Positions 1 to 64,000 of a DNA stretch of 64,000 nucleotides are shown one piece after another (positions within the stretch are counted from its first letter, which is position 1; the number at the start of each line of letters is the position of its first letter). Both the position numbers and the translations under genes were made by a program. Under the pieces are notes generated by a model. That model was not told the DNA's origin, did no database searches, and was given only the letters and a program-made list of their open reading frames with translations. The DNA comes from a phage. Location: the sequence record PZ452591.1; one strand, given 5' to 3'.

Positions 1-79
1 ATTTTTGAACAAGACTTTCTGGAGTTTCACGAGATAAAGGAACATTCAGCATTTTTAAACGATTGATAAATGGGTTCAT
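1..79 (-). CDS. hypothetical protein, 5' part only (gene continues beyond window start)
   Basis: ATG at 77-79 overlaps stop of upstream ORF (ATGA); open to window edge. Confidence 0.3.
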   Translation of the reverse strand, partial: MNPFINRLKMLNVPLSRETPESLVQK

Positions 80-405
80 TTAAACCATCCTTTAATACGT
101 TGCCACAAAGTTTTCTGCTGAGCTTTGTTAACACCAATTGAGCGAATAACTGGTTGAGATTCCTGGAATTCTTTATAGTCAGCAAGGTAAATTTCGTAAG
201 CTGCATCCGTAAATGAACTTATCGCTGCCATGAAATTATTGCGAATACCTACCGGAGCATCCTTATTTTCACGAATAATCATGTATTTACCAGTCTTAAT
301 CTTTACAATAGTTCCAAGATAAGCTCCGTGGTACCAAATATCCCAACCCTCTTGAGTAGGTTCTGCACAACGACGAAGTTCATTAATAATTTCTAACTTG
401 TTCAT
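76..405 (-). CDS. hypothetical protein (109 aa) downstream of motA
   Basis: ORF with GAGGAA SD before ATG at 405; product not recognised. Confidence 0.55.
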   Translation of the reverse strand: MNKLEIINELRRCAEPTQEGWDIWYHGAYLGTIVKIKTGKYMIIRENKDAPVGIRNNFMAAISSFTDAAYEIYLADYKEFQESQPVIRSIGVNKAQQKTLWQRIKGWFK

Positions 406-415
406 TATTTATTCC

Positions 416-1051
416 TCACAGTTCAGATGCTACAGCGATTACTGCTTCAATGTTTTCTGCTGAGCGTTTAATGTCAAGATACACATTACCGTTTTTAGCG
501 ATTTTACATGACATTCCGATATCAGTAAATTTCTGAATATGATGTTCCATCATTTTGTATCCAAAAATTCGCATATTTCCATTATTGTTAATTTCAAAAT
601 TACGAATTCCGTGAGTACGTTTTTCTAAAATAGCGAGATAGTTACTGCGGTAAGTTTCAACCTTTTTAAGAACAAATCCATTTTCATCTAAAAGTTTTAA
701 CATGAGGTCTTTATCTTCTTCCATATCAGAAGTAATCTCACGAGCTTTACGAGTTGCTCGTTTTTTCAGAAGTTCCGGAGCATTTTCCTGTGCGTATAAA
801 GTTGCTGCGTTTGAAATAATATCCTGGGCTTCACCTGTAATGATTAAACCATCACCAGATTTCTCCACCAGGCCTTTTTTAATCAATACCCCAATATTAC
901 TATTAACTACTGCGTTACCTAAATCTGGATGCACCTCACGAACTTCTGCAGCTGTAATGAAATCTTTCTTAGCAATAGTAATTAAAATCGCAGCAGTTTT
1001 TTCATTCAGAACATCGTTAGAAGCTTTGATGATGTAAGTTACTTTAGACAT
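416..1051 (-). CDS. motA: MotA, activator of middle transcription (211 aa)
   Basis: Protein recognised as T4 MotA over full length (MSKVTYIIKASNDVLNEK...). Confidence 0.9.
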   Translation of the reverse strand: MSKVTYIIKASNDVLNEKTAAILITIAKKDFITAAEVREVHPDLGNAVVNSNIGVLIKKGLVEKSGDGLIITGEAQDIISNAATLYAQENAPELLKKRATRKAREITSDMEEDKDLMLKLLDENGFVLKKVETYRSNYLAILEKRTHGIRNFEINNNGNMRIFGYKMMEHHIQKFTDIGMSCKIAKNGNVYLDIKRSAENIEAVIAVASEL

Positions 1052-1089
1052 TTTCTAATCTCCGTAATTCTGTATCAGTAGTTGATAGT

Positions 1090-1140
1090 TGTATAGTACC
1101 ACAGTATGCTTTGGTTGTAAACCGTTTTGTGAAAAAATTT
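1090..1140 (-). promoter_or_regulatory. early sigma70-type promoter cassette (-35 GTTTAC at 1117-1122 on minus strand, A/T UP tract)
   Basis: Minus strand reads AAAAATTTTTTCACAAAACGGTTTAC...GGTACTATAC; same cassette recurs elsewhere in window. Confidence 0.5.
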
Positions 1141-1144
1141 TTAA

Positions 1145-1174
1145 ATAAAAAAAAGGGAGAGCCTCGGCTCTCCC
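1145..1174 (-). terminator. rho-independent terminator (GGGAGAGCC/GGCTCTCCC stem plus U-run)
   Basis: Perfect stem 1155-1174 followed on minus strand by T8; directly after stop of ORF 1180-1329. Confidence 0.55.
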
Positions 1175-1179
1175 TAAAA

Positions 1180-1329
1180 TTACTGCATGACTGTGATAAC
1201 TGTCATGATAACACGTTGAATTCCGAACGCAAGAAGACCTCCTGCTACAGCTGGAACAACGCCTAAACCCGCCAGTAAAATGCTACCAGATACTAATGCA
1301 GCGCTTGTAATACCAATGAATGGACTCAT
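1180..1329 (-). CDS. small hydrophobic membrane protein (49 aa)
   Basis: ATG at 1327-1329 overlaps gp52 TGA (ATGA); translation MSPFIGITSAALVSGSILLAGLGVVPAVAGG... hand-checked. Confidence 0.45.
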   Translation of the reverse strand: MSPFIGITSAALVSGSILLAGLGVVPAVAGGLLAFGIQRVIMTVITVMQ

Positions 1330-2654
1330 TTGATTTCCTCTAAATCTTTGGTGTATTCGGTAACTACATCAGTAGTTTTCCAATATTCGTTTTCTTCTTT
1401 TTTAGCTTTAGCTTCTTCAGCAAGTTTCTTTGCTTCATCGGAAGTCATATGAAAAATATTCATTCCAACTAGTTTATCAACATAAGAAGAATACATATCA
1501 ATTTTAGAAAGTTCTTCGGTCAGTTCTTTACGAGTTTTACCCTGTACAACAATTTCACCCGAAATTACTTTCTTAATGAAATGCGCCTTGGCAAAGGCTA
1601 AACGAAAAGCTGACTCAGTTTCTTTAATTTTGTTATCAATTCGTTTTTGGACATAAGTTTTACGAACTTCAACGAAGTCTTTGATTAAATCAACTACGTT
1701 ATCGTAAACTTGTAGCTTTCCTTTCTCATTAATAACCGTAATATTCTGAGAACGACGCTCAATCAGTCCGAAGTCTTTCATAATTTTTGCATGGCGTTCT
1801 TCTTCGTTATCGCTCAAAGAATATTCTTTACGGAATTTAACTTTGAATCCAAACCCGTGCTCACCGCAAGCATCATCCCATATAATGAAGCCTTTATCTT
1901 CAAGCGGGTCTAAGATTTTACTCACATAAGTTTCACGATCATACTTATACGGAATCTCAGTGATATGCATTTGAGTTCGTGAAGTAAACTTATATTTTCC
2001 ACGAATTTCATATTGCCCATCAATTTCAACGACTTCACCACGAAATTCTGGGAATTCTACCTTCGGTTTAGTTATTTTCTTTCCTTGAAGAGCTTGCAGT
2101 ACAGCTTTCTTGACAGAAGAAACACTATGAGGAAGAATGTAAGTTGCATAACCAGTTGCAATACCGGAAACGCCATTAAGAAGAACAGTAGGAATAATAG
2201 GCAAATAGAAAGCAGGCGGAATGTGTTCTTTATCTTGATGTACCGGAGCATATTCAGTATCTTTATATACGTTATAGAAATTTTTACTTACACGAGCAAA
2301 AATATAACGACTTGCTGCTGCCTTTTGGACAGTACGAGAACCGAAGTTTCCTTGACCATCTAACAGAGGAAAGTTATTATTCCAAGTGTTAGCCATCAAA
2401 GCACCTGCGTCTTGTGCAGAGTTTTCGCCATGGTGATATCCAAGGTCCGCTACACCACCTGCGATAGAAGCGAGTTTGTGAAACTTATCTTTATTTCCTC
2501 GTGCCAAATCAAGAGCTCGAGCAATAACAAATCGTTGAACTGGCTTAAATCCATCAATCATATTTGGAATAGCACGATTTTCAACCGTGTACATAGCATA
2601 AGCCAATGCTTCATTATCAATGATACTTTTTAAATCGCGATTATTCAGTTGCAT
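1326..2654 (-). CDS. 52: DNA topoisomerase II medium subunit gp52 (GyrA-like, 442 aa)
   Basis: Protein recognised as T4 gp52; length matches. Confidence 0.9.
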   Translation of the reverse strand: MQLNNRDLKSIIDNEALAYAMYTVENRAIPNMIDGFKPVQRFVIARALDLARGNKDKFHKLASIAGGVADLGYHHGENSAQDAGALMANTWNNNFPLLDGQGNFGSRTVQKAAASRYIFARVSKNFYNVYKDTEYAPVHQDKEHIPPAFYLPIIPTVLLNGVSGIATGYATYILPHSVSSVKKAVLQALQGKKITKPKVEFPEFRGEVVEIDGQYEIRGKYKFTSRTQMHITEIPYKYDRETYVSKILDPLEDKGFIIWDDACGEHGFGFKVKFRKEYSLSDNEEERHAKIMKDFGLIERRSQNITVINEKGKLQVYDNVVDLIKDFVEVRKTYVQKRIDNKIKETESAFRLAFAKAHFIKKVISGEIVVQGKTRKELTEELSKIDMYSSYVDKLVGMNIFHMTSDEAKKLAEEAKAKKEENEYWKTTDVVTEYTKDLEEIK

Positions 2655-2658
2655 AAAT

Positions 2659-2799
2659 TTACCATACTAGTGAATGTAGTGCCATAATAACATCAGAAAT
2701 GAAAAGCACGACTTGAATTAATCCGAACATTACTCCGTAATATAGTGCTACCAATAAAGCAGCAAGGGCTAATGAATAGCCCAAGATTTTCTTAATCAT
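2659..2799 (-). CDS. small membrane protein (46 aa)
   Basis: Hand-translated MIKKILGYSLALAALLVALYYGVMFGLIQVV...; ATG overlaps stop of upstream small ORF; below ORF-track cutoff. Confidence 0.4.
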   Translation of the reverse strand: MIKKILGYSLALAALLVALYYGVMFGLIQVVLFISDVIMALHSLVW

Positions 2800-2947
2800 T
2801 AGATAACAACACAAATGTTAAATATGCACACATACCCTGGGCTAAAGCCTGTGAAAACACACTACTGACATCGATACAGATAGTTAAAACACATGCTACT
2901 ATCCAACAAATAAATGAAATAATTCCAATAATTTTTGCAGTATTCAT
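2792..2947 (-). CDS. small membrane protein (51 aa)
   Basis: GAGGAGA SD then ATG at 2945-2947; hydrophobic MNTAKIIGIISFICWIVACVLTICI... Confidence 0.4.
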   Translation of the reverse strand: MNTAKIIGIISFICWIVACVLTICIDVSSVFSQALAQGMCAYLTFVLLSND

Positions 2948-3036
2948 AGTATTCTCCTCAACTATTTTTAAAACCTAAAATACCGAAGTTTTTAAGATTG
3001 TTACGATAGAACTGCATCACATGTTCGTTATGGAAA

Positions 3037-3210
3037 TTACTCATATATACCACACATTTTGCATAAACGTTCAAAACAGATATATCCACCACCAAAACAC
3101 ATCACTATAGCAACTTTATCATTAAATGGAGCACCAAAGGCCATAAAGGCTCCGACCATTGTGAATAAAACTAAAACAAATATATAACCCGTTACGAATA
3201 GACGTTTCAT
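3037..3210 (-). CDS. small membrane protein (57 aa), ndd-downstream
   Basis: ATG overlaps ndd stop (TAATG); [29 protein letters not shown]... Confidence 0.4.
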
Positions 3211-3668
3211 TAGTAAGCCTGCAGGATGAATTTAAAGTTATCAGCCAACATACGGTTCATTTCTTCAAGTGTTTGATACTCAGAATGATGATTACGAGTA
3301 AACGCCAAAGCTAACTGACCTTTTCCAAATCCTGTCGTCAATGGTTTCATCTTAGAAGCAGGCAGATAAAATACTGTGTATGGAACATTGTTATTTGCAA
3401 TAGTACGCGCAAGCTGAGACCGACGCTGACGAATATGACTTAGAACCGCACTGAATCCTTGCTTAGAACGCTGATTACCTACATAAAATCGTGCGGACAC
3501 GCACGGATTACTAAATGGACGACCATCTAATTTACTCACTAAAAAGTAAAATCCAGGTTTAGATAAAATATCTTTATGCGGAGTTCCCAAAAACCACTCA
3601 CCGCCCTTGATTGTACCAATAACAGTAGCGCCTGCATTATTCAGATCAGTAACAGTCATATATTTCAT
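3210..3668 (-). CDS. ndd: Ndd nucleoid disruption protein
   Basis: Protein from [18 protein letters not shown]... recognised as T4 Ndd; GAGGAA SD before ATG at 3668; track start is upstream extension. Confidence 0.8.
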
Positions 3669-3728
3669 ATTAATTTCCTCTAAATTATTTTCTACTCCAA
3701 GGCCGCATGAATACACACGGCCATTAAA

Positions 3729-3944
3729 TTAATCGTCGCAGTCGACGCTCAATTCCCAGAATTCTTCTACGGTATAAGTTTCAGTATCATTTTCAATACA
3801 GAAACGTTCATTACTGTTATTTGCTAAAGTAGCATTAACTGTCGGTTTCTCGCTAGTGCTCTTAAGAGGTGAAATACGAATTAACTGATCACCGTTATCT
3901 AAACAAAAAATTTCACCAACTTTTACATCTTTAAAAATTTTCAT
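3729..3944 (-). CDS. hypothetical protein (71 aa)
   Basis: ORF with GAGGTG SD. Confidence 0.5.
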   Translation of the reverse strand: MKIFKDVKVGEIFCLDNGDQLIRISPLKSTSEKPTVNATLANNSNERFCIENDTETYTVEEFWELSVDCDD

Positions 3945-3952
3945 AATTCACC

Positions 3953-4060
3953 TCAAGGAGTATAAAATCCAAATGCAGTTGTTGACCATCCCATCCAATA
4001 TGGAAAATTTGCACCAATGTAAAACATAAGAATATAAAACCAACCGCTCAGCAAATTCAT
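3953..4060 (-). CDS. small membrane protein (35 aa)
   Basis: ATG overlaps upstream TGA (ATGA); MNLLSGWFYILMFYIGANFPYWMGW... Confidence 0.35.
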   Translation of the reverse strand: MNLLSGWFYILMFYIGANFPYWMGWSTTAFGFYTP

Positions 4061-4257
4061 CATTTTACACCGTTCCAAATTGTTTCAACCACGGATTTTA
4101 AACCATTTTGATGAATATCCATTCCGACTACCGTCATCAAATAAATTCCAACTACAACTGAACCTAAGGCAAAAATCAGCATGAAAATGAATAAAGCCGG
4201 AAAAATATTATCGAAAAACCATTCAATAAATGTAAAAGCACTGCGTTTACGCTTCAT
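4060..4257 (-). CDS. small membrane protein (65 aa)
   Basis: GAGG SD before ATG at 4257; hydrophobic core; track start extended. Confidence 0.5.
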   Translation of the reverse strand: MKRKRSAFTFIEWFFDNIFPALFIFMLIFALGSVVVGIYLMTVVGMDIHQNGLKSVVETIWNGVK

Positions 4258-4264
4258 ATTTTCC

Positions 4265-4378
4265 TCACATAAATCCAAAGTAAGCGTTTAATACATCAAT
4301 CATTAAAACGATTGGGAATATACTCAAAACTATTAGTATTATAACTACATTCCATATAGCTTTAACAATCTTTTTCAT
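4265..4378 (-). CDS. small membrane protein (37 aa)
   Basis: GGAGGAACAG SD then ATG at 4378 (MKKIVKAIWNVVIILIVLSIF...); track N-terminus reads through promoter cassette. Confidence 0.4.
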   Translation of the reverse strand: MKKIVKAIWNVVIILIVLSIFPIVLMIDVLNAYFGFM

Positions 4379-4381
4379 TTT

Positions 4382-4455
4382 CTGTTCCTCCGTAGTTGAT
4401 AGTTGTATAGTACCACAGAGGAACAGTCTTGTAAACAACTTTTTTTTTAAAAATA
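4382..4455 (-). promoter_or_regulatory. early promoter cassette with flanking 9-bp inverted repeat (PeSL-like); -35 GTTTAC at 4431-4436
   Basis: Inverted repeat CTGTTCCTC 4382-4390 / GAGGAACAG 4418-4426 brackets the -10; A/T UP tract 4441-4450. Confidence 0.5.
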
Positions 4456-4545
4456 TTCGTAATAAATGTGAATACCAACTACTACCGCTGAAACTTGCAC
4501 AACCCACCACGCACAAGCAATAAGTACAGAATTCAAAATTTTCAT
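4447..4545 (-). CDS. possible small membrane protein (32 aa)
   Basis: GAGG SD, ATG 4543-4545; MKILNSVLIACAWWVVQVSAVVVGIHIYYEYF; 3' end overlaps promoter. Confidence 0.25.
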   Translation of the reverse strand: MKILNSVLIACAWWVVQVSAVVVGIHIYYEYF

Positions 4546-4628
4546 AATAACCTCATCACAAAAGTAAATGTTAAACAAATTACTGGAATACTAATTAACC
4601 AAACAAAACACCACCACAATGAACTCAT
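4542..4628 (-). CDS. possible small membrane protein (28 aa)
   Basis: ATGA overlaps at both ends; MSSLWWCFVWLISIPVICLTFTFVMRLL. Confidence 0.3.
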   Translation of the reverse strand: MSSLWWCFVWLISIPVICLTFTFVMRLL

Positions 4629-4888
4629 AGTTCAATCTCAACGATTTTCATTTCATTACTATTAATAGCCGCTTTAAGACTATCTGAAAGAATTACATTC
4701 CAGTGGTCATTCATATGACCATTAACTAAGCGTGTAATTTCTTCAGGAGTTGAAAAATAAGGCTGATCAGACTCCCAATGCGATAATCCTAAGCGAGTAT
4801 AAATCATGCCTTCATCATCGCTAGAATATTCAACTGACACAAACTCATCAGTTATTTTATGCTTAGCATAATAAAATTTAAATTTCAT
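4625..4888 (-). CDS. hypothetical protein (87 aa)
   Basis: GGAGAG SD then ATG at 4888 (MKFKFYYAKHKITDEF...); track extension is promoter read-through. Confidence 0.5.
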   Translation of the reverse strand: MKFKFYYAKHKITDEFVSVEYSSDDEGMIYTRLGLSHWESDQPYFSTPEEITRLVNGHMNDHWNVILSDSLKAAINSNEMKIVEIEL

Positions 4889-4914
4889 TTTACTCTCCAA
4901 ATCCGTATCAGTTG

Positions 4915-4972
4915 ATAGTTGTATAGTACCACGGTCCTTGTGGTATGTAAACCGTTTTGTGAAATTTTTTAA
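4915..4972 (-). promoter_or_regulatory. early promoter cassette (-35 GTTTAC at 4947-4952)
   Basis: Conserved cassette core TCAGTTGATAGTTGTATAGTACCAC plus A/T UP element. Confidence 0.45.
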
Positions 4973-5526
4973 ATGGAAAGATACCATCCGTTGTAGTTGC
5001 TTTTTCTTACAACCTTACGAAGGTCTTCTCTGTCACCGATGAACTTCGGAGTGTACTGGATGACACCTGGATGAATTTCTTTAGTGTTGAATATAATTAT
5101 ACAGTCAGCGACTTGATGATTTAGAATAGGCCCTAGATTTATTCCAGAACCATATGGATACTCTCCGCTGCATCCTGTTGTTACAGAAATCCAACGTGAG
5201 TCAGTTTGATGTGTCTTAACTTCTACACGAAGCCCACAGTATTTTGGATGCGCTAATACATCCCATGCATATGTGTACGGATCATCGACATCTTCTTGGC
5301 CTTTATTGACATATCCGCTTAGCCAATCTGCCACAAAAAACTCTGCGTACACAGCGATACGGCATCTTTCGATAACTTCTGCTTTATCCTGGTTCGGGTT
5401 TTGTTTTAAAGAGTATCTTACTGTATCAGCAATTTTGACCTTCATTTCACTAGTCAAGTCACTGTTCGATAGGGTAAATGTCGGAATCTGAAATAGTCTC
5501 TGTAAACCCGGATTCGTTTTCTGCAT
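4969..5526 (-). CDS. denB: DenB endonuclease IV (185 aa)
   Basis: Position between ndd and rIIB and length match T4 DenB; sequence recognised. Confidence 0.85.
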   Translation of the reverse strand: MQKTNPGLQRLFQIPTFTLSNSDLTSEMKVKIADTVRYSLKQNPNQDKAEVIERCRIAVYAEFFVADWLSGYVNKGQEDVDDPYTYAWDVLAHPKYCGLRVEVKTHQTDSRWISVTTGCSGEYPYGSGINLGPILNHQVADCIIIFNTKEIHPGVIQYTPKFIGDREDLRKVVRKSNYNGWYLSI

Positions 5527-5581
5527 TTAAACTTTCCTTTTATGTCTGAATCACTGGTATTCATATAATAAATCATAATTT

Positions 5582-5607
5582 CTCTTAAAACAAAAGGGCC
5601 GAAGCCC
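5582..5607 (-). terminator. CUUCGG-type tetraloop hairpin plus U-run terminator
   Basis: GGGC-CGAA-GCCC 5596-5607 (UUCG loop on minus RNA), then UUUUGUUUU. Confidence 0.5.
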
Positions 5608-5612
5608 TTATT

Positions 5613-5807
5613 TTATTTGAATTGTGCAATTCTTTTCTCTAGACATTCAGCATAAGATTTCATTGAGATAAACTGCGAAAGTAACAGTTCTTGCTCAACT
5701 GCATTAACTGTTAGAAACTTTGCGCTTTCTAAAAATTTGCTCAGTGCATTAATTTTGAGCATTAATTGATCGTATTCTTCTTTTACTCGTGCTTGATAAC
5801 CTAACAT
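5613..5807 (-). CDS. hypothetical protein (64 aa) between rIIB and denB
   Basis: ORF with AAGGAAAA SD. Confidence 0.5.
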   Translation of the reverse strand: MLGYQARVKEEYDQLMLKINALSKFLESAKFLTVNAVEQELLLSQFISMKSYAECLEKRIAQFK

Positions 5808-5835
5808 AATTTTCCTTAGTTAAGGGCCGAAGCCC

Positions 5836-6774
5836 TTATTTAAATTGTTCAGTAACGTCTTCAACTACTTCGTATTGGCAGGTACGCATTTTAGCATCGT
5901 TGTAATCAATCGGAATTGATACTACATCGCGAGGATGAACTTTAACTTTTACAACTCGGCTGGTTGAACTGCCAAAGTGACGAATATAAGATTTAGAACA
6001 CACATGCAGACCACGAGAACAAGTTTGTGTATCATCGTCATTCACACGAGTACGTGGCATTTTAACTACTTTACCCGGACTGTTATCAAAGGTATTTGAG
6101 TGACAGTCAAAGTAATTGCTACGAACTACTTTCCAAGCATAGAAGTAACCATCTTCTGTAATTTCAATATCGTTTGCTACCAAGAAATCAAAGAGTCGAG
6201 ATACCGCTTTTTGGCTTGGGTTTTCCAGCAGATTTTCCAAGAACGGAAAATAAAATTCAAAGTTTTCACCTTTTTCCATCGAGTCAAGAATACGATCAAC
6301 CAAACCAGACCGCAATTCAATATTTTGATAGAACAAGCTTCCACCTTCAATTCGAACATCACCGGAAATATATTTTTCAACAGCGCGACGAACATTAATT
6401 TTTTGTGCCGCTTCTTCCAACTTATCCGCTACAAGCAGATTAAGAATTTCCTGGAAGTTTGAATGAGTATTAGGAGTTGCGTTATAAGTTACACCGTCAA
6501 CAGTAATTGAAATGAATTTTTTAGATGCATTCCAAATAATGTCAGATTTAGCAACTGGAGCAATAACTGCATCGCTATTAACTTTAACTGTAATATCACC
6601 GCTAATAGTAACTTTAGAGCGTTTAGCTTCTTCGGCATTTTTCAAAACACGACGGATTGTGTCAACCGATACATCCTTCCAATAAGCTAATTCCTGTTGG
6701 GTATAATTACCACTTGAATACAGTTTAACAATTTCAGCTTGTTCGTTTTTGGTCAGGCATTTAATATTGTACAT
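5836..6774 (-). CDS. rIIB: rIIB protein (312 aa)
   Basis: Protein recognised as T4 rIIB. Confidence 0.9.
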   Translation of the reverse strand: MYNIKCLTKNEQAEIVKLYSSGNYTQQELAYWKDVSVDTIRRVLKNAEEAKRSKVTISGDITVKVNSDAVIAPVAKSDIIWNASKKFISITVDGVTYNATPNTHSNFQEILNLLVADKLEEAAQKINVRRAVEKYISGDVRIEGGSLFYQNIELRSGLVDRILDSMEKGENFEFYFPFLENLLENPSQKAVSRLFDFLVANDIEITEDGYFYAWKVVRSNYFDCHSNTFDNSPGKVVKMPRTRVNDDDTQTCSRGLHVCSKSYIRHFGSSTSRVVKVKVHPRDVVSIPIDYNDAKMRTCQYEVVEDVTEQFK

Positions 6775-6785
6775 AATTTTCCTTA

Positions 6786-8963
6786 TTAGGCCGCAAGGGC
6801 CTTCATAGTTTTAGCGATTTGGGAAACTTCATCATCACTTAAAGAGTTGCGATAACCGATGAAGTCGGAAACAATACGGAATTTCTTGGTAAACTCAGCA
6901 ACCATTTTATCACTGTTTTTTGAAGCATTATTTGATAATACATCAAAAAGATTAGTTACTGTCCAGATGTCATGACCGATGGTATCTTTTCCACCATTGA
7001 AATATACGCCCCGTAATGAACTAACTATATTAGCGAGTCGTGTATATTCTTCAGAAACTTCATCTGTACTGAAGTACTTCATCATAAAATCTAGTTCAGG
7101 ATACTTGATAATTTTATCAATATATCGTTGAGCTGAACTTGAATAACCTACATACTTATCATAATCTACATCATCAAAAGCATCTACATATAAATCACGC
7201 AGAGTTTCAAAAATACATTGGCACTGACCGAGTTCTTTTACCTTTTTCTGCAAAAGCGGACGAATAACATAAAATTCATTAATGCCAATAAGATTAGCCA
7301 TACGAATCAAAATATTCATAGATGGATGACAAAGAGATGTAGTACCATCCATAGAGAAAATATCAGAACGATGCATATACGCTACATACCCAGTAATTTC
7401 ATCTGCTTCTGATGTGAGCGTAAATAATTCCTCTTTTTCCCAGCGCCCGTCTTTAATTTCAAACTTAAATGCTGTAGCAGCTTTAGGACGAGGAGCTTTA
7501 CTTTTAACTACCTTTGGAATATAGCTTTTAACTAAAGCTTCAATTTCTGACAAATAATGAATGTTAACTTCATCACTTTCAAACATCGCCATAATATCAG
7601 GAAGTAAATCAATCTGCGATTCTACTTCTGGATTAATAAACAGAAGACGCTCATTATGATGAATATTCAAAGTGTTATTAAATTCACTATCATCTAACGC
7701 TCGTGCTAATCCACGAACAATATTAACACGATTTTTAATATTATCAATAACGATATTAATTTTTGTTGTATTAATACCAAACAGACGATAACTTGATGCA
7801 ACGGCTGAAGTTTCATGACTTTGCTTAATGCGCTTCAGTCGAGGGTCAAGATTTACTTCATACACAACTCCTGCATTGCATAACTTACTGTCAGGTTCAA
7901 ACATGCTCTGCATCTTTTTATATGACAGATTTTTAGTCGTGAATTTGACTGAATTACTAATCATATAATCTCGAGCAGAATATCCCATCTTCATCAATTC
8001 ACGGTATGTGTGACGAGGAGATGTAGATTCTTTAAATCGTTTTACATCTTCATTAAATGCTTTCTCACTGAGTTCTTTAACTCGTTCAATAATATTTTTA
8101 CGAGTACGATCATCCAGTGAAAGAGCCTCACGAGATGGAGCAATATCAAGTGAACCCATTGGAAACTTAATGTAATTCACTTCATTGCGAATGCTTAGCC
8201 AGTTACGGTCTCTAATAACACCATCGATAGGATAAACAATACCGCCATAGATAGCATATAATCCACCACGATCAGGCCAGTATCTTTCTGGATTTACACC
8301 GTAATAGTCATCAAAATCCGGAAAATAATCAATTTCGCGGTCAAGACCATTAATGATAGCCAAATCTTTGAATGGTCGCATGATATAAGAAACTTCATAA
8401 GCAAAGTTTCTAAAGTCTTTTTCTTCAACTGGAACTACGATTTCAATACCAGTTTTATCATCTGGACCCATTTCTTTTACGAATGTAGGTTTAATCTGTG
8501 GACCATCACCATCCATGTAAGCTACATAACCACGAATTTCACCTTTATGATAAGAAGTAATACTAAACGTATCAGTATAACTAAACGGAGATTTAGAACC
8601 TAAACCAAATCCGCCAATAAAGTCATTAGATTCAGCTTTAGATGAACTGAAGTATGAATTATACAACCCAGGAGAATTATCATCACCTTGAATATCAAAA
8701 TCACTCATACCCGGACCAAAATCTCGACAAACAAATCGTGGGTCTAAACGTCCAGGAACTTGTATGATAAATTTCTCTGGATTTCCATTAAGTGCATGAG
8801 CATCAATCATGTTAGTAATCAATTCACGGACTACTGCGCGAATCTTGTTTGTATATAAATCAGATGACAGAATTTTAAATACTTTAGGAGATGCTGTGAT
8901 GCTAAATGCTTTTGATTTAGAACCATTGCCAAGAATTGTTTCTTTTTCAGTGGTGATAATCAT
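6786..8963 (-). CDS. rIIA: rIIA protein (725 aa)
   Basis: Protein recognised as T4 rIIA; length matches. Confidence 0.95.
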
Positions 8964-8973
8964 AATTTCCTCA

Positions 8974-9177
8974 TTAATTCATATTACGCTTAATAACTTC
9001 AGCAACTTCTAGTAATTCATCTTTAGTTGCAGTGTCGGATTGAATTTTATCTCTAATATCTTTAAAGCGGTTTTTAAATTCTTCGGCTTCTCCCATATCG
9101 AAAAAGCGTTGAATGATTCTATATTCTCGATGAACTGCTTTATCAAAAAGTTCTAAATTTACTTTATATGATTTCAT
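8974..9177 (-). CDS. hypothetical protein (67 aa), rIIA.1 position
   Basis: ORF immediately upstream of rIIA. Confidence 0.55.
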
Positions 9178-9194
9178 TTCAATATCCTCATTTG

Positions 9195-9240
9195 CCCAAT
9201 TAATTATACCACATCCTTGTGGTAAAGTAAACTACTGGCT
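9195..9240 (-). promoter_or_regulatory. early promoter (-35 GTTTAC 9227-9232, -10 TATAAT 9203-9208, 18-bp spacer)
   Basis: Read directly; -35 overlaps the 3' end of gene 39. Confidence 0.5.
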
Positions 9241-11049
9241 CATCCATTCTTTACGAAGGTCAGCATTATCTCCCATGAGCATTTCAAAAAGCTCTTTCCA
9301 GTTCTCAGGAAGTTTAACAACATCATATACTGGATTTTGAATCATCTCACGATATTCAGATTTTTCCAAAGAGCCAAGTCCTTTAATATAACGGATGCTA
9401 TGTTTAGGTAGAGCATCTTTAGCACTCTCATATTCAGCGACTGTATAAAACCATTCTTGTTTTTTACCAATCTGTGCGATGATTACAGGAGTTTTGACAA
9501 AGCGAATTCGTCCTTGCTCAAACAGTTCTGGCCAATTACTAAAAAATCCAAGCAGAGAAGGATAAATGCTTCCTAGACCATCATGGTCAGCATCAGTCAT
9601 AATAGCAATATTATGATAATTCAAGTTTTCAGCTTTTTCACCGAGAACTAATCCAGTGATTGCGCAAATATCAAATAGTTCTTTGTTTTTAAGCATATCT
9701 GCATAAGACATACCCCAGCTATTAAGAACTTTACCACGCAATGGATAACCACCGTGAAGTTCTTTATCACGAACATCAATAAGATATCCGATAGCAGAAT
9801 CACCCTCAGTCAAGAAAAGAGTAGTGTCAGCATCTTTACCACAAAGATTCGCTTTGATATGTTTATGAACCTTAGCTTTAGAAGCCTTTTTAGCTGCTTT
9901 AGTTTCTGCTGCTTTTTCTGCCGCCAATTTACGAGCCAAAGCAGCTTCAATAATCGGCATCAGAATTGCTTCATTATTCAAAATAGCACGTGAAATCTTT
10001 TTAGCATCAAGCTGAATATGACTACGGATTTCACCAAATGGAGAAGTCAAACGCTCTTTAGTCTGAGAATCAAATCGCATGTTTTTCATATCACGAACAA
10101 ACATAACGATAGTCAAACATTCTTTGACACGTGCTTTAGTCACATCAATTTTGAACTTACGTTTGATTTGTGGAATAAGGTCTTCACAAATATCATCCAT
10201 AACACAGTCAATGTGATGGCCACCATTCTTAGTATGAATGTTATTAACGTATGTTAATTGACGAAAACCATCCGGTGAACGACCAACTGCAATAGAACAA
10301 TTTTCTTGTTCTTGAACAATAGCATGCTCATCATATTGGCGTGCATATTTCTTAAAATTGCCCTGAACCTTTTTACCATTAAAGGTAAATTGAATATCAG
10401 GATAAACTACTGCAAGTGTCTGGAGACGGTCCAGTGTAATGTCAAGATAAACCTGAGACAGCTCATTAGTTTCAAATGACATAAAATCAGGAATGAAAGT
10501 AACACGAGTTCCTTTCCATTTTCCAGGAATAGTTTCCCATGATTTATTTTCCATGCCATTTGAACAACGAACTACAATATTATTTTGACCATCACCAGTT
10601 TCACCGACAAACATCACAGAAAAAATGTTTGTCAAACTAGAACCAACACCATTCATACCACCGGTGACACGTTCTTTATCATCACCAAAGTTACCACCTG
10701 CTTTTGGAATAGTCCATGCAGCAACAGGACCAGGAATTTCTTCACCGGTAGGTGTTTTGACCATCGCTTGTGGAATACCGCGACCGTTATCTTCAACTGT
10801 TACTTGATTGTTTTTAATAGTAACATTAATTTTATTTGCGAATTTAAACTTAGTACGAATACCTTCATCTACTGAGTTATCGATAATTTCATCAATAAGC
10901 TTAACAAGACCAGGTACATACTGAACACTTTCCCATTTACCAAACAGAAAGCGCTCATGCATTTCATTAGCAGAAGAGCCGATGTACATGCCACTGCGCT
11001 TTTTGATATGTTCAATATCGCTCAGAATTTTAATTTCATTCTTAATCAT
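9232..11049 (-). CDS. 39: DNA topoisomerase II large subunit, single fused gene covering T4 gp39 plus gp60 (605 aa)
   Basis: N-terminus matches gp39 (GyrB-like), C-terminus matches gp60 (...NWPELFEQGRIRFVKTPVIIAQ...), continuous frame; ATG at 11049. Confidence 0.9.
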   Translation of the reverse strand: MIKNEIKILSDIEHIKKRSGMYIGSSANEMHERFLFGKWESVQYVPGLVKLIDEIIDNSVDEGIRTKFKFANKINVTIKNNQVTVEDNGRGIPQAMVKTPTGEEIPGPVAAWTIPKAGGNFGDDKERVTGGMNGVGSSLTNIFSVMFVGETGDGQNNIVVRCSNGMENKSWETIPGKWKGTRVTFIPDFMSFETNELSQVYLDITLDRLQTLAVVYPDIQFTFNGKKVQGNFKKYARQYDEHAIVQEQENCSIAVGRSPDGFRQLTYVNNIHTKNGGHHIDCVMDDICEDLIPQIKRKFKIDVTKARVKECLTIVMFVRDMKNMRFDSQTKERLTSPFGEIRSHIQLDAKKISRAILNNEAILMPIIEAALARKLAAEKAAETKAAKKASKAKVHKHIKANLCGKDADTTLFLTEGDSAIGYLIDVRDKELHGGYPLRGKVLNSWGMSYADMLKNKELFDICAITGLVLGEKAENLNYHNIAIMTDADHDGLGSIYPSLLGFFSNWPELFEQGRIRFVKTPVIIAQIGKKQEWFYTVAEYESAKDALPKHSIRYIKGLGSLEKSEYREMIQNPVYDVVKLPENWKELFEMLMGDNADLRKEWMSQ

Positions 11050-11102
11050 CACTTATCCTCGTTTGGTTTCGGGAATATTATACTCCGGTAATCATAAAGC
11101 TA

Positions 11103-11118
11103 AAGGCCCGAAGGCCTT
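11103..11118 (-). terminator. intercistronic CUUCGG-type hairpin (possible terminator or stability element)
   Basis: AAGGCC-CGAA-GGCCTT directly after stop of lipoprotein ORF. Confidence 0.35.
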
Positions 11119-11379
11119 TTATTTAAAACGAATAGTTGAATCCTTAAAGAACAGCCCAGAACATACTGTTCCTTCTACTTTCTGCCCAGTAGGTCCAATA
11201 GCACGAAATCCAGTATGTTGGAAATCATTTTCAGAACAACCGAACCAGTTATATCCAGTGATTTCAATATTAGTAAAACCGCTTGAAGACAAAACTTTGG
11301 TTGCATTATCAGCATCAGTACATCCTACTAAAGACACTACTAATACTAATGCTGCAATAGAACGATTAATATATTTCAT
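11119..11379 (-). CDS. putative lipoprotein (86 aa)
   Basis: Signal peptide with lipobox LVGC. Confidence 0.55.
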   Translation of the reverse strand: MKYINRSIAALVLVVSLVGCTDADNATKVLSSSGFTNIEITGYNWFGCSENDFQHTGFRAIGPTGQKVEGTVCSGLFFKDSTIRFK

Positions 11380-11381
11380 AA

Positions 11382-11558
11382 TTACCCTTTAAGCAAGTCG
11401 TAAAATCCGCCATTCACATGCTTAGGAGCGGAAACTAACCGAACAGCCAACCGATGACAATCAGGACATACATCAGTATCTCTTTCAGAAATTTTCTTGA
11501 TTTTTTCGTATTCTTTTGCGCAGTCTTTTGATTGACATTTATAATCATAAAGCGGCAT
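11382..11558 (-). CDS. small zinc-ribbon protein (58 aa), FmdB-like CxxC...CPxC
   Basis: Hand-translated MPLYDYKCQSKDCAKEYEKIKKISERDTDVCPDCHRLAV...; AAGGA SD; below track cutoff. Confidence 0.45.
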   Translation of the reverse strand: MPLYDYKCQSKDCAKEYEKIKKISERDTDVCPDCHRLAVRLVSAPKHVNGGFYDLLKG

Positions 11559-11560
11559 AA

Positions 11561-11974
11561 TTATTCCTTAAAGTGAGCTTTCAACATCTGATACAAAGAC
11601 CATGCCTGTTCATTATTTTCAATAGTAACTTTCATTACAGGGAATTTAGATTGATCAGTTATCGGTGCAGATTCTTCCTGCTCTTCAGCTGCCTGGTATG
11701 GATTTTCAACTTCATCAAAGAATTGAGCTTCACTTTTTGAAAGCCAAATAAAGTCTTCATCCAAAATATCTTTACCAGAAGATAGTACTAAATTTCCAGT
11801 AAATGACATAATTTTAATAGGACGCCCAAGAGCGTCCACATCTAAAATTTTAAAAGGGTGCATACCTAAACGCCGCGCATAAATTCCATTTTCAGTATGG
11901 TCTTTAATAAAATTTTCTTGAGCTTGTTTATTTTTAAATTGATACCATTTATTAACTTCAAATTTAATAGCCAT
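11561..11974 (-). CDS. hypothetical protein (137 aa), at the goF position of T4
   Basis: Position and size only. Confidence 0.5.
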
Positions 11975-12189
11975 TAATAAATTTCCTTCCAGTAAGTTGT
12001 GCCGTTTTCAGTAATTTCACGAAATACACCGTAAATTGGTTGTTTATCACCGACTTTCTCATACACATAAACCGAAGTCAAGTGAGTAAACTTGATGGTG
12101 TGTTCCTTTTGAACTACTACCAAATCTGGATCGAATAATACATCTTCAAATTCGTCATTAGTGCAATTCTGAACAATTTTACGTTTCAT
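11974..12189 (-). CDS. hypothetical protein (71 aa), at the cef position of T4
   Basis: Position and size only. Confidence 0.5.
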
Positions 12190-12202
12190 TACAATTTCCT
12201 CA

Positions 12203-12472
12203 TTAATTGAACAGTGGAGCGATGCGTTTCAGAAGAGTAGCAGCACCTTTGGCGAATTTTACATCATGAAAAACAGTTTCTTCTTCCGTTACAACACGAG
12301 CTTTAATGTTTTCACAATCCCAATTTTTGCGAACAATCTTCAAAAGCTGCAGTAAATCTTTACATTCAGCAATATCGATAACACATCCACGAGAATCTTC
12401 CATTATCGCACGATAACCGTAAGCCATACCATAATCGTTGAAAGATTGCTCGATGATAATTAAGTTTTCCAT
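12203..12472 (-). CDS. hypothetical protein (89 aa)
   Basis: GGAGAATAAA SD then ATG at 12472; track start is TTG. Confidence 0.5.
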   Translation of the reverse strand: MENLIIIEQSFNDYGMAYGYRAIMEDSRGCVIDIAECKDLLQLLKIVRKNWDCENIKARVVTEEETVFHDVKFAKGAATLLKRIAPLFN

Positions 12473-12489
12473 TTTATTCTCCAAGTTGT

Positions 12490-12560
12490 TTTCTGTATCA
12501 GTAGTTGATATTGATATAGTACCATAATCAACTACTGATGTATATAGTTTTATGAAAAAA
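12490..12560 (-). promoter_or_regulatory. promoter-like region containing a 13-bp perfect inverted repeat
   Basis: ATCAGTAGTTGAT 12497-12509 / ATCAACTACTGAT 12526-12538 flank TATAGTACC; A/T tract follows. Confidence 0.35.
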
Positions 12561-12569
12561 TTTTAAACT

Positions 12570-13061
12570 TTATGCATAGCGAGCTTTGCTGTAGTGTTTA
12601 ATCCAACTTTCAGGAATGACTTTGTATGTTCCTAAAAATACCGCGTTGTATAACTTAACGCCATCTTCTACCCATTGATCAGTAATGTATGCACACATGG
12701 CGCGAGTACGGTTAACAACCCCTTCCTCACCTTCAGTAAATTCAAACTCATAAGGAGCAACGAACTTAATAGCTTGACCGAGTTTCCACTTAAAGTCTAC
12801 GCCTACATGCGAAGTATCAATCGTTTCAATTCCTTTAGCAGGAACAGCTTTTAAAAACGCAGACTCAAGAAATTTCGCACGAACATAGCCAAACTGGGGT
12901 TTAGACTTTCCATCTTTAGGAATGATACGCACTTTTACTTCAGAATCTTCATCTTTAACACCGTGTTTAAGCTGAATGCTTACAACTTCAACCAATTTTC
13001 CTGCTGCTTTAGAACGGGATTTATCAGATACACGAGCAATTTCACCGATATTAATAATCAT
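12570..13061 (-). CDS. motB: MotB-like protein (163 aa)
   Basis: Position between cef-like ORF and dexA; size matches T4 MotB. Confidence 0.6.
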   Translation of the reverse strand: MIINIGEIARVSDKSRSKAAGKLVEVVSIQLKHGVKDEDSEVKVRIIPKDGKSKPQFGYVRAKFLESAFLKAVPAKGIETIDTSHVGVDFKWKLGQAIKFVAPYEFEFTEGEEGVVNRTRAMCAYITDQWVEDGVKLYNAVFLGTYKVIPESWIKHYSKARYA

Positions 13062-13084
13062 AGTTATCTCTCACTTGTTAAAAA

Positions 13085-13140
13085 GATTTTATACTCCACG
13101 GGACCATTATACTCTGGTCCCAAGAGTTTGTAAACTATTA
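13085..13140 (-). promoter_or_regulatory. early promoter (-35 GTTTAC 13130-13135, -10 TATAAT 13106-13111) with -10 inside a GGGACC/GGTCCC inverted repeat
   Basis: Read directly; 18-bp spacer. Confidence 0.45.
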
Positions 13141-13680
13141 ATTCAAAATAGCTACCACTGCACTACGAGGTACTACGCTAAAATCACCTGCATGAACAAC
13201 GTTCAGAAGTTCAACACCATCTTCAATCCACTGGTCTGTTACCCAACCACAGACCGAAATAAATGGGGTCTTGATAGCTACTGCACGAGTCAAAAGGTCA
13301 GTAGGATCAACTTCTTGGAAGAGGATAATCTCTGCTTCAAAGACTATAGTTTTAATTACTTCATCATTATCTAAGCGATGTGCTCGAATCACGTAAGCTT
13401 TATTCTTATCATACCAATTACTTTTTGAAAAACTTTTAACCACAAACTCACCTTCACCAAAAACACTGGTCAATGCTTTATAACCCAAATCTAGTTCAGT
13501 AGTTTTAATTTCAGTTTCAACCAGTTTGTAGGTTTTGCCAGTTTCGATGGTCCGAGCAGTCATAAATGTTTCCTTAATTTCTAATGGTTTAACAAGAGTG
13601 CCGTACATGCTTGCTATATCCATATCAAACGGTTTATCTACAGGATTCGGTGTGTATTCAGGATTATAATTAAATTTCAT
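13138..13680 (-). CDS. hypothetical protein (180 aa), paralog of MotB-like protein
   Basis: C-terminal region resembles 12570-13061 (...TDQWxEDGVxLxN...). Confidence 0.55.
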   Translation of the reverse strand: MKFNYNPEYTPNPVDKPFDMDIASMYGTLVKPLEIKETFMTARTIETGKTYKLVETEIKTTELDLGYKALTSVFGEGEFVVKSFSKSNWYDKNKAYVIRAHRLDNDEVIKTIVFEAEIILFQEVDPTDLLTRAVAIKTPFISVCGWVTDQWIEDGVELLNVVHAGDFSVVPRSAVVAILN

Positions 13681-13682
13681 AA

Positions 13683-14195
13683 TTATCTCATTTCAATAAA
13701 ATCTACAAGTTCAGCATGGGATTTACGGAACATTACTTGATGCCCACCAATGATAACTTGGTCATCTGGCACTTCATAAATCGCAATGTACATTCCACGA
13801 TCTTTTAAGTCTTCACGCTCTTCTCGGGTGAACCATCTCATCATATCATATTCAGTAGCGAAAGCAAAATGATATAATGCAATAAACCACAATGGAATAT
13901 AATTTTCAATTCGTGAATAATCTTTATTCCATTTAGTTTTAATAGCATCATTAGCATTTTCAACTAATAACTTATCATCGTGCGGAATAGGAATACTTTC
14001 ATGACTTTCATAATTATCGCTATGATGATGAAATGACGATGAATTAATACCGCAAAATTTTAGCCAAGTTCGAGTTTTCATAGAATCAAATCCACGATAA
14101 GGAGTTGATTGAACGCATAACTCTTGCCTAATTTTCATTATACCACTATCATCATTTAATGCGCTAAACGATGATTCAACACGATAAATTTTCAT
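13683..14195 (-). CDS. hypothetical protein (170 aa)
   Basis: GAGGA SD then ATG at 14195; track TTG start lies in promoter. Confidence 0.55.
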   Translation of the reverse strand: MKIYRVESSFSALNDDSGIMKIRQELCVQSTPYRGFDSMKTRTWLKFCGINSSSFHHHSDNYESHESIPIPHDDKLLVENANDAIKTKWNKDYSRIENYIPLWFIALYHFAFATEYDMMRWFTREEREDLKDRGMYIAIYEVPDDQVIIGGHQVMFRKSHAELVDFIEMR

Positions 14196-14214
14196 TTTAT
14201 TATCCTCAGTAGCT

Positions 14215-14258
14215 ATGGTGTTATAATACCACAACTAACCGAGGAAGTAAACAACTTT
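14215..14258 (-). promoter_or_regulatory. early promoter (-35 GTTTAC 14247-14252)
   Basis: GTTTAC, 18-bp spacer, TATTAT. Confidence 0.45.
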
Positions 14259-14942
14259 TTATCGTTTTGTTGGAAGAGACAGAGGATCGCATTCTTCCTC
14301 TGACGGAGCATCTTCAAGACCCATAGCATATCGCAAAGCATACTTCATCATCAGGATGTCTTTCGCACAGTCATGAATAGAATCATGCGCAACGAATCCA
14401 TCTAAAGTTCCTTTTGGAAGAGGACATGTGGTCATATCACGAACAAGCAGAAGTGCTTCAATTCTGGTACGAATATCACGCTGATTCCAGAATTTACATG
14501 GTTCTAACTTAAATGTGTCAAGCTCATTCTCAGATACACCATTAAGGCGTTGAATATCACGAATGAGATCGACTAAAATTGGAAAATCAAACGACATTCC
14601 ACGACACCAACCCTGAGATTTCCAAGGATCGATATTATGCGCATTGATATAATCATTAAATTTTGCAATACCATCGATGGTGCTTACATCTTCATCTGAT
14701 GGTGCAATATTTTTTCGAGCTTCAGGGGATTGATTCTTCCACCATTCGATAGTACTTTTAGTAAAAAGACGATGTCCTTTTTGGCTTTTTAAATCAAATT
14801 TGATTTTAATGCCACGTGAAACTAATTCATCAAATGTTTCAACGACTTCTGGATTAGGGTCAAAAGCAATTACAGCTAAATCAATAACAGCTGCCTTTTC
14901 GCCGCTTCCCATTGTTTCAAAATCTATAATAAAATCAAACAT
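14259..14942 (-). CDS. dexA: DexA exonuclease A (227 aa)
   Basis: Protein recognised as T4 DexA; length matches. Confidence 0.85.
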   Translation of the reverse strand: MFDFIIDFETMGSGEKAAVIDLAVIAFDPNPEVVETFDELVSRGIKIKFDLKSQKGHRLFTKSTIEWWKNQSPEARKNIAPSDEDVSTIDGIAKFNDYINAHNIDPWKSQGWCRGMSFDFPILVDLIRDIQRLNGVSENELDTFKLEPCKFWNQRDIRTRIEALLLVRDMTTCPLPKGTLDGFVAHDSIHDCAKDILMMKYALRYAMGLEDAPSEEECDPLSLPTKR

Positions 14943-15184
14943 TAAATTTTCCTTGCTAAATCGCGAATTTGACCTACAGTATAGTCTTGAATATAAACTT
15001 TATTAATAGGCTCATCAATAAATTTTGCCATAGATTCAATGTCTTTTTGTATCTCTTCAAGACTGTATACTATCTTTGAAGCTTTTTCGCGAATAGTAAT
15101 ATTTTCAGGACCCGGATTTTCTTCAATGACAGCTTTAACATTTGTCATAAGAGATTTAAACTGGTACCAACTCAATTCAATCAT
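14942..15184 (-). CDS. hypothetical protein (80 aa)
   Basis: ORF; TAATG overlap with dexA start. Confidence 0.5.
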   Translation of the reverse strand: MIELSWYQFKSLMTNVKAVIEENPGPENITIREKASKIVYSLEEIQKDIESMAKFIDEPINKVYIQDYTVGQIRDLARKI

Positions 15185-15422
15185 TAATAATCGCCTTATA
15201 AAGATAGCTAATTTCGCCTAAAATATAATCATTGATTGTAACAGTTTTCACTTCACCACAAAAGAATTCTAACGCAATTAAATCTCGTTCAATTTCTTCT
15301 AATTGAAGCCTCAACTTACTAGATTCTATTTTTACAGTTTCACGATTTTTGCTATAAGCAATTTCATAAATTTCGCTTACTTTATCTTGAAGAAGATAAA
15401 ACTGATCTTTAGTTATTTCCAC
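15177..15422 (-). CDS. hypothetical protein; no in-frame ATG, probable GTG start
   Basis: GAGGAAG SD 7 nt before GTG at 15420-15422; track start is TTG. Confidence 0.4.
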   Translation of the reverse strand: MEITKDQFYLLQDKVSEIYEIAYSKNRETVKIESSKLRLQLEEIERDLIALEFFCGEVKTVTINDYILGEISYLYKAIIND

Positions 15423-15669
15423 GAATAGCTTCCTCAAATTTAATCAGTAATTTACAAACACTTTCATCTAGTGTAATTACCGTATCTGTATTACTGTGAT
15501 ATGATTGTTTTTCAATTCGTTTAATTGCTAATATAGTATCACTTATAAGATAAAGCTTATGAAGGAGCTCAGCTCCTGTTACCATAACATTAAGATTATC
15601 TTGCTTATTAGTATGCTTCCTTATACCATCTATTAGACGATTTAAATATTTTGAATTGATGTTAATCAT
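15409..15669 (-). CDS. hypothetical protein (86 aa)
   Basis: ORF between dda and dexA. Confidence 0.5.
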   Translation of the reverse strand: MININSKYLNRLIDGIRKHTNKQDNLNVMVTGAELLHKLYLISDTILAIKRIEKQSYHSNTDTVITLDESVCKLLIKFEEAIRGNN

Positions 15670-15675
15670 ATATCC

Positions 15676-16995
15676 TCACACATAAAATACATCATAACGA
15701 CCACGAGTAACACCAACATAAAGAAGTTGTTGAGCTAATTCAGCATCTGCATAATGAATACAAGGCGTATAAATGAAAGCACGGTCTACAGACATGCCCT
15801 GTGCTTTATGGAATGTTGATGCAGGAAGTGCTTTCACTTTACTAAACTGTGATTTAGCATCCCAAAAATCACTCCATGGAGCTTTTCCGCCTTTGTTCCA
15901 ATTTTTATAAGTTTCTGCCGTTTTACCTAAAAATAGGTTAAACTTATACAGTTCTTCATCAGATGAAATTATTTTAATCTTTTCACGATAATATTCATCA
16001 TCGCCATAAGTTTCTACTGTTAAATCCCAGTGACGAATTAGATATTCTCCAGGAACACCACGAGCTTTAACAAAGGTTGATGTATACTCTGCTTCTATAA
16101 TACGAACTAATTGTCCGTTGTTAAAAATAATTTCTGACACAGGCTTTCCATCAATTTTATATGTTTTAATTAATGGTTCCTGCATTACAATAATTTCACC
16201 GACAATAAAATCTTTATCAGTTTCAAAAATCTTTTTACGAATAATGCTATTTAACTTATCAACAGATTTATTCGTAAATGCCATTACGCGATTTTCAAAC
16301 AAATCATCTAGAGATTTGACGATTGAAAAATAATTTACCATAAAATCGCGTAAAGCGGTATCACCAGTAAATCCACGTACTCCATGCCCGTCAACAACTT
16401 TATCATAAATCCACTTACCGTTACGAACGTCAGTAGCTACATCAATAATAGGAGCATTACTGCGTTTAACTTCAGTGAGTTCACACTGATAAAAATCTTT
16501 ATGTGTAAAGAATGGACTGATATAAGCAGTGTTTTCTCCTGGGTCAACAGGTCTAATCTGCTTATTATCACCTATTCCAATTATAGTACACCACGGCGGG
16601 ATAGTTGAAAGCAGAATTTTAAATAGCTTTCTATCATACATTGACACTTCATCGCAGATTAATACCCTGCATTTAGCTAAATCTGGTACTTCCTTCTGCT
16701 CAAAGAGGACATTTTCTTCATATGTTACAGGGTTAATTTTAAGAATACTGTGAATAGTACTCGCTTCTTTCCCTGATAGTTTTGAAAGAATCTTTTTAGC
16801 TGCATGAGTAGGAGCTGCTAAAATAATACCAGTTTCACCCGTAGATATTAAAGCTTCAATGATGAACTTAGTAAGAGTAGTCTTACCGGTACCGGCAGGT
16901 CCATTAATAGTTACATGATGTTTCTTTTCTTTAATAGCCTTCATAACAATGTTAAAGGCATTTTTCTGGCCTTCGGTCAAATCATCAAATGTCAT
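15676..16995 (-). CDS. dda: Dda DNA helicase (439 aa, SF1)
   Basis: Protein recognised as T4 Dda; Walker A GPAGTGKT. Confidence 0.95.
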   Translation of the reverse strand: MTFDDLTEGQKNAFNIVMKAIKEKKHHVTINGPAGTGKTTLTKFIIEALISTGETGIILAAPTHAAKKILSKLSGKEASTIHSILKINPVTYEENVLFEQKEVPDLAKCRVLICDEVSMYDRKLFKILLSTIPPWCTIIGIGDNKQIRPVDPGENTAYISPFFTHKDFYQCELTEVKRSNAPIIDVATDVRNGKWIYDKVVDGHGVRGFTGDTALRDFMVNYFSIVKSLDDLFENRVMAFTNKSVDKLNSIIRKKIFETDKDFIVGEIIVMQEPLIKTYKIDGKPVSEIIFNNGQLVRIIEAEYTSTFVKARGVPGEYLIRHWDLTVETYGDDEYYREKIKIISSDEELYKFNLFLGKTAETYKNWNKGGKAPWSDFWDAKSQFSKVKALPASTFHKAQGMSVDRAFIYTPCIHYADAELAQQLLYVGVTRGRYDVFYV

Positions 16996-17303
16996 CGTAA
17001 ATTCCCTGCAATTGGTATACTAACAATACGCCCAGTATCTAAAATTCGCTGATATAATCTTTGTGTGTCTACGTCAGGCTTAACATGTTTAACTTCTATT
17101 TTATTAAACCAAAATTTACGTGGAGTCTCAACTAATCTTGGAATTCCCTTACCTAAAGCTAGTCGATACTGCTCTTTAAGAGTAGTAAATACTTTATCAG
17201 CAATCTTCCATTCAAAAAATACAGCAGGACGATGTTCATCAAGCGGAACTGGCGCCGTAAATCCGTCTTTGTCTCGGTAAACTATCGCATATACATAAAC
17301 CAT
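16992..17303 (-). CDS. hypothetical protein (103 aa), dda.1 position
   Basis: ATGA overlap with dda. Confidence 0.55.
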   Translation of the reverse strand: MVYVYAIVYRDKDGFTAPVPLDEHRPAVFFEWKIADKVFTTLKEQYRLALGKGIPRLVETPRKFWFNKIEVKHVKPDVDTQRLYQRILDTGRIVSIPIAGNLR

Positions 17304-17304
17304 A

Positions 17305-18051
17305 TTATCCTCGGATAAGTTTAAAAATTGAACAATTTAGCGGATATCCTCTTTTCAGTTTAAGTTTATCAATAAAAGACAAGTTTTGATACCGCTCTAC
17401 ACCTTGAATAATTTTATCACACATATCATATTGCATTTCTGCTTCTGACAACTTTTTCACAATTTTCCAATCCGAGCCTTTAAGAAGAACGTTCAATTTA
17501 ACAACTTCAGCGCCTTCTGCTATGCGAGAACCATCAATACGAGCTTTAAGTGCTATAATCCTCAGCTTAATGTCAGATGTCTGTTTTGATTTAGAAAGCT
17601 GAGAAATGTGTTCAATTCGGTTTTCACGTTTTTTCTGTATAGCTTTAATTTGATTATAAGTCTTTTTGATTTTAGTCCATTTCTTTTCATCTAAATTTAG
17701 TTTATGAACTTTTTTCGCAGATGAACGACCAATTCGCAAAGCAAATAAATCACGCTTTTCAATCAACTCCTCTAAAGTATAATCAGAACGAAATGTATTA
17801 TACTTTTTCTTTACTGCAATAACATTCCCTTTAATGTATCCAACGTTATTATCAAAACGTTCTAATGATAATTTCTCTCCTTCAATACGATTATCAAAAG
17901 GTTCTCCCGAGTAAGCACAAACTTTTTGATCTAAAATGTTCTTAATGTAATTGAAGTCTAAGTTAAAATCTTTAGAACGTCTTTTTGCAGATGCCTGAGT
18001 ATGCTCTAGACGACGTTTAATTTTACGAATTTGGTTATTAGACAGCTTCAT
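17305..18051 (-). CDS. srd: Srd-like protein (248 aa)
   Basis: Position between dda and modA; size matches T4 Srd. Confidence 0.5.
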   Translation of the reverse strand: MKLSNNQIRKIKRRLEHTQASAKRRSKDFNLDFNYIKNILDQKVCAYSGEPFDNRIEGEKLSLERFDNNVGYIKGNVIAVKKKYNTFRSDYTLEELIEKRDLFALRIGRSSAKKVHKLNLDEKKWTKIKKTYNQIKAIQKKRENRIEHISQLSKSKQTSDIKLRIIALKARIDGSRIAEGAEVVKLNVLLKGSDWKIVKKLSEAEMQYDMCDKIIQGVERYQNLSFIDKLKLKRGYPLNCSIFKLIRG

Positions 18052-18084
18052 ATTTTTCTCACATCTTACGGACGGTTAACTACT

Positions 18085-18125
18085 TATACTATAACATTTT
18101 TACCTTAACTTGTAAACAACTTTAT
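18085..18125 (-). promoter_or_regulatory. early promoter (-35 GTTTAC 18112-18117)
   Basis: GTTTAC, spacer, TATAGT. Confidence 0.4.
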
Positions 18126-18174
18126 GTAAAAATGCTTTAAAACTTTCATGGTATAATGAATCTAAGTCCTTCCA

Positions 18175-18777
18175 TTATAGATTAAATCCTTCAAAATCAA
18201 GAGTATAGATAGTATATGTTGAATACTTTTTGTACTCATATCTATCTGCAATTCTAAATACACTTCCAGCTGGTATCATTACTTCTTGTTCATCTGAAAC
18301 TAATTCCATATTACGATAACGATGACTATCCGGAAACTTAAAGTTTGGATTGTATTCTTTACAGCGTAGAGCTTTTATAGCATACTCCTGGAAATTGAAT
18401 ACCATAGGAGCTTTGAATTCAAAAATAACTTGTGTGTTATACTCTAAACCGGAAGCAAAATGTAGAGCTATATTTTTATCATATGAAGCTGATACGACTT
18501 TATCAAATGTAATAATATCAATTCCTTGATTTAATACTTGCTTAGTCTCAGCTGGAACACCTCTCCAAAGAGGTTTATCGTTTGGTTCCAAACGAGATTT
18601 GATTATTTCATTTAACCAAGTATGGTCATCTGGTTTATTAGTAATACAATGAATTAAAAGTTCAATTTCAGATAAATTAAACCCTTCAGAAAGTAATTCT
18701 TCACGAATAGAAGCACGCACCGATGCATCCATTGATTTTATTTTAAAATCTTTTAGTTGCATTACTGAGTATTTCAT
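18175..18777 (-). CDS. modA: ModA ADP-ribosyltransferase (200 aa)
   Basis: Position and size match T4 ModA; paralogous to the adjacent gene. Confidence 0.8.
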   Translation of the reverse strand: MKYSVMQLKDFKIKSMDASVRASIREELLSEGFNLSEIELLIHCITNKPDDHTWLNEIIKSRLEPNDKPLWRGVPAETKQVLNQGIDIITFDKVVSASYDKNIALHFASGLEYNTQVIFEFKAPMVFNFQEYAIKALRCKEYNPNFKFPDSHRYRNMELVSDEQEVMIPAGSVFRIADRYEYKKYSTYTIYTLDFEGFNL

Positions 18778-19397
18778 TCAACTACCTCAATATCATAAAC
18801 TTTAAATGTTCCAAATGAATCGTGTAATTTTTCTTTTGAAATAGAAGTTATTCTATACTTTCCAATTGGAATCATCCATTCTTGTTCACGCACAATCATC
18901 ATTAAGTTATCAGTACGCTCTGAATCTAGCCCATCAGTATCTTCATATGTATACTTAAACTCAGTATTAGGAGAAGAAAGTATAATATCGCTGATATGGT
19001 CAGAATAATTAAAAGCTTTATCAGTTTTTAAGCGAAGTATTATTTTAGTAAAATATTCAGCATAAGAAAAAGAACATGCTGTGAGCAAACTAGTAGTAAA
19101 TGAATCTACCCTGTTCGTTGAAAACACTTCTCCAACTTGTAAATCTTTAATGAGTTCTTTTGTCGATTTTGATATACCACGATATAACTGATAAGGTGAT
19201 TTAGTTAAATGCTTTTTAATGATTTTATTCAACTGCCGATGAAGAGCTTCATTCTTTTTGGCTTCCATACATTGCCAAAGAACGGATTGTTCAAAGTCAG
19301 TAAATTTTTCACAGACTTTTTTATACATATCATATTGAAAATCAACGCTTTCAGCTTTTATAGATAACTGTTCAACATCTGCAAGATTAATAATCAT
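18774..19397 (-). CDS. modB: ModB ADP-ribosyltransferase (207 aa)
   Basis: Position and size match T4 ModB. Confidence 0.75.
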   Translation of the reverse strand: MIINLADVEQLSIKAESVDFQYDMYKKVCEKFTDFEQSVLWQCMEAKKNEALHRQLNKIIKKHLTKSPYQLYRGISKSTKELIKDLQVGEVFSTNRVDSFTTSLLTACSFSYAEYFTKIILRLKTDKAFNYSDHISDIILSSPNTEFKYTYEDTDGLDSERTDNLMMIVREQEWMIPIGKYRITSISKEKLHDSFGTFKVYDIEVVE

Positions 19398-19404
19398 GAT
19401 AGCC

Positions 19405-19460
19405 TCCGTATACTTCAGAAGCTATCATATCATTGTTAGAAAGGAAAGTAAACAACTTTT
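19405..19460 (-). promoter_or_regulatory. early promoter (-35 GTTTAC 19448-19453, -10 TATGAT)
   Basis: Read directly upstream of modB. Confidence 0.45.
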
Positions 19461-19464
19461 TGAA

Positions 19465-19647
19465 TTATTTTGCCCAGGGAGCCCAGGGCGGAGGGTCAAG
19501 ATGGTATGAAGCTAGTTCTTCTAGAAGAGCATCTGGGGCTTCAATTCCATAATTCTGTAATACTATACGGTACTCTTTCTTATAATCACTAGAATCATTC
19601 TGGTTATTCGTAGAATGATTATCTTCTAACATCTCAAATAAATCCAT
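19465..19647 (-). CDS. hypothetical acidic protein (60 aa)
   Basis: ORF. Confidence 0.45.
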   Translation of the reverse strand: MDLFEMLEDNHSTNNQNDSSDYKKEYRIVLQNYGIEAPDALLEELASYHLDPPPWAPWAK

Positions 19648-19655
19648 ATTAATTC

Positions 19656-20126
19656 CTAGCGATAAAAACCAAAATAACGATTAGCTTCAATAATCTTTCT
19701 TTCTTCTTCGGACATTCTCCAGCGTAGTCCAACATCAAAATGAGCCCAGACCATTTTAACAAATGCATTTATATCTTTAATATCTTCAATAATGAATGTT
19801 TTACTTTTAAAAGGCTGACTCGCTAATTTAACTTTATCATCTTCAAACAGGTCAAAAAGACCATATTCATGAGCTCTTTTATAGCCTTTAATAGTTAAAG
19901 CTTCGGAAGAAGAAAACGGTGAATCAGTATTCTGCAAAATATCTTCAGTATGCTTTATAATTAGAATAATATTTTCTGGATATTTTCTTTCTTTTATATC
20001 TTTAATTAAAAAATCCGGATTTTCTGCTAAAGGAATAATTAATGAGCATTTTTTATCAAGTGTATTTACTGATTTACCTTCTTTAGACATAAATTCTATT
20101 GAATAATGTTTTGCTACTTCAATCAT
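19656..20126 (-). CDS. hypothetical protein (156 aa), at the mrh position of T4
   Basis: Position and size only. Confidence 0.5.
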
Positions 20127-20283
20127 GGGATTTCCTTTTGCCTACTAATGGACCATCAGGAATTTTGTTTTCCTGGATATATTTCTCATTTTCTTCCATC
20201 ATTTTACTGCCAATTTTAAGAAGCAAATCCATTGCTTCATTTGCTTTTGCTTTAGCCTCTTCCAATGTCATATCTTTGTTCAT
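20119..20283 (-). CDS. small coiled-coil protein (54 aa)
   Basis: ATGA overlap with upstream gene; [37 protein letters not shown]... Confidence 0.35.
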
Positions 20284-20483
20284 GATTTATCACCATAGAT
20301 GTCTCTCATCAATTTAAGTGCTGAGCGTTCTAATTTCTTTTCTTTCTCAGCACTAATCATTGATTTCATCCATTCTTCCGATTCGTTCTGCATTTCTTTA
20401 TTTGCTTGTTCAACCCAACCATCATCAATGTACATTGAGTTTGGTCTATTGAACCATTCAAGTATTTTCTTCAGAACTTTCAT
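20280..20483 (-). CDS. hypothetical protein (67 aa)
   Basis: ORF. Confidence 0.5.
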
Positions 20484-20943
20484 TTGTTTTACCTAAAACA
20501 ATAGTAGGAGCATTGTCAAATTTATGAATTTTTAGCAAATTTGGATTTAAATTATTCCATAAAGAGGTAATAAAATATGATAGCGCACTTTCGTCCGTAA
20601 TTATAAATTTATTTCCTTTATCTATTTTCCAATCATGTATTGAATCATATGAATAGAAGGATAACGGTTTATTATTATAATATGCTTCAGCAACATCAAT
20701 ATAGTTAGATTTAGTAAATGCTTGAATTGCCATAAATGGAGAATTTTGTACAGTTTCAATAATTCCGATCTTTTTAAGTTTTATTTCAACATCTTCTGGA
20801 ATTGGCATTGAAATAAAATCTTCTACTAGATACATATTATTGTCATATCTTTTATCAATCATTACTGCTACGGTAATTGGAACATCCTTGACAAACGCCA
20901 TACTAATACTATTGATAGACATTTCAAACAAAATTGCTTCCAT
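20458..20943 (-). CDS. hypothetical protein (161 aa)
   Basis: GAGGAAAATT SD then ATG at 20943; track start is TTG. Confidence 0.5.
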
Positions 20944-20951
20944 AATTTTCC

Positions 20952-21293
20952 TCAATCACAAGATGTAGATGAACAACTAGAATCACAAGAACTTCCACAT
21001 GAATCGCCCGTCCATACATGAACAGGAACATTAGTATCATATGAATCAGAACTAGACTGTGTATTCTGCGTATTAGATGATGTAGTAGGTGTTGACCAGC
21101 GCCAAGGATTTTTATAATATTCTTGGGCTTCTTCATAAGTCATAGTAACTGCTTCTACTGTTCCATCTCCCATATAAACATATTCAACTACAGTTAAAGG
21201 AAGGTAGTCATTTGAAATAGGAACTACACCTTCTCCAGGAGTCGTAGAGAAAAAATCCGTAAAGAAACTTTTAAACCAATTAAAGATAAACAT
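20952..21293 (-). CDS. hypothetical protein with Ser/Cys-rich C-terminal tail (113 aa)
   Basis: C-terminus ...[19 protein letters not shown]. Confidence 0.5.
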
Positions 21294-21499
21294 TACAAAA
21301 AGCCTCTTTTGAATTCAACTTGCTTCTCACCATAATCATATCGAATTTCTGCATTAAATTCGACAGAACCATCTGCGTACATCATAAATGAATGCACAAC
21401 AACTTCTGTAGACCATGGTTGTAGTTCATATTTCTTCATTACATGTCGTGAAATGATAATATCTAAATCTTCATTTGGTTTAATCCAGCGATTTAACAT
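21293..21499 (-). CDS. hypothetical protein (68 aa)
   Basis: GAGGAG SD. Confidence 0.5.
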   Translation of the reverse strand: MLNRWIKPNEDLDIIISRHVMKKYELQPWSTEVVVHSFMMYADGSVEFNAEIRYDYGEKQVEFKRGFL

Positions 21500-21519
21500 A
21501 GTGCTCTCCTCTATAAGAT

Positions 21520-21560
21520 AATTTTATTATACCATACTCATTTTGGAAAGTAAACCGTTT
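21520..21560 (-). promoter_or_regulatory. early promoter (-35 GTTTAC, -10 TATAAT)
   Basis: Minus strand CGGTTTACTTTCCAAAATGAGTATGGTATAAT. Confidence 0.45.
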
Positions 21561-21565
21561 AAATG

Positions 21566-21590
21566 AAAAAAGGACTCCCGAAGGAGTCCT
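21566..21590 (-). terminator. CUUCGG-type hairpin terminator after soc
   Basis: AGGACTCC-CGAA-GGAGTCCT 21571-21590, then U6 on minus RNA; 5 nt after soc stop. Confidence 0.55.
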
Positions 21591-21595
21591 TGAAT

Positions 21596-21841
21596 TTATT
21601 CACCAGTTACTTTCCACAAATCTTCATTTGCAGCAATCCATTCAGTACGTTGATTTTCTTCATATACTGTAGAATATGCTGCTTTTTCTGAAGGGAATGT
21701 CTGGTAATGAGCGCCAGAAATTTTGTGAACGTCAGAATAAAGAGGGAAAGCTACAGAAATTTCCTTTCCTTCAATTTTCTTATTTCCATCTAATTTCTGC
21801 TCAAATGTTTTAATATTAACATAACCGCGAGTACTAGCCAT
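21596..21841 (-). CDS. soc: Soc small outer capsid protein
   Basis: Protein recognised as T4 Soc (MASTRGYVNIKTFEQKLDGNKKIEGKEISVAF...). Confidence 0.9.
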   Translation of the reverse strand: MASTRGYVNIKTFEQKLDGNKKIEGKEISVAFPLYSDVHKISGAHYQTFPSEKAAYSTVYEENQRTEWIAANEDLWKVTGE

Positions 21842-21864
21842 GTAATTCTCCTTTTATTTAAATT

Positions 21865-21885
21865 ACATGATTATTTATAATAAAT
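21865..21885 (-). promoter_or_regulatory. T4 late promoter TATAAATA upstream of soc
   Basis: Minus strand TATAAATA = forward TATTTATA at 21872-21879; AAGGAG SD follows. Confidence 0.5.
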
Positions 21886-21924
21886 TCTCGCGGCTTTTAA
21901 GTCGTCGTTTAAATAAACGAGCTA

Positions 21925-22443
21925 TTAATAGCCTCGATCTTGACGTGCGAAATTTTCGGCATTTTTCAGATAATAAAGTTTAAAGATTTCTTCAGCTGAC
22001 ATTCCAAGAGCAATAAATTTATTCATGAAAAAGTGAAATTGGTCAATCAGTTCAAATTTAATTTCAAGCTGATCTTCGGGAGATAAATCTTGAATTTTCT
22101 TGGATTGCATTTCAGAATAACGTTTCTTCCAAGGTTTCCATACAGCAGAAGCTTCTTTTTCACCATTACTCATACCACCAAGAGAAGTATATAGCTCGCG
22201 AGTTTCGTCTGCGATATAATCGTCTTGGTTTCGCAGCCAAGCAAGAACTTCTCCTGCGGTTTCAAGTGAATCAGGATGACGATTTGTTTCTGGCTTATCA
22301 TTAGCCAAACGAATCTGTAAAGACCGCTGCATATCAAGCATAACCTGCAATGGGTCTTTTTCATCACCGAGAATATCCCGGTATTCATTTTGAGCTTTAT
22401 CAACACCTTCGATCAAATGAGCGCATTCATTAAAGTGAGCCAT
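21925..22443 (-). CDS. 56: gp56 dCTPase/dUTPase
   Basis: Protein from MAHFNECAHLIEGVDKAQNEY... recognised as T4 gp56; track start is upstream extension. Confidence 0.85.
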   Translation of the reverse strand: MAHFNECAHLIEGVDKAQNEYRDILGDEKDPLQVMLDMQRSLQIRLANDKPETNRHPDSLETAGEVLAWLRNQDDYIADETRELYTSLGGMSNGEKEASAVWKPWKKRYSEMQSKKIQDLSPEDQLEIKFELIDQFHFFMNKFIALGMSAEEIFKLYYLKNAENFARQDRGY

Positions 22444-22469
22444 TATTTTTCCTTTCAATTCATGGGTTA

Positions 22470-22502
22470 GTAGATTAATTATACAATAAATATATAAAGC
22501 AA
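22470..22502 (-). promoter_or_regulatory. putative MotA-dependent middle promoter for gene 56
   Basis: Minus strand TTGCTTTA (MotA-box-like), 11 nt, TATAAT at 22478-22483. Confidence 0.4.
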
Positions 22503-22514
22503 TAAGGAGGACAT

Positions 22515-22715
22515 ATGGTACAAAAATTAATGGCACTTGTTGATGCCATAAAAGGTAATAAGAAACGTATAGCTTTTACTATTTCTGCTATGGTAGGAAT
22601 TTTACTCTGGAACTTTATTTTATCACCTGTTGCAATTGCTCATGGTGTTAATATTCCAGTAGTTACTCTTGATACATTCGTAGATTTAGCATTTGCTTTA
22701 GTTGGGTTAATTTAA
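22515..22715 (+). CDS. small membrane protein (66 aa), only plus-strand gene in window; convergent with gene 61
   Basis: AAGGAGG SD 5 nt before ATG; hydrophobic segments (AFTISAMVGILLWNFILSPVAIA; FVDLAFALVGLI); stop overlaps gene 61 stop. Confidence 0.5.
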   Translation: MVQKLMALVDAIKGNKKRIAFTISAMVGILLWNFILSPVAIAHGVNIPVVTLDTFVDLAFALVGLI

Positions 22716-23740
22716 ATCTTAGCATATTTAGATAGCCGCATTTTAGCCATCAACCCCTGTGCAATATTATTTTTCATATATTCCATAATTTGTTCAGTGG
22801 TTGCACCTTCCTTTCTAATCATATCATTAACATCTTTTGATTTCCAGGGAGATTTATCCCAAAACATAACCCTTTCTCCTGCATCAACTAATTTAGTCAT
22901 TCGCTTAATAGTGTCAGGGTGACGAGGTTCATTATCTAAGACCCACACACGTCTATCTTTAAATGGAACAACTTCTAGGTCTAATTGACCACCCGTAATA
23001 GCTATACCATTTTCAATAAAAAGTGAATCTATAGGTCCTTCTAGAACATATACATCACCATCTTTAACTCGTTCTACTCCATAGATTTTTGTTGCCTCAG
23101 GATAAGCTTTGATGGTGATATATTTTTGAGGAGCATCTTTCTTTAATGCACGCCCTTGAAAAGACTCAGCTTTTCCATTAGCATTATAAATTGGAATAAC
23201 AAGACGAGGCTCAGGTATTTCCTTTTTATATGTTCCCGGTGCTATACTATTAACTAATTTAGGCCATTCAGTTGTAAACCAAAGATATTTCCATTTATCC
23301 TTTGGAATACAACGAGCTTTTACGTATTTTATAATTGGATGGTCTTCCGCCAGTTTATCTAATCTAACACATGACGGAAGAGATTTAATTATTTTCTTCT
23401 CAGGTTGTTTAGGAAGTTCTTTAAGTTTTTCTACTGGACGACTTTTACCTTTTTCTTTTCTTATTTCAAAGATATACTCACGATATAAATCAGGTTCAAA
23501 CTCCTTTAAATATATTCCGATTGGTGCATGATAGTTACAGTTATAACAATGAATATTTCCTTCATTATTATCACCATAATACCATCCACGGGCTTTATTT
23601 TGGTCGGTTTTTGAATCTCCACACACTGGGCATCTAAACCGCAATTTAAAAGTTGAACTATTATTTACTTGTGTGAATTTAGGTAAATGAGCTAATGCAC
23701 GGTATGCAAACTCATTATCAATCCAAGGTATTGATGACAT
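22712..23740 (-). CDS. 61: gp61 DNA primase (342 aa)
   Basis: Zinc ribbon CPVCGDSKTDQ...CYNCNYH; position and length match T4 gp61. Confidence 0.9.
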   Translation of the reverse strand: MSSIPWIDNEFAYRALAHLPKFTQVNNSSTFKLRFRCPVCGDSKTDQNKARGWYYGDNNEGNIHCYNCNYHAPIGIYLKEFEPDLYREYIFEIRKEKGKSRPVEKLKELPKQPEKKIIKSLPSCVRLDKLAEDHPIIKYVKARCIPKDKWKYLWFTTEWPKLVNSIAPGTYKKEIPEPRLVIPIYNANGKAESFQGRALKKDAPQKYITIKAYPEATKIYGVERVKDGDVYVLEGPIDSLFIENGIAITGGQLDLEVVPFKDRRVWVLDNEPRHPDTIKRMTKLVDAGERVMFWDKSPWKSKDVNDMIRKEGATTEQIMEYMKNNIAQGLMAKMRLSKYAKI

Positions 23741-23742
23741 TT

Positions 23743-23907
23743 TTACTCTTCTTTTTCTTTAGATTCCTCTTTTTTCTTTTTAGGAATCTGTTCAGGACCT
23801 TTATTTACTACAGCGCCTGATGTTGTTCCAGTAGAGATATTTTCAGGATTACCACCTGAATCTCCAGCGACCATATCTTCTTTGATAAATTCTTTATATG
23901 TTTTCAT
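23743..23907 (-). CDS. possible small Lys/Glu-rich protein (54 aa)
   Basis: GAGG SD; TAATATG junction with upstream gene; low-complexity product. Confidence 0.3.
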   Translation of the reverse strand: MKTYKEFIKEDMVAGDSGGNPENISTGTTSGAVVNKGPEQIPKKKKEESKEKEE

Positions 23908-23908
23908 A

Positions 23909-24535
23909 TTAACCTCTATTCATAAAAGCATTAAAAATTTGGTCATCAATAGAAACATTTACTTTAGACTGTTTTTCAGATGGCAATTCATATCCACATA
24001 TTACAATTTTATAATCAATATCAAAATACACAGAAGCAATATGATTAATGATATTTTCAGTAAAGTCTAAATCAACATCAATATCTTTTTGACCAAAGCC
24101 CAAAGGATAAATAATGCGAGTAATTCGATTATCTTTAACAAAGATTCCACCGACATACTCTGTACTGCGTTTAAAGTCTACACGCCGACGAAATGAAAAA
24201 TATTCAGGCTCTTTATGAGCTCGGCTCATAGGGCACAACGAATAACTAGAATAAGAGATGTCAAATCCTACGCCTTCAATATGAACTAAATTGTCATGAT
24301 TAAACCAATTATAATCATATGCCAAGTCCATTAGATTGTCATACGTGAAAGGCACCGGATTAACATCATTGGTCACAAGCATATAATTAGCAACTGCTAT
24401 AATTTCATTATTTTTAACGAATACAAACCGTGATTGATGCGAATGGCCTGGACCTGCGTTTTCACGATTAATGATATAACACTGGGCACCTTTATATTTG
24501 TACGTGTCTTTACACTTGTGCATTTGATAAAGCAT
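23909..24535 (-). CDS. hypothetical protein (208 aa), 61.1 position
   Basis: TAATG overlap with sp. Confidence 0.55.
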   Translation of the reverse strand: MLYQMHKCKDTYKYKGAQCYIINRENAGPGHSHQSRFVFVKNNEIIAVANYMLVTNDVNPVPFTYDNLMDLAYDYNWFNHDNLVHIEGVGFDISYSSYSLCPMSRAHKEPEYFSFRRRVDFKRSTEYVGGIFVKDNRITRIIYPLGFGQKDIDVDLDFTENIINHIASVYFDIDYKIVICGYELPSEKQSKVNVSIDDQIFNAFMNRG

Positions 24536-24828
24536 TATTCACCTACCACTTCAGCGATGATATTTTTATTATTAAAGTTTTTATCGCAATACAGAACATA
24601 ATTATACTGCATTACACCACCAGATTTAAGCTGTTTTTGCACTTCAGCTTTCATTTCAGGGCGATCGCGCTCAACGATATTCATAATATCTGCTTCAATT
24701 TGAGTTTCAACCTCAGTCTGATCTGCAGTCATAGACCATTCGCACAAATCTTTATCATAACCTGCCATAGCAGGCTGAGCAGCACAAGAAGCTAAAGCAA
24801 AAATTGTAGCAAAGATAAATTTTTTCAT
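24535..24828 (-). CDS. sp: Spackle periplasmic protein (97 aa)
   Basis: Signal peptide MKKFIFATIFALASCAAQPAMA; size and position match T4 Sp. Confidence 0.75.
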   Translation of the reverse strand: MKKFIFATIFALASCAAQPAMAGYDKDLCEWSMTADQTEVETQIEADIMNIVERDRPEMKAEVQKQLKSGGVMQYNYVLYCDKNFNNKNIIAEVVGE

Positions 24829-24888
24829 GATAATCTCCTCAGTAGTTTATGTTTATATAGTATCTCAATTTCCAACAAAAGTAAACAG

Positions 24889-25146
24889 TTATTTTAAAAC
24901 TTCTGCATAATCACATGTTACAAACTGTTTCTCTAGCTTGACGATTTTACGAAAGTATCTTTTACATTGACGAATCTGCCGCTTCGTAGGACGTACAGCA
25001 AACTTAATAAATTCCACTCGACCAAATGGAGGGCTTTCTTCTGCTGGAATATCTAACACCAATTCCCACGTATCTGCAATAAGTGCTTTGAATTGTGTAT
25101 TTTTCCTGACGTTATACGGAGTAGGTTTAAATAAAACAATATGCAT
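24889..25146 (-). CDS. tifA: TifA-like small basic protein (85 aa), 61.4 position next to dmd
   Basis: GAGGA SD; TAATATG junction with dmd; basic composition; assignment by position and size. Confidence 0.55.
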   Translation of the reverse strand: MHIVLFKPTPYNVRKNTQFKALIADTWELVLDIPAEESPPFGRVEFIKFAVRPTKRQIRQCKRYFRKIVKLEKQFVTCDYAEVLK

Positions 25147-25147
25147 A

Positions 25148-25330
25148 TTATCCTCGGCAATCCACTTCACATACTTTCTTGTCATCAATGAAAGCTTTAA
25201 CTAATGCTTTATTAACTTCAGCATATTGAGTAGTAGCCCATTGAACGTCATCTTTCATCATTGTGGTTTCTTTAGTAAACATGCTTTCATTCTTAAACCA
25301 CCCCATAAAAACTACCTTTACCAATTCCAT
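25148..25330 (-). CDS. dmd: Dmd, inhibitor of RnlA/LsoA toxins (60 aa)
   Basis: Protein recognised as T4 Dmd (MELVKVVFMGWFKNESMFTKE...). Confidence 0.85.
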   Translation of the reverse strand: MELVKVVFMGWFKNESMFTKETTMMKDDVQWATTQYAEVNKALVKAFIDDKKVCEVDCRG

Positions 25331-25344
25331 AACAATCTCCTCAT

Positions 25345-25400
25345 TTAACCAACAAGACTACTATACCATAGTCTTGTCAGCTTGTAAACTAAAATTTTAA
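25345..25400 (-). promoter_or_regulatory. early promoter (-35 GTTTAC 25384-25389, -10 TATAGT, UP AAAATTTT)
   Basis: Read directly upstream of dmd; overlaps 3' end of gene 41. Confidence 0.5.
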
Positions 25401-26816
25401 TTCATTCGCCAAAGCATCTAACTGAGCTCGAGTGGATTCATTTCTTTGATAGAGATTCTGCTCAGCTTGAATCTGCTGTGAACCTGCTACTTCACTCACT
25501 TCAGTTGGAGTAGAATCTTGTTCAATTTCTACCCATTTCTGATTTCCCTTTTGAACGCCCATCAAAAACTTATTCCATTTGTTCTTATCGCCATATCGTG
25601 ATTTGATTTGCTTAATGAGTTGTTGTTCAGCAGCTGCTAACTCCTCGGTTTCAATGACCGCAAGCATAAAATCGGCTGTTGCTGGAAGACCGGCAGATTC
25701 TGCAATATCGCTCATGTTAACATCGGAAGAGTCCCAAGCTTGTTTACCAACCTGTGCTGCAGTCCAAAGAACAGTTTCGGTTTCAACAGCCAGAGCACGC
25801 AATTCCTCTGCAATAGCTTTAACAGTTGTGTAACTATTTTCTGAATAAACTCTAATGCGGCAAGATTTACAAATACCTAGATAGTCGACAATAATGATTG
25901 TTGGAACAAAATTCTTCTTGAGCTTCAATTCGTTTAAAAGTGATCGAAATGTATTAGCATCTGCTCCACCAGTAGGATACTGTTTAACGATTAAACGACC
26001 AAGAGTAGATTTCTCACGCCATTTTTCCATTTTTCCTTTATACTCAGCGTAAGAAATATGCCCATCATCTATGTCATCAAGAGAAACATCAAGCATATTA
26101 GCATCAATACGTTTAGCACAGACTTCTTCTGCCATTTCCATGGAAATGTAAAGAACATTATGTCCGAGCTGTAAATAATCTGCTGCCAATGAACACAATC
26201 CTAATGACTTACCAACGTTAACACCAGCCATTAAAACGTTCAGTGTTCCAGTCTCAGCTCCGCCTTTAGTAATTTTGTTTAGAATTCTGAGTTTAAATGG
26301 AACCTTACGAGCTTTATTCATATAAGATAGCCAACGTGCTTCGTAGTCATCCATCCAATCATGACCAACATAGCTATCAAATGAAATTGATAATGCTTGC
26401 CGCATGATGTCAGGAATAGCACCAACATCCGGCATTTTCTTATTTCGTTTTTCCGGAGGAAGCTCAGCATTAGTTTGAATTTCGATTATTTTAGACGTAG
26501 CATTAAACATCGCCCTTTGCTGAACATATTTTTCTGTTTCTTTTACTAACCAACTGTGGTCTTCCGGAGAATCAGCCAGTTTTGAAATAAGTGTTTTTAC
26601 ACCAGAATATTCTGTTTCAGTAAATGAACTATTTTCTAATGCAACATTTAACGCATTAATAGATGGAACGCTATGATACTCATTGACATGAGATTTAATT
26701 AATTTGAATGTATTTTTAGCTGGACCACTTTCAAAATATTCTGAATCCATATATGGCCAAACTTTTGAAAAATAAGCTTGATCAAATATGAGATGAGAAA
26801 GAATAATTTCTACCAC
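25389..26816 (-). CDS. 41: gp41 replicative DNA helicase (DnaB-like, 475 aa)
   Basis: Protein recognised as T4 gp41; Walker A GVNVGKS; GTG start. Confidence 0.95.
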   Translation of the reverse strand: MVEIILSHLIFDQAYFSKVWPYMDSEYFESGPAKNTFKLIKSHVNEYHSVPSINALNVALENSSFTETEYSGVKTLISKLADSPEDHSWLVKETEKYVQQRAMFNATSKIIEIQTNAELPPEKRNKKMPDVGAIPDIMRQALSISFDSYVGHDWMDDYEARWLSYMNKARKVPFKLRILNKITKGGAETGTLNVLMAGVNVGKSLGLCSLAADYLQLGHNVLYISMEMAEEVCAKRIDANMLDVSLDDIDDGHISYAEYKGKMEKWREKSTLGRLIVKQYPTGGADANTFRSLLNELKLKKNFVPTIIIVDYLGICKSCRIRVYSENSYTTVKAIAEELRALAVETETVLWTAAQVGKQAWDSSDVNMSDIAESAGLPATADFMLAVIETEELAAAEQQLIKQIKSRYGDKNKWNKFLMGVQKGNQKWVEIEQDSTPTEVSEVAGSQQIQAEQNLYQRNESTRAQLDALANELKF

Positions 26817-26825
26817 ACTTACTCC

Positions 26826-27170
26826 TTAAAAGAATTTAAATTTTTTCTTTGACCTTTTATTAAATGCATCTTGTAGTTGCATTGTAATACATTTTTCTAC
26901 ATGAGGAGCTAACTCAGCTTTTCTTTCTTGGTCAAGAACAGCAAAGTCCATTACAACCTTTCCATCAACCCAATCCAGTTTTGTTACATACACTATATGT
27001 GTAGAACCATCTTCTAGTTTAATGACAATCTCCTGGATAACATTTTCCATAGCGGATTTAATTATCTTAAGAGACTCATTAAAAAGACGTTCTTTTCTTT
27101 CTTCTTCCCCCTCCGAAGAGGGGGATTCATCGATAATTTCTAGATCTAAATCTAAATCATCTTTATTCAT
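26826..27170 (-). CDS. 40: gp40 (114 aa)
   Basis: ATG at 27170 overlapping uvsX 3' end; position between uvsX and 41. Confidence 0.6.
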   Translation of the reverse strand: MNKDDLDLDLEIIDESPSSEGEEERKERLFNESLKIIKSAMENVIQEIVIKLEDGSTHIVYVTKLDWVDGKVVMDFAVLDQERKAELAPHVEKCITMQLQDAFNKRSKKKFKFF

Positions 27171-28344
27171 TAAATTCTTCCATATCACTTAACTGTTCAA
27201 GGTCAGTTTCTAAATCAGCTGCTGATTTACTTTTACTTTCTGGAGATTTAAATTTTTCAACCTTTGAGTTAATCAATTCATCAACTTCAGCTTCAACAAT
27301 TTCATTACTATCAATAGCACCTAACTGATAAGCACGTTTAATAGCATCTCGGAATGGTTGATGCTTAAATAAAGGACCCCAGAATGTAGTGCAGTTAGTA
27401 TCTTTTGCACGCCAAGATTTTTCTTCGCGAATCATCTCGCCGGTTTCTTCATCAAGAAATTCACGAGCATACCAGCCATTTTTAGGTTTTACTACAAATC
27501 CTAATTCTAGAGCCATATCTAACAATCCAGAATAAGGATCGATACCACCGTCAAATTTAACATCAATAAAGAATTTACTTTTTTCTTTAACGGTACGAGA
27601 TTTTTCTACATTTAGAACAAATTGATACCCCTGAAGATCAGAACCATCTTTAATCTGACGCTTACCAATAATGAATACAGTATCAGCTGAATACATTACG
27701 CCTGTACCACCTGTCATCACGGTTTTACTAAACATTTCAATGGTTTCAATTGTATGGTTAACCGCAACACATGGAATATTTTTAATGCTAAAATAAGGAG
27801 TAACAATACGGAATAATGACTTCAGTGATTTAGCACGAGTCATATCTGCCACAGATTTTTCATTCAAGGCATCTTCCGTTTCTTTCTTGGAAGCCATATT
27901 ACCAATTGAGTCGATGAATACAATAACCTTTTCACCACGCTCAATAGCTTCAAGCTGATTCACCATATCAATTTTCAGTTGTTCAACTGACTGGATTGGT
28001 GTATGAATTACTCGTTCCGGGTCAACTCCCATGGATCGCAAATAAGCTGGAGTAATACCAAATTCGCTATCATAGAATAGACAAACCGCGTCAGGATATT
28101 TGTTTAAATATGCCGCAACCATAGTCAAAGACATATTTGATTTAAAGTGTTTAGAAGGACCTGCAAAAATGGTTAAACCAGACTGCATACCGCCATCAAT
28201 CGCGCCGGAAATAGCGATATTAAGCATTGGAATTTTTGTACGGATTACATCCTTTTCATTAAAGAATTTAGATGTAGTCAGTTCAGCAGTCATTTTAGAA
28301 GTGGAAGCTTTAATCAAACGGGATTTTAAATCTGCAATAGACAT
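27163..28344 (-). CDS. uvsX: UvsX recombinase (RecA-like)
   Basis: Protein recognised as T4 UvsX; Walker A GPSKHFKS. Confidence 0.95.
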   Translation of the reverse strand: MSIADLKSRLIKASTSKMTAELTTSKFFNEKDVIRTKIPMLNIAISGAIDGGMQSGLTIFAGPSKHFKSNMSLTMVAAYLNKYPDAVCLFYDSEFGITPAYLRSMGVDPERVIHTPIQSVEQLKIDMVNQLEAIERGEKVIVFIDSIGNMASKKETEDALNEKSVADMTRAKSLKSLFRIVTPYFSIKNIPCVAVNHTIETIEMFSKTVMTGGTGVMYSADTVFIIGKRQIKDGSDLQGYQFVLNVEKSRTVKEKSKFFIDVKFDGGIDPYSGLLDMALELGFVVKPKNGWYAREFLDEETGEMIREEKSWRAKDTNCTTFWGPLFKHQPFRDAIKRAYQLGAIDSNEIVEAEVDELINSKVEKFKSPESKSKSAADLETDLEQLSDMEEFNE

Positions 28345-28421
28345 TCATTTTTTCCATAGGCATCATTATATTTTCCTCACTGGTTAAAGATAGAGTAATT
28401 ATAACACAATAAATTTAGGCA

Positions 28422-29264
28422 TTAATCAACTGCTATTGGATGAATAGCATTAAACTTATGAAATGCTTCTGATTTTTCTTTACGCGAAACGCACATGCGA
28501 AGAACCTTTAGTGGTTCATCTTCTTCACCCAACGATTTTCGTTTTTCAATATTCGATGTTTTCCAACGAGCTTGCTCTGGAAACTCTCTATTGATTTGCT
28601 CAAGCGCTCTATTATGTTTAGAATTACTACGAATTGAACTACACCCACCAGGAGCGTGTGATTTTCCAGATACAACTAGATATTTGAACAAGGCCAAATG
28701 CGGATAACCTTGATTAATTAAATTGAGAAATGCATACATATCTTCACATAAATCAATTTTTCCATACCCAATTTGTTCTGTCGTAAGTTTTCCGAGGTCA
28801 TACCATGTATTCGTGAATCCATATGAGTTTTCACGATAATTACCCCAAGATGAAGTAATTTTAAAAATTGGTAGACGAGCATGACCGTGATAATACCCGC
28901 AATCCATAGCATCCTCAACGTATTGAATTAATTCATAGAACTGTTCACGAGTTAATTGATTAATTTTATCTACGCGCCGTTTATCGTCTCTCTTTCGTAT
29001 TGAACTCATACGAATAGTAGTATCATCGTCAATCATCCAGATTCGTTGACCTGCATACATATCAGTAATTGCTTTACGAGTACCGGCAATTCCATTAACA
29101 TCATCAGGAATAGTTACAATTTTAGCTCTAGACCCATAAGCATCATAATAAGCTTTTTCTTCGTGTTCACGTACTACAATATGTGGTTCATAATCAGTCG
29201 GAAACATATCAAGGGCAGAAACTGCCCCTACACGTTGATAGCTTGGAATTACGAATTGAATCAT
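28422..29264 (-). CDS. putative DNA glycosyltransferase with DxD motif, at the beta-gt locus but not T4 beta-gt-like
   Basis: WMIDDDTT motif; ~280 aa against 351 aa for T4 beta-gt; ATGA overlap with gene 42. Confidence 0.55.
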   Translation of the reverse strand: MIQFVIPSYQRVGAVSALDMFPTDYEPHIVVREHEEKAYYDAYGSRAKIVTIPDDVNGIAGTRKAITDMYAGQRIWMIDDDTTIRMSSIRKRDDKRRVDKINQLTREQFYELIQYVEDAMDCGYYHGHARLPIFKITSSWGNYRENSYGFTNTWYDLGKLTTEQIGYGKIDLCEDMYAFLNLINQGYPHLALFKYLVVSGKSHAPGGCSSIRSNSKHNRALEQINREFPEQARWKTSNIEKRKSLGEEDEPLKVLRMCVSRKEKSEAFHKFNAIHPIAVD

Positions 29265-30001
29265 TTCCACTCACCGTTATAATCTTTTTTCACAATATGA
29301 GTTTCGCCAGTATTCCACCAATGATCAACCAAGTAAAAATGACGAGAATATACATGAAGACTTCCAACATTCCATATAATAGAACCTGCTTTATACTGAC
29401 GAGTTGAATCGCCTGCATTCAAATCAGATACTAATTTATCTAATACGTATTTTTGCCATGCATAATCATTACGGAATCCGAAGACCACGTCATTTGAGCG
29501 CATGTTAACAACCGCATTGATTTTCTTGTCACGAATTAAGTATTGTACTGTATTCGTACACATGAAATCTGACATACCATCTTTATTGTAGTCAAATTGC
29601 ATAGATGGACGAGTATAAATCATGATACCACGTCGAGAATCAGGATTTTGACCAAGTTCAGCTAAACACATATCATACTGGGCATAGTTATCTTCTGACC
29701 AGATAGCCCAACCATAATTCGAGTTAATTTCACCTTTAGAAGATGCTACTTGTTGCCAAATCTTCGGTGTTTCACCCGGAATATCTTTAACGAACAAGCT
29801 CTTAGATTTATACCATTCAAGTTCACGCTGAATGTATTCATCATTAAGAGCGCCAAAAATAAACGGTTCATCTGCTACAAATGATGCGCCAATAATTTCA
29901 ATAGTTTTAACGCCAGTTTTATCAACTACGAAATCTTTTTCCTTTAATGCAAGCCCCAAATGAAGACGGATTTCTTCAACTGTCATAGAGTCACTAATCA
30001 T
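29261..30001 (-). CDS. 42: gp42 dCMP hydroxymethylase (246 aa)
   Basis: Protein recognised as T4 gp42; length matches. Confidence 0.95.
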   Translation of the reverse strand: MISDSMTVEEIRLHLGLALKEKDFVVDKTGVKTIEIIGASFVADEPFIFGALNDEYIQRELEWYKSKSLFVKDIPGETPKIWQQVASSKGEINSNYGWAIWSEDNYAQYDMCLAELGQNPDSRRGIMIYTRPSMQFDYNKDGMSDFMCTNTVQYLIRDKKINAVVNMRSNDVVFGFRNDYAWQKYVLDKLVSDLNAGDSTRQYKAGSIIWNVGSLHVYSRHFYLVDHWWNTGETHIVKKDYNGEWK

Positions 30002-30008
30002 TTAAACC

Positions 30009-30158
30009 TCAATTGATACATTCATATTTAACTTGTAACAGTAATAAACTCCAACCTAAAACAATAGTTGGAATCATAAGAGGAACCGTTACACTATAGT
30101 ATATACTTATTATAACCATCAAGATTAAAAGCAACACTGCTATAATTTTGCTTTTCAT
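30009..30158 (-). CDS. small membrane protein (49 aa)
   Basis: ATGA overlap with imm; MKSKIIAVLLLILMVIISIYYSVTVPLMIP... Confidence 0.35.
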   Translation of the reverse strand: MKSKIIAVLLLILMVIISIYYSVTVPLMIPTIVLGWSLLLLQVKYECIN

Positions 30159-30406
30159 TCCTTCTCTCTGATGATAATTACCTGATTTGGCTGCGCAGAC
30201 TTTTTAGTTTCACCCGCAATTGACCAAATAAATGTAATAAACCAACCAATAATTGACCAGTTAAACAGCAAAGATGTGAAAAAGATTCCTACTGTCGATT
30301 TTGACCCACGCATCAAGGCAATAAACCATGGAAGCATGTATATAATAATAGCCAACACACCTGAAACTAAAACCATAAAAATTGAACCTGCTACTAAAGT
30401 TTCCAT
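30155..30406 (-). CDS. imm: Imm immunity (superinfection exclusion) membrane protein (83 aa)
   Basis: Position between 43 and 42 and size match T4 Imm; hydrophobic. Confidence 0.8.
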   Translation of the reverse strand: METLVAGSIFMVLVSGVLAIIIYMLPWFIALMRGSKSTVGIFFTSLLFNWSIIGWFITFIWSIAGETKKSAQPNQVIIIREKE

Positions 30407-30413
30407 GTTTTCC

Positions 30414-30794
30414 TCACTTAGTCAAATTTTTTACACATGAATTATAAGAATTCACTACATACTCCATCGGAGCATTTTTACCTGTACGCCATTGGTAATT
30501 ATTAGCCCAATTTGCCCAAAGTTCAGCGCAGTAGTTTTCAATTTTTTCTTCGCGTGTAATTACATCAGAATTACGATATGCTTGAGCAGATTCATCTGGA
30601 CGAATAGCCTCGTCAAAATTCGCCTGCATTTGTTCTACTGTCTGTTTTGGAGCTTCTTTATAACACTTGACGTTAGGATTATAAAATTTGCTTGAACAGT
30701 TTACAATTTTTCCTACATCAGAATGATTTACTACCGGTCCTTGAGCTACACAACCAGTAAGACCTAATGCAATAACCAAAATAGCGATTTTCAT
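30414..30794 (-). CDS. putative lipoprotein (126 aa)
   Basis: GGAGAATGAA SD then ATG at 30794; lipobox LTGC; track start is TTG. Confidence 0.55.
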   Translation of the reverse strand: MKIAILVIALGLTGCVAQGPVVNHSDVGKIVNCSSKFYNPNVKCYKEAPKQTVEQMQANFDEAIRPDESAQAYRNSDVITREEKIENYCAELWANWANNYQWRTGKNAPMEYVVNSYNSCVKNLTK

Positions 30795-30799
30795 TTCAT

Positions 30800-30870
30800 T
30801 CTCCAAATCCGTATCAGTTGATAGTTATATAGTACCATGGAAGAACAGTCTTGTAAACAGTTTTGTGAAA
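30800..30870 (-). promoter_or_regulatory. early promoter cassette (-35 GTTTAC 30853-30858)
   Basis: Conserved core CAGTTGATAGTTATATAGTACCA plus UP A/T tract. Confidence 0.5.
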
Positions 30871-30942
30871 AAAATTTTTAATGAATCCAAAAGGTCCAGA
30901 ATCATCCGTTTTTCATAAGTATAGATTTATATTACTTGTATG

Positions 30943-30964
30943 AAAAGGGGACCCGAAGGTCCCT
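30943..30964 (-). terminator. CUUCGG-type hairpin terminator after gene 43
   Basis: GGGGACC-CGAA-GGTCCCT then U4 on minus RNA. Confidence 0.55.
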
Positions 30965-30976
30965 AGATTTATTCTA

Positions 30977-33673
30977 TCAGCCAAACAGGAAGTCTAACGA
31001 AGCTTTTTCTTCATAGTCCATGCCAGCCGATTCACACATACCCGCAAGCGGTTTAACAAACGATTTTTGGAACAAAGTTGAGTAGTCAATCCAAGACAGT
31101 ACGTCAGAACGAATTTCTTTTGGAAGTTCTGTACCCGATGGCCAAGCAATGCACTTGTCGCCAAATGGATTTCCTTCACGTAATGGAAGAACCATTACCT
31201 TATTTCCATCCAAAATTGGAGCTACACCTAAACCGCTAACAGCTCGACGATAAGTTAGCACACCACGAATATGGAACGGGCATTTAAATCCTGGCCAACC
31301 TTTATCATCATATTTCGCTATATCGTTCGCAGTTTTTACTTCAGCAATAACTTTATAGTCAAGTTGACGATATTCTTTCTCGAAGTTCTTGTAATATTCT
31401 TGGACAGACTCTTCACCTTCCTGAAGAATACGACGAATACTTTCTTCGAGAGCTTCTTGCACTGCTTTTGGTGTTGAACTCTGCTGAGTTTCCATACCCA
31501 TGATTTTTAGATGCGGTTCAGCAAATCGCTTATCTTCCATATCATAAACGTTCAGAGCATAACGCTTTTTCGCTTTCCAAAATCCGCCAACGCCCTTTGA
31601 ACCAAGCGGAGGGCAAGAAATAGCTTCACGGTCCATATGCATCAGATGCTCGCGGTTATTCATATAATCGCATAACTCACGATATGCAACATCAATCATA
31701 GGTTCCATCTTTTTCTTACCGAACTGATTCATAAATTCAACTAAATCGTTCTGCTCTTTGAATCGGTCAAGACCTACTTTTTCAATGACTTTATCTACAC
31801 AAACATATACCGAATCAGTATCACCTGCTGCAATGAAATCTTCATCATTAGTTCCGCATACTTTATTCAGATATTCATTAATTTTACGAGCAATCCACTG
31901 AATACCAACTTGGCCGAAAATTGTGATAGCAGTAGCATTTCGCAAATCATAGTAACGGAAATGAATATTACCAAGAGCACCATAAAGACTGTTAATAAGA
32001 ATTTTACGGTTCAGCTGATTTGTGTTAGCAAGTGTAGCCGCTTTTTCACATTCTTCAATCAGACTATTGAGAACGGATTCGGTGTAATTCGATAGTTCAT
32101 TTAAGAAATCATCACTGAACTTAACATATCGTTCAACTTCTGGTTTAGTTGAACAGGACCCTGCGCCTTTCATAATAATCTTTTTAATAGCTTCGGCATT
32201 CATTTCTTCAGCGAACATTTTCTTTTTCCAATCTTTACGCTGGAAAAATACTTTAGCGATTTCCTTTGGAATGATACCTTCTTGATGCTTATCATACATC
32301 CATCCATTCGGAGAACAAGAATATTCATCACTTGGTTTAGGAGCTGTTCCTGCGATATATTCATGAATTGGATGAACTTTAAACTGACCACGAATAGTCT
32401 CAGGACTAATGTTAACCTGACGAATAATGCTCGGATACAGAGACGTCAAGTCAAAACTCATAATATATCGACGAGCAATTGGTTTAGGTTCAAATACAAA
32501 TGCACCCGGAAAACTTTGTTTAACGTGCGAACCTTGTTGAGGAATAACCTTATGTTCACATTTCAATGAGTTAAAAATAATAGCATCCCAAGTTTTAATA
32601 GGACTCATTACACCAGAAAAAGGCATTTTAGCGTAATAAGACATACTTAAAACTAGATCGATAAACCCGCGAATTTTATCAATTGCTTGAACTGATTCTA
32701 CGTCAATGATGTTATAACTAATGTATCGTTGATGATTAGTCTCACGGAGTTTATTAATAGGACCGTCGTATGGTAATTTACCTTTTTTGGTTTCATGTTG
32801 AGCAACTGATTCCAAAGAGAATGACGGCAAATTAGTAAAAGCGAATTTCTTGTACAAATCTAAATAATCAAGAATAGATACGCCATCAATAGAATAAATT
32901 TCTTTGCTACCGTACATATTTTGAATTAGTTTAGATTTTACCCGACCGATTGGAGAGAAACGTTTCATACTGCGTTCACCTAGAATCATTTTAACGCGAT
33001 TCATGATATACGGAACGTCAAATCCCTCAATATTCCAACCAGTAAAAATAGCAGGTCGTTTCTGTTCCCAGAGATTGATATATTCCATGAGCATATCACG
33101 CTCATTATCGAATGGCATATAAATTACTCGGTCAAGAATTTCTTGAGGAACTTCATCACCACCTTCACAGTCAAGCTTAGCAGCTAACTTTGCATCCCAT
33201 TTTGATACTGAACCGTACATTGAATTCAAAAGGTCGAAAACATAAAAACGATCGTCAATTGAATCGTAATGAGTGATAGCATCAATTTCATATTCTGCTT
33301 TCATTGGGTCAGGAAATTTATCACCAGTAACCTCAATGTCACAGTTAGCTACACGAACAAATTTTCGGTCATAAACAATTTCTGAACCATACGTATCACT
33401 GATATAAGCGAGTTTAAAATCGTTCATACCAAGAGCTTCGAGACCGATGTCTTCCATTCGCTTCATCCAATCTCGAGCATCTTTCATTGATGGAAATTTT
33501 TGAGGAGCGCAATTTTTACCATAAATGTCTTTATACTTTGACTCTTCCTTACAATGCCTAAACATAGTCGGAAGATATTCTACTTCACGAGTACGTTCCT
33601 TTCCGTTTTCATCAATATAACGTTCAACAATGTTATTTCCGACTGTTTCAATAGAGATATAAAATTCTTTCAT
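30977..33673 (-). CDS. 43: gp43 DNA polymerase (family B, 898 aa), uninterrupted
   Basis: Protein recognised as T4 gp43 over full length. Confidence 0.97.
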   Translation of the reverse strand: MKEFYISIETVGNNIVERYIDENGKERTREVEYLPTMFRHCKEESKYKDIYGKNCAPQKFPSMKDARDWMKRMEDIGLEALGMNDFKLAYISDTYGSEIVYDRKFVRVANCDIEVTGDKFPDPMKAEYEIDAITHYDSIDDRFYVFDLLNSMYGSVSKWDAKLAAKLDCEGGDEVPQEILDRVIYMPFDNERDMLMEYINLWEQKRPAIFTGWNIEGFDVPYIMNRVKMILGERSMKRFSPIGRVKSKLIQNMYGSKEIYSIDGVSILDYLDLYKKFAFTNLPSFSLESVAQHETKKGKLPYDGPINKLRETNHQRYISYNIIDVESVQAIDKIRGFIDLVLSMSYYAKMPFSGVMSPIKTWDAIIFNSLKCEHKVIPQQGSHVKQSFPGAFVFEPKPIARRYIMSFDLTSLYPSIIRQVNISPETIRGQFKVHPIHEYIAGTAPKPSDEYSCSPNGWMYDKHQEGIIPKEIAKVFFQRKDWKKKMFAEEMNAEAIKKIIMKGAGSCSTKPEVERYVKFSDDFLNELSNYTESVLNSLIEECEKAATLANTNQLNRKILINSLYGALGNIHFRYYDLRNATAITIFGQVGIQWIARKINEYLNKVCGTNDEDFIAAGDTDSVYVCVDKVIEKVGLDRFKEQNDLVEFMNQFGKKKMEPMIDVAYRELCDYMNNREHLMHMDREAISCPPLGSKGVGGFWKAKKRYALNVYDMEDKRFAEPHLKIMGMETQQSSTPKAVQEALEESIRRILQEGEESVQEYYKNFEKEYRQLDYKVIAEVKTANDIAKYDDKGWPGFKCPFHIRGVLTYRRAVSGLGVAPILDGNKVMVLPLREGNPFGDKCIAWPSGTELPKEIRSDVLSWIDYSTLFQKSFVKPLAGMCESAGMDYEEKASLDFLFG

Positions 33674-33733
33674 AGATATTCCTTAGTTTATAGCCCGAGT
33701 TATTAGGCTCTTGATATATTATACTCCAAATAA

Positions 33734-33747
33734 GGGGCCGAAGCCCC
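33734..33747 (-). terminator. intercistronic CUUCGG-type hairpin between regA and 43
   Basis: GGGGC-CGAA-GCCCC. Confidence 0.4.
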
Positions 33748-33751
33748 TTGC

Positions 33752-34120
33752 TTAATTACCAATCGTATATTTAGGAACGAGTTTCCATTCATGTTTTTGT
33801 TTAAAAGAAATAACTCGGAAGTTATTAGTTAAATCTTTCATAAAAGTTCTTTGACCAGGAACGATTTCAATCAGTCCCCAATCTTCTAACAACCATGCAA
33901 TCGAATCACGACGAACTTCATCTTCTTCTGTCATTTCAACTTGGCGACCATCCATACGAAGCATTTCTTTAAAATGAACGATATAGTATAGTCCTTTTTT
34001 CTGAAGAATATGACAGGACTGATACAGAACTTTATCTTTATTATTAGCAATTCCCATACGAGTCAAAGTTTCTTTTACTTTCAGAAAATCTTCAGGTTTT
34101 TTAAGAGTAATTTCAATCAT
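33752..34120 (-). CDS. regA: RegA translational repressor (122 aa)
   Basis: Protein recognised as T4 RegA. Confidence 0.9.
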   Translation of the reverse strand: MIEITLKKPEDFLKVKETLTRMGIANNKDKVLYQSCHILQKKGLYYIVHFKEMLRMDGRQVEMTEEDEVRRDSIAWLLEDWGLIEIVPGQRTFMKDLTNNFRVISFKQKHEWKLVPKYTIGN

Positions 34121-34121
34121 T

Positions 34122-34685
34122 TTACCATTCCAATGCTAGTTTTTTGAGTTGTTTCTGTTCTTTTACGTTCTTAGTCACTTCTTTCAAAAAATCATCCGTG
34201 ACTAAACCTTTTAGTTCTTTTAATACTAAAGGAAGTTTTCCATTTTTAGTAAGAATTGATTTATAGTTAATTGCATCATTTGTATTAACTTGATACCGCT
34301 TAGCAAGTAACTTAATAATCAATACTTCGGTGGAATCTTCAACCAATTTTGCCCATTTACCATATCTTTTACCACGAGGAACTGCAGCCATTAGATAATT
34401 AAAATGAGATTCATCACTTAATCCAGAACCGATTAAATTCATTGCATATACAGCTGGCATGCACTCTGGAAATTGTGATAATGCATTTTCAACCATGAAT
34501 TTTGAATAATCTTTTTGAGCAATAGAGCATTTAGTTTTATTATTAATAGCTCCAATTATTTCAAAAAATTCATTTTCAGCTTTTTCCTTAAAAGAATCAG
34601 CAGCGGATTGGACAGCTGTCCAATCTTTTGAATACCAAGCAATCTGATGCTCGTTTAATTGAATATCATCTTCAAATAAGCTCAT
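34122..34685 (-). CDS. 62: gp62 clamp-loader small subunit (187 aa)
   Basis: Protein recognised as T4 gp62. Confidence 0.9.
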
Positions 34686-34686
34686 A

Positions 34687-35646
34687 TCACTTCCACTGCA
34701 TTTCGCATGCTAATTGAATGAAAAGATAAGCTAGATGCAATTCAGTATTAGCTGCAATACCATGATACTGATTATTTTCACCGACAATTTCGTACATACG
34801 AATAATACTCTGTGGAGTTACACGTGAATAGATTTCTTCGGCAAGTTTACCAACGAACCACGAATAATCAGCTGCATATTTTGGTGCTAAAGCTCTGAGT
34901 TGTTTAACATCTTTATTTTTGAGAGACTCAAGAACATCATCAATAGCACCACGATCGTTAGTAACCAGTGATAAAATACCAGCATCCAAAACACCTTTAG
35001 ATGAATAACTATCGAGCTCGCCAATAGTTTTACGAAAATCAGGAAAATTCTTTTTAACCAAAGCTGCTACAACTTTCATATCAGCTATAGCAATTCCTTC
35101 ATGCTTGCAGATTTCAGTCAATCGACGAATCATCTGCTTCATCATTTCAATTTTATCTTCATCAGTTGGTTGACCGAATGTAATAACTCGGCAGCGTGAC
35201 TGAAGTGGTTTAATAATACCATCAATATTGTTAGCAGTAATAATAATACTACAGTTTGAACTATAAGCTTCCATAAAGGAACGAAGATGTCGCTGAGACT
35301 CTGCTAACCCTGAACGGTCAAATTCATCAATAACGATTACTTTTTGTCGACCATCAAATGAAGCTGCACTAGCAAAATTAGTCAAAGGACCACGAACGAA
35401 ATCAATTTTACAGTCTGACCCATTCACAAACATCATATCAGCATTTACATCATGACACAATGCTTTTGCTACAGTTGTTTTACCTGTTCCTGGAGAAGGA
35501 GAATGAAGAATAATATGTGGAATCTTACCTTTACTTGTAATAGATTTAAAGGTTTCTTTATCAAAGGCGGGAAGAATACATTCATCGATAGTAGATGGAC
35601 GATATTTCTGTTCAAGAATGTGTTCTTTTTCATTTACGGTAATCAT
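34687..35646 (-). CDS. 44: gp44 clamp-loader ATPase (319 aa)
   Basis: Walker [11 protein letters not shown]; GAGGAA SD then ATG at 35646; track start is TTG. Confidence 0.9.
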
Positions 35647-35681
35647 AATTTCCTCATTCAAGTTTTAGTGTAAATTATAAA

Positions 35682-35693
35682 GGGCCGAAGCCC
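35682..35693 (-). terminator. intercistronic CUUCGG-type hairpin between 45 and 44
   Basis: GGGC-CGAA-GCCC. Confidence 0.4.
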
Positions 35694-35697
35694 TCTA

Positions 35698-36384
35698 TTA
35701 AAAATCGTGGGTAGAATCAGCTTCAAGAGCTACTACATAATTCGCATGTTCACCTTCAAATTTAGCAGCACCTTGTTTACCTTTTGCCCAGAGCAGAAGT
35801 TTATAATTTCCTGGTTGCATTTTCATATTTGCCATATTGATAATGAAATTAAATGTATTTTCACCATCATAATCACCAAGAGTCAAAGAATATTTAACAC
35901 GGGTCAGAGCAGAATCTTCTACTTTATTAAAACCGTTAATTACGATTTTACCTTCTTTTACCGTGATAGCAATTGTATCAATTTGCAGACCACGAGATAC
36001 ACGCAACAGTTGTTGAAGGTCTTCAGCTTTAATTTCAGTAACAACAGATGCTACCGGGAATGGAATTGGTTTATTAGGAGCAACTACTGTACTCGGATCG
36101 GCTGCTGGCCAAAAAATTGTTGAGCGGGCATCAGCAATTTTAATATTTCCATCTTCTGACTGGGAAATTTCTGCATCATCATTAACTAGAGACAGAATAC
36201 CGAGAAAACCGTTCAAATCGTAAATCGCTACATCAAAATCAATAACGTCAGAAATATTTGCTTCCGCATAAGTTGTACCATTAACTGCGCGAGTCATAAT
36301 AAATTGACCGGATTTAAGCATAATACCGGAGTTAATAGTAGCGAAATTTTTAAGCAAAGCAGTAGTATCTTTAGACAGTTTCAT
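35698..36384 (-). CDS. 45: gp45 sliding clamp (228 aa)
   Basis: Protein recognised as T4 gp45. Confidence 0.9.
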   Translation of the reverse strand: MKLSKDTTALLKNFATINSGIMLKSGQFIMTRAVNGTTYAEANISDVIDFDVAIYDLNGFLGILSLVNDDAEISQSEDGNIKIADARSTIFWPAADPSTVVAPNKPIPFPVASVVTEIKAEDLQQLLRVSRGLQIDTIAITVKEGKIVINGFNKVEDSALTRVKYSLTLGDYDGENTFNFIINMANMKMQPGNYKLLLWAKGKQGAAKFEGEHANYVVALEADSTHDF

Positions 36385-36439
36385 GTAATTTCCTTCAATT
36401 CAAATGAGATTTAATTTTATAACTAATTTAATAAAGCAA

Positions 36440-36829
36440 TTAACGATTAAAATCAGCCGCAATTGTTTCCGCAACAATTTGAGCAGCAACAATTAGACGT
36501 TCATCTGCATTACCGCAATAATCATCTTCAAGGCGTTCACCACATGAAGTCATAATAAATTTAGCACCGGCGTTTAGGGATTCTGTAGTATGTTTGCGCA
36601 TTAGTTCAATCCATTTATTACTTACTTCACGATCGATAGCTTCATAATACGCATGACGAGCAGGTGCAGATTTAATTTTATTCTGAATAACTTCCATTGC
36701 GTTATCAGAAAGAGACAAAACCCATGCTCGACGAATTTTATTTTGGTTTTGTGGATTTGATTCAGAACGCACGTGTTTTGGCTGAATATCTTTTACATCA
36801 ACGTTATAATTCACAGTAATTTTAGTCAT
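36440..36829 (-). CDS. rpbA: RpbA RNA polymerase-binding protein (129 aa)
   Basis: Position between 46 and 45 and size match T4 RpbA. Confidence 0.7.
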
Positions 36830-36838
36830 AATACACCT

Positions 36839-37027
36839 TTAGTCATAATAATCAGTAACAGTCCAAGCTTCATTTCTATTGGACATTATTTTTGTATATT
36901 CTGCTTTAAATGCATTCCTAAGCATAGATTCAGTAACTATATGCTCTTCATTAGAAAAATTATTTCTCAGAATATATCGTTTTATTTCAGGAATAGTTAA
37001 TAGATGCTGTCCAGTTGAATATTCCAT
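36839..37027 (-). CDS. hypothetical protein (62 aa)
   Basis: GGAGGAAAAAC SD. Confidence 0.45.
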   Translation of the reverse strand: MEYSTGQHLLTIPEIKRYILRNNFSNEEHIVTESMLRNAFKAEYTKIMSNRNEAWTVTDYYD

Positions 37028-37082
37028 GTTTTTCCTCCATAGAGATTATACTCTAATAAATTAAAGCATAATCTCTTATAAA

Positions 37083-38765
37083 TTAAACCATTACAGTAAA
37101 TCGACCAACTTTCTTCATTTGAAGATGCTGACCATATTCTTGCGGGTCATGGTCTTTATGCGAAATTATAAAAACATTAGTGTTTTTCATTGAATTTATA
37201 ATATTAGCTACACCTTTAATACCTTCGGCATCAAATGACCCATCAAACACTTCATCGAGTATTAATGTACTAATACTAACACCAGATACAATAGAAGCAA
37301 TATCACGCCAAGTAAATAAAAGAGCAATATCAATTCTTGCTTTTTCACCTTCACTAAATGAAGCATAACTAAAATCTTCGCGACCACGGGATTTAATTGT
37401 CTCATTAAATTCTTCATCTAATGTAAACACATAATCCGCTTCCATTATTTTAAGATAATGGTTAATCTGCTTATTAAATAATGGAATGTACTTTTTAATA
37501 ATAGCACCTTTAATGCCAGAATCTTTGAGCATATCAGTCAAAATTCCTCGGTGGTATTTTTCCATTACTAAATTAGTTTTTGTCTTAACAATTTTATCAA
37601 GTTCTTCTTGAAGCAGTGCTATTTCATCAGCATGGTCAATAAACTCAGAAGATGCTTTTTCTATAGCCGCTTTAACTTTTTTAGCTTTATCTACCGTTGT
37701 GATTAGAGATTGCTTTTTATTGCGAATATCATTTGCCAACGACTGCTGGGTTTTAATATTATCTCGGTATTCATCAACAAGAACTTTTAAATTATCACGA
37801 TGTGTTGAAAGCTGTTCAAACGAATGCGTGCATTCAGAAACTTTATCTTTAATTTTAGAAACAACTTTATCACCGGAACTCAATTGTGACAAACAGGTTG
37901 GACATAATCCACCTTCGTGATACATATTAATGACTTTATTATATGAGTCAATTTTTGATTTAATTAAAACTGCTTCTTGACCGATTTTATTAAATGCATC
38001 AGTCGGGTCTTCATCTAAAACAATATTAACTAATCTTTCATTAGCTTCTTCTATTTCCGATTTTAGCGTTCTAGCTTCTTTTGCCAAATCATCATACATA
38101 TTTTGCAGACGAGTAAGGTTGTCACCCGTTAATTTTTTCTGGCGTTCAACGTTATCATTATATATTTTAATTTGTTGGATAATACTATCTTTTTTAACAT
38201 CAAGCACTTGGTTTTGTGAATTTAATTCGCGTATTAGTGCTTTATTAAGCTTATCCATTTCAGCTAATGTTCCTACCTCGAGCAGGTCTTCCACAAGCTT
38301 TCTTCGCGCAGGGGTCGACAAACCCATGAAAGGGGTATACCCTGCTGTACCAAGGACAACAATCTGCTTGAAACTGGCATATGACATTCCGATAAGCTGT
38401 TCAAATTCTGCTTGGAAATCTTTACTGCTGGCAGATTCATTAAGACGTGTACCGTTAACGGTGATTTCGAAAACGTTCGGTTTTTGTCCTCTTTTGATAT
38501 AGTACTTTTTCTCATCATATTCCATCCACAGTTCAACTAAAAGTTCTTTCTTATTTGTGCTGTTTATTAATTGACCTTTCTTTACATCACGAAATGGCTT
38601 GCCAAAAAGCCCAAATGTGATGGCTTCTAACATAGTAGACTTACCACCGCCATTTCGGCCAGTAATAAGAGTTTTTTGAACCTTATCTAATTGAATGTCA
38701 ATAGGATTTCCACCTACTGACATTATATTTTGATACCTAACTCGGTTTAGTTTAAAATTCTTCAC
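37083..38765 (-). CDS. 46: gp46 recombination nuclease subunit (Rad50/SbcC-like, 560 aa)
   Basis: Walker A GRNGGGKST, coiled-coil middle, CxxC hook, Walker B; apparent GTG start with AAGGA SD. Confidence 0.9.
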   Translation of the reverse strand: MKNFKLNRVRYQNIMSVGGNPIDIQLDKVQKTLITGRNGGGKSTMLEAITFGLFGKPFRDVKKGQLINSTNKKELLVELWMEYDEKKYYIKRGQKPNVFEITVNGTRLNESASSKDFQAEFEQLIGMSYASFKQIVVLGTAGYTPFMGLSTPARRKLVEDLLEVGTLAEMDKLNKALIRELNSQNQVLDVKKDSIIQQIKIYNDNVERQKKLTGDNLTRLQNMYDDLAKEARTLKSEIEEANERLVNIVLDEDPTDAFNKIGQEAVLIKSKIDSYNKVINMYHEGGLCPTCLSQLSSGDKVVSKIKDKVSECTHSFEQLSTHRDNLKVLVDEYRDNIKTQQSLANDIRNKKQSLITTVDKAKKVKAAIEKASSEFIDHADEIALLQEELDKIVKTKTNLVMEKYHRGILTDMLKDSGIKGAIIKKYIPLFNKQINHYLKIMEADYVFTLDEEFNETIKSRGREDFSYASFSEGEKARIDIALLFTWRDIASIVSGVSISTLILDEVFDGSFDAEGIKGVANIINSMKNTNVFIISHKDHDPQEYGQHLQMKKVGRFTVMV

Positions 38766-39025
38766 AAAAGATTCCTTTTAATGTATCTTTTAGACCATTC
38801 TATCATATCATCATAATCTAAAAAGTATTCATCAAATTCAGCCATGCAAACAACACCTTGTGCTGTTTTTGATGTAATATAAATTATTCCAACATATCTA
38901 GAATCTTCTTCGATATAATCAATATTTGCTATGAATTCATCATTAATGTCAAATGTCGAAAACTTCACAGTATGCATCCTTAATACAAGATACAGCCATA
39001 TCTCGTAATGATTTAGGTGTGTCAT
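38762..39025 (-). CDS. hypothetical protein between 47 and 46; start uncertain
   Basis: ORF overlaps neighbour by up to 77 nt; no clean SD at either candidate ATG. Confidence 0.35.
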   Translation of the reverse strand: MTHLNHYEIWLYLVLRMHTVKFSTFDINDEFIANIDYIEEDSRYVGIIYITSKTAQGVVCMAEFDEYFLDYDDMIEWSKRYIKRNLL

Positions 39026-39212
39026 TATCTAAAATGTTGAAGTTAAAAGATACAGCCCAGTCAGTGCAGACTGTAACCTTTTTAATACAATTATCTTCAA
39101 CTTCTAGCGGTTCAAACCAGTATTCAATAATTTCTTTATGACCAATATCATCTTTCACTTCACATTTAAAATGCTGACTCATCATAACATTTTTAAATTC
39201 ATCAAAAGTCAT
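38949..39212 (-). CDS. hypothetical protein (87 aa)
   Basis: ATGA overlap with gene 47. Confidence 0.45.
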   Translation of the reverse strand: MTFDEFKNVMMSQHFKCEVKDDIGHKEIIEYWFEPLEVEDNCIKKVTVCTDWAVSFNFNILDNDTPKSLRDMAVSCIKDAYCEVFDI

Positions 39213-40228
39213 TGTGTTGCCTCTACATATAGCTGATTTGCATATTGAATAAGTGCTTCACGATCAGAATCAGTGATGTCTGGAATTGCATTAATGTATT
39301 CTTCCATCAACGTCTGAAGCGATTGAACTTCAACTTCTTCACTGTCATCTGACTCGACAGAGTTATCAATCTTTGACACAACTCGTAATGAATGCACAAC
39401 TTTTTCTAGTTCAGATTCGAACTTCGTCAGATTTTTGTCTACTTCAGTTACTATAACACATACTGATAGATTTGTAAAATCTTTATAGTCAATTTTTCCT
39501 TTAAATGGATAATGAATTCTACGATGCCAGGTAGTATTGTTTGGAATAAATTCCATTCGTTCTGTTTCTGTATCAAACATCCAGAACCCACGAGGGTCAT
39601 TCTCGTCACCTGCAGTTAGTGTCCATGGTGTCCCAATATATCTGACGTTTGCAGCCTCAGAAATAGTATGGAAGTGACCAGACCACACTTCTTTATAAGT
39701 CTTAAGGAAATCAGGTTCAAGACCGTGAGATTTCATTCCTTTATAAAAATAAAATCCATTCAGTTCCCAGTGACCGACACAAAAAGAAGCAGATGAAGTT
39801 TTGATGTGCTCAAGAATTTCACCAGTATTTTCTTCGCACATCCAAGGAATCAAATCAATCAAACATCCGTCAAAATCTACTGTAGTAGGCTTATCATATA
39901 CTTTAACATTAGGATATTTAGCCAAAAGCTCAGTAGAGGCATTTGGATGCATTACATTTTTATAGTGGAGATCGTGATTTCCTACAATAGTATGTAATGT
40001 AATTCCAGCATCATCAAGCGTTTGAACTATTTCACGGGCGAACTCCATAGTTTTGTGTGTGATTGCTTTTCGCACATCAAAAATATCACCATATTGAATC
40101 CAGGTAGTAATTCCATTTTTCTTAGAATATTCTATTGCTTGTTTAATTCCATCAATTTGAATACCGCGAATCCACTCATCATCAGCTTTAACGCCTAAAT
40201 GCCAATCACCTAAATTTAAAATTTTCAT
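39209..40228 (-). CDS. 47: gp47 recombination nuclease subunit (Mre11/SbcD-like, 339 aa)
   Basis: Phosphoesterase motifs GDWHLG, GNHD, GHxH. Confidence 0.9.
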   Translation of the reverse strand: MKILNLGDWHLGVKADDEWIRGIQIDGIKQAIEYSKKNGITTWIQYGDIFDVRKAITHKTMEFAREIVQTLDDAGITLHTIVGNHDLHYKNVMHPNASTELLAKYPNVKVYDKPTTVDFDGCLIDLIPWMCEENTGEILEHIKTSSASFCVGHWELNGFYFYKGMKSHGLEPDFLKTYKEVWSGHFHTISEAANVRYIGTPWTLTAGDENDPRGFWMFDTETERMEFIPNNTTWHRRIHYPFKGKIDYKDFTNLSVCVIVTEVDKNLTKFESELEKVVHSLRVVSKIDNSVESDDSEEVEVQSLQTLMEEYINAIPDITDSDREALIQYANQLYVEATQ

Positions 40229-40365
40229 ATATCAAGAACCGTCATTGAAATGCAAAATAAAATTATTGAAATAAATCCATCTGGAGTACTAAAGAACCCA
40301 ATCCAACATGCTCTAGTGAATAGATAAAATGCAAGAAAAAGTATCACATATCCAAGAAATATCAT
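40225..40365 (-). CDS. small membrane protein (46 aa)
   Basis: ATGA overlap with gene 47 start; MIFLGYVILFLAFYLFTRACWIGFF... Confidence 0.35.
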   Translation of the reverse strand: MIFLGYVILFLAFYLFTRACWIGFFSTPDGFISIILFCISMTVLDI

Positions 40366-40391
40366 TATATCAAACTCCGTATAAAGCTAAA

Positions 40392-40403
40392 GGGCCGAAG
40401 CCC
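40392..40403 (-). terminator. CUUCGG-type hairpin directly after a-gt stop
   Basis: GGGC-CGAA-GCCC. Confidence 0.4.
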
Positions 40404-40404
40404 T

Positions 40405-41607
40405 TTATTTTGTAATAATGTCAAACTGTTCTTTAAAGCAGAAGCTTGAATCTTGATGCTGATACAAAAATTCATATGCTTTTTCTCGCTCACGGTCATA
40501 AAGAGCTCGGTCAGATGACAGTTCTTTAATACGTTCAAATGTTGATTCCATGTCATTTTCATCAAACCAAATGATACCGCTATCATGCGAGGTCAAAGGA
40601 GTATTATCAACACGGAATTTCAAATTATCACCCGTTGATTTCCAGAAAACAGGAATTGTACCGCAAGCACCTAATTCAAGATGAGTATATTCGAGTGAGC
40701 GTTGTAAGTATTTCTGGTTAAGTTTACTCAACTGATATCCAAAGCCAGATTTACTCATTCGTTCAAGCATTTCACTATTAATATAACAATCTAGGATTTG
40801 TGCCGGTTGATTCGGCGCGAGATTCATTTTATCAATCTCACGATTACCGTAATATTCATACGGAATACCTTTTTCCTTAATTGCAATAAAAGCAGGGGAA
40901 CGTTCAAGACCTTCCATTACAGTGGATTTACCAGCAGGTTTTAAGAATTTTTCGTGAAAATCAAACATCTGGTAAAAACCTTTCCATGTAGTCGTACGAC
41001 CAATCCAACGGTTGATATTCATGTTAATTTCAGAAACATCTTTCCAATAAGTTGACCGAACCTTCGCAATATCCATAGGAGGCTGAAAATTATATACTGT
41101 TGGTGCTTCTTCAATATCATCAAACAGAGAAACAGTTTCTGGATACCATTCTTTCATCAGAACTTTATTAAAATCGCCATTATCAGAATGACTAAAAATA
41201 ACATCAGCTCGACGAACAGTTTCTTCTAATCCCAAATTTCGACGCAAAGAAAGAACAGAATGATCATGCTGATAAACTACAACACGAATAGAAGGTTTAA
41301 TATTATCTAAAAGTTTTTTATAGTTATTAATCGTGGCTTCTTGAACAGAAGTAGCAGGAACAGAATTAATAATTAGAATATCACAATCATTAATCAGTTT
41401 AAGTGCTTTATCGTATTCTTTAGCTAAAATAACTGGAATTGAAAATGATTTGTGGTCATGAGAACTTGTACGAGTAAATGATTTATCTTTAGCATAAACC
41501 AAAGTTACTTCATGACCATTTTTAATAAACCAATCACGCTGCTCAAGAGAAAATTTAGTTACACCGCAACCTTCAAGACCCCGAGCCATAAAAATACATA
41601 CTTTCAT
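40405..41607 (-). CDS. a-gt: alpha-glucosyltransferase (400 aa)
   Basis: Protein recognised as T4 alpha-gt; length matches. Confidence 0.9.
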   Translation of the reverse strand: MKVCIFMARGLEGCGVTKFSLEQRDWFIKNGHEVTLVYAKDKSFTRTSSHDHKSFSIPVILAKEYDKALKLINDCDILIINSVPATSVQEATINNYKKLLDNIKPSIRVVVYQHDHSVLSLRRNLGLEETVRRADVIFSHSDNGDFNKVLMKEWYPETVSLFDDIEEAPTVYNFQPPMDIAKVRSTYWKDVSEINMNINRWIGRTTTWKGFYQMFDFHEKFLKPAGKSTVMEGLERSPAFIAIKEKGIPYEYYGNREIDKMNLAPNQPAQILDCYINSEMLERMSKSGFGYQLSKLNQKYLQRSLEYTHLELGACGTIPVFWKSTGDNLKFRVDNTPLTSHDSGIIWFDENDMESTFERIKELSSDRALYDREREKAYEFLYQHQDSSFCFKEQFDIITK

Positions 41608-41659
41608 TTAATATCCTCTTTGTTTTGGTTTATTTTACCAAAAATTTATAAAGCAATAT

Positions 41660-41675
41660 AGGAGCCGAAGCTCCT
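41660..41675 (-). terminator. CUUCGG-type hairpin overlapping stop of upstream small ORF
   Basis: AGGAGC-CGAA-GCTCCT. Confidence 0.4.
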
Positions 41676-41847
41676 ATCCGCATAATACGCCATACAAAGG
41701 CTCATTAGAGCTTCTAAATTTTATGCGCTTATATGTTATAGTTCCTTCTGCTTTAGCTTTATCGTAAGACTCTTTAAAGCGTCTCATCATTTCCTCTTTA
41801 GAGGAACGAATTTTATTATAATCTATTTCAGAAGTCTGGATGTTCAT
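41674..41847 (-). CDS. possible small basic protein (57 aa)
   Basis: Hand-translated MNIQTSEIDYNKIRSSKEEMMRRFKESYDKAKAEG... Confidence 0.35.
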   Translation of the reverse strand: MNIQTSEIDYNKIRSSKEEMMRRFKESYDKAKAEGTITYKRIKFRSSNEPLYGVLCG

Positions 41848-41850
41848 CTT

Positions 41851-42054
41851 TCACAGTTGCCACCATTTTTTGACTTGATAAGAATCAACCCACACTTTCA
41901 TATTAGGGTCTGCTCTTACAATAGGAGGATTAACTTCTTTAATTGAACTATCATGGTATTCTTTTTCAGAAATTTTCACACAAAGATGACCATTCAAAGA
42001 TTCAGTAAATCCTGCATTAATTTTAAGACGCTTGAATTTTACGTGTGTAAGCAT
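41851..42054 (-). CDS. hypothetical protein (67 aa)
   Basis: ORF; ATG at 42054 (track start is TTG). Confidence 0.45.
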   Translation of the reverse strand: MLTHVKFKRLKINAGFTESLNGHLCVKISEKEYHDSSIKEVNPPIVRADPNMKVWVDSYQVKKWWQL

Positions 42055-42340
42055 CAATCATATCCTCAATCTGCGATCTAGTAGTCTTCCAAAGAATACT
42101 AATGAGTTCATCGTTATATGGCTGTTTTAGAATATCCCGACTTTTCTTGATAGCATATTCGTATTGAGCAAAATTATTATTTTCAGCTGCAATCTGAGCG
42201 TGCTTATAAAGACGATTCAGTTCGCGTTTGTTTTTAGACAATAACTTATTTGCTTTTCTTTCTGCTTCAAGACGGTTCTTTTCTTCAATAGAAGAAATAA
42301 GCTTTTCCACTTCATCATTAATTTCGGGTTTATCAGTCAT
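42023..42340 (-). CDS. hypothetical protein (105 aa)
   Basis: ORF. Confidence 0.5.
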   Translation of the reverse strand: MTDKPEINDEVEKLISSIEEKNRLEAERKANKLLSKNKRELNRLYKHAQIAAENNNFAQYEYAIKKSRDILKQPYNDELISILWKTTRSQIEDMIDAYTRKIQAS

Positions 42341-42341
42341 A

Positions 42342-42560
42342 TTATTTCTCTAATATAAAATAAAAATCATCATCTGTTAAATGATACCGATAGTTTAATT
42401 CTACACCATTAGATTTAAAAGCAGTATCATACGGATTTTCTGGATCAATATCAATGTCAAGAGCTAAAACTTCCCTGAGATACATTTTAAGTAAATAGGG
42501 AATAGCTTCAACTTCAGGTATTTCTTCCAAGAATCCGGAGAGGTTAATCGTTAGCCTCAT
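42342..42560 (-). CDS. hypothetical protein (72 aa)
   Basis: ORF. Confidence 0.5.
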
Positions 42561-43101
42561 ATAAAAAATCCAAACTAGGAGAATCGTCTACAACACTTTT
42601 CTTTTCAGCCCCCGGTGTTCTATAGGTTGATTCTTCGTAATGCGTCATTTTATCGTAGATGTCTTGAATAAAAGTTTCATCTACTAACGCAACCATATCG
42701 TCGTCACGACTGTCATAGACATTGTGAACGAAGTAACTATATTTCTTTGCAACTTCCTTACGTTCTTTTTTAATACGTTGGACGAATGCATTAAAACAAG
42801 CTTGAGTTATATACGCATGTGGGTTTTTATATTTCGTTTCATCAAAATTATGAAGCCCCTTAATAGAAGCTTCGATACCATCTGCAATCATTTCTTGTTT
42901 CCAAGACTGGGTGTATCCTGAAAAGTTGAAACGTTTAGATAAGCCTTCTGCAATAAGCATAATGGCTAATCCGATAGTATCATTCTGACGAACTACTTTA
43001 TTTGGGTCTTTATTATTTGCTAATTCTGTTTTCCAATCAATAATAGCTTGTAAAAGCTCTTTATTGTTTACGTAATTATATTTAGGCTTAGTTTCTGACA
43101 T
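42544..43101 (-). CDS. 55: gp55 late-transcription sigma factor (185 aa)
   Basis: Protein from [24 protein letters not shown]... recognised as T4 gp55; GAGGTG SD. Confidence 0.9.
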
Positions 43102-43183
43102 TTTCACCTCTTAGCTCAATTCATAGATCTATTATATCATAATATTTGAAGATCTATCTTAAAGCACAGAGGATGAATCAATT

Positions 43184-43399
43184 TCAAGAATTCATCAGCT
43201 TAGCCGCTCCAAGAGCTGCATCTAGTGAATCAAATTGGTCAACATATTCAATCAATTCGCCGTAATTAGCATATAACCACCATTGGCTAAATTCATACTC
43301 AAGGATGAATCCGTTTCCTTCAATTTGAGTTAAACCAATGCCATTTGTATTTACTTCATATCCAGCAAGACGCAAATCGTCAATAAGAGCTTCGTTCAT
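43184..43399 (-). CDS. hypothetical protein (71 aa)
   Basis: ORF. Confidence 0.5.
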   Translation of the reverse strand: MNEALIDDLRLAGYEVNTNGIGLTQIEGNGFILEYEFSQWWLYANYGELIEYVDQFDSLDAALGAAKLMNS

Positions 43400-43401
43400 A
43401 A

Positions 43402-43728
43402 TTATACCTTAGTAATTTTCAGGTCTGCAAATTTTTTCTTACGTTGATTTTTCATGCGACGAATAGTTTTATCGGAAATTTCATGCTTTTGATAAGCTTT
43501 AGATTCTACACCAAAAGCTTTAACATCAAATTCTGACAAGATATATTGAACCAGCAATTCACGGATAGTATTGCGTCCAATCTTCTGATCATTCTGTTTC
43601 ATCGTCTGATGAAGCTCTTTTTCCCATTTATCCAAAATTTGAGGAGTTACAATATCGCCTTTTTCTAGCAAAGAAACTACTTTATCATATGCGTAAGAAT
43701 TGATGGCGTTTTTAATTTGAATAGTCAT
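43402..43728 (-). CDS. hypothetical protein (108 aa)
   Basis: ORF. Confidence 0.5.
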   Translation of the reverse strand: MTIQIKNAINSYAYDKVVSLLEKGDIVTPQILDKWEKELHQTMKQNDQKIGRNTIRELLVQYILSEFDVKAFGVESKAYQKHEISDKTIRRMKNQRKKKFADLKITKV

Positions 43729-43768
43729 ACATTATCCTCAATTACGTTAAAATTTTATTATCCAAAAA

Positions 43769-43780
43769 GGGCCGAAGCCC
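43769..43780 (-). terminator. CUUCGG-type hairpin plus U-rich tract
   Basis: GGGC-CGAA-GCCC abutting stop of ORF 43781-43981, then CUUUUUGG. Confidence 0.45.
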
Positions 43781-43981
43781 TTAGCTAAACTGTTTGGCAC
43801 CCTTCCAGCCTTCGTACATCATTGCGGCTGATATTAATATTGCTCCTGAGCAACTTGAATATTTGTGATTCCAAAACCAGTTTAGAAAAACTTCATCCTC
43901 AATACCATTGTGTTTCATGTTCTGGAAAAATTTGGCACGTTCTTCAGCAATTCGCTGCGATAATTTAGATTCAGGATTCAT
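43781..43981 (-). CDS. hypothetical protein (66 aa)
   Basis: ORF. Confidence 0.5.
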   Translation of the reverse strand: MNPESKLSQRIAEERAKFFQNMKHNGIEDEVFLNWFWNHKYSSCSGAILISAAMMYEGWKGAKQFS

Positions 43982-44113
43982 TTAAATTTCCCAATTGCCA
44001 TTTTCATCAATAAATTTAATCCAGTCATTTACTGACCACTTAGTTGTATCGCCTTTTGGAGCAACATTTAAAGTGTATAGCCCTTGCTTAAAAAGCATGC
44101 GTTTGATATTCAT
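43982..44113 (-). CDS. hypothetical small protein (43 aa)
   Basis: GAGGAAAAT SD then ATG at 44113; track N-terminus overlaps neighbour. Confidence 0.4.
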   Translation of the reverse strand: MNIKRMLFKQGLYTLNVAPKGDTTKWSVNDWIKFIDENGNWEI

Positions 44114-44120
44114 ATTTTCC

Positions 44121-44414
44121 TCAGCTGTAACGATAACACTCGTTTGATTTACGTTTAGCAACTCGTTGAGAAGTATTATAATCAAAATCATCGTCAATGT
44201 AAACTGATTTTTTCAACTTTCTTACTTCACCGCGTAATTGACGATTTAACTCATCTTTAACTTCTGAATCAATACCTTTCATTCTACGCCATTTATCTGA
44301 GCGAAAAATGTTTTCAACCATATCTTTATGACTTACACCATCAGGAGCTTTACGCTTTCCGAAATAGTCATAATCACGAACTTTCAAGTCTTTACGACGA
44401 TACGTTTTACCCAT
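44121..44414 (-). CDS. hypothetical basic protein (97 aa)
   Basis: ATG at 44414, 4 nt after upstream stop; track start is GTG. Confidence 0.45.
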   Translation of the reverse strand: MGKTYRRKDLKVRDYDYFGKRKAPDGVSHKDMVENIFRSDKWRRMKGIDSEVKDELNRQLRGEVRKLKKSVYIDDDFDYNTSQRVAKRKSNECYRYS

Positions 44415-44589
44415 GGAGTTTAATTTCCTTAGCAACTGAACTAAATGCAGCACGATCGCAAATCATGCGTTTATGTAACTTGAGTATAATATAGCAAACT
44501 TCAAAACTATTTACATGAGTAACACGAACAGCATTACCATTAATGAGATAATACTGTCCCTTTTTAATTTCTTTATCAACTACAACCAT
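44407..44589 (-). CDS. hypothetical protein (60 aa)
   Basis: GAGGAA SD. Confidence 0.5.
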   Translation of the reverse strand: MVVVDKEIKKGQYYLINGNAVRVTHVNSFEVCYIILKLHKRMICDRAAFSSVAKEIKLHG

Positions 44590-44614
44590 ATCAATTCCTC
44601 AAAGGTAATTCATA

Positions 44615-44665
44615 TGTTAATAATACCATGGTTTGAACTTGTTGTAAACAACTTTGTGAAAAATA
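44615..44665 (-). promoter_or_regulatory. early promoter (-35 GTTTAC 44644-44649, -10 TATTAT)
   Basis: Read directly. Confidence 0.45.
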
Positions 44666-44730
44666 TTTTAGGGAATGATAAGAAAGGAACGATAGCTTAG
44701 AATGGTAATATACAGAATGTGAGAAAGAAA

Positions 44731-44744
44731 GGCCCAGAGGGCCC
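44731..44744 (-). terminator. GC-rich hairpin plus U-rich tract
   Basis: GGCCC-AGAG-GGCC(C) after stop at 44748. Confidence 0.45.
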
Positions 44745-44747
44745 GTC

Positions 44748-45071
44748 TTAATCTTCTATGATATCTCTATCATATCCAAGTGAAATGAGAGTTTCTTTGA
44801 AGTGTTTAATGTTCTTTTGTCTAGAATCATTAATGAAAATGACTGGATAACGAATGTTAAGAGATGTGAATCCAGCGCGTTTAGCAAGAGATACAATCAG
44901 TGGACGATCATACTCAATCTTACCATTATTTGTAAGAACTTTATAGAAAGTAAAAGGAGCATTGAGCTCCTTTAGAAGTTTTGTAACTGATTGACATCCA
45001 GGACAACGACCTACTTCATCTGGAATTCCATAGACTTCAATCTTATTCTTTAAGTTCGAGTTTTGTTCCAC
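44748..45071 (-). CDS. thioredoxin/glutaredoxin-fold protein with CPGC motif; start uncertain (no in-frame ATG downstream of upstream gene)
   Basis: ...EVYGIPDEVGRCPGCQSVTKLL...; candidate GTG at 45069-45071 with AAGGA SD; track ATG at 45200 lies inside neighbour. Confidence 0.4.
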   Translation of the reverse strand: MEQNSNLKNKIEVYGIPDEVGRCPGCQSVTKLLKELNAPFTFYKVLTNNGKIEYDRPLIVSLAKRAGFTSLNIRYPVIFINDSRQKNIKHFKETLISLGYDRDIIED

Positions 45072-45354
45072 GAGAAATAATTCCTTGGTAAGCCCAATAA
45101 GGAGGATTAACAGAATCCTCGTCAGAGTTTTCTTCAGGAAAATAAACCTGGATAACAAATCCAGATGCATCAAAGGTAAAATAAACCGTAGGCAGTTCAC
45201 CTAACAATTCGGCACGAGCATTAATTTCTTCGAGATCTCGTTCACGTCCAGCCCAAAAACTAGGATTTAGACTACATTCGTAAAAATAATAGTCATTACC
45301 GAACATGTCAAAACCCTTCCAACTCTCTACCACATACCGCTCAAAACTAATCAT
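45043..45354 (-). CDS. hypothetical protein (103 aa)
   Basis: ORF. Confidence 0.5.
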   Translation of the reverse strand: MISFERYVVESWKGFDMFGNDYYFYECSLNPSFWAGRERDLEEINARAELLGELPTVYFTFDASGFVIQVYFPEENSDEDSVNPPYWAYQGIISRGTKLELKE

Positions 45355-45356
45355 AA

Positions 45357-45572
45357 TTAAGCCTTTTTATCAAGAACAGAATTCAGCTTGTTAGTAATTT
45401 TATCCAGACGCTCATTGAACTCACTAGAAGATAAGCCCTTTTCTGGAGAAATCAAACTAATCACGAAAAATATAGCAATAAAAGGAATAAGGAAAATAGC
45501 TCCAACTGCCATAAACAGAAAGAATGTTACAGTTGTAAGAAAATCAGCTAAACCTTTACGAAATTTATACAT
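45357..45572 (-). CDS. membrane protein (71 aa)
   Basis: Hydrophobic segment FFLFMAVGAIFLIPFIAIFFVISLI. Confidence 0.5.
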   Translation of the reverse strand: MYKFRKGLADFLTTVTFFLFMAVGAIFLIPFIAIFFVISLISPEKGLSSSEFNERLDKITNKLNSVLDKKA

Positions 45573-45581
45573 ATTTTACCC

Positions 45582-45695
45582 TTAATTAATTAACAAAGCA
45601 TTGATAAGCACTAAACTATATTGGGAATAAAATTCTGGACCAAAATGAAAAATCATATCATTTATAGTATCCATAATGTAATTCAATTTAATCAT
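45582..45695 (-). CDS. possible small protein (37 aa) downstream of nrdG
   Basis: ATG at 45695; track version overlaps nrdG by 119 nt. Confidence 0.25.
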   Translation of the reverse strand: MIKLNYIMDTINDMIFHFGPEFYSQYSLVLINALLIN

Positions 45696-46158
45696 GTTTC
45701 CACACCCCATCGGTATTTGACCAAAGTCGCTGATTATCTGATCCTCGCCACAGCTTTTTAGTCGGAAGATTTTTCTCATACTTCCCATCAATAATAACAT
45801 CAACATATTTAAGCATTTCTAGTTGTTTAATATCTTCAAACTTATATCCTGTCCACAACCAAATGCTTTTATTGGGATAAAGATTTTTTACTGTTTGAAC
45901 AATGCAATGAATAACATCTCGATTATCAGGATAGAGAGGGTCTCCTCCAGTTATAGTTAATCCTTCTATATAATCATTATTCAAACATTCAATTAATTGC
46001 TCTAGTGTTTCACCAGTGAATGGAATGCCATTTCTAGCATTCCATGTTGATTTATTATAACACCCTTCACATTTATGCAAACAACCTGTAACGAAAAGAA
46101 CGACCCTGCAACCAGGGCCATTCACAAAATCGCAAGGATAAAATCTATCATAATTCAT
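45688..46158 (-). CDS. nrdG: NrdG anaerobic ribonucleotide reductase activase (156 aa)
   Basis: Radical-SAM-like Cys cluster CLHKCEGCYN; length matches T4 NrdG. Confidence 0.9.
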   Translation of the reverse strand: MNYDRFYPCDFVNGPGCRVVLFVTGCLHKCEGCYNKSTWNARNGIPFTGETLEQLIECLNNDYIEGLTITGGDPLYPDNRDVIHCIVQTVKNLYPNKSIWLWTGYKFEDIKQLEMLKYVDVIIDGKYEKNLPTKKLWRGSDNQRLWSNTDGVWKHD

Positions 46159-47972
46159 TGGTGTTTAACCCTATGCATGATTTCTTTATTTTTACCGAGA
46201 TTAAATCCGCGTTCGTTCGGATTTCCCAAATAACCACATGTTCTTCTTATTGTGTTCATCTTTTTAGGATCAGTTTCTCCACAAATAGAACAAACAAATC
46301 CGTTTTCAGTAGGAGTCATTTCATGGGTACTTCCGCATGTAAAACATTTATCTACCGGCATGTTAACACCAAAATAATCTAAATGTTGTGCAGCATAATC
46401 CCATACGGCCTCAAGACCTTTTAAGTTATTTTTCATATCAGGAAGTTCAACATAAGAAATGTGACCACCTGTCGCAATGAAATGATATGGTGCTTCACGA
46501 GAAATCTTTTCAAACGGAGTAATATTTTCTTCTACTGAAACATGGAAACTGTTAGTGTACCAGCCTTTATCTGTAACATCTTTTACGCTTCCATATTTTT
46601 CTGTATCGAGTTTACAGAAGCGATAACAAAGGTTTTCAGCAGGAGTCGAATATAAACTAAAAGCAAATCCGGTTCTTTCAGTCCACTGTTTAAGATGAGC
46701 ATTCATCTTAGTTAAAATTTCTTGTCCAATATCACGACCGACAAGAATATTCAATTCGTGAATACCAATGTATCCTAAAGACACTGAACTTCTACCGTTT
46801 TTAAATAACTCAATTATGTCGTCATCAGGTTTAAGACGAACCCCAAATGCACCTTCTTGGTAAAGAATAGGAGCAACAGTAGCTTTAACTCCTTTTAAGG
46901 AACTAATTCTACACATCAAAGCTTCAAAACATAAATCCATTCGTTCATTGAACAATTCAACAAATTTCTGTTCATTGAACTGTGTTCCAATATAAGAATC
47001 TAACGCGATGCGAGGAAGATTCAATGTTACAACACCAAGATTATTACGTCCATCAAGAATTTCATTGCCAGTCGAATCTTTCCATACGCCCAAGAAACTA
47101 CGGCAACCCATTGGAGAAACAGGAACAGATGAACCAGTGATAGCTTTATTGTTCTTAGCTGAAATAATATCAGGATACATTCTTTTGCTTGCGCACTCTA
47201 AAGCAAGCTGCTTAATATCATAGTTCGGATCGTCTTTATAAAGATTAACACCTTCTTCAACGAACATAACAAGCTTAGGGAAAATAGGAGTTATCCCATC
47301 ACGACCAAGACCTTTAATACGATTTTTCAGAATTGCTTTCTGAATCATTCGTTCAGTCCAGTCAGTTCCCGTACCAAATGTAATTGTTACAAAAGGAGTC
47401 TGTCCGTTTGAACTAAAGAGAGTATTTACTTCATATTCATAAGCTTGGAATGCATCGTATACGTCTTTTTCTGTTTTAGATTGAGCATAATTCAACGCAT
47501 CAGCGATTTGCCATTTTTCTGCATCCTCAATATGTTTTGCATAGGTGCGTTTAACATAAGGAGAAAGTACTTTATCTACATTCGCAAAAGTCGTTCCGCC
47601 GTATTGGTGAGAAGCAACCTGTGCAGTAATTTGTGCCATAATTGCAGTAGCAACGCCAATTGATTTAGGAGTTTCAATCTGCGCATTACCGAGCTTAAAT
47701 CCGTTCTCAAGCATTCCTTTTAAATCTACTAAACAGCAATTAGTAAATGGAAGAGCAGGGGAATAATCAATATCATGGAAATGAATAATTCCGCTTTCAT
47801 GCGCTTTCATAATAAAAGACGGGACCATATTTTTGGCAATGTGTTTAGACACAATACCAGCCATAAGGTCCCGTTGAGTTGGAAAAACACGAGAATCTTT
47901 ATTAGCATTCTCGTTTAAAAGGTCTTTATTAGTTTTATGAATCAATCCTTCAATTTCTTTTTCAATTGTCAT
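46155..47972 (-). CDS. nrdD: NrdD anaerobic ribonucleotide reductase (605 aa), uninterrupted (no intron)
   Basis: Glycyl-radical C-terminus ...RTCGYLG...; zinc site CFTCGSTH...CSICG; one continuous ORF. Confidence 0.95.
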   Translation of the reverse strand: MTIEKEIEGLIHKTNKDLLNENANKDSRVFPTQRDLMAGIVSKHIAKNMVPSFIMKAHESGIIHFHDIDYSPALPFTNCCLVDLKGMLENGFKLGNAQIETPKSIGVATAIMAQITAQVASHQYGGTTFANVDKVLSPYVKRTYAKHIEDAEKWQIADALNYAQSKTEKDVYDAFQAYEYEVNTLFSSNGQTPFVTITFGTGTDWTERMIQKAILKNRIKGLGRDGITPIFPKLVMFVEEGVNLYKDDPNYDIKQLALECASKRMYPDIISAKNNKAITGSSVPVSPMGCRSFLGVWKDSTGNEILDGRNNLGVVTLNLPRIALDSYIGTQFNEQKFVELFNERMDLCFEALMCRISSLKGVKATVAPILYQEGAFGVRLKPDDDIIELFKNGRSSVSLGYIGIHELNILVGRDIGQEILTKMNAHLKQWTERTGFAFSLYSTPAENLCYRFCKLDTEKYGSVKDVTDKGWYTNSFHVSVEENITPFEKISREAPYHFIATGGHISYVELPDMKNNLKGLEAVWDYAAQHLDYFGVNMPVDKCFTCGSTHEMTPTENGFVCSICGETDPKKMNTIRRTCGYLGNPNERGFNLGKNKEIMHRVKHQ

Positions 47973-48442
47973 TTTAAACTCTTTCTAAGCTGCTTCTTGA
48001 ATGAAGCTATTAATTGTGTTTTGGTGTCAGATTCATTATATTCAAATCCTCTTTGAAGCATCTCGGCCATCATTTCCTCTTTTCCTAAACGAGAAAATTC
48101 CTTTGATTTATCTCCAACAAAGTTAGGGTGAATATTATTTTGGGTGTAATCGGATTTTAAGTAAGTAAGTAAATTTTCTAACCATTCAAGATAATCAACG
48201 CCTTGTCCCTTTAAGCCAGAACGATTAAATTTATGCTTCATTTGACCTTCTGCGGCATTGCATAAATTACAAAGCAATCCACGTACCTTTCCTGCTTTTG
48301 GTCCATTTAATTCATGGTCATGGTCGAGGTGATTAGCTTGAACATCAGGATTTAGTTCTCGTTGGCAAATTAAGCATTTACCGTTTTGTGCATCATAAAA
48401 TTTTTGTTTTTCTTCTTTATATAATTTGCCAGTCAATAACAT
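47969..48442 (-). CDS. 49: gp49 endonuclease VII (157 aa)
   Basis: Protein recognised as T4 endonuclease VII (MLLTGKLYKEEKQKFYDAQNGKCLICQREL...). Confidence 0.9.
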   Translation of the reverse strand: MLLTGKLYKEEKQKFYDAQNGKCLICQRELNPDVQANHLDHDHELNGPKAGKVRGLLCNLCNAAEGQMKHKFNRSGLKGQGVDYLEWLENLLTYLKSDYTQNNIHPNFVGDKSKEFSRLGKEEMMAEMLQRGFEYNESDTKTQLIASFKKQLRKSLK

Positions 48443-48483
48443 AATAAACCCTTACCTTAAATAGATAAGGGTATTTATTATTT

Positions 48484-48969
48484 TCAAGCATTGTAAAACA
48501 TTTGATGCAATCGCTTATATTGCCGAATCATTCGGTCAGAAAAAGAAATTTGAGTTTCAAGCCATTCAATGTACTCTGCGGCAGCTTGCATTAAATTTCC
48601 TTCATAACCATCGTTATTTTCTTGTGCAGCTAATTTAGCTAATGCGTATGAAATACGTTCACCTTGAAAATCGGCTTTAGGCTTCTGAACAACTTGATTA
48701 GTTCGCTCTACAACTTCTTCAATTTCGCCATTTTCGACTGATTCAGTATTCCACAAACACCAATACGTAATTGGCTTATCGTAGATGTTAATAATCTTTC
48801 CGTCGGAAAGTTCAATTTCAATAATTCCAGTATCAGGTTCTATATCATCTTCACATTCTTTTGCAAGTTCACGAACTTTAAAGACAGTACCTGCACTAAG
48901 TTCCGGCCAGTAATTACACAGCCCTGTATCAGCACGATTAATTCTAAACCACTTATCTACTGTAATCAT
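48484..48969 (-). CDS. pin: Pin-like protein (161 aa), at the pin position of T4
   Basis: ATG at 48969 (track start TTG); position between 49 and nrdC; size matches. Confidence 0.55.
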   Translation of the reverse strand: MITVDKWFRINRADTGLCNYWPELSAGTVFKVRELAKECEDDIEPDTGIIEIELSDGKIINIYDKPITYWCLWNTESVENGEIEEVVERTNQVVQKPKADFQGERISYALAKLAAQENNDGYEGNLMQAAAEYIEWLETQISFSDRMIRQYKRLHQMFYNA

Positions 48970-49004
48970 GTCCCATCTCCATATCAATTATGTCATTTAT
49001 TGTA

Positions 49005-49045
49005 GGTTCATTATATACTGTTTCTTCATCAGTGTAAACCGGTTC
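49005..49045 (-). promoter_or_regulatory. early promoter (-35 GTTTAC 49034-49039, -10 TATAAT)
   Basis: Read directly. Confidence 0.4.
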
Positions 49046-49092
49046 TTCCGGCTCTGGCTCTACAGTTTCCCATCTAGCCGCCCACCAAGGTT

Positions 49093-49413
49093 TTATAGCG
49101 TAATCCATTCTCGTACTGTCTGAGTTACTACACGTTCATGGGGCTCGACTAGTTCAACAGTCGGAACTGCATAATACCAGTCAGAATGATAAGAACCTGA
49201 CCGAGATTCATTTACAGCCACATGTACATTATGTTTTGGACTAAAATAAACACACTGACGATATTGGCATTTACCATCTTGCACCCAGTCTTCTATTTCG
49301 ATAGGTTTAAGATAGTCGGAAAAATCGAAATCATAGTTTTCCGAAAATGCATCATGGTCTTCGATGATTTCACTCAGAACTGCATCAACATCTAATTTAT
49401 TTTCAATAGTCAT
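49093..49413 (-). CDS. hypothetical protein (106 aa)
   Basis: ORF. Confidence 0.5.
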   Translation of the reverse strand: MTIENKLDVDAVLSEIIEDHDAFSENYDFDFSDYLKPIEIEDWVQDGKCQYRQCVYFSPKHNVHVAVNESRSGSYHSDWYYAVPTVELVEPHERVVTQTVREWITL

Positions 49414-49424
49414 TTTTTCACCAA

Positions 49425-49595
49425 TTAATTTCGCAATTTATTAAGTTCTTCATAATCAATCCAGGATTCTAATCCTGATGGCAAATCAGATTCAATTTCC
49501 CACAGAAGTTCTTCAATTTTATGAAGACGATCTAATTCTTCAGCTGGAATAGTAACCATTGATGGAGCTCTTGATACACTAATATCGTAAATCAT
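49425..49595 (-). CDS. hypothetical protein (56 aa)
   Basis: ATG at 49595, 2 nt after upstream stop; track start is GTG. Confidence 0.45.
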   Translation of the reverse strand: MIYDISVSRAPSMVTIPAEELDRLHKIEELLWEIESDLPSGLESWIDYEELNKLRN

Positions 49596-49597
49596 AT

Positions 49598-49813
49598 TTA
49601 CCCCAGTTTGACCATACAATCGCCGTATTTCCACTTAGAAATAGACTTTTCGCCGTTAGAATAATAAACTTCGAGTTTAGCACGATTATTTTTAATTTGA
49701 ATAACCTTGGCTGTCATTAAAGTTCCATACCCATAGTAAACTGCAACTTCATCACCTACATATACCGCGCTTCCGCGGTAATCATGGATATAATCAGTTC
49801 CTTCGAGCATCAT
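49598..49813 (-). CDS. hypothetical protein (71 aa)
   Basis: ATGA overlap with nrdC. Confidence 0.5.
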   Translation of the reverse strand: MMLEGTDYIHDYRGSAVYVGDEVAVYYGYGTLMTAKVIQIKNNRAKLEVYYSNGEKSISKWKYGDCMVKLG

Positions 49814-50073
49814 TTAAAGTATTCCCGCAATTGGTCAAATCCACCAATATGACTTCCATCAGGAGCAAATACCTGAGGCATTGTCAAGCCAATTTGAGTA
49901 TCACGACCTAGTTTAGTCAGAAGCTCAGCAATTTTCTCATCGTCAAAAACACCTTTTTCCGGCATAATGTTGATAAACTCAAACGGCTGTTTCTTCACGG
50001 TCAAAAGACGTTTTGCATTATCGCAATACACACATTTATGGATGTTGCTATCATAACCATATACTTTAAACAT
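49810..50073 (-). CDS. nrdC: NrdC thioredoxin (87 aa)
   Basis: Active site CVYC; protein recognised as T4 NrdC. Confidence 0.85.
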   Translation of the reverse strand: MFKVYGYDSNIHKCVYCDNAKRLLTVKKQPFEFINIMPEKGVFDDEKIAELLTKLGRDTQIGLTMPQVFAPDGSHIGGFDQLREYFK

Positions 50074-50074
50074 A

Positions 50075-50317
50075 TTATTCCTTAATTCCTAGTACTTGTT
50101 TAAAAGTCTCGTCGTAATCAAGACTTTGGCCCGTTTGTTCTTTATGTTTGTATATAATATCACTTACTTCTGATAGCATATTTTTATATGAACGAGTTAA
50201 AGCAGATTTAAGCACGCTGTATCTATCAGGAAATTTACCGTGTTCATTATAATAAGCTATTGCTAATTCACGGACTGCCTTTTCGGCAGTCTCCATATAT
50301 TCTTTACGCTTGGTCAT
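50075..50317 (-). CDS. hypothetical protein (80 aa)
   Basis: ATG at 50317; track start is TTG. Confidence 0.5.
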
Positions 50318-50618
50318 TTTCTTCTCGGTCAAATCGGTGTTTACAATGGCGACATTTATAACGAAGATTATTAGTCTGCCAATGGACTAATTGCACCTGT
50401 TCAGTTCCACATTCAGGGCAATTAGGAACGTTTTTAGAAGCACGTTCGCGGCGTTCAACCATGACCATTACAGAATCCCAATTAATAGGGCTGCTATAAT
50501 CATCACAACCATGAATCTTTCCACGCATTTCCAGATCGTCTTCTTCACCAGCCATAATAATTTTAATTAGACTAGAATTACTTGAAGCTGCAATGTCTTC
50601 TAATAGACGCTTTTTCAT
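50304..50618 (-). CDS. hypothetical zinc-ribbon protein (104 aa)
   Basis: CPECG...CRHCKH. Confidence 0.5.
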
Positions 50619-51544
50619 TTCAATACCTCAATAGCATTACGTAAACCATTTGCTTTTGCATTAAGAGCTTTTAACAATTTGGTGTGTTCTTCAATTTGGG
50701 CTTCAACTTCAATCAAACGAGCATTGAGATATTCACGTTCTTCGCTCAAGTTATCAACCTTTTCTACTTTAGGTTCTTTTACAACTGGCTTATACGTATT
50801 AGGGTTCTTCAGTTTAATTAGAATGCGTGAACTGTATAACATTGAACCATTATCTTCGGTTTCATCATACATTTCTACTACGTCCATGATTTTTAACATC
50901 ATGCGAAGTTTATAAGACAACGAACGAATAGTTTTGTTGTGCTTATTAATTTCTCTAGCTGTCATGGTGCCGAGATTACGTGAGTAATAATAAGGAACCT
51001 GGATATTAATTAATACTGATGAACCACCTGGCTTGTGTGTTACTTCATCAGCAATAACCCAGTCCTTAACATGAACTGTATTTGTACGGTCATCGCCCAT
51101 GGTAAACAGTTTGCGAGCATGCTTAAAAAGCATATTCACTTGAGTATTGAATTGACAAGCAAATTTATCAGCAAATTTAGTTTCAGGAATGGTAGATAAC
51201 CAATCAGCCAAATGGGTCTTTTTAACATCGTTAATAATAGTAAATTCAACCAAATCGGTTATAGATGTCGCAGATTTAATGAAGCTCGGCTTCATAAAGT
51301 TTTTAATGTTATCGCGAGCTACAGTAGAAGATAACATACGAGAACGTTTAAACCATTCAAGCAAATTGCCTAACGAATGAGAATAAGCGTTTTGAGTATC
51401 TTTACAGATATGATTTTCCTGGCCAACATATTGAAGGAAATCACGAAGAATATTATTGATTACTGCTCTGTGCCCGATCTGATAATTACGGTGTTTAGTA
51501 ATAAGACTGTCAAAATAATCAATATAATGTTTACGAGTTTTCAT
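50615..51544 (-). CDS. coiled-coil-tailed protein, paralog 1 of 4 (309 aa)
   Basis: Shares a central motif and C-terminal heptad-rich tail with the next three genes. Confidence 0.6.
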   Translation of the reverse strand: MKTRKHYIDYFDSLITKHRNYQIGHRAVINNILRDFLQYVGQENHICKDTQNAYSHSLGNLLEWFKRSRMLSSTVARDNIKNFMKPSFIKSATSITDLVEFTIINDVKKTHLADWLSTIPETKFADKFACQFNTQVNMLFKHARKLFTMGDDRTNTVHVKDWVIADEVTHKPGGSSVLINIQVPYYYSRNLGTMTAREINKHNKTIRSLSYKLRMMLKIMDVVEMYDETEDNGSMLYSSRILIKLKNPNTYKPVVKEPKVEKVDNLSEEREYLNARLIEVEAQIEEHTKLLKALNAKANGLRNAIEVLK

Positions 51545-51596
51545 GTTCTTCTCACTTGGTTAATGGTTTATACTCCGAGCCATCCTTGGCTTTAAA

Positions 51597-52598
51597 TTAC
51601 TTAATTAACTGTAAAGCTTGTTCAAGACGATCCAGGCGATTAACAGATTCTTCCCAAATCCTTTTAGCCTGCTCATATTCTTTCTGTGCTTTATTAGAAA
51701 TTTCTAGAACTTCTTTATAAGCTTTTTCTAGTGCAATAACTTCTGGACGAATTTCTATCGGTTCAGGTGAATCGTCAAGACATTCCATTAGTTCCTCAAG
51801 GGTAGTTTCTTCTTTAGGAGTATTCACAATTTCATCACATTTTTGTTGGTAAATTTCTTTATCAGTCGGTGAGTACGCACACTTTACTTCACGAAGACTA
51901 ACTACAATTTTATATCCTTCCCAACCGCATATATTCTTAAAAGGATAAGTATGAATATTTTCTACTGTTTCCATACAAAGTAATGCAGTCTCTAACTGAC
52001 GAGTTATATCACTAGCAATTGAGAAAAATTTATTAATGTTCTTTTGATTAGCTTCTGGTGTAAAAAATTCATAATTCACAAAAATAGCTACTTTATTTTT
52101 ATCAAGTTCATATTCTTTTATGATAATCATATCAGAAGCCAAAGGATGAATTTGACGATAATCGCCATAGCATAATTTAGAAGCTGATTTCAAAATTTGC
52201 TTCTTGAAAAGTCTAAAATTACTAACCCAACGACGAGTAAAAATATTCTCAGGGTCTTCTTTAATATTAAGATGATAAGAATTAACATCACCGAACCAAT
52301 TGTATCCTACTACATCTTTAGTTCGTTTAATTTCTTTCCCAAATTTACTAAGAATATCTTGATTAACTAAATATGAAAGAAGACGAGACCCTTTAAAGGT
52401 TTCCTTAATATCATCTTTATCTGCACGACTAGAAATTTTATGAACTTCATGAATAAATTTGCTGGAAGAAACAATACTTGCATCAGTATTATTGAGCCAT
52501 TGATTGATAATGGAAATAACGCTATTCTGACTAGACATAGGTTTAACTTTATCATCAATAACGCTATTGAATGATTTGATATATTCGTTACGAGTCAT
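51597..52598 (-). CDS. coiled-coil-tailed protein, paralog 2 of 4 (333 aa)
   Basis: GAGGAG SD then ATG at 52598; track ATG at 52628 lies inside promoter -10. Confidence 0.6.
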   Translation of the reverse strand: MTRNEYIKSFNSVIDDKVKPMSSQNSVISIINQWLNNTDASIVSSSKFIHEVHKISSRADKDDIKETFKGSRLLSYLVNQDILSKFGKEIKRTKDVVGYNWFGDVNSYHLNIKEDPENIFTRRWVSNFRLFKKQILKSASKLCYGDYRQIHPLASDMIIIKEYELDKNKVAIFVNYEFFTPEANQKNINKFFSIASDITRQLETALLCMETVENIHTYPFKNICGWEGYKIVVSLREVKCAYSPTDKEIYQQKCDEIVNTPKEETTLEELMECLDDSPEPIEIRPEVIALEKAYKEVLEISNKAQKEYEQAKRIWEESVNRLDRLEQALQLIK

Positions 52599-52624
52599 AT
52601 TAATCTCCTCAGTAGAAAGTAAGA

Positions 52625-52660
52625 ACATTATACCACATCCTTGTGGCGAAGTAAACTAGT
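52625..52660 (-). promoter_or_regulatory. early promoter (-35 GTTTAC 52651-52656, -10 TATAAT 52627-52632)
   Basis: Read directly; overlaps stop of paralog 3. Confidence 0.45.
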
Positions 52661-53675
52661 TTAGTGCATTTAGTGCATTATTCAGTTTAGAACGTTGCTT
52701 TGCCAGATTTTGAACCCTTGACTGAGCTTGTTCTAACACCTTTTCAGCTTCTAGCACTTCATTGGTCGCTTTAACGAGTTCATCATCTACTGCCTTGATA
52801 GACTTCTCAATCGCATCCGCGTGCCATTTTTCAACGGGTTTAAGACTCGGATTTTCAACAGGAAGAAAATTCACTTTATTGAATTTCCATGCATCTTTAT
52901 TACCTGAACTATACATCCAAAATTTAGGATCGTTTGATGAGTAATTAGATAAATTTAAGTTATCTTGCACTTCTTGCTTTTTCTCTTGCGGGACTTCGTC
53001 CTTTCTCAAAAAATCGTATTTAAATGAAACGACCATATCAAGTTCATATGTTGTTGTATGTTCCCAATTTCGCTCAAAACGAGGTAAAATCTTAGAATGA
53101 ACAGCGGCAACAACATCCATATACTTAAATGCTTCTGTCAACTGCGATTTAAGGCATTCACAAATTGAAAGAGAATTTTTTGTATTAGGTTTAAAGCTAA
53201 TTCGCGCAGTTCTATTATTTTCTTTTAATGGTCTTACTTCCATCTGAAGAGTATAACCATCAAATTTCAGGTTCTTTAAGTTAATGTCAGAACCTTTTAA
53301 TCGACTAGCCGTCGACAAAATTTGCTTTAATTGTTTACGGAATAGAGCAATAAATCTCCATTCAATACGATAATGATTTGGATTGAAAAATCCAGATGAT
53401 AAATCGACCTTACTCTGACCAACACCTTGAACAAATAGAGGATTTTTATAATCAATAGTTTTACAGAAATCGGTGAGCTGCTCACGAGCAGTCATTTGTG
53501 TAATATACCCCGCTTTACTAAAATGACGTAATAATTCACTGCTATTTAGATATTTAAAGTGAATAGCACGATTAACTTTATCAGGGTCTAAATTATTTTC
53601 ACACAAAAATGTCATAACATTACGAGTATCGCTGCCAGTACGAACCATATCTTCAATTTGAGAACGAGTTTTCAT
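52656..53675 (-). CDS. coiled-coil-tailed protein, paralog 3 of 4 (339 aa)
   Basis: AAGGAA SD; shared motifs. Confidence 0.6.
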   Translation of the reverse strand: MKTRSQIEDMVRTGSDTRNVMTFLCENNLDPDKVNRAIHFKYLNSSELLRHFSKAGYITQMTAREQLTDFCKTIDYKNPLFVQGVGQSKVDLSSGFFNPNHYRIEWRFIALFRKQLKQILSTASRLKGSDINLKNLKFDGYTLQMEVRPLKENNRTARISFKPNTKNSLSICECLKSQLTEAFKYMDVVAAVHSKILPRFERNWEHTTTYELDMVVSFKYDFLRKDEVPQEKKQEVQDNLNLSNYSSNDPKFWMYSSGNKDAWKFNKVNFLPVENPSLKPVEKWHADAIEKSIKAVDDELVKATNEVLEAEKVLEQAQSRVQNLAKQRSKLNNALNALN

Positions 53676-53683
53676 GGTGTTCC

Positions 53684-54574
53684 TTAAGATTTAAGTAAAT
53701 CAACAATTTTAATTAACTTTTCACGCTCAGATTTAGCTTTACTACTCAGTCCAGATAGTCTGAAAATTTCATCATCATATTGTTGAATAGAAATATTCAG
53801 CTCTTCAATCTGTTTATTAAAATAATCAATTTGTTCAGAATGTTTTTCGTTACTACGAAATGGTACAGGTTTTGTAGGCAATTTAGTTGAATTGGATTCA
53901 TCCGGGCGATAAATTAAAATACAACTTGAACCAATCGGACATTTAGCACCAGATGAATATTCTAACGTTCCAGCTTCTTTTAAAACTTCAAAAGCTAAAC
54001 AGAGATGATGCCCCATATTAACATAATCAGTAGAGCGAGCTCTGACGTAATAATCATCTCCACGAGTGCTAAATTTAAAGCATTTAAGGTCTTCTGTATT
54101 ATTAGTTTTAAAAATCATTTGTTTATCTAGACCTTTAGCCAATCGAGCGCCTAATGCTAATAATCGTCGTTGATTTTCCCACAAATCCGCAATCATTTGG
54201 TCAAATGATAATTTCGGCATTAGTCGACCATAAAGGTCATATCCTTTATTATAATTGCGAAGGATTTCACTCGCGTTAATACGAGACAATGCTCCAATTT
54301 TATTAAGGGCTTTCATAATACGATTAGATAAACTCATTCCAGATCCGTTTGTTCGCTGCAAATGTTTATCTAATCCAAACCCAATATCAACTTTAAATTT
54401 ATCTAAAATTTCAGCATGAACATCTCTGTCAATAACATTCAAATCCAAAGTTGTGTTAAATCTATGAAAAAATTTATCTGGCTCTCCACGACGAAATACA
54501 GTCCATTCATTCATCATTTTTTTATTAACTAAAGATTTAATTACTGCATTGACATTATTAATTACGACTGACAT
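53684..54574 (-). CDS. coiled-coil-tailed protein, paralog 4 of 4 (296 aa)
   Basis: GAGGAAAAT SD then ATG at 54574; track start is TTG. Confidence 0.6.
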   Translation of the reverse strand: MSVVINNVNAVIKSLVNKKMMNEWTVFRRGEPDKFFHRFNTTLDLNVIDRDVHAEILDKFKVDIGFGLDKHLQRTNGSGMSLSNRIMKALNKIGALSRINASEILRNYNKGYDLYGRLMPKLSFDQMIADLWENQRRLLALGARLAKGLDKQMIFKTNNTEDLKCFKFSTRGDDYYVRARSTDYVNMGHHLCLAFEVLKEAGTLEYSSGAKCPIGSSCILIYRPDESNSTKLPTKPVPFRSNEKHSEQIDYFNKQIEELNISIQQYDDEIFRLSGLSSKAKSEREKLIKIVDLLKS

Positions 54575-54581
54575 ATTTTCC

Positions 54582-54989
54582 TCACTCAATTTCAATTTTA
54601 CTAAATATATAGAATAAGATGGAACAGACTATATAAGCACCACACACAGATTGAACTAATACCATTCCAAAGAACCAAATAATATTATCAAACAGTGTCT
54701 GTTTTACGTCGAAAGGACGTAAACTTACAGTAATATTATCGCCTTTTTCTATTGATGAATACATCTCTGGTGAAATATATTCGCTAAATCTATAACCGTC
54801 TTTGAGTTCATATACGGCAATAAACGATAAACTAGACCCCTTTCCTTGAGTTCCTGTAAGGGTATTAACTACAGTAACATCATAATCTTTATAATGCATA
54901 TAATCATTAATTGCGTAATAACCATATGCAACTACTACACATAAACAACATATCAATAAATTCAATCTTTTAATTATCAACTGTTTCAT
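54582..54989 (-). CDS. membrane protein (135 aa)
   Basis: N- and C-terminal hydrophobic segments. Confidence 0.55.
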   Translation of the reverse strand: MKQLIIKRLNLLICCLCVVVAYGYYAINDYMHYKDYDVTVVNTLTGTQGKGSSLSFIAVYELKDGYRFSEYISPEMYSSIEKGDNITVSLRPFDVKQTLFDNIIWFFGMVLVQSVCGAYIVCSILFYIFSKIEIE

Positions 54990-55044
54990 AATAATCTCAA
55001 TTAAAAGGGCTTAGAACCATTATACCATCCTTGATATAAAGCGG

Positions 55045-55572
55045 TTATGCGAGTACCGTCTTTAACCGTTCTTCAAACTTCCGAAGAGTATTTTGGCGTT
55101 CAGCTCTTTGCTTTTTGTAAGTTTCAATACGCTCTGAAATGAGAGTGTATCGTTCATTTACTGATTCTTTCATAAAATCAGGAATTTCACGAGAAGCTTT
55201 AATCTCGTCAAATTTATCAATAACAGCTTGCTCTTCAGCAATTAAGTTATCATACATTAAAATATCTTTCTTGATGAACTCAATATCTTCTTGAGTTACG
55301 CGAGATAATTTAGATGCTTTATCCTTTTTGTACTGTTCGTTAGTATCACGAGACCAGTGTAATGTACGATTTTTATTCGTATTTTTGTAAATTTCTACAA
55401 TACCGATCTCATCAATAATAACGATCCAATTCCAACGGGATTTGTAAATTTGTCCTCCATCAACAGTGATTTCACCTCCGATTGAGATGTCATTAAAGAA
55501 CTTGCTTTGTGCTTCAGATTTAAATTTACCATCGTTGTAATTTACCAGGTTGAAAATATCTTTAGCGTTCAT
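55045..55572 (-). CDS. hypothetical protein (175 aa)
   Basis: GGAGGAACAC SD then ATG at 55572; track N-terminus reads through promoter cassette. Confidence 0.55.
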   Translation of the reverse strand: MNAKDIFNLVNYNDGKFKSEAQSKFFNDISIGGEITVDGGQIYKSRWNWIVIIDEIGIVEIYKNTNKNRTLHWSRDTNEQYKKDKASKLSRVTQEDIEFIKKDILMYDNLIAEEQAVIDKFDEIKASREIPDFMKESVNERYTLISERIETYKKQRAERQNTLRKFEERLKTVLA

Positions 55573-55575
55573 TTT

Positions 55576-55640
55576 GTGTTCCTCCGTAGTTGATAGTTGT
55601 ATAGTACCACAGAGGAACAGTCTTGTAAACAACTAAAAGA
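55576..55640 (-). promoter_or_regulatory. early promoter cassette with flanking inverted repeat (PeSL-like); -35 GTTTAC 55625-55630
   Basis: TGTTCCTC 55577-55584 / GAGGAACA 55612-55619 bracket the -10. Confidence 0.5.
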
Positions 55641-55947
55641 AACTTCTTTCACAATTTTTTCCACTGAACCACGCGCTCACTGCTTTCTTAGTCTCAGGAG
55701 CAGTGTTATCCATAAACCATTCAAAAGCAGCCTTTTTATGATTCTGGAGGGCTTCTCGGGCTTTAATCTGCTCACGGTCTATTAACACTAACATATGAGC
55801 CTTTCTTGTCACCAGGGGCTTCTTATGATTTTTTGAATATTCCCAATCATTTGTCCATCGCATCGTTGTTGCGAATTGAAGTACAGCTTCTTTAATCTTA
55901 GTTTCGTAAATTTCACGAGCCTTTGAGTATAACACCATTACCTCCAT
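55633..55947 (-). CDS. hypothetical protein (104 aa)
   Basis: ORF; no clear SD. Confidence 0.45.
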   Translation of the reverse strand: MEVMVLYSKAREIYETKIKEAVLQFATTMRWTNDWEYSKNHKKPLVTRKAHMLVLIDREQIKAREALQNHKKAAFEWFMDNTAPETKKAVSAWFSGKNCERSFF

Positions 55948-56036
55948 TTACCAGTTTAATTCTAGTCATCTTTTTAATGGCAGTCCATATAATCTATTTC
56001 TGAACTGCCTTTTTGTCATAGAAGTCCTCTTATGAA

Positions 56037-57005
56037 TTATTTCAGAAGAGTAACCTCAGCGATTTCTTCCCAACCGTTTTTGTCGGTCATAATAAAGTCA
56101 GCAAGATAAAGAGCAGTACGCAGTGAAACATTGCGTAAACGATTAACATTGACTTTCATCCATGATAATGCTTTATAAGTTTCTTCATCAGAAAGACCGC
56201 GCTTTTGCATCATGTCGGTTGAAAGAATAACATCTTCAACCCTGACCATAATTTCTTCATTAGTGTGAACACCCAAATCTAAATAAACTGAGCGGGACAC
56301 TAATGCTTGTAAATGTGGAGCAAGTTTAGTACCACGGTCTAATTCGCGGTCAATGTCAACGTTTGTGATAAAAACAATCGTTCCTTTAAATTCAAACTCA
56401 CGCTCAATGCCTTTTTCTTCTAAGTAAGAAGATGCAGTGCTCCAGCAGACTTTACGGGTCTCTCCAGTGTCCAGAGCAGCTTTCAGAAGATTAAGAATGT
56501 CCATATCAGAGAAAACATCCACATCATCAATCAAAAGGACAGAATTCTCTTCACGATTATTCCAAAGCTGTTCATAAAGACCGATACCAGAGATTTTACC
56601 ATTAATGCTTTTATATTCAATGTATCCAATATCATTTGCTTTATTTAAAGCTTTATCCAAAGAATACGTTTTACCAATACCTGCTGCTCCCGAGATAATT
56701 AATGAACGAATGTTTCCGTTAATAATACCATTCGTCATCATTCCCATAACATTAAATCTTTTATTAATGCGGGTTTTCATATCTTCATATGATTCTTTAA
56801 CTTCTTCAACTTTTACACCATCATATGAAATGTCTGATTTGTAAACCCAAACACCGCGACGCTTACCGTCAATTTCAACAAAAACTTTACCATCTCCTTG
56901 TGCATCCACCGGAGCATTATCTGGGAACCATTCACCTAAGAGCTCAAAAGTTCCAGAGATTTCTTTACCGAAGTAGATACCCTTATTGATAGTTACAGTT
57001 TTCAT
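56037..57005 (-). CDS. P-loop ATPase (AAA-like), 322 aa
   Basis: Walker A GAAGIGKT, Walker B VLLIDDVD; GGAGAATAAA SD then ATG at 57005. Confidence 0.65.
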   Translation of the reverse strand: MKTVTINKGIYFGKEISGTFELLGEWFPDNAPVDAQGDGKVFVEIDGKRRGVWVYKSDISYDGVKVEEVKESYEDMKTRINKRFNVMGMMTNGIINGNIRSLIISGAAGIGKTYSLDKALNKANDIGYIEYKSINGKISGIGLYEQLWNNREENSVLLIDDVDVFSDMDILNLLKAALDTGETRKVCWSTASSYLEEKGIEREFEFKGTIVFITNVDIDRELDRGTKLAPHLQALVSRSVYLDLGVHTNEEIMVRVEDVILSTDMMQKRGLSDEETYKALSWMKVNVNRLRNVSLRTALYLADFIMTDKNGWEEIAEVTLLK

Positions 57006-57009
57006 TTTA

Positions 57010-57075
57010 TTCTCCAAATCCATATCAGTTGATAGTTGTATAGTACCATAAAGCTTTATGCTTGTAAACCGTTTT
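57010..57075 (-). promoter_or_regulatory. early promoter cassette (-35 GTTTAC 57064-57069)
   Basis: Conserved core CAGTTGATAGTTGTATAGTACCA plus long A/T UP tract. Confidence 0.5.
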
Positions 57076-57095
57076 GTGAAAAAAAAAATTTAAAA

Positions 57096-57120
57096 TAAAA
57101 AGGGAGCCCGAAGGCTCCCT
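57096..57120 (-). terminator. CUUCGG-type hairpin terminator after nucleotidyltransferase gene
   Basis: AGGGAGCC-CGAA-GGCTCCCT then UUUUUAUUUU on minus RNA. Confidence 0.6.
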
Positions 57121-57121
57121 A

Positions 57122-58135
57122 TCATTTATAATAACTTCGATGGTTTTCAAGATAGACTTTCTCAAGGAAGTCATCCCAAAAACCCATGTCCACTTTTTGC
57201 TGCATACCGTTCTTAGAAGCTTCAGTAGATGCTGCTTCTACTTGATCGACCACATCTTCCAAAAACTCTTGAACGGTTTTAAATGGATGTTTACCCAACT
57301 TCACGTCGAGAATAAATGGAGCGTCTTGAAGTGGATAAACCAAGTCGCCAGTTTTGTAAATTTCCAATAGTTGAAGTCCACCACGACAGGCATGGCTCAG
57401 AGCTTTCCAGTCAATGCCTTCGTTGGCTTCGGCCTTACGAGCGCGTTCACCATATTCAGCATCTAATTTGTTCAGTGACTGCTTAATCTCAATAAGAGAA
57501 AGCGTTGTCTGATATTTACGACCCAACACAGTGTAGAACGTTTGTGGGCCTGTTTTCTCATGATTATGGAACACCCATTCACAGAATTCATTTTCTGGAA
57601 GACGATGCTTAATATCTTCAACTTTAGTGCGACGCTGCTTAATAGAACCATCTTCTTGGTAATCAACCCATTGCTCGGGGATTTGATTAACTACTTTCAA
57701 TACATCACGTAATGCAGCCAAACGAGAACCCTTGACACCGTATTTAGAAGCTTGCTTGCGAACATATCCTAAATATGATTTCATGTTAGTCGTATAAAAA
57801 CGAGAACGGTTGTCTTGAATAAACTTCCACACGTCAGGCAAATCAGATTTAACCACTAGTTCAGGTGGAGTGTGAAGCATATCTAATGCTACAGTTTCAC
57901 CATCTGCTGCTAATTTAAAGAAATACTTAAGACTATACAATTCGTGGTCAATATCATCTTTAGTGTTTTTAGATGATGTGTTGTTAGTGTTTTTACTCAT
58001 GTGCTCTTTAACGTTTCCGATAAGAATATCGCGAGCAGGAGGAACAAAAATTTCTTTAAAATCTACATCAGATTCTGGGGTAGAAGTTCCATAAAGATGA
58101 CTACCAAAATAGCTTTTCATTACTGTTTTCATCAT
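57122..58135 (-). CDS. Pol-beta-superfamily nucleotidyltransferase-like protein (337 aa)
   Basis: N-terminal GS-x9-SDVD-F motif (GSHLYGTSTPESDVDF); ATGA overlap with upstream membrane-protein gene. Confidence 0.6.
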   Translation of the reverse strand: MMKTVMKSYFGSHLYGTSTPESDVDFKEIFVPPARDILIGNVKEHMSKNTNNTSSKNTKDDIDHELYSLKYFFKLAADGETVALDMLHTPPELVVKSDLPDVWKFIQDNRSRFYTTNMKSYLGYVRKQASKYGVKGSRLAALRDVLKVVNQIPEQWVDYQEDGSIKQRRTKVEDIKHRLPENEFCEWVFHNHEKTGPQTFYTVLGRKYQTTLSLIEIKQSLNKLDAEYGERARKAEANEGIDWKALSHACRGGLQLLEIYKTGDLVYPLQDAPFILDVKLGKHPFKTVQEFLEDVVDQVEAASTEASKNGMQQKVDMGFWDDFLEKVYLENHRSYYK

Positions 58136-58593
58136 TCAGCCTTATATTCAATAACAGGACATACTTTAGCTTTACGAGCTTTTAAAAATTCAACGATAAC
58201 CGATTTCTTGGGTTGAATAGGAGGTAAACCTTTATACGCCCTATCAATATTTTCTACGTGTAAAGCATAATCCTTTTTCCATTTATAATCTTTATATTTT
58301 TCACGCAAATATGCAGGAATAACAAATGAACCGATAATAAGTAAAACAACCAAAAGCGCAAGTATAAATGCCGATGGAAGAAGAGTCCATAAACTACCGA
58401 AAATAAGCCAACGTTGTAGGCTTTCTGCACAAATAATTGTTAGCCCTACGAGTATAGCACATCCAAAAATAGAAACGAAAAATGTAGGAATGGCAATAGA
58501 CCAAAAATATGCGCATAATGTCTTGGGTCGTTGCCATTCATCGTTAAACAATTTGAATAATTTATAGTGCCAAGAGTTTTCATTAATAATCAT
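58132..58593 (-). CDS. membrane protein (153 aa)
   Basis: Three hydrophobic segments. Confidence 0.55.
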   Translation of the reverse strand: MIINENSWHYKLFKLFNDEWQRPKTLCAYFWSIAIPTFFVSIFGCAILVGLTIICAESLQRWLIFGSLWTLLPSAFILALLVVLLIIGSFVIPAYLREKYKDYKWKKDYALHVENIDRAYKGLPPIQPKKSVIVEFLKARKAKVCPVIEYKAE

Positions 58594-58595
58594 AA

Positions 58596-59117
58596 TTATC
58601 CTTTCATTGAAGGCGTAACGGTTGTTAAATACTTAATCATAGCTTCAGCTTCTGATTTTGACAATGAAATTTCTCCATTGTTTTGACGAATAGAAATAAA
58701 ATCCGGATGACGGTCACCACCAGCTTTTAAAACATACATATAAGTATCAACTTCGCCTTCAATATTTGAAATGATTGAAGCAGTTCCACATGAATGCGGT
58801 TTTTGATAAATCAATACAGCTTTTCTTCCACCGTTTGACTGTTCATAGGCTTTTAATACATCAAACAAATCAGTTCTTTTATCAATAGCTAAAATGTTAT
58901 TTTCATCTTCAATGTTAAATCCTTCGGATACTTCATAAAGTGTCACCCATAAATCGCCAATATCAATAACAGCATTTACGTTTCCACGGCTTTCAAGAGC
59001 ATGACAAATTTTCTTGATTTCGTCATAACTCATTTTAATAATATCATCTCCTTGAATAAGAAAGATGTCATTTTTAAATTCAACACGAATTAAACCACTT
59101 CCACTTGAAATAAACAT
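58596..59117 (-). CDS. hypothetical protein (173 aa), paralog of next gene
   Basis: GAGGAAAT SD; C-terminal similarity to 59124-59657. Confidence 0.5.
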   Translation of the reverse strand: MFISSGSGLIRVEFKNDIFLIQGDDIIKMSYDEIKKICHALESRGNVNAVIDIGDLWVTLYEVSEGFNIEDENNILAIDKRTDLFDVLKAYEQSNGGRKAVLIYQKPHSCGTASIISNIEGEVDTYMYVLKAGGDRHPDFISIRQNNGEISLSKSEAEAMIKYLTTVTPSMKG

Positions 59118-59123
59118 ATTTCC

Positions 59124-59657
59124 TCACTTTGAAATCATAGTTGGAATAACAGAATCAAGATAAGTCTTTAGCGCAATAGCTTCGTCTTTGGTAAATGTAA
59201 TGATATGTGATCGAAAATCGTCAATTTGGCGAATAGTTAAGACATCTCCCTCTTCATAACATTTTGATACATTTAAAAGAGTTTCATCATTCTGATTGCA
59301 AGCGTTAGTAATAATAGCATTGCAATTTTTGAGCCATTTTAAACTATGTTTTCTTTCATTAGAATAATAAAAATATTTAATCTTAGCTATAAAACTATCC
59401 CAATGGATAACTGATAAACACATTGACTCACTTTTAATATTAAATCCTGGGCATGAAGAATAAAAATGAATTTTGTGCTCATCATTGATGCTTACTATTT
59501 TATCAGTATAAGGATATTCAATTTGGGTTAAATGAATGATTTCACTAGGCGTAAAATATAGCATATCGTCTTCTTGCGTCAAACGATACATGTTATTTAC
59601 TTTTTCTATAGTCAATTCACCAAAAAGCGGACTAACTTCTAATACTAATCGTTTCAT
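59124..59657 (-). CDS. hypothetical protein (177 aa)
   Basis: ATG at 59657; track start is GTG. Confidence 0.5.
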   Translation of the reverse strand: MKRLVLEVSPLFGELTIEKVNNMYRLTQEDDMLYFTPSEIIHLTQIEYPYTDKIVSINDEHKIHFYSSCPGFNIKSESMCLSVIHWDSFIAKIKYFYYSNERKHSLKWLKNCNAIITNACNQNDETLLNVSKCYEEGDVLTIRQIDDFRSHIITFTKDEAIALKTYLDSVIPTMISK

Positions 59658-59683
59658 ATTGATTCTCTTCGACTCACTCACAA

Positions 59684-59788
59684 TTACATACTCCTTTGAA
59701 TAATATCAATAATGTTGTTCACCAGATTATAAGTAAACATTGGGTAATTATATTGAATCATCACATACACAACAAACAAAACTTTCAT
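59684..59788 (-). CDS. small hydrophobic protein (34 aa)
   Basis: AAGGAGAAGA SD then ATG at 59788; directly downstream of promoter. Confidence 0.35.
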   Translation of the reverse strand: MKVLFVVYVMIQYNYPMFTYNLVNNIIDIIQRSM

Positions 59789-59809
59789 TCTCTTCTCCTT
59801 GGCAGTTGA

Positions 59810-59860
59810 CAAGATTACTATACCATAACCTTGCCAACTTGTAAACCATTAAATGACGTT
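59810..59860 (-). promoter_or_regulatory. early promoter (-35 GTTTAC 59841-59846, -10 TATAGT)
   Basis: Read directly. Confidence 0.45.
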
Positions 59861-59995
59861 TTCAATAAAATTCTGAAGCTTTGTGTGAGCATCAACCATG
59901 ATTTTCATTTCTTCCTCTGCGAAAGCTGTACCTCTTTCCCGAGCAGAATACTCATAGTCAGAAACTGCATTAGCATATTCTTCAATTAGCTTCAT
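59849..59995 (-). CDS. possible small protein (48 aa)
   Basis: Weak SD at first ATG; internal ATG has GAGGAAGAA SD. Confidence 0.3.
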   Translation of the reverse strand: MKLIEEYANAVSDYEYSARERGTAFAEEEMKIMVDAHTKLQNFIENVI

Positions 59996-60011
59996 TAAAA
60001 ACATCTGCTTT

Positions 60012-60206
60012 TCAGTTTTCATTATTCCACCTAATCATTTCAAGATATTGAACTAACTTAGCTTTAGATTTATCCAAATCCTTTTTAGCTGCTTCTATAC
60101 CGTCGTATGAATATCCTTCACAATGCTCAACTGCTAATTGATATGAATCTATTTCAATATCACGTGCTAATTTAATGATTTTTTCAAACTGTTCGCGTGT
60201 TAGCAT
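60012..60206 (-). CDS. hypothetical protein (64 aa)
   Basis: ORF. Confidence 0.5.
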   Translation of the reverse strand: MLTREQFEKIIKLARDIEIDSYQLAVEHCEGYSYDGIEAAKKDLDKSKAKLVQYLEMIRWNNEN

Positions 60207-60208
60207 AA

Positions 60209-60412
60209 TTAAACTCTCGTATTATGATCGATAATTTCATCAAGAAACATATCTAACGCTTCTAAAGCATTATCAACTTTAGCTTCAAGTTCATCAATGC
60301 CTTTATTTGCAATGCCTGACGAAAACCAAGCAAAGTCACTAAGTTCCTCGTCTGCTTTACGAATTAAAGCTACCAATTCTTTAATCTTATCCGCTTGTTC
60401 GATACTAATCAT
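60209..60412 (-). CDS. hypothetical protein (67 aa)
   Basis: ATG at 60412 (TAATG overlap with next gene); track start is GTG. Confidence 0.45.
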   Translation of the reverse strand: MISIEQADKIKELVALIRKADEELSDFAWFSSGIANKGIDELEAKVDNALEALDMFLDEIIDHNTRV

Positions 60413-60600
60413 TATTCCACCACATATGAAAGAGAGAATATTGCACACGCCATGTGAGTTGCAACTTCATCACACATATTATAACGTTTCTTAAGAAGTT
60501 CTACAAGTTCTTCACTAGTAACTTCATCCATGTCGACGAAAAAATCACCATTAATGATGACGTAGATATTTCCTTCTTGATTAAGTGCTTCAATTTTCAT
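60412..60600 (-). CDS. hypothetical protein (62 aa)
   Basis: GAGGAGAACATC SD then ATG at 60600; track extension reads through promoter. Confidence 0.5.
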
Positions 60601-60609
60601 GATGTTCTC

Positions 60610-60660
60610 CTCTTTATCCGATAGTTGTATAGTACCACAGCTCAAACGGAAAGTAAACCG
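60610..60660 (-). promoter_or_regulatory. early promoter cassette (-35 GTTTAC 60653-60658)
   Basis: Conserved core GATAGTTGTATAGTACCAC. Confidence 0.45.
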
Positions 60661-60665
60661 GTAAA

Positions 60666-60690
60666 ATGAAAAAAGTCTCCCGAAGGAGAC
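60666..60690 (-). terminator. CUUCGG-type hairpin terminator
   Basis: GTCTCC-CGAA-GGAGAC then U6 on minus RNA. Confidence 0.55.
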
Positions 60691-60695
60691 TAATG

Positions 60696-61082
60696 TTATT
60701 CGAGGGAAAGAAGATATTTACTCTGGTAAAACATTCCAGTAATATCATCTATCGTGCTTTGGATGGCTGGAGGCATTTCTTTATAAATGCTGTTAGATTG
60801 GTCTAGTATGCGATCAATCATTTTAATTGTGTCGGTAGGAAGTTTACTGGCATCTGGAATTGAAGGTGTGTATTTTCTACCAGAATACCCCAAATATTGC
60901 TCACCAAATTTATCAATCAAATCTGGCAACTCGGAGAAAATAAAATCGTATGCTTTGTGTCTAGCATAATTTTTAGTTTCAAAATGTGCAGAATGAAAAT
61001 AAGCTTGTGCAGCCATTAATAAACCTAAGTATTCATCTGCCTTTGAAGGTTTTCCACTTTGTGAAAAGTCGCTGAATTTCAT
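60696..61082 (-). CDS. hypothetical protein (128 aa) adjacent to rI
   Basis: ORF. Confidence 0.5.
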
Positions 61083-61372
61083 TCAGTCTCCAATTTAATG
61101 TTCATAATTCTAGCGTATGATTGTGCCATCTCCGCGCCTCGTTCTATACATTCAAAATCAGAAGAGCACGGGTCATTTTTATAGGTCGTTCTCATAAAAC
61201 TATAGAATTGTTCAGACGATTCTACGCTTTTATTTTCAAAAAGCATATAAACGTGCCTAATACCAGATTCCATAAATTTATCAAAATGAGGATCGACATT
61301 CGCTTCAATCGATGGAGATAAAACAAATGACAATCCTAGCATGGCAAATAGTGCCGTTGCTTTTAAGGCCAT
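61079..61372 (-). CDS. rI: RI lysis-inhibition antiholin (97 aa)
   Basis: Protein recognised as T4 RI; signal-anchor N-terminus. Confidence 0.85.
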   Translation of the reverse strand: MALKATALFAMLGLSFVLSPSIEANVDPHFDKFMESGIRHVYMLFENKSVESSEQFYSFMRTTYKNDPCSSDFECIERGAEMAQSYARIMNIKLETE

Positions 61373-61384
61373 AAAGGCCTCCTA

Positions 61385-61597
61385 TCATTTTTGTCCTGTA
61401 TTTACTTTATGCCGATGCACGGCCTTAACTTTATCAAGGTATTTTTCAAAATTTCGCAATCTAGTATAGTCTGCCGGAGATTGGTTGAGTGATACTTCTC
61501 GACGCAAAGCTGAAATGATATTTCCAACTTCCCTACGAATTTCATCTAATTGAAGAACAGTAAGATTGCGAAGTTGCTTTTCAGTTAATTGTAGCAT
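61385..61597 (-). CDS. hypothetical protein (70 aa)
   Basis: ORF between tk and rI. Confidence 0.5.
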
Positions 61598-61639
61598 ATA
61601 TACCCCTTTAGTTAGATAAACCTATTTATAACTTTTGCA

Positions 61640-62221
61640 CTAACCGAGCTTTTTAGTTAATTCATTCCAATGTTTTCTACACAAGGAAACATAAATTTCA
61701 TCACCAATACAGATTTGATTACCTTCTTTAACTGGTGTTCCATCTTCCATTAATCGAGCTGTCATAATCGCTTTTTTGCCGCAATGACAAACTGCCTTTA
61801 GTTCAATAAGTTTATCTGCAATCGCTAAAAGTTCTTTAGAACCTTCAAACAATTTTCCAGCGAAATCAGTCCTTAATCCATAAGCCATAACAGGAACATT
61901 ATATGTATCAACAATTCGGCTCAATTGATGCACCTGTTCAGTTTTTAAAAACTGGGCTTCATCTACAAATACGCAATGAATATCTTTTTGTGCTTCAGCC
62001 CATTTATAGAACTCGAAAATATCCATATCATCTGTAATAATATTTGCTTCCTGCCTAATTCCAATGCGAGAAACGACTTCACAGACAGAATCGCGAGTAT
62101 CAATAGCAGGCTTAAGAACTAATACACTCATTCCACGTTCTTTATAATTGTGCGCAGCAGTCAAAAGAGAAGCAGATTTTCCAGCATTCATTGCTGCATA
62201 AGTAAAAATTAAACTCGCCAT
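61640..62221 (-). CDS. tk: thymidine kinase (193 aa)
   Basis: P-loop NAGKSAS; C-terminal zinc-binding CHCGKKA...C..C; matches T4 Tk. Confidence 0.9.
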   Translation of the reverse strand: MASLIFTYAAMNAGKSASLLTAAHNYKERGMSVLVLKPAIDTRDSVCEVVSRIGIRQEANIITDDMDIFEFYKWAEAQKDIHCVFVDEAQFLKTEQVHQLSRIVDTYNVPVMAYGLRTDFAGKLFEGSKELLAIADKLIELKAVCHCGKKAIMTARLMEDGTPVKEGNQICIGDEIYVSLCRKHWNELTKKLG

Positions 62222-62222
62222 C

Positions 62223-62411
62223 TTAGTCCTTAGTTAAATTTTCTAAATATGTTTCTAAATCATTTTCAGCTTTATCGATAGATTTTACTAATTCGTAATA
62301 TGTTTCGGCATCTCCATAATCAGAAGATAATTCAAAAGACAAATCCTTTTCTAAACTAATAATTTCACCAACTAAAAATAATATTTCGTTCTTTTGTTCG
62401 CGAGTAATCAT
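62223..62411 (-). CDS. hypothetical acidic protein (62 aa), paralog of next gene
   Basis: ATGA overlap; similar to 62408-62593. Confidence 0.5.
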   Translation of the reverse strand: MITREQKNEILFLVGEIISLEKDLSFELSSDYGDAETYYELVKSIDKAENDLETYLENLTKD

Positions 62412-62593
62412 AAGGAATTTATATAATCAATGAGTTCTTGTTCTTTATTATCGAATTCTTTAGAAAGTTCTTCGTACTCGTTTGCACTAAAAGGACCGCA
62501 TTCATTACAAACTTTTTCCAATTCACTATTTTTATCCATAACTTCGTGGATAAGAGAAAAGAGTTTATCTTTTTGTTCTTTGCTTAAACTCAT
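62408..62593 (-). CDS. hypothetical acidic protein (61 aa)
   Basis: ORF. Confidence 0.5.
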   Translation of the reverse strand: MSLSKEQKDKLFSLIHEVMDKNSELEKVCNECGPFSANEYEELSKEFDNKEQELIDYINSL

Positions 62594-62763
62594 ATATTAA
62601 TTTCCAAAAGTTTTAAAATAATTCGCTTTTGCTTAAATATTTCCACAGTTAAATGATCAGTATCTTTTTGACCAATTCCAATGGCAAAACCTTTATTAAC
62701 AGCGAGTTCAATTAAATTATCAAGTTCACGTAACACTTCATATTGTAACTCAGAACTATTCAT
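62590..62763 (-). CDS. small protein (57 aa)
   Basis: ATGA overlaps at both ends; hand-translated MNSSELQYEVLRELDNLIELAVNKGFAIGIGQKD... Confidence 0.4.
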   Translation of the reverse strand: MNSSELQYEVLRELDNLIELAVNKGFAIGIGQKDTDHLTVEIFKQKRIILKLLEINI

Positions 62764-62972
62764 TTTGGTTTACCTTCTTTAACGAAATCTGGATAAGGAT
62801 AAAATCCCGAATAAAATCCTTCACCTTTATGATTGATGCATCCTTTATTCGAACAATAGCACCAATAATCGAAATCACAAGCCATTTCATCGTTGCATAA
62901 AGCAAAAACAACCGGCCATTTACACTTTTCACAGTGGGCATTTTTAAGAATACTAGTTTGGCTCATAACCAT
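62760..62972 (-). CDS. Cys-rich putative zinc-binding protein (70 aa)
   Basis: HCEKCKW...C..C...CYC..GC; ATGA overlaps. Confidence 0.5.
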   Translation of the reverse strand: MVMSQTSILKNAHCEKCKWPVVFALCNDEMACDFDYWCYCSNKGCINHKGEGFYSGFYPYPDFVKEGKPK

Positions 62973-63175
62973 GTCACCTTTAAGCAGTATTCTTCTACAT
63001 GCTGTTTACGACCTTTCTTATCAATAAAGGTATATTCAACGAATGTTCCAATGTAGTCTTTATCTACATCATGTGGACTATTAATTGGACATTTAGTACG
63101 GCAAATGCGTTCCCATTGACGAATAATTACTGCCTTATTCTTTGGGTCATACGGATGTGGATAATGTATATTCAT
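62963..63175 (-). CDS. hypothetical protein (70 aa)
   Basis: ATG at 63175 overlapping upstream TGA; track start is TTG. Confidence 0.45.
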   Translation of the reverse strand: MNIHYPHPYDPKNKAVIIRQWERICRTKCPINSPHDVDKDYIGTFVEYTFIDKKGRKQHVEEYCLKVTWL

Positions 63176-63639
63176 AATAATGGTTCCCAATCAACAATCA
63201 CAATTTCTAATTTAGAGGAATATGTATCTAAAATCCCCTCAATAATATCCCAGTTCCCTTTACCTATGCCTGCACCAATCCTAGGCATATAGATTGTAGG
63301 TTTAATTAGTTTATTTTCACCAAACTCATTTAATTCTAACATACAATTCATTAAAGCGGAATACTCAAAATTTGGCCCTGGTTGAAATTGAGTATAAAGA
63401 TTAAAGCAGTAAGCTTTATGAGTCCTAAAGTATTTTTCATAGACTGAATAAGAACCAAGTTTAGTTACATCACCCCATTCAGTCTGTAATTTATCAGCTT
63501 CCAAAATTTTAGGGAAAGCTTTAGTTAATTGACCTGCGACTCCAGCTTTCATCGTGTGAAAACAATTACATCCATGCGCAATATTTTTACCTTCAGCGAA
63601 AAGGGCGACAATATCGCCCTTGATATATTTTACAATCAT
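63172..63639 (-). CDS. macro-domain-like protein (possible ADP-ribose binding or processing), 155 aa
   Basis: Three macro-like motifs: GDIVALFAEGKNIAHGCNC, MKAGVAGQL, PRIGAGIGKGNW; assignment by eye only. Confidence 0.45.
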   Translation of the reverse strand: MIVKYIKGDIVALFAEGKNIAHGCNCFHTMKAGVAGQLTKAFPKILEADKLQTEWGDVTKLGSYSVYEKYFRTHKAYCFNLYTQFQPGPNFEYSALMNCMLELNEFGENKLIKPTIYMPRIGAGIGKGNWDIIEGILDTYSSKLEIVIVDWEPLL

Positions 63640-63983
63640 CTAGTACTCAATCCTCGATTATAAGAATCTACCAAACGGTCAACCATTGAATGACAAGCGG
63701 CTTTATCTTTCTCCTCCGCAACTGAACATTCTAAGGTATTCCACTTTTTAGCATATCGTTTTAATAATGTATCGTTTTTGTATCTACTTGATTTATCTCT
63801 TTCTCCGTCTTTATATGCATATATTAATTTCTGTGCAAATTCAGCTTGACATGCTTTATTTTTCCCACAATAATCTGCCGCAGTGCGGTTTACATATTCT
63901 CTAATTTCAGTATATGATGTATCTGCTGACGCAGAAGCAGAAAATGAAATTAATCCTATACATAAAACCAAAATTTTAGTCAT
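63636..63983 (-). CDS. secreted/periplasmic protein with signal peptide (115 aa)
   Basis: MTKILVLCIGLISFSASASA signal; four Cys. Confidence 0.5.
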   Translation of the reverse strand: MTKILVLCIGLISFSASASADTSYTEIREYVNRTAADYCGKNKACQAEFAQKLIYAYKDGERDKSSRYKNDTLLKRYAKKWNTLECSVAEEKDKAACHSMVDRLVDSYNRGLSTR

Positions 63984-64000
63984 TTACTATTTCCAAAAGT

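Follow-up and report, generated by a model that had tools for sequence, protein, structure and literature searches.

A small plus-strand gene between genes 56 and 61 is conserved across Tevenvirinae and is predicted to encode a late membrane protein

The 66-codon open reading frame (ORF) on the plus strand between genes 56 and 61 of the phage DNA analyzed here (a 64,000-nucleotide stretch of sequence record PZ452591.1, hereafter the window) is, as judged by its sequence and position, the window copy of a conserved Tevenvirinae gene, which is dam.1 in T4, ORF029w in RB69 and PHROG 2024 among protein families. Its product, read from the window sequence, is MVQKLMALVDAIKGNKKRIAFTISAMVGILLWNFILSPVAIAHGVNIPVVTLDTFVDLAFALVGLI. 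That this is a coding gene, that it is expressed late and that it specifies a membrane protein are, taken together, highly probable in our assessment. The main value of the analysis is a correction, because an ORF that had been described in an earlier note as an orphan in a replaced locus turns out to be a universally retained Tevenvirinae gene, and the variable element of the locus is dam rather than the ORF. The window is from a Tequatrovirus and is, across the locus, 98.5% identical to Shigella phage JK38 and about 96.6% identical to T6. The features discussed below are as follows:

21925-22443, minus strand: gene 56 (dCTPase), the downstream neighbor on the minus strand
22478-22504, minus strand: middle promoter for gene 56, with a MotA box (TAT-TGCTTTA, 22504 to 22495), an 11-nt spacer and TATAAT (22483 to 22478)
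22485-22492, plus strand: late-promoter box AATAAATA, which differs from the gp55 consensus in having A at -13 and stands 22 nt ahead of the ATG
22503-22510, plus strand: Shine-Dalgarno sequence TAAGGAGG, 4 nt (acat) before the ATG, read from the sequence
22515-22715, plus strand: coding sequence of 66 aa, ortholog of T4 dam.1, RB69ORF029w and PHROG 2024
22520-22549 (read from 22549 to 22520), minus strand: terminator-like hairpin ATGGCATCAACAAGTGCCAT followed by TAATTTTTGT, within codons 6-12 of the ORF
22569-22637, plus strand: predicted transmembrane helix (residues 19-41), the hydrophobicity peak
22668-22703, plus strand: C-terminal helix (residues 52-63) of the AF2 model
22712-22715, both strands: TTAA, a 4-nt palindrome in which the convergent stop codons of the ORF and the primase gene 61 overlap
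22712-23740, minus strand: gene 61 (DNA primase), the convergent neighbor of the ORF

Genes 56 and 61 are separated by a gap of 268 bp (22444-22711) in a window that is 92% covered by minus-strand ORFs. A scan of the whole window for plus-strand ATG-initiated ORFs of 40 aa or more found just one, at 22515-22715, that occupies a gap without minus-strand ORFs; only 2% of it is overlapped, and it is also the sole such ORF preceded by a Shine-Dalgarno sequence. This agrees with the previous description of a well-signalled small membrane-protein ORF that runs against the other genes and converges on gene 61. The near-consensus Shine-Dalgarno sequence given in that description is also present, with a spacer of 4 nt instead of the 5 nt claimed, and a GGAGG-type site is kept upstream of the ORF in all relatives examined. 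The overlap of the two stop codons was likewise correctly read: the TAA of the ORF occupies 22713-22715 and the stop of gene 61 occupies 22712-22714 on the minus strand, and the identical 4-nt overlap is found in T4, RB69, VR26, VR5 and S16. On the other side of the gap, gp56 of the window is a T2/T6-type allele, with an amino acid identity to T4 gp56 of only 76.6%.

T4 itself carries the ORF next to gene 61 with 98.5% amino acid identity (tblastn, E 3e-34), and the sole difference between the two proteins is D10 in the window versus N10 in T4 dam.1. The gene is annotated as dam.1, hypothetical protein, in the T4T record HM137666 (17724-17924, plus strand, beside gene 61; ADJ39749.1), and the RefSeq T4 genome NC_000866.4 has a 309-bp gap between dam and gene 61 that bears no annotation. 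The profile phrog_2024 matches residues 2-66 of the protein over positions 1-65 of its 65 (E 4.5e-31), and the RB69 ortholog, RB69ORF029w (AAP75931.1), is 52% identical at the amino acid level. These matches place the ORF in a family of hypothetical proteins that has been catalogued before. The earlier note had reckoned with the chance that close relatives of T4 would show the ORF as a conserved annotated gene of known function; conserved and annotated it proved to be, while a known function did not emerge.

Within Tequatrovirus, the ORF is found with at least 80% identity in 503 records and with at least 90% in 501 of them. The primase gene is present at the same threshold of at least 80% in 503 records (at least 95% in 502) and the rI region is also present in 503. 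Since the three counts agree, dam.1 appears never to have been lost in this genus. A comparison of the 56-61 interval across T4-like genomes, which the earlier note had proposed, shows the ORF to be conserved in seven Tevenvirinae genera, because a convergent plus-strand ORF of 62-74 aa occupies the same position in six further genera:

RB69 (Mosigvirus): ORF029w, which directly adjoins gene 56 as in the window
VR26 (Gaprivervirus): two diverged copies in tandem, of subtypes A and B
VR5 (Dhakavirus): ORF at the same position
ZX14 (Kanagawavirus): ORF at the same position
KpV477 (Jiaodavirus): ORF at the same position
S16 (Gelderlandvirus): gp16.1

The convergent ORF is absent at this place in four T4-like phages outside Tevenvirinae, namely Muldoon, the RB49-like kaaroe, KP15 and the Acinetobacter phage Stupor. 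Gene 56 starts 7-36 nt after gene 61 in the first three of these, and an unnamed same-strand ORF lies 8 nt after gene 61 in Stupor. Given this absence, the small gene seems to have been inserted between genes 61 and 56 in the ancestor of Tevenvirinae. The stretch between the ORF start and gene 56 is, on the same comparison, a place that later became an insertion site itself, holding dam in T4, mobE in VR5 and an extra ORF in ZX14.

The pattern of substitution among the relatives shows that the ORF truly codes for a protein and is under purifying selection. Synonymous differences within subtypes have reached saturation (pS 0.63-0.80), nonsynonymous differences are at pN 0.12-0.34, and dN/dS ranges from 0.07 to 0.3; moreover, the frame, the ATG, the GGAGG site and the length (62-74 aa) are kept across the seven genera. 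The minus-strand gene overlaps the ORF by at most 4 nt, so that this constraint cannot stem from coding on the other strand. The protein diverges faster than its neighbor, with 52% identity to RB69 versus 74% for gp61, and with 23-27% identity to VR5 and KpV477 versus about 63% for gp61, and the family falls into three subtypes, A (T4, RB69 and the VR26 copy VR26a), B and K. The fast divergence, the existence of three subtypes and the tandem copies of VR26 fit better with an accessory, interaction-type membrane protein than with a core structural part.

The minus strand of the gap has its own signals. The MotA-type middle promoter for gene 56 that had been noticed beside the Shine-Dalgarno sequence is borne out, because the MotA box TATTGCTTTA, the 11-nt spacer and TATAAT agree with the T4 middle-promoter consensus, (a/t)3TGCTTtA at 12 ± 1 bp from a sigma-70 -10 element TAtaaT (PMC2988021), and a middle promoter has been predicted at the equivalent RB69 site (Pm:16038; PMC1524935 supplement). 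This promoter follows directly after the terminator-like hairpin on the minus strand. The stem of the hairpin is 7-8 bp with only 3 GC pairs and is followed by TAATTTTTG; the same hairpin is seen in T4 and in the relative L013 and is annotated by TransTermHP in OL960580, and it was not found in RB69, VR5, ZX14 or the relatives L019-22. Since the other genera lack it, the hairpin is peculiar to Tequatrovirus, and it is a rather weak signal; we regard it as a candidate terminator of gene 61 transcripts. These transcripts would run through the ORF as far as the hairpin, and the 3' untranslated RNA of gene 61 would be antisense to the whole ORF. The fold of the whole antisense region on the minus strand is not unusually stable (z = -1.0).

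The earlier note had read the ORF as an orphan that was acquired when oriA, gene 69 and dam were replaced, and had suggested that it could serve in lysis, exclusion or host interaction or be left over from the replacement. In accordance with that, Dam and SegF homologs give no match in the window (tblastn, E ≤ 1), as had been claimed for dam, so that, as in RB69, nothing separates the ORF from the middle promoter of gene 56, and the 56-61 interval is 268 bp here versus about 1.15 kb in T4. The note had placed both dam and gene 69, the latter being the former name of segF, in the T4 interval. This is right for dam and wrong for gene 69, for segF sits in T4 between soc and gene 56 and thus on the other side of gene 56 (PMC2988022). 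However, the nearly identical ORF stands beside dam in T4 itself, every one of the 503 Tequatrovirus records has it, and seven genera carry it at this position; the accessory element is T4-type dam (only 184 of about 503 records). On these comparisons the acquisition of an orphan by replacement is refuted, and we leave it virtually no probability. It could also be argued that the stretch is no gene at all and consists of the 3' tail of gene 61, a terminator and promoter DNA, with a frame that is open by chance in AT-rich sequence. The terminator-like hairpin inside the ORF and the lack of an annotation in NC_000866.4 would be expected in that case, but the retention of frame, length, ATG and GGAGG site in seven genera, the low dN/dS at saturated synonymous sites and the absence of the hairpin outside Tequatrovirus would not. 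The selection analysis refutes such a non-coding origin, which we consider extremely improbable.

For the time of expression, the late-promoter box upstream of the ORF provides the main evidence. In T4, late promoters have TATAAATA at -13 to -6; the variant found most often carries A at -13, as do 9 of 50 listed sites (PMC2988020; PMC1524935). The core ATAAATA occurs only 6 times on both strands of the window versus 41 expected (about 7-fold depleted), and the full TATAAATA occurs twice versus 10 expected. Three of the other five ATAAATA copies precede genes that are transcribed late, soc, gene 49 and rI.1/rI:

21872, minus strand: ATAAATA copy before soc
48472, minus strand: ATAAATA copy before gene 49
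61623, minus strand: box before the rI.1/rI operon, one of only two perfect TATAAATA copies in the window

A late promoter between tk and rI.1 has been documented (PMC2962797). The remaining two copies sit between a ribosome-site-like sequence and an ATG and so are without promoter geometry. Upstream of the ORF, (N)ATAAATA or TATAAATA is found 16-22 nt before the ATG in T4, RB69, VR26, VR5, ZX14, KpV477 and the relatives L019-21, and it is kept although the adjacent upstream DNA has diverged. The form varies: the box is GATAAATA in T4, with G at -13, AATAAATA in RB69, VR5 and KpV477 as in the window, CATAAATA in VR26 and the variant ATTAAATA in Gelderlandvirus, and only some genera have the perfect form (ZX14 and L019-21). 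A 2006 HMM scan of RB69 for late promoters made no call at the equivalent site (PMC1524935). The conservation of the box together with the depletion of its sequence strongly argues that dam.1 is a late gene with a gp55-dependent transcript, for which we predict a start near 22498 and a 5' untranslated region of about 17 nt. The plus strand at the ORF yielded no sigma-70-type site. A dRNA-seq study of T4 reports 150 phage start sites (bioRxiv 10.1101/2024.04.04.588121). Literature searches on dam.1, unannotated T4 ORFs, T4 Ribo-seq, start-site maps and peptides found no transcript, footprint or peptide evidence for the gene and, as the one statement on it, a transmembrane prediction for RB69ORF029w.

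That prediction, a transmembrane helix at residues 21-41 (PMC1524935 supplement), agrees with what is seen in the family. Residues 1-18 form an amphipathic basic segment with a net charge of +2 to +5 in all subtypes, and residues 19-41 are the sole hydrophobic stretch that is strong in every subtype. The two hydrophobic segments described previously are thus both present (residues 19-41 and 45-66), with the qualification that the second is strong in subtype A only and much less hydrophobic in B and K, so that a single span and a hairpin both fit. The AF2 model, of moderate confidence (pLDDT 75), has helices at residues 2-11, 15-42 (28 residues) and 52-63, and the last 24 residues carry a net charge of 0 to -2. 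In an alignment of 33 diverse members, W32, N33, P38 and G44 are invariant, A40 is present in 32, P48 in 31 and G64 in 30, and position 53 is acidic (D or E) in 30; the window protein has the family core W32-N33...P38.A40...G44..(L)P48 and falls within the family length of 62-74 aa. Conservation along the transmembrane helix gave no clear 100-degree peak of helical periodicity, which would have pointed to a single interaction face. Because the N-terminus is basic, the positive-inside rule would place it in the cytoplasm. These features suggest a 7-kDa product in the inner membrane, N-in, with one predicted transmembrane helix (residues 19-41) and a short acidic C-terminal helix that may lie on or beyond the periplasmic face or may span the membrane.

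Searches for function led back to the family itself. Eight diverse members have no match in Pfam or NCBIfam, and no holin hits at E ≤ 10 or E ≤ 1, respectively. In a phmmer search against 1.84 billion representative proteins, only phage relatives and two repeat proteins (P0032 and P0036) were found, and a profile search of 5.8 billion proteins gave 119 clusters whose sources are phages or phage-contaminated assemblies, the genome-sized contigs being 160-193 kb; neither search found homologs outside phage relatives. In P0036, a PQQ-like propeller, repeats of the form 'LLWNY..SSPAVANGVVY' resemble 'LLWNFILSPVAIAHGV' of the phage protein, and both it and P0032 were judged spurious. Foldseek searches of the AF2 model against PDB and BFVD returned members of the same family only, all else having E > 0.1. 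Some homologs bear the labels 'head morphogenesis protein', 'DNA packaging ATPase', 'dCTP pyrophosphatase' or 'Holin', which we rejected as annotation noise; the T6 record that uses the 'head morphogenesis' label also names gp56 'ferredoxin'.

The observations are best explained by the following course of events. The gp55-type box AATAAATA would start a short late leader near 22498 that carries the perfect TAAGGAGG, and since genes 61 and 56 are transcribed early and in the middle period on the other strand, the two programs would be separated in time. Efficient translation would then yield a small N-in inner-membrane protein whose helix, with the pattern W-N...P.A...G, may oligomerize or bind a partner. 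An Asn buried in the membrane and a small-xxx-small pair, here A40 and G44, make up a pattern that drives helix-helix association, and the Trp-Asn predicted to lie within the bilayer, followed by Pro38, Ala40 and Gly44, would be a polar and small-residue arrangement typical of it. The protein would act late at the envelope as an accessory factor. That this factor tunes lysis timing, lysis inhibition or membrane integrity is possible, although it is a tentative guess from size, predicted timing and membrane location; a structural or replication role seems less likely. We regard as unlikely the idea that dam.1 is an unrecognized late-acting envelope component of all T-even-type phages, which would either cooperate with or modulate the T/RI/RIII lysis-inhibition machinery or protect the membrane. 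In that case its small size, its place on the 'wrong' strand of an early region and its omission from the reference annotation would explain why decades of T4 genetics passed it over.

Other roles for the locus are conceivable. The main product could be the RNA, with a late antisense transcript silencing the primase mRNA and the protein being secondary. No plus-strand terminator-like site was found within 1.9 kb downstream of the ORF, therefore a late transcript would run antisense into gene 61, and the overlapping stop codons mean that no terminator can fit between the two genes; in T4, moreover, there are sites where both strands are known to be transcribed, each at its own time (PMC2988020). 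On the other hand, purifying selection acts on the amino acid sequence, and KpV477 differs in having a hairpin that separates the ORF from the primase gene and would stop read-through. The late transcript might additionally switch off primase mRNA by reading through in antisense, but this leaves the conserved protein unexplained, and RNA as the main product is very unlikely. About as improbable is a membrane-bound morphogenesis factor or one carried in the virion, e.g., for prohead initiation or DNA entry. The predicted late timing matches that of structural and assembly genes, and the gene is universally retained in Tevenvirinae. However, T4-like phages outside Tevenvirinae make the same virion and lack the gene, its divergence in RB69, VR5 and KpV477 is much faster than that of its neighbors, and the divergent tandem paralogs of VR26 are more in keeping with a gene for accessory or host-interaction tasks than with a core assembly part. 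A holin or pinholin-like pore former would be small, late and embedded in the membrane like the predicted product, possibly with the two hydrophobic helices of subtype A, and the homolog in vB_EcoM_OE5505 does bear the label 'Holin' in UniRef. Yet the proposal fails on three defining features in the sequences at hand: there is no holin match in Pfam, NCBIfam or the annotated PHROGs even at E ≤ 10; the last 24 residues, neutral to slightly acidic, do not make a basic C-terminal tail, the basic cluster being N-terminal; and no endolysin or spanin gene adjoins the ORF, the neighbors being genes 56 and 61 in all genera examined. T-even phages moreover already have the holin T. We thus hold a holin to be highly improbable.

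Compared with known systems, the closest are the family members T4 dam.1 and RB69ORF029w, which share with the window ORF the length, the 4-nt stop overlap, the late-type box and the Shine-Dalgarno sequence; T4 differs from both the window and RB69 in having dam between dam.1 and gene 56. Holin T and RI, the latter encoded by the rI.1-rI operon, resemble the predicted dam.1 product in small size, predicted N-in anchoring and late-promoter type, but no sequence or fold similarity was detected and the locus is different. In addition, rI has an early promoter as well (PMC2962797), and dam.1 shows no sigma-70-type plus-strand site. The T4 superinfection-exclusion proteins Imm and Sp are, like dam.1, small membrane or periplasmic proteins, and sp lies at 24535-24828, 1.8 kb from the ORF; they are products of early minus-strand genes, whereas the only plus-strand signal of dam.1 is of the late type, and there is no sequence similarity. 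Class II holins and pinholins, such as S21-68 of phage 21, have about 65-70 aa and one or two hydrophobic helices and are late. The dam.1 product is similar in these respects, as far as they are predicted, and differs in being without a basic C-terminal tail, in having a conserved acidic residue in the second helix and in lying outside a lysis cassette.

In the literature found, the conserved late box and its statistics, the restriction to Tevenvirinae as an insertion between genes 61 and 56, the three subtypes with the VR26 tandem pair and the omission from the RefSeq T4 genome are not stated. These points are useful annotations rather than a discovery. Because NC_000866.4 omits dam.1, omics studies and knock-down screens that rely on that record would pass over a conserved membrane protein, probably expressed late, in the lytic phage that has been studied most. 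In addition, the locus exemplifies compact sharing of DNA between strands and times, since the 11-nt spacer of the minus-strand middle promoter contains the late box of the opposite strand, and, at the same locus, overlapping convergent stop codons are combined with a terminator-like hairpin inside a coding sequence.

The window is strongly depleted of the late-promoter box on both strands, with 6 copies of ATAAATA observed against 41 expected and 2 copies of TATAAATA against 10 expected. Besides the small ORF's own copy (plus strand), three of the five other ATAAATA copies precede late-transcribed genes:

21872, minus strand, late-promoter box upstream of soc
48472, minus strand, late-promoter box upstream of gene 49
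61623, minus strand, late-promoter box upstream of rI.1/rI

A second plus-strand ATAAATA lies antisense within gene 61.2 (window 24107-24218, plus strand) and immediately adjoins the ATG of a 34-aa ORF; this copy may mark where a late antisense transcript begins, or it may have arisen by chance. When window 23743-24535 is set against 3729-4885 of L002, the JK38 sequence, the closest relative, Shigella phage JK38, carries an additional 118-aa gene between 61.1 and 61.2, which is missing from the window and from T4. It is also seen that further stretches of at least 150 nt fall outside the minus-strand ORF set of the window at 4258-4624, 15185-15408, 30795-30976, 39026-39208, 44590-44747, 45171-45356 and 59658-59848.

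On the other side of the small ORF, gp56 of the window shares 76.6% amino acid identity with that of T4, whereas the adjacent small ORF and gp61 show 98.5% and 98.8% identity with their T4 counterparts, respectively. Because of this difference, a mosaic joint must be located in the intergenic DNA between gene 56 and the small ORF (gene 56 together with this intergenic DNA spans 21925-22514). Such a joint is consistent with SegF, a homing endonuclease that has no homologue in the window, having gene 56 as its target. Moreover, the short intergenic spot between the start of the small ORF and gene 56 is an insertion hot spot, and the following genes are found in this interval:

T4, dam
VR5 (Dhakavirus), mobE, a homing-endonuclease gene
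ZX14 (Kanagawavirus), an extra 94-aa ORF

The small gene itself is present in two tandem copies in the Gaprivervirus VR26 (1795-1992 and 2001-2201 in L004, the VR26 sequence), and these copies are strongly diverged, one belonging to subtype A and the other to subtype B. Within the small ORF of the window, codons 6-12 overlap a hairpin on the opposite strand that is confined to Tequatrovirus:

22520-22549, minus strand, terminator-like hairpin for gene 61 transcripts

In a phmmer search using the small ORF's protein as a query, two repeat proteins were also scored, P0036 (1255 aa) and P0032 (1822 aa). The P0036 repeats, 'LLWNY..SSPAVANGVVY', resemble the conserved 'LLWNFILSPVAIAHGV' core of the small ORF's protein, and the repeat of P0032 is different from that of P0036. 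Both proteins were rejected as homologues and judged to be chance matches with scores raised by repetition.

Follow-up and report, generated by a model that had tools for sequence, protein, structure and literature searches.

What does this phage encode between uvsX and gene 42, where T4 carries the gene for its 351-aa beta-glucosyltransferase (beta-gt), and what does the gene tell about the sugars on the phage DNA? For the 64,000-nucleotide stretch analysed here (sequence record PZ452591.1; the window), an earlier note had placed an open reading frame of ~280 aa at 28422-29264 in this interval and had proposed that its product, a DxD-type glycosyltransferase, gives the DNA a second-sugar pattern of the T2/T6 type. 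The ORF list, Pfam matches and relatives of the phage bear out both the coordinates and the flanking genes. With great confidence, we identify the gene as ba-gt (also called g-gt), which encodes the second DNA glucosyltransferase of T2/T6-type phages. The enzyme belongs to the TAGT family and acts in the pathway to gentiobiosyl-hydroxymethylcytosine (gentiobiosyl-hmC); nothing in the sequence was found to speak against this identity. The identity, product, genomic position and fold of the enzyme have all been published previously, such that the finding is correct and already known. Our own analysis covers gene identity, synteny, fold, conserved residues and the absence of T4 beta-gt from the window; for the chemistry of the product and the effects of deleting the gene we rely on the literature.

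As a whole, the window is that of a Tequatrovirus of the T6/PST/BGP type, with ~97-98% identity to the nearest records over 24 kb, and the genes of concern are arranged in it as follows:

27163-28344: uvsX, downstream of ba-gt after a 77-bp spacer (Pfam T4_UVSX_C, E 4.7e-39)
28422-29264, minus strand: ba-gt coding sequence, 280 aa plus stop (ORF, homology, PHROG, Pfam, AlphaFold2 model, GT-A fold matches)
29261-30001, minus strand: gene 42, dCMP hydroxymethylase, the upstream neighbour of ba-gt (Pfam Thymidylat_synt, E 3.8e-16; annotated as gp42 in PST, T4 and T6)
40405-41607, minus strand: alpha-gt, whose product makes the alpha-glucosyl-hmC acceptor (99% identity to T4, T6 and EL)

Thus, ba-gt has uvsX and gene 42 as its neighbours in a Tequatrovirus-type genome. 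In the mechanical ORF list, the longest form of its reading frame starts with a GTG and spans 28422-29270 on the minus strand (282 aa). We place the start at the ATG at 29264, which yields the 280-aa protein, and not at the GTG at 29270, because the former is the start annotated in PST, T2, EL and TB37 and because it overlaps the stop codon of gene 42 as ATGA, a junction that is the same in the relatives. This overlap suggests that ba-gt and gene 42 are co-transcribed and that their translation is coupled. The GC content across the ba-gt region is unremarkable, and the opposite strand holds short ORFs only.

Some further features surround the gene. A sigma-70 promoter scan of 28200-30200 gave nine sites against 9.5 expected from shuffled sequence, and three terminator-like hairpins are predicted in the same region, one of them within the ba-gt coding sequence. 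This hairpin (29210-29230, minus strand, TAGGGGCAGTTTCTGCCCTTG) has nine pairs, five of them G-C, followed by a T-rich stretch; it lies 35-55 nt into ba-gt, is identical in sequence in T6 and PST, and may be a chance occurrence. The 77-bp spacer towards uvsX (28345-28421, minus strand) reads TAATGCCTAAATTTATTGTGTTATAAT; T6 has the same sequence, and so does PST as far as it was aligned. The spacer contains a perfect TATAAT without a sigma-70 -35 element, preceded ~11 bp upstream by TGCCTAA and unflagged by the sigma-70 scan; together, the two elements would resemble a MotA-dependent middle promoter of T4. On the other side, between gene 42 and imm, the minus strand carries a very hydrophobic ORF of 49 aa (30009-30158), which is annotated in PST (ORF042) and TB37 (TB37_045), the equivalent interval of ~150 bp in T4 and T6 being without annotation.

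To which family does the protein belong? It is 100% identical to ORF040 of Yersinia phage PST and to TRBEL_047 of Escherichia phage EL, and its full-length identity amounts to 98% with phage TB37, 97% with both T2 records and 96% with T6. The alignment that had been proposed as a check thus returns the T2/T6 enzyme over its full length, at 96-97%, with no match to T4 beta-gt. The protein further matches PHROG 842, which is named beta-glucosyl-HMC-alpha-glucosyltransferase (E 4e-88), and Pfam TAGT (PF20691; TET-associated glycosyltransferase) with 39.1 bits against a cut-off of 27.5, covering profile positions 2-205 of 205. With its T2 and T6 orthologs it also shares the length of 280 aa, the position between uvsX and gene 42 and the partner gene alpha-gt. 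Both partners that the pathway calls for are present in the window, alpha-gt as the maker of the acceptor and gene 42 for the synthesis of hmC; alpha-gt, rightly described beforehand as T4-like, is identical to its counterpart at 395 of 400 residues in T4 and at 398 of 400 in T6, with 99% identity to EL and 92% to TB37.

Within TAGT, ba-gt is a peripheral member, as its score is modest (39 bits), although the DxD, R11, D175 and GG motifs are common to it and 60 diverse relatives. The family takes its name from a genomic association with TET/JBP dioxygenases, which is not a requirement for belonging to it. Here, hmC does not come from oxidation of DNA by TET/JBP but is synthesized at the nucleotide level by gp42, as it is in T-even phages; and ba-gt attaches its glucose to a sugar that the base already bears, not to the base.

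An AlphaFold2 model of the protein (pLDDT 94.2) shows a single Rossmann-like alpha/beta/alpha domain of the GT-A fold, in which the DxD lies where a central strand ends, and is most like GT2-type transferases. Likewise, the T6 TAGT, as modelled with AlphaFold3, has been described as a GT-A enzyme that is sister to GT2 (PMC13216743). The GT2-type inverting GT-A transferases that it resembles, namely S. aureus TarS/TarP, E. coli K4 chondroitin polymerase, WrtF and AvpGT, share 8-15% identity with ba-gt and act on teichoic acid, glycans or lipid-linked sugars rather than on DNA.

For an account of conservation, 1.84 billion representatives were searched exhaustively with HMMER; this yielded 367 relatives with E up to 0.001, compared to 11 from a word-indexed homologue search. 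In an alignment of 61 sequences out of these 367, all 61 of which match Pfam TAGT, five residues are invariant (R11, D80, D175, G186 and G207) and eight more are at least 90% conserved (I6, P7, R63, D79, D81, G206, R212 and P229). The WMIDDDTT motif that had been pointed out before is indeed present, at residues 76-83, and its DxD is conserved across the family. The codons of the motifs map to the window as follows:

29232-29234, minus strand: R11 of the N-terminal IPSYxR motif (R11 invariant in the alignment and intact in the window)
29022-29030, minus strand: D79-D80-D81, the DxD (D80 invariant, D79 and D81 at least 90% conserved; end of strand E74-78 in the model)
28740-28745, minus strand: E174-D175, an 'ED' motif (D175 invariant; start of helix 174-184 in the model)

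The IPSYxR motif is located in the first strand of the nucleotide-sugar-binding half. By analogy with other GT-A enzymes, the conserved DxD (D79-D81) would hold a divalent metal that binds the diphosphate of UDP-glucose, which would make catalysis metal-dependent. Following the general GT2/GT-A mechanism, an acidic residue, for which D175 is probably the candidate, would act as the catalytic base in an inverting displacement. Formation of a beta linkage from UDP-alpha-glucose requires inversion, which fits a GT2-like inverting GT-A enzyme.

What would this enzyme do in the infected cell? In the proposed pathway, the gene 42 product makes 5-hydroxymethyl-dCMP, which replaces dC in the phage DNA; after replication, alpha-gt adds an alpha-linked glucose to hmC, and ba-gt would then transfer a second glucose from UDP-glucose to the 6-OH of the first in a beta-1,6 linkage, resulting in gentiobiosyl-hmC. 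This putative activity on alpha-glucosyl-hmC is indirectly supported by the DNA chemistry of EL and by the deletion phenotype of T6. In EL, BGP and Geo, which rank among the nearest relatives of the window, HPLC/MS revealed 5-hmdC, alpha-glucosyl-hmdC and alpha-gentiobiosyl-hmdC at ~1:2:2 (PMC13390438), and as the ba-gt protein of EL is identical to ours, the second-sugar pattern of the T2/T6 type supposed for this phage has a direct counterpart. In T6, the function of the gene has been established by deletion (PMC11078745, PMC13160076).

The same chemistry bears on the strongest of the alternatives, that ba-gt glucosylates bare hmC directly, replacing T4 beta-gt and producing beta-glucosyl-hmC. 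The gene does sit in the position of T4 beta-gt, the Pfam family owes its name to transferases presumed to modify TET-generated hmC, and 288 of 753 phage genomes carry a solitary TAGT without an alpha- or beta-GT (PMC13216743), so that some members of the family must use another acceptor. For the present protein we nevertheless consider direct glucosylation of hmC highly improbable. The DNA of EL, as well as that of BGP and Geo, contains the alpha-gentiobiosyl form, with beta-5-glucosyl-hmC undetected (PMC13390438). About 25% of hmC is left unglucosylated in T2 and T6 (PMC13160076, PMC11078745), a finding that is hard to reconcile with an enzyme filling sites of bare hmC. Finally, the glucosidase BapA, inactive on gentiobiosyl-hmC, releases much glucose from the DNA of T6 lacking ba-gt and none such from wild-type DNA, as fits a change from gentiobiosyl to alpha-glucosyl sites upon deletion (PMC13160076).

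These experiments, together with those on the glycosylase Brig1, also document an effect of the second sugar on modification-targeting defences, as had been anticipated for this phage. T6 with ba-gt deleted, presumed to carry alpha-glucosyl-hmC only, is more sensitive to Brig1, and the gentiobiosyl-hmC DNA of wild-type T6 resists Brig1 in vitro (PMC11078745, Nature 2024).

Reference records of ba-gt carry lesions. In T6 record MH550421 (3138-3980), codon 10 is a TAG (corresponding to window 29235-29237); this codon is CAA (Gln) in the window, in PST and in the second T6 record. Because of this amber, the gene ('ggt') is annotated there from Met20 with 261 aa, and a protein begun at Met20 would lack the fold's first strand. 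The amber is unexpected in T6, by which the enzyme is defined; it may have arisen by mutation in the stock or through an error in sequencing. In the other T6 record, AP018814 (335-1174), the (GAT)3 repeat for the DDD motif (corresponding to window 29022-29030) is short of one GAT, leaving 279 aa and the motif WMI-DDTT. Such a triplet repeat is prone to slippage, and the two T6 records thus carry different, possibly damaging changes in ba-gt. Both T2 records (AP018813, LC348380) have R11H (corresponding to window 29232-29234), at an arginine that is invariant in the 61 family members.

While these lesions, the T6 amber, the lost Asp and the T2 R11H, lend some plausibility to an inactive ba-gt in the window phage as well, in which case its DNA would carry only alpha-glucosyl-hmC and hmC, the window copy is free of all three. 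It is full length with all family-invariant residues intact, its start shows the same coupling to gene 42 that is seen in the relatives, and it is 100% identical to the protein of EL, a phage whose DNA is ~40% gentiobiosylated (PMC13390438); inactivity therefore appears even more remote than the use of bare hmC. The preferred reading remains a functional gentiobiosyl-hmC enzyme. The allele that the window shares with EL and PST differs from that of T6, T2 and TB37 (for the latter, the copy at 22298-23140 was compared) at seven residues, V50I, I89M, K95R, R97C, I101V, S202A and H203Q, of which S202 and H203 are next to the conserved PGGCS loop. The window phage itself is distinct from EL, BGP and Geo (Durham Collection) and from PST, differing from each in local gene content.

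How does ba-gt relate to the enzyme that T4 has in its place? The two share the genomic slot, the hmC-containing phage DNA on which they act and the beta linkage of the newly added glucose, but the acceptor of T4 beta-gt is bare hmC, while that of ba-gt is alpha-glucosyl-hmC. The earlier note stated no resemblance between them, and BLASTP finds no similarity of the ba-gt protein to T4 beta-gt (best E 4.1). A tblastn search with T4 beta-gt gave no match in the 64-kb window, which is part of the genome (best E 1.4). In a phmmer search with the ba-gt protein against all PDB sequences, T4 beta-gt structures included, only chance matches with E above 1 were obtained, and ba-gt is therefore without a solved relative in the PDB. 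T4-type beta-gt is a GT-B enzyme (PMC13216743), whereas the ba-gt model is a single GT-A domain without the two-domain GT-B architecture, the listed structural neighbours being of the GT-A or nucleotidyltransferase type. Nor has a T4-type beta-gt ever been reported from syntenic relatives of the window. A diverged T4-type beta-glucosyltransferase, for which only the shared genomic position and some confusing labels speak (a T4-type gene under the name of the T2/T6 enzyme in RB55/RB59, a T2 copy named 'b-gt'), can hence be given next to no probability and was rejected on the null BLASTP and tblastn results and the GT-A structural matches, along with the length of 280 aa versus 351 aa, the DxD-bearing single domain and the lack of any T4 beta-gt entry in the PDB sequence search.

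In T4, the interval between uvsX and gene 42 holds, in addition to the 351-aa beta-gt, the homing endonuclease gene segA (GIY-YIG type; T4 3571-4236, between uvsX and beta-gt). A segA-like gene is absent between uvsX and the transferase in the window, PST, T6, T2 and TB37. The T4-specific beta-gt thus adjoins a mobile endonuclease gene, and this may bear on the arrival or spread of the cassette.

The gene had been described as standing 'instead of' T4 beta-gt. This holds insofar as a beta-gt was not found in the window; it misleads, however, in treating T4 as the norm. In a megablast census of 50,697 phage records, the ba-gt gene is present in 479, full length in 475 of them, and the T4-type beta-gt gene in 29, mostly T4 isolates and derivatives. 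A pair of alpha-GT and beta-GT has been found in only 6 of 753 phage genomes (PMC13216743). With 479 versus 29 records, the combination of alpha-gt and ba-gt is the common arrangement in the genus and the alpha and beta pair of T4 the exception. Among the matches listed, carriers of ba-gt are mostly Tequatrovirus phages of Escherichia, Shigella, Yersinia and Salmonella, and the specific annotation, where given in these matches, is 'beta-glucosyl-HMC-alpha-glucosyltransferase' or 'glucosyl transferase'. At the DNA level, the window gene is 98.2-99.4% identical to those of EL, PST, BGP and Geo; that ba-gt occupies the position of T4 beta-gt has already been stated in PMC13390438 (AEM 2026).

Some labels in the records run across this division. 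KM607002 (RB55) and KM607003 (RB59) carry a T4-type 351-aa beta-gt mislabelled 'beta-glucosyl-HMC-alpha-glucosyl-transferase', and in T2 record LC348380 the 280-aa ba-gt copy has been given the gene name 'b-gt'. The names of two unrelated enzymes are thus swapped, which makes name-based censuses unreliable.

What, then, can be expected of the DNA of this phage? As both of its transferases are 99-100% identical to those of EL, we predict an EL-like profile of hmC, alpha-glucosyl-hmC and gentiobiosyl-hmC, without beta-glucosyl-hmC. The ratio is probably near the 1:2:2 of EL, a value extrapolated from that phage since, over 24 kb, even the nearest records share only ~97% identity with the window. 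Published gentiobiosyl-hmC contents vary considerably between phages with different ba-gt alleles, from ~5% in T2 versus ~72% in T6 (PMC11078745) to ~40% in the EL group and about two-thirds in the TB37 group (PMC13390438). This association suggests, by correlation, that natural ba-gt alleles set the share of DNA with two glucoses versus one, a proposal that we regard as possible though doubtful. On sequence grounds, the R11H of T2 could be a hypomorphic change that explains its low gentiobiose content.

For the annotation of phages and the choice of phages for therapy, the identification of ba-gt is of practical use, while it adds nothing new to biology. The gene reveals the sugar pattern of the phage DNA, and this pattern helps to predict sensitivity to the Brig1 glycosylase, BapA/Brig3, restriction enzymes of the GmrSD/BrxU type and CRISPR-Cas. 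If alleles of ba-gt do set the ratio of mono- to diglucosylation, a handful of residues in this enzyme would account for the long-known difference in gentiobiose between T2 and T6, and for an adjustable trade-off with regard to defences directed at alpha-glucosyl-hmC.

Follow-up and report, generated by a model that had tools for sequence, protein, structure and literature searches.

In T4, the gene nrdC.5 counteracts the host defence protein Dsr1: when expressed alone, it restored plating of a deletion mutant on dsr1 cells (Srikant, Guegler & Laub, eLife 2022; PMC9391042). That paper gives no mechanism, nor does it mention nrdC.3, nrdC.4 or nrdC.6 as relatives. What the Dsr1 sensor detects are the major capsid proteins of phages (PMC13581612). 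Our literature search found no publication on whether NrdC.5 acts on Dsr1 directly or indirectly. Two products of neighbouring genes are defence inhibitors as well, with gp49.2 inhibiting OLD (PMC13096335) and NrdC.1 inhibiting Septu (bioRxiv 10.1101/2025.11.20.689424). T4 transposon sequencing classed nrdC.3 to nrdC.6 as non-essential and dispensable in K-12; the two comparisons examined gave no fitness effect for any of them, and the text of that paper names none as hits. NrdC.5 is thus far the only one of the four with any phenotype. Pfam assigns their products to three separate families of unknown function (PF26897, PF23882 and PF26899), the first of which, by its name, already joins nrdC.3 (Y04O) and nrdC.4 (Y04P). 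The genes, the nrdC.3/nrdC.4 link and the function of nrdC.5 were known before; an earlier description of a link among all four was not found in the literature.

The window, a 64,000-nt stretch (PZ452591.1) of a Tequatrovirus that is T4-like but not T4 itself, carries four adjacent minus-strand ORFs at the positions and with the lengths given in the initial annotation, and they do lie between nrdC (glutaredoxin, 49810–50073) and tk (thymidine kinase, 61640–62221).

50615–51544, minus strand: nrdC.3, 309 aa, from the ORF list and synteny
51597–52598, minus strand: nrdC.4, 333 aa (counted from the second ATG; coordinates include the stop), from the ORF list and synteny
52656–53675, minus strand: nrdC.5, 339 aa, DUF7235, orthologous to the T4 gene counteracting Dsr1
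53684–54574, minus strand: nrdC.6, 296 aa, Pfam PF26899 (Phage_T4_Y05B)

Gene names were assigned by synteny with the annotated phages RB32 and T2. For nrdC.4, a longer ORF of 343 aa begins within a promoter –10 box; the second ATG, at 52598 and preceded by the ribosome-binding site GAGGAG, was used instead. Good ribosome-binding sites precede each of the four genes, which together with dN/dS values of 0.12–0.35 indicates that they are real genes. NrdC.3 and NrdC.4 matched PHROG 1435 (E = 1.1e-116 and 7.8e-167, respectively), NrdC.6 matched PHROG 2257 (E = 3.5e-150), and NrdC.5 matched Pfam PF23882 (DUF7235; E = 2.1e-123). Membership of nrdC.3 and nrdC.4 in the Y04OP family (PF26897, Phage_T4_Y04OP) and of nrdC.6 in PF26899 was taken from precomputed annotations on orthologs, as neither family matched in our Pfam scan; each window protein thus falls in one of the three families. 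The nrdC.5 product shares position, Pfam family and 93% identity with NrdC.5 of T4 GT7. The published experiment set T4's own allele against ECOR17 Dsr1; the window allele departs from the T4 one at about 7% of its residues.

The four genes are paralogs, as the initial annotation had proposed. The copies are very old and have diverged strongly, with whole-protein identities of only about 15–25%. nrdC.3 and nrdC.4 are clear paralogs by BLASTP (E = 5e-7), by the match of the nrdC.4-family HMM to NrdC.3 (1.6e-16) and by hhalign of the two families (E = 7e-14); the other five pairs were non-significant by BLASTP and by HMM against sequence. nrdC.5 joins them by profile–profile comparison, the nrdC.3/4 and nrdC.5 profiles aligning over the core alone, tail excluded, at E = 6.5e-5 (score 45.4, against 14.3 ± 2.2 for 60 column shuffles, none of which approached it). 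For nrdC.6 the direct profile link is weak (z about 3.3–4), and it is bridging proteins that connect it: P0233 is matched by the nrdC.5 and nrdC.6 HMMs (8.9e-12 and 4.4e-16), as is P0241 (1.1e-8 and 1.4e-15), while P0232 is matched by those of nrdC.3, nrdC.4 and nrdC.5 (1.9e-7, 4.6e-8 and 1.9e-12), the matches spanning 195–260 aligned columns. PM2 gp092 is a further bridging protein. A Foldseek search with the NrdC.6 model returned full-length matches to proteins of ~304–335 aa from seven other phages (E 3.5e-7 to 5e-4), six with TM scores of 0.42–0.49 (Pectobacterium, Enterobacter, Acinetobacter and Klebsiella phages) and that of Citrobacter phage Merlin with 0.22. Two of these matches were located in their genomes, and both are syntenic: PM2 gp092 adjoins nrdC.2, and Acj9p122 is flanked by gene 49 and nrdC.10.

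Coiled coils inflate similarity scores, and one could read the resemblance as composition only, shared by four unrelated genes for AT-rich proteins with generic coiled-coil tails. Such a reading, with which the five non-significant BLASTP pairs out of six and the absence of cross-matches between the family HMMs and other window proteins would agree, appears highly improbable to us: the core alignment of nrdC.3/4 with nrdC.5 holds without the tail, its score exceeds all of the composition-keeping shuffles, the bridging proteins are picked up by two or even three of the family HMMs (1e-7 to 1e-16), and the order of motifs and of secondary-structure elements is colinear. NrdC.8, which also has a charged helical tail, showed no relatedness and served as a negative control. 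For nrdC.3, nrdC.4 and nrdC.5, similarity by composition alone is refuted.

Common to all four proteins are a core in which three motifs follow one another in the same order, a linker, and a heptad helix at the C-terminus. The central motif noted initially (M2) is common to them (KFACQFNTQVNMLFKHARKL, RWVSNFRLFKKQILKSASKL, RFIALFRKQLKQILSTASRL and QMIADLWENQRRLLALGARL in nrdC.3, nrdC.4, nrdC.5 and nrdC.6, respectively), and the second (M3; IMDVV, CMETV, YMDVV and FEVLK, in the same order) is likewise real and colinear. Overlooked at that stage were a third motif, M1, which is better than either (FKRSRMLSSTVARDNIKNFMK, FKGSRLLSYLVNQDILSKFGK, FSKAGYITQMTAREQLTDFCK and LNKIGALSRINASEILRNYNK), and a common extreme C-terminus.

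50870–51352, minus strand: nrdC.3 conserved core (M1 aa 65–85, M2 127–153, M3 213–225)
51957–52397, minus strand: nrdC.4 conserved core (M1 aa 68–88, M2 123–148, M3 202–214)
53103–53522, minus strand: nrdC.5 conserved core (M1 aa 52–72, M2 107–132, M3 179–191), the span covered by the hhalign alignment with the nrdC.3/4 profile
53966–54307, minus strand: nrdC.6 conserved core (M1 aa 90–110, M2 126–151, M3 191–203)
50618–50791, minus strand: nrdC.3 C-terminal tail (K-P-V motif, heptad helix, end AIEVLK)
51600–51767, minus strand: nrdC.4 C-terminal tail (P-E-P-I motif, heptad helix, end ALQLIK)
52659–52841, minus strand: nrdC.5 C-terminal tail (K-P-V-E-K motif, long helix aa 280–338, end ALNALN)
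53687–53872, minus strand: nrdC.6 C-terminal tail (K-P-V-P motif, helical hairpin aa 243–272 and 278–295, end IVDLLKS)

The heptad-rich character of the tails was borne out by heptad scoring (0.82 for aa 259–309 of NrdC.3 and 0.90 for aa 281–339 of NrdC.5) and by the structure models of NrdC.5 and NrdC.6; in all paralogs and distant relatives the helix ends in L-x-x-h-h-x-h-L-K. The N-terminal divergence, initially put at some 100 residues, is real, but spans about residues 15 to 50–90, and the first ~10 residues (M-K-T-R-x-x-h-I) are common to nrdC.3, nrdC.4 and nrdC.5. In the AlphaFold2 model of NrdC.6 (pLDDT 76.6), a helical domain is followed by a beta-beta-alpha-beta-beta unit and a helical hairpin, with M1 lying within helices 82–92 and 95–107 and M2 within helices 124–133 and 135–145. 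The NrdC.5 model is poor (pLDDT 47), its fold resting on secondary structure and homology only; helix 280–338 is its sole confident part (10-residue block means climbing from 59 to 88). The order of secondary-structure elements is identical in the two models. On our reading, each of the four proteins starts with a conserved short N-terminal helix and a variable helical segment. Next comes a conserved core, with M1 and M2 in helices and M3 in the beta-beta-alpha-beta-beta unit behind them; a linker that varies and is disordered in part connects it to the C-terminal heptad helix, whose end is specific to the family. In a set of 22 diverse members not a single polar residue was invariant, and conservation was confined to hydrophobic sites, a single basic site and the end of the tail; this pattern favours binders over enzymes.

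The three main types (nrdC.3/4, nrdC.5 and nrdC.6) split before several Tevenvirinae genera diverged, and their order has been kept. Every genome holds at most one of each type, at one place per record; the array is not one of rapidly changing copy number. Selection is purifying over the dN/dS range given above, overall positive selection was not seen for nrdC.3 to nrdC.6, and nrdC.6 is 95–99% conserved within the genus. nrdC.3 occurs in two allele classes differing by exchange of a central cassette, the window carrying a mosaic allele; dS of the cassette-swapped allele is about 1, compared with 0.07–0.2 in neighbours, and variability is greatest centrally rather than N-terminally. The view of the locus as a typical diversified tandem array is thus not supported. 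Its description as a specificity-varying family fares better: the anti-Dsr1 activity of T4 nrdC.5 (PMC9391042) and the nrdC.3 cassette alleles make it plausible, albeit indirectly.

This old, ordered array nonetheless shows deletions, fusions, pseudogenes and the swapped nrdC.3 cassette. Natural deletions and fusions were found in ACG-C40, where nrdC.6 is the sole survivor, and in P0056; in P0239 an NrdC.5 tail is joined to a foreign head, and P0121 has an internal duplication within NrdC.6. T2 has split nrdC.4 and nrdC.6 genes alongside intact nrdC.3 and nrdC.5. Mosigvirus mogra has the.6,.5 and.3 types and lacks.4, MN01 and ABTNLsp5 have.6,.5 and.4 and lack.3, and PM2 and Acj9 each have one detectable member in the stretches examined. 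The family is confined to T4-like phages, with 28 matches in 1.84 billion representative proteins.

An internal promoter had been proposed at 52625–52660, and a good early-promoter match indeed lies there, matching 10 of 12 consensus positions plus a TG extension, in a pattern shared with two other nearby sites.

52627–52655, minus strand: T4-type early promoter GTTTAC-17-TGGTATAAT, in the gap that separates the nrdC.5 stop from the start of nrdC.4, by consensus match
55601–55629, minus strand: T4-type early promoter upstream of nrdC.8, by consensus match

From their placement, the former would start a unit of nrdC.4,.3,.2,.1 and nrdC, and the latter probably drives nrdC.8,.7,.6 and.5, genes separated by gaps of 55, 7 and 8 nt.

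Since nrdC.5 overcomes Dsr1, its paralogs nrdC.3, nrdC.4 and nrdC.6 become candidates for acting against other host defences. Our preferred reading, which we regard as evenly poised between right and wrong, is that the four are ancient paralogs restricted to T4-like phages and serving as early, dispensable counter-defence binders with different targets. Synthesis of their products would start early in infection, driven by sigma-70-type early promoters. The proteins, which laboratory hosts let the phage do without, would most probably bind host immune proteins stoichiometrically and so neutralise them. NrdC.5 would neutralise the SIR2 NADase Dsr1 by binding it ahead of any triggering by the late capsid protein, and NrdC.3, NrdC.4 and NrdC.6 would play an equivalent part against other targets. 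The tail may provide oligomerisation or common docking, while the variable segments, together with the central cassette that can be exchanged, would determine target specificity.

The deletions, fusions, split genes and cassette swap amount to accessory-gene behaviour and speak for counter-defence, whereas the conservation of nrdC.6 within the genus is unusual in an arms-race protein, and an array composition stable over long distances also fits a conserved, housekeeping-like accessory role. A host-takeover role not specific to defence, for instance binding of a host nucleic-acid or metabolic factor, is a possibility we take seriously while thinking it unlikely; the effect of NrdC.5 on Dsr1 would then be indirect, e.g. 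via NAD+ supply or the timing of capsid production. Stable composition and order, purifying selection, the high conservation of NrdC.6, the conserved basic positions in M1 and M2, and the lack of a defence-related phenotype for nrdC.3, nrdC.4 and nrdC.6 in the T4 transposon-sequencing data examined all suit it. Set against this are the dispensability of the genes in K-12 and their repeated loss or breakage in natural isolates, their location among experimentally shown defence inhibitors, the confinement of the family to T4-like phages, and domain searches that found no known enzymatic or nucleic-acid-binding domain.

We consider it still less probable that the four proteins form one hetero-oligomeric complex through their related coiled-coil tails, with a single function, anti-Dsr1 or other. 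Genomes carry differing subsets (Mosigvirus mogra, MN01, ABTNLsp5, PM2, Acj9), T2 keeps two members intact beside two broken ones, ACG-C40 retains nrdC.6 only, and plasmid-borne nrdC.5 alone rescued the T4 deletion clone, in which other paralogs may have remained. A complex would nevertheless account for the C-terminal motif and heptad tail conserved in all paralogs and relatives, which suggest a common partner or mutual pairing, for adjacent genes apparently co-transcribed in two early units, and for a gene order conserved across genera. The idea that the proteins have a redox role of the thioredoxin or glutaredoxin type, or act in nucleotide metabolism, has a negligible chance of being right. 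Homologs carry the label 'thioredoxin' in many GenBank phage records because of the gene name 'nrdC.x', which records map position only; yet no thioredoxin or glutaredoxin match was obtained in Pfam or NCBIfam at E up to 1 or 0.1, where the real NrdC does score as a glutaredoxin, all four sequences lack a CxxC motif, and the NrdC.6 model has the helical domain, beta-beta-alpha-beta-beta unit and hairpin described above. A redox identity of nrdC.3 to nrdC.6 is refuted by the domain searches.

The counter-defence reading has a functional analogue in DSAD1 of Bacillus phage SPbeta, a phage protein that inhibits DSR2 and so neutralises a defence-associated sirtuin; no evidence of homology between the two came to light. 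In DSR2–DSAD1 structures, DSAD1 reportedly occupies the sensor region at the C-terminus of DSR2, in competition with the structural protein that acts as trigger; NrdC.5 might act by similar sensor binding and competition. The two differ in target (DSR2 vs. Dsr1), trigger (tail tube vs. capsid protein) and host phylum. Clusters of dispensable T-even genes, each disarming a different host defence, are known from the T4 internal proteins IPI, IPII and IPIII and from the T4 anti-toxin cluster dmd-tifA-adfA; members of such clusters are lost or amplified under selection, and nrdC.3 to nrdC.6 would work similarly. The internal proteins are packaged into the particle and injected, and an N-terminal targeting signal is all that they have in common, whereas the nrdC.3–.6 proteins, judging by the early-promoter matches, would be made after infection. 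No paralogy is described among dmd, tifA and adfA; nrdC.3 to nrdC.6, by contrast, are true whole-length paralogs, and profile–profile comparison, bridging sequences and the fold match join what Pfam lists as three separate families into one superfamily.

The source phage is T4-like and belongs to the genus Tequatrovirus (the 4.4-kb query matched 657 phage records, the best at 96.6% identity); as one array gene differs strongly in T4 strain GT7, it is not T4 itself. The array lies where the initial annotation had placed it, in the nrdC-to-tk interval, with the true glutaredoxin gene nrdC at 49810–50073 and the thymidine kinase gene at 61640–62221. Its four ORFs were named by synteny with phages RB32 and T2:

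50615–51544, minus strand, nrdC.3, ORF of 309 aa
51597–52598, minus strand, nrdC.4, ORF of 333 aa
52656–53675, minus strand, nrdC.5, ORF of 339 aa
53684–54574, minus strand, nrdC.6, ORF of 296 aa

In PHROGs, nrdC.3 and nrdC.4 share a family, and nrdC.5 and nrdC.6 fall into two others. In Pfam, nrdC.5 corresponds to PF23882 (DUF7235; 412 bits against a cut-off of 30, E = 2.1e-123). According to precomputed Pfam labels on homologs, PF26897 (‘Phage_T4_Y04OP’) spans both nrdC.3 and nrdC.4: it is carried by nrdC.4 orthologs 79–97% identical to nrdC.4 and by P0056, a database relative representing an nrdC.5::nrdC.3 fusion, whose residues 1–129 are NrdC.5 and whose residues 120–299 are 94% identical to the window NrdC.3. 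PF26899 (‘Phage_T4_Y05B’) is assigned to nrdC.6 indirectly, via precomputed labels on proteins 95–97% identical to the window NrdC.6; a direct Pfam scan gave no match of the PF26897 and PF26899 models to the window proteins.

GenBank records of related phages commonly label the homologs of nrdC.2 to nrdC.10 ‘thioredoxin’. For nrdC.3–nrdC.6, this label, found on hundreds of phage records, is wrong: no thioredoxin/glutaredoxin domain was matched in the four proteins by Pfam or NCBIfam, none of the four window sequences contains a CxxC motif, and the NrdC.6 model is built differently. Its apparent source is the gene name, from which the label spread. A weak likeness of NrdC.3 residues 30–86 (51287–51457) to the N-terminal SAM-like domain found in tyrosine recombinases (Pfam E = 0.075, NCBIfam E = 0.001) was also rejected; as these E-values are far below the family cut-offs, it was treated as chance, which it probably is.

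The four genes had been proposed to be paralogs, and profile-profile scores against shuffled controls, bridging proteins and fold matches of NrdC.6 all bear this out. BLASTP connected only nrdC.3 and nrdC.4 (E = 5e-7, 23% identity over 270 residues), with none of the remaining five pairs among the window proteins reaching significance; a pairwise test by itself would thus have falsely rejected the four-way link. The nrdC.4-family HMM matched the window NrdC.3 at 1.6e-16 and the corresponding profile-profile comparison gave E = 7e-14, while no family HMM, run against the window ORFs, matched any protein of a different family. The merged nrdC.3/4 profile aligned with nrdC.5 at E = 6.5e-5 across 146 core columns, that is, with the tail left out, and the hhalign score of this comparison was 45.4, compared to 14.3 ± 2.2 for a control of 60 column-shuffled target alignments of preserved composition. 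Both comparisons involving nrdC.6 scored ~23 vs. ~14.7 ± 2.3 after shuffling, a direct profile signal that is suggestive only.

Word-indexed homolog searches return close family members only, and in these the nrdC.5 family appeared very shallow (at least 80% identity, except for one protein at 38%). A four-family profile searched against 1.84 billion representative proteins retrieved just 28 proteins at E ≤ 1e-3. Several of these database relatives act as bridges, with hhalign probabilities of 92–98% over 195–260 columns for the bridging proteins: P0233 matched the nrdC.5 and nrdC.6 HMMs at 8.9e-12 and 4.4e-16, P0241 the same two at 1.1e-8 and 1.4e-15, and P0232 the nrdC.3, nrdC.4 and nrdC.5 HMMs at 1.9e-7, 4.6e-8 and 1.9e-12, respectively. 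Likewise, gp092 of Pectobacterium phage PM2, encoded adjacent to PM2 nrdC.2, matched both the nrdC.5 and the nrdC.6 family. Homology of nrdC.3/4 and nrdC.5 is hence established both directly (hhalign with shuffle control) and via P0232, that of nrdC.5 and nrdC.6 via P0233, P0241, P0243, P0246 and PM2 gp092, and that of nrdC.3/4 and nrdC.6 transitively only (direct signal, z ~4), so that all family pairs are homologous with statistical support, directly or through intermediates. These data show nrdC.3–nrdC.6 to form one superfamily, in which nrdC.6 is the least firmly attached member, joined through intermediates, fold matches and synteny. Similarity in composition only, the alternative to common descent, is refuted by the shuffle control and the bridging proteins.

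Further candidate members were rejected. NrdC.8, considered as a fifth member on account of its charged helical tail, gave an hhalign probability of ≤1% and served as a negative control; NrdC.7, NrdC.9 and NrdC.2 likewise remained at ≤1%, and PM2 gp095 and Acj9p126 were dismissed as additional members.

In an alignment of 22 sequences (the four window proteins and 18 diverse relatives), three core motifs (M1–M3), a P-x-V/I motif and a heptad helix occur in register. The proteins open with a short helix, beginning M-K-T-R-x-x-h-I in nrdC.3, nrdC.4 and nrdC.5, followed by a variable stretch that cannot be aligned and is wholly absent from distant nrdC.5 relatives. M1 reads [FL]-x-[KR]-x-G/R-x-L-S-x-x-x-A-x-x-x-L-x-x-[FY]-x-K. 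The central motif noticed in the initial annotation was recovered as M2, ending in A-S-[KR]-L-x-x-G, and the motif around MDVV as M3, located on the helix of a beta-beta-alpha-beta-beta unit. A linker of variable length and low model confidence connects the beta unit to the tail, which consists of the P-x-V/I motif and a heptad-rich helix ending in L-x-x-h-h-x-h-L-K. The heptad character ascribed to the tails holds: a crude periodicity score (long proline-free helix) peaks in the tail, at 0.82 in nrdC.3, 0.68 in nrdC.4 and 0.90 in nrdC.5. In nrdC.6, the tail scores only at the 0.60 threshold and ties with an N-terminal segment (aa 67–98). AlphaFold models place tail helices at residues 280–338 of NrdC.5 and at 243–272 and 278–295 of NrdC.6. 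No polar residue is invariant in the 22-sequence alignment, which speaks against an enzyme.

The AlphaFold2 model of NrdC.6 (pLDDT 76.6, pTM 0.64) matched, over its full length, BFVD models of 304–335 aa proteins from seven other phages (E 3.5e-7 to 5e-4), with TM-scores of 0.42–0.49 for six of them and 0.22 for that of Citrobacter phage Merlin. The listed hosts of these phages are Pectobacterium, Enterobacter, Acinetobacter, Citrobacter and Klebsiella, and PM2 gp092 is among the matches. Another, Acj9p122 of Acinetobacter phage Acj9, is encoded between gene 49 and nrdC.10, a syntenic position; since it has no detectable sequence similarity to the superfamily, its membership rests on fold and synteny only. 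The NrdC.5 model, built from an eight-sequence alignment, shows the same order of secondary structure elements as NrdC.6 and was left out of the fold search due to its poor quality (pLDDT 47). PDB-wide fold and HMM searches returned no solved structure resembling the NrdC.6 model, and no chain described as DSR2 or DSAD1 was among the matches listed.

Matches to nrdC.3, nrdC.4, nrdC.5 and nrdC.6 were found in 654, 554, 582 and 742 phage records, respectively. Copy number across related phages, which the initial annotation had named as a check on the array, offers no sign of expansion, as no genome has more than one copy of any type. In phages MN01 and ABTNLsp5 and in one metagenome contig, the set comprises nrdC.6, an ORF of 67–71 aa, nrdC.5 and a single nrdC.4-type gene; Mosigvirus mogra has the nrdC.6, nrdC.5 and nrdC.3 types. 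As gene order is kept across genera, the three main types are old. Co-occurrence of nrdC.3 and nrdC.4, both of the Y04OP type, was restricted to Tequatrovirus among the genomes examined. The 67–71 aa ORF, situated between the nrdC.6-type and nrdC.5-type genes, was located in three more distant T4-like genomes:

7133–7348, locus L003
6855–7058, locus L004
6826–7041, locus L005

The window lacks this ORF, and nrdC.6 and nrdC.5 are just 8 nt apart there.

All four genes evolve under purifying selection (dN/dS 0.12–0.35, somewhat above nrdC or nrdC.10), and with every pairwise dN/dS below 0.4, positive selection is not indicated. Disrupted and rearranged versions exist: in phage T2 (locus L002), nrdC.4 and nrdC.6 are each split in two (4191–5130 and 6278–7111); ACG-C40 (L008, 6305–6716) has lost the stretch from the nrdC.5 start through the nrdC.3 end, leaving a frameshifted junction; P0239 joins an unrelated 120-aa head to the final 53 residues of NrdC.5; and P0121 is an NrdC.6 with residues 177–259 duplicated. 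The closest database matches of the four window genes lie in four different phages (FL33, Yersinia phage PST, ECML-123-2 and Shigella phage SH7), a pattern that suggests gene-by-gene recombination inside the block.

nrdC.3 occurs in two allele classes of ~290 phage records apiece, and the window allele is a mosaic of T4-type and foreign sequence. Residues 1 to ~70 are T4-type (86–95% identical to T4 GT7); residues ~75–270 are nearest to Mosigvirus phage mogra, at up to 97% identity vs. only 33–63% to T4. Synonymous divergence from T4 is ~1.0 for nrdC.3, compared to 0.07–0.2 for neighboring genes. The mosaic structure and the high synonymous divergence indicate that this allele probably arose by exchange of a cassette and not by fast local evolution.

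A search with the early-promoter pattern GTTTAC-17-TGGTA(T/C)(A/T)AT, scored as consensus matches only, identified three sites in the region:

57068–57040, minus strand, early-promoter match before nrdC.10
55629–55601, minus strand, early-promoter match before nrdC.8
52655–52627, minus strand, early-promoter match before nrdC.4

The last agrees with the internal promoter previously suggested for the array and marks the shorter nrdC.4 start as the right one. With genes elsewhere in the array separated by gaps of 7–8 nt or overlapping, the array appears to be divided between two early transcription units.

Other features of the region lie upstream. The matches at 57040–57068 and 55601–55629 (minus strand) share an identical 21 nt over the –10 box and leader, TGGTACTATACAACTATCAAC, forming a direct repeat on either side of nrdC.10 and nrdC.9, through which these two genes could be deleted. 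A strong terminator-like hairpin (57101–57120, minus strand; AGGGAGCC-TTCG-GGCTCCCT), followed by a T-run, separates nrdC.11 from the nrdC.10 promoter. NrdC.11 (57122–58135) matches the RlaP nucleotidyltransferase family; for NrdC.10 (56037–57023), matches to AAA and STAND-type NTPase domains are weak and stay below the cut-offs. On the other side of the array, NrdC.2 (50304–50618) contains two Cys-x-x-Cys pairs, matches many zinc-ribbon families weakly and is probably a small zinc-ribbon protein.

Functional evidence exists for nrdC.5. In the work of Srikant, Guegler and Laub (eLife 2022; PMC9391042), an evolved T4 deletion clone fails on cells with the SIR2 defense gene dsr1, and expression of T4 nrdC.5 alone restores its growth on them. 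The experimental anti-Dsr1 phenotype is that of T4 NrdC.5 only, to which the window protein is 93% identical; the literature searched contained no report of direct Dsr1 binding or NADase inhibition by NrdC.5. The Dsr1 sensor has been reported to recognize phage major capsid proteins (PMC13581612). Two nearby gene products also counter defense systems: gp49.2 inhibits OLD (PMC13096335) and NrdC.1 inhibits Septu (bioRxiv 10.1101/2025.11.20.689424). T4 transposon sequencing places all four array genes in the non-essential class and, in two comparisons, shows no fitness effect of nrdC.3–nrdC.6.

From these data we infer a family of non-enzymatic proteins that are made early, are dispensable and bind immune proteins of the host; direct binding, the function of the tail and what the paralogs other than NrdC.5 do are likewise inferred. 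NrdC.5 would act on Dsr1 ahead of the appearance of capsid protein, and NrdC.3, NrdC.4 and NrdC.6 on targets other than Dsr1. Alternatively, the array might serve an accessory role unrelated to defense and affect Dsr1 indirectly; its stable composition and the high conservation of nrdC.6 would fit such a role, which we regard as unlikely while granting it a real chance. It is quite improbable that the four proteins form a single hetero-oligomeric complex, an arrangement conceivable as the paralogs share a conserved tail end, yet one that sits poorly with genomes bearing different subsets of them.

Extending the immune-binder reading, one phage-specific fold may have diversified, in T4-like phages of hosts ranging from enterobacteria to Acinetobacter, into antagonists of bacterial pattern-recognition immune proteins, with paralog-specific sensors, cassette retuning and a common tail module, a scenario that we offer as speculative and on balance rather unlikely. 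Each paralog would then block another sensor, e.g. members of the Dsr1/Avs7 group recognizing major capsid protein; specificity would be retuned when phage genera trade the central cassette, as nrdC.3 illustrates; and the conserved tail, which also accepts foreign heads as in P0239, would act as a common oligomerization or docking module.

Even in T4, the lytic phage studied best, most of the roughly 130 accessory genes are still without function. Provided that nrdC.3, nrdC.4 and nrdC.6 are indeed distant paralogs of nrdC.5, the one gene of the block known to overcome a host immune protein, they represent three specific, testable counter-defense candidates, and the array would offer a natural system for studying the re-targeting of one inhibitor scaffold, in which variable segments and an exchangeable central cassette are combined with a constant tail. 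The presence, absence or allele type of nrdC.3–nrdC.6 may also help explain host-range differences of therapeutic T4-like phages. The four-way relationship was not described in the searched literature naming these genes, a search that covered sources other than the 2003 T4 genome review. The genes themselves, the nrdC.3/nrdC.4 family and the anti-Dsr1 activity of nrdC.5 were already known; to these, the present analysis adds the superfamily link, extends it to T4-like phages at greater distance, describes the architecture that the members share and yields a prediction for three uncharacterized genes.

Follow-up and report, generated by a model that had tools for sequence, protein, structure and literature searches.

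What does the small gene lying between vs and tk.3 do for its phage, and on whose ADP-ribose marks would its product act? The window analysed here is a 64,000-nucleotide stretch of phage DNA (PZ452591.1). Close to its end, a minus-strand open reading frame with an ATG start (63172..63639) forms the coding sequence of a single 155-residue protein. The initial annotation, made from the letters alone, described this product as macro-fold-like and, noting that the same DNA encodes the ADP-ribosyltransferases ModA and ModB, suggested that it could take part in an ADP-ribosylation tug-of-war with the host.

Over the 2 kb surrounding the open reading frame, identity was 98.8% with phage T6 and 98.1% with T2, and on this basis the window is assigned to Tequatrovirus. 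The encoded protein was 100% identical to T6 Tk.4 and 98.7% identical to Tk.4 of T4 and T2. Relative to the T4 protein, it is of equal length and retains 153 of 155 residues, the two differing residues being adjacent. The order vs, tk.4, tk.3 is kept in the annotations of T4, T2 and T6. By sequence, then, the gene is identified as the T6-type allele of T-even tk.4, recently renamed adfM (anti-DarT factor, macrodomain). It is annotated in T4, between vs and tk.3, as a 'conserved hypothetical protein', and in other records as 'phosphatase' or 'macro domain containing protein'.

The upstream gene, vs, encodes the valyl-tRNA synthetase modifier (63636..63983, minus strand; PHROG 1256, 1.7e-39) and is syntenic with its counterparts in T4, T2 and T6. 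Downstream lies the small gene tk.3 (62963..63175, minus strand), whose listed open reading frame is matched by PHROG 2008 from residue 6 onward. The TGA stop of vs and the ATG of tk.4 share an ATGA overlap (63636-63639), as do the stop of tk.4 and the ATG of tk.3 (63172-63175), so that all three genes lie close-packed on the same strand. These stop/start overlaps suggest translational coupling along vs-tk.4-tk.3. The cluster is presumably among the T4 genes expressed before DNA replication. A scan of 61000-64000 for sigma-70 promoters and terminators returned 12 sites against 13.8 expected from shuffled sequence, and was uninformative on expression. T4 Tk.4, the protein studied as AdfM (bioRxiv 10.1101/2025.11.20.689424), is the ortholog, with the same position and the same overlapping stop and start codons. 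Further downstream, between tk.3 and tk.2, the window carries two extra small open reading frames on the minus strand (62590-62972), of 70 residues (62760-62972; PHROG 2306) and 57 residues (62590-62763; PHROG 3452). Both are missing from the T4 annotation and found in T2 and T6; the names given to them in the T6 RefSeq record, 'tail assembly protein' and 'rI antiholin', look mis-transferred.

Several lines of evidence showed that the protein is a genuine, free-standing macrodomain. The Pfam Macro family PF01661 matched residues 22-132 (25 bits against a gathering cut-off of 22, E = 1.9e-5), and the same match is precomputed for many homologs. A single-sequence search of solved structures returned BT1257 (2e-8), yeast Poa1p (3e-5) and TARG1 (3e-3). 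When a profile built from 100 homologs was used instead, the matches were BT1257 (4e-19), TARG1 (4e-16), SCO6735 (5e-15), Poa1p (3e-14) and Mycobacterium tuberculosis DarG (5e-14). The AlphaFold2 model (mean pLDDT 96.4, pTM 0.91) has the three-layer alpha/beta/alpha fold with a central mixed sheet that is seen in solved macrodomains, and its top Foldseek ranks were TARG1, Poa1p, BT1257 and DarG. The nearest neighbours in both structure and sequence are members of the ALC1-like class, not MacroD, viral or PARG types. From the profile neighbours and the Foldseek ranking, the protein is therefore placed in the TARG1/DarG/Poa1p/SCO6735 ('ALC1-like') class. The fold proposed in the initial annotation is thus borne out by family match, model and structural neighbours, and structure prediction, which it had named as a check, returned a macro fold. 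Its three macro-like motifs were located at residues 8-26, 30-38 and 119-130.

Residue conservation was counted in 100 homologs of the window protein. The resulting family signature reads H22-G-C-N25-C, M-G-A-G33-x-A35, Y82-T-Q84 and P119-x-I-G-A-G124-I-A-G-G-D-W130. The H-G-C-N-C motif (codons 22-26; 63562..63576, minus strand) has H22 in 95% of members and N25 and C26 in 99% each; N25 aligns with N23 of the PhiKZ macrodomain AdfM and H22 with His23 of Poa1p. A predicted phosphate-binding loop, M-K-A-G-V-A (codons 30-35; 63535..63552, minus strand), corresponds to the family consensus M-G-A-G-I-A, in which G33 and A35 are invariant and position 31 is Gly in 86% and Lys in 4% of members. The predicted second ADP-ribose-binding loop, P-R-I-G-A-G-I-G-K-G-N-W (codons 119-130; 63250..63285, minus strand), has P119, I121, G122 and G124 invariant and W130 in 97%. 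In Tequatrovirus this loop departs from the family consensus, with K127 in place of G and N129 in place of D. Of the two glycine-rich loops, the second is intact as P-x-I-G-A-G-I-G-K-G; in the first, G33 is invariant and, in this allele, Lys takes the place of the opening Gly of M-G-x-G.

The Y-T-Q motif (codons 82-84; 63388..63396, minus strand) has Y82 and Q84 invariant in 100/100 members. Gln84 stands in the column that the catalytic lysine occupies in TARG1 (K84), DarG (K80) and PhiKZ AdfM (K78). In profile alignments Q84 fell on TARG1 Lys84 and the BT1257 Gln, and also on Lys78 of PhiKZ gp104; equivalence with residues of DarG and SCO6735 was drawn through the TARG1 and BT1257 alignments together with the published structural alignment (PMC9411070). 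TARG1 Asp125 aligns with G126. The span from Q84 to Y93 is 10 residues in Tk.4, as in TARG1, compared with 16 in BT1257 and 13 in most bacterial Tk.4 homologs.

The window and T4 alleles of tk.4 differ at 16 nucleotides, 11 of them in codons 28-35. These 11 substitutions are packed into 22 nt (63535-63556) and change G31S32, as found in T4 and T2, to K31A32, as found in the window and T6, within the M-G-x-G binding loop. The patch over the active-site loop looks like a short mosaic or gene-conversion tract. Besides Gly, position 31 of the family also accommodates Lys (seen too in a 92%-identical relative), Ala, Asn and Asp; the K31/A32 variant is for this reason probably tolerated. It may be as active as the T4 allele. 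The DarTG2 phenotype described below was measured for the T4 allele only, the window and T6 allele being known here by sequence. Our literature coverage, which was incomplete, yielded no data on the DarTG2 resistance of T6 itself or of the K31/A32 allele.

In a preprint of November 2025, a transposon library of T4 was screened on a DarTG2-expressing host, and tk.4 was the single significant hit; a clean tk.4 knockout became DarTG2-sensitive (bioRxiv 10.1101/2025.11.20.689424). The authors saw a structural likeness to the DarG macrodomain, renamed the gene adfM, and inferred, though did not demonstrate, that Tk.4 removes ADP-ribose from DNA (bioRxiv 10.1101/2025.11.20.689424). T4 lacking both adfA and adfN had been found to stay DarTG2-resistant (PMC11825919), and this earlier puzzle is therefore answered by the tk.4 knockout result. 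The T4 evidence is genetic and comes from one preprint (bioRxiv 10.1101/2025.11.20.689424), in which we saw neither complementation nor a catalytic mutant of tk.4; we found no publication in which any Tk.4 protein had been assayed biochemically. Assays have been reported for two related types of macrodomain. A PhiKZ protein, gp104, independently named AdfM, strips DarT2-made ADP-ribose from a TNTC oligonucleotide in vitro, and its N23A mutant shows reduced activity (PMC13309987). SCO6735 and BT1257 carry Gln85 where DarG has Lys80 and TARG1 has Lys84; SCO6735 cleaves DarT-made thymidine-ADP-ribose DNA faster than DarG, and its Q85A mutant is inactive (PMC9411070).

Other anti-DarT genes belong to the same phage group. 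By tblastn, an ortholog of T4 gp61.2 was found in the window at about 23909..24535 (minus strand; the stop position is provisional), with 98.6% identity over 208 residues. We take T4 gp61.2 to be AdfA. AdfA is an anti-DarTG counter-defence of RB69, of which a T4 variant has been described (PMC11825919). AdfN, which is T4 gene 30.3 and is reported for T-even phages, lies outside the window. The window would accordingly carry two anti-DarT genes, tk.4 and the gp61.2 ortholog, consistent with layered anti-DarT defences.

The sole PADLOC match of the window protein was DarG (1.1e-7), over the macrodomain part of DarG. Against the DarG equivalog NF048014 of NCBIfam it scored 25.1 bits where the cut-off is 250, matching profile positions 2-146 of 338. 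DarG2 of the DarTG2 systems of Thermus aquaticus and M. tuberculosis has a C-terminal DarT-binding domain, which the 155-residue Tk.4 lacks. The catalytic residue of T. aquaticus DarG is Lys80, whereas that of Tk.4 would be Gln84, present in 100/100 family members. DarG is also encoded beside a darT toxin gene, whereas the neighbours of Tk.4 are vs and tk.3, with no adjacent darT. The identification of Tk.4 as a DarG was rejected on these grounds of score, missing DarT-binding domain and missing darT neighbour.

PhiKZ gp104 is likewise a free-standing phage macrodomain that counters DarTG2, and its conserved Asn and M-G-A-G loop align with those of Tk.4. The overall likeness is slight: BLASTP gave E = 0.018 over 23 residues, and hhalign gave a probability of 96.5% at 19% identity. 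Moreover, gp104 has the DarG-type lysine, in P-T-K78, where Tk.4 has Y-T-Q84. A direct relationship was rejected, since the similarity is remote and the catalytic residue differs; the name AdfM therefore covers two separate lineages. SCO6735 of Streptomyces coelicolor and BT1257 of Bacteroides thetaiotaomicron, by contrast, are Gln-type ALC1-like macrodomains with Gln at the position of Tk.4 Q84, at about 25-29% identity. They differ from Tk.4 in an extended mobile loop, some 5 residues longer than in DarG and TARG1, which is absent from Tk.4, and BT1257 reads HICND where Tk.4 reads HGCNC.

The reading that we prefer, with a probability of roughly 70%, is that Tk.4/AdfM acts as an orphan macrodomain antitoxin against DarTG2, removing ADP-ribose from thymidine by Gln84 chemistry like that of SCO6735. 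In a host carrying DarTG2, the DarT2 toxin ADP-ribosylates thymidines of single-stranded phage DNA within TNTC motifs and thereby blocks replication. Tk.4 would most likely hold the ADP-ribose between its two glycine-rich loops and hydrolyse the ribose-thymine (C1''-N3) bond, restoring replicable DNA. Gln84 would probably replace the catalytic lysine of DarG and TARG1 and orient the distal ribose so that water can attack it, a mechanism proposed for SCO6735. The protein would do so as an antitoxin without the DarT-binding domain of DarG. For the window protein itself, we infer both the removal of thymidine-linked ADP-ribose and the role of Gln84. The T4 knockout phenotype concerns a host DNA-modifying toxin, and the mark erased is therefore most likely host-made and on phage DNA, not one placed by the phage on host proteins.

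How the family is distributed was examined in phages and bacteria. Homologs of the window protein occurred in 2,734 of 50,697 phage records; in bacteria, relatives at 35-43% identity numbered at least 502 loci, from Rhodobacterales, Desulfobacterales, Bacteroidota and further groups. Some 65 correctly called bacterial homologs retain HGCNC, YTQ and GAGxAGGDW. The HGCNC/YTQ Gln-type macrodomain is thus a widespread stand-alone bacterial gene, of whose cellular role we found no characterisation. No DarT2 homolog lay within 5 kb in the 80 bacterial homolog loci examined, nor did neighbour clustering reveal a conserved partner, the largest cluster covering 9 of the 80 loci and being housekeeping-like and lineage-limited. 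The idea that the bacterial homologs are DarG-like antitoxins was rejected on these two results. Three apparent bacterial homologs from metagenome-assembled genomes were also set aside, being really T4-like phage contigs binned into such genomes. These contigs (JBOFGC010000414, JBOFQK010000158 and JBOGAE010000741), filed as Bacilli, Culicoidibacterales and Cetobacterium, carry T4-type Rnl1, Pnkp, a Dda-like helicase, dCMP deaminase and a T4 spanin; in two of the three, the second gene downstream of RNA ligase 1 is the macrodomain gene.

Homologs were also found in Vibrio phage GRLPWR (gp179) and Acinetobacter phage Aci05 (gp051), between or beside the NARP1 genes Adps and Namat. They are 34% identical to the window protein (E about 5e-22), belong to the same PHROG family, and share with it the motifs HxCNC, M-G-x-G-I-A, Y-x-Q and G-x-G-L-A-G-G-D-W. 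Their records (loci 2632-5662 and 404-3974) call them merely 'hypothetical protein'. Adpp of Vibrio phage Gary, the macrodomain of this operon type, was shown in a preprint of January 2026 to be an ADP-ribose-1''-phosphate (ADPR-1''-P) phosphatase that lets NARP1 overcome aRES defence (bioRxiv 10.64898/2026.01.28.702374). Our comparison with Adpp was made only through the GRLPWR and Aci05 proteins, taken as Adpp orthologs. Judged by sequence, the closest relatives of Tk.4 with an implied function are these NARP1-operon macrodomains, probable phosphatases.

Could Tk.4 then be mainly an Adpp/Poa1p-type phosphatase, converting ADPR-1''-P to ADP-ribose? The substrate could come from RES-domain NAD+ phosphorylases, such as those of aRES defence, or as a by-product of RNA repair. 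PHROG 335, labelled 'phosphatase', matches the window protein at 1.4e-64, and yeast Poa1p is a neighbour in both sequence and structure, its His23 and Ser30 aligning with H22 and T29. To these points are added the NARP1-operon homologs just described and the proven activity of the Gary enzyme. Such an activity would be useful to NARP1 phages only together with NARP1, however, and a search of the window and of T6 64000-163999 at E ≤ 0.1 returned no Adps or Namat homolog, nor was any annotated in T6 53959-63959. Membership of Tk.4 in a NARP1 NAD+ reconstitution operon was rejected for this phage type on that result: Adpp genes lie between or beside Adps and Namat, whereas tk.4 has vs as its neighbour and belongs to a genome type that lacks NARP1. 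The phenotypes differ likewise, that of Tk.4 concerning DNA ADP-ribosylation and that of Adpp/NARP1 the reconstitution of NAD+. ADPR-1''-P has no part in DarTG2 toxicity and so cannot account for the T4 knockout phenotype. We consider a mainly phosphatase role distinctly less probable than the antitoxin reading, though deserving of some weight; phosphatase activity and DNA de-ADP-ribosylation are chemically alike and need not be mutually exclusive. It would be more surprising if Tk.4 neutralised DarT2 without catalysis, by binding the toxin or shielding ADP-ribosylated DNA. Catalytically dead SCO6735 Q85A, DarG K80A and TARG1 K84A still inhibit DarT in vitro (PMC9411070), which lends the idea some substance. 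Against it stand the missing DarG C-terminal domain, with the partial, low-scoring equivalog match, and the strict conservation of N25, G33, Q84, G122 and G124 in phage and bacterial homologs without a DarT neighbour, which points to selection for catalysis. A purely non-catalytic role is accordingly improbable.

The partners proposed in the initial annotation, ModA and ModB, are present where it placed them, at 18175-19397. Both belong to PHROG 832 and lie on the minus strand, modA at 18175-18777 (98.5% identity to its T4 counterpart) and modB at 18774-19397 (96.6%). Directly downstream of modA, a 248-residue open reading frame (17305-18051, minus strand) occupies the position of T4 srd and has the same span (747 nt). 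A reading built on this idea would have Tk.4 reverse or read the ADP-ribosylation or RNAylation of host proteins by the phage's own ModA, ModB or Alt. In its favour, modA and modB share the window with tk.4, T6 also has two Alt-like genes, and macrodomains are general binders and erasers of ADP-ribose. To our knowledge, the arginine-ADP-ribose linkage is cleaved by ARH/DraG-type hydrolases, and we know of no macrodomain that cleaves it. It is arginine residues that T4 Alt, ModA and ModB modify (PMC8120803), which weighs against this reading. Location does so too: the mod genes lie 44 kb from tk.4 without synteny, and tk.4 sits in a separate overlapping cluster with vs and tk.3. In addition, no mod-type transferase gene was seen in the phage homolog neighbourhoods inspected, homologs are common in phages and the bacterial loci counted above, and the known tk.4 phenotype concerns a host DNA-modifying toxin. 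Thus the tug-of-war itself stands as a conflict with the host, given the DarTG2 sensitivity of the T4 tk.4 knockout, while its link to ModA and ModB falls away as very unlikely. Least probable of all is a role as O-acetyl-ADP-ribose deacetylase or YmdB-like regulator of RNase III, which several database labels imply; JGI homologs are called 'O-acetyl-ADP-ribose deacetylase (regulator of RNase III)', and TARG1/OARD1 carries deacetylase activity in its name.

The anti-DarT role of tk.4/adfM is real and already known, having been published for T4, and is no new biology by itself. What is added here are the Gln-type catalytic position, the NARP1-operon relatives, the T6-type K31/A32 patch and the stand-alone bacterial homologs. 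From these we tentatively suggest, as a possibility that we hold to be rather less than even, that the T-even lineage is not a captured DarG and is unrelated to PhiKZ AdfM. Instead, it would be a branch of the Gln-type HGCNC/YTQ family, with one active site for both C1'' reactions and with K31/A32 and K127/N129 as adaptations to a DNA substrate. If so, hundreds of stand-alone bacterial genes and the Adpp-type macrodomains of NARP1 operons would belong to this family too, and a single active site would both remove ADP-ribose from thymidine in DNA and dephosphorylate ADPR-1''-P. On that view Tk.4 would act against two unrelated defences, DarTG2 and, with NARP1 present, RES-type NAD+ phosphorolysis, and the K31/A32 patch and the Tequatrovirus-specific K127/N129 would be possible adaptations toward the DNA substrate.

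For the biology of these phages, the orphan antitoxin reading of Tk.4/AdfM would mean that the phage uses a bare macrodomain against a host toxin. It would also mean that T-even phages stack counter-measures against DNA ADP-ribosylation, namely AdfA, AdfN and AdfM. The labels 'phosphatase' and 'hypothetical protein' that tk.4 bears in phage records could be updated to reflect this.
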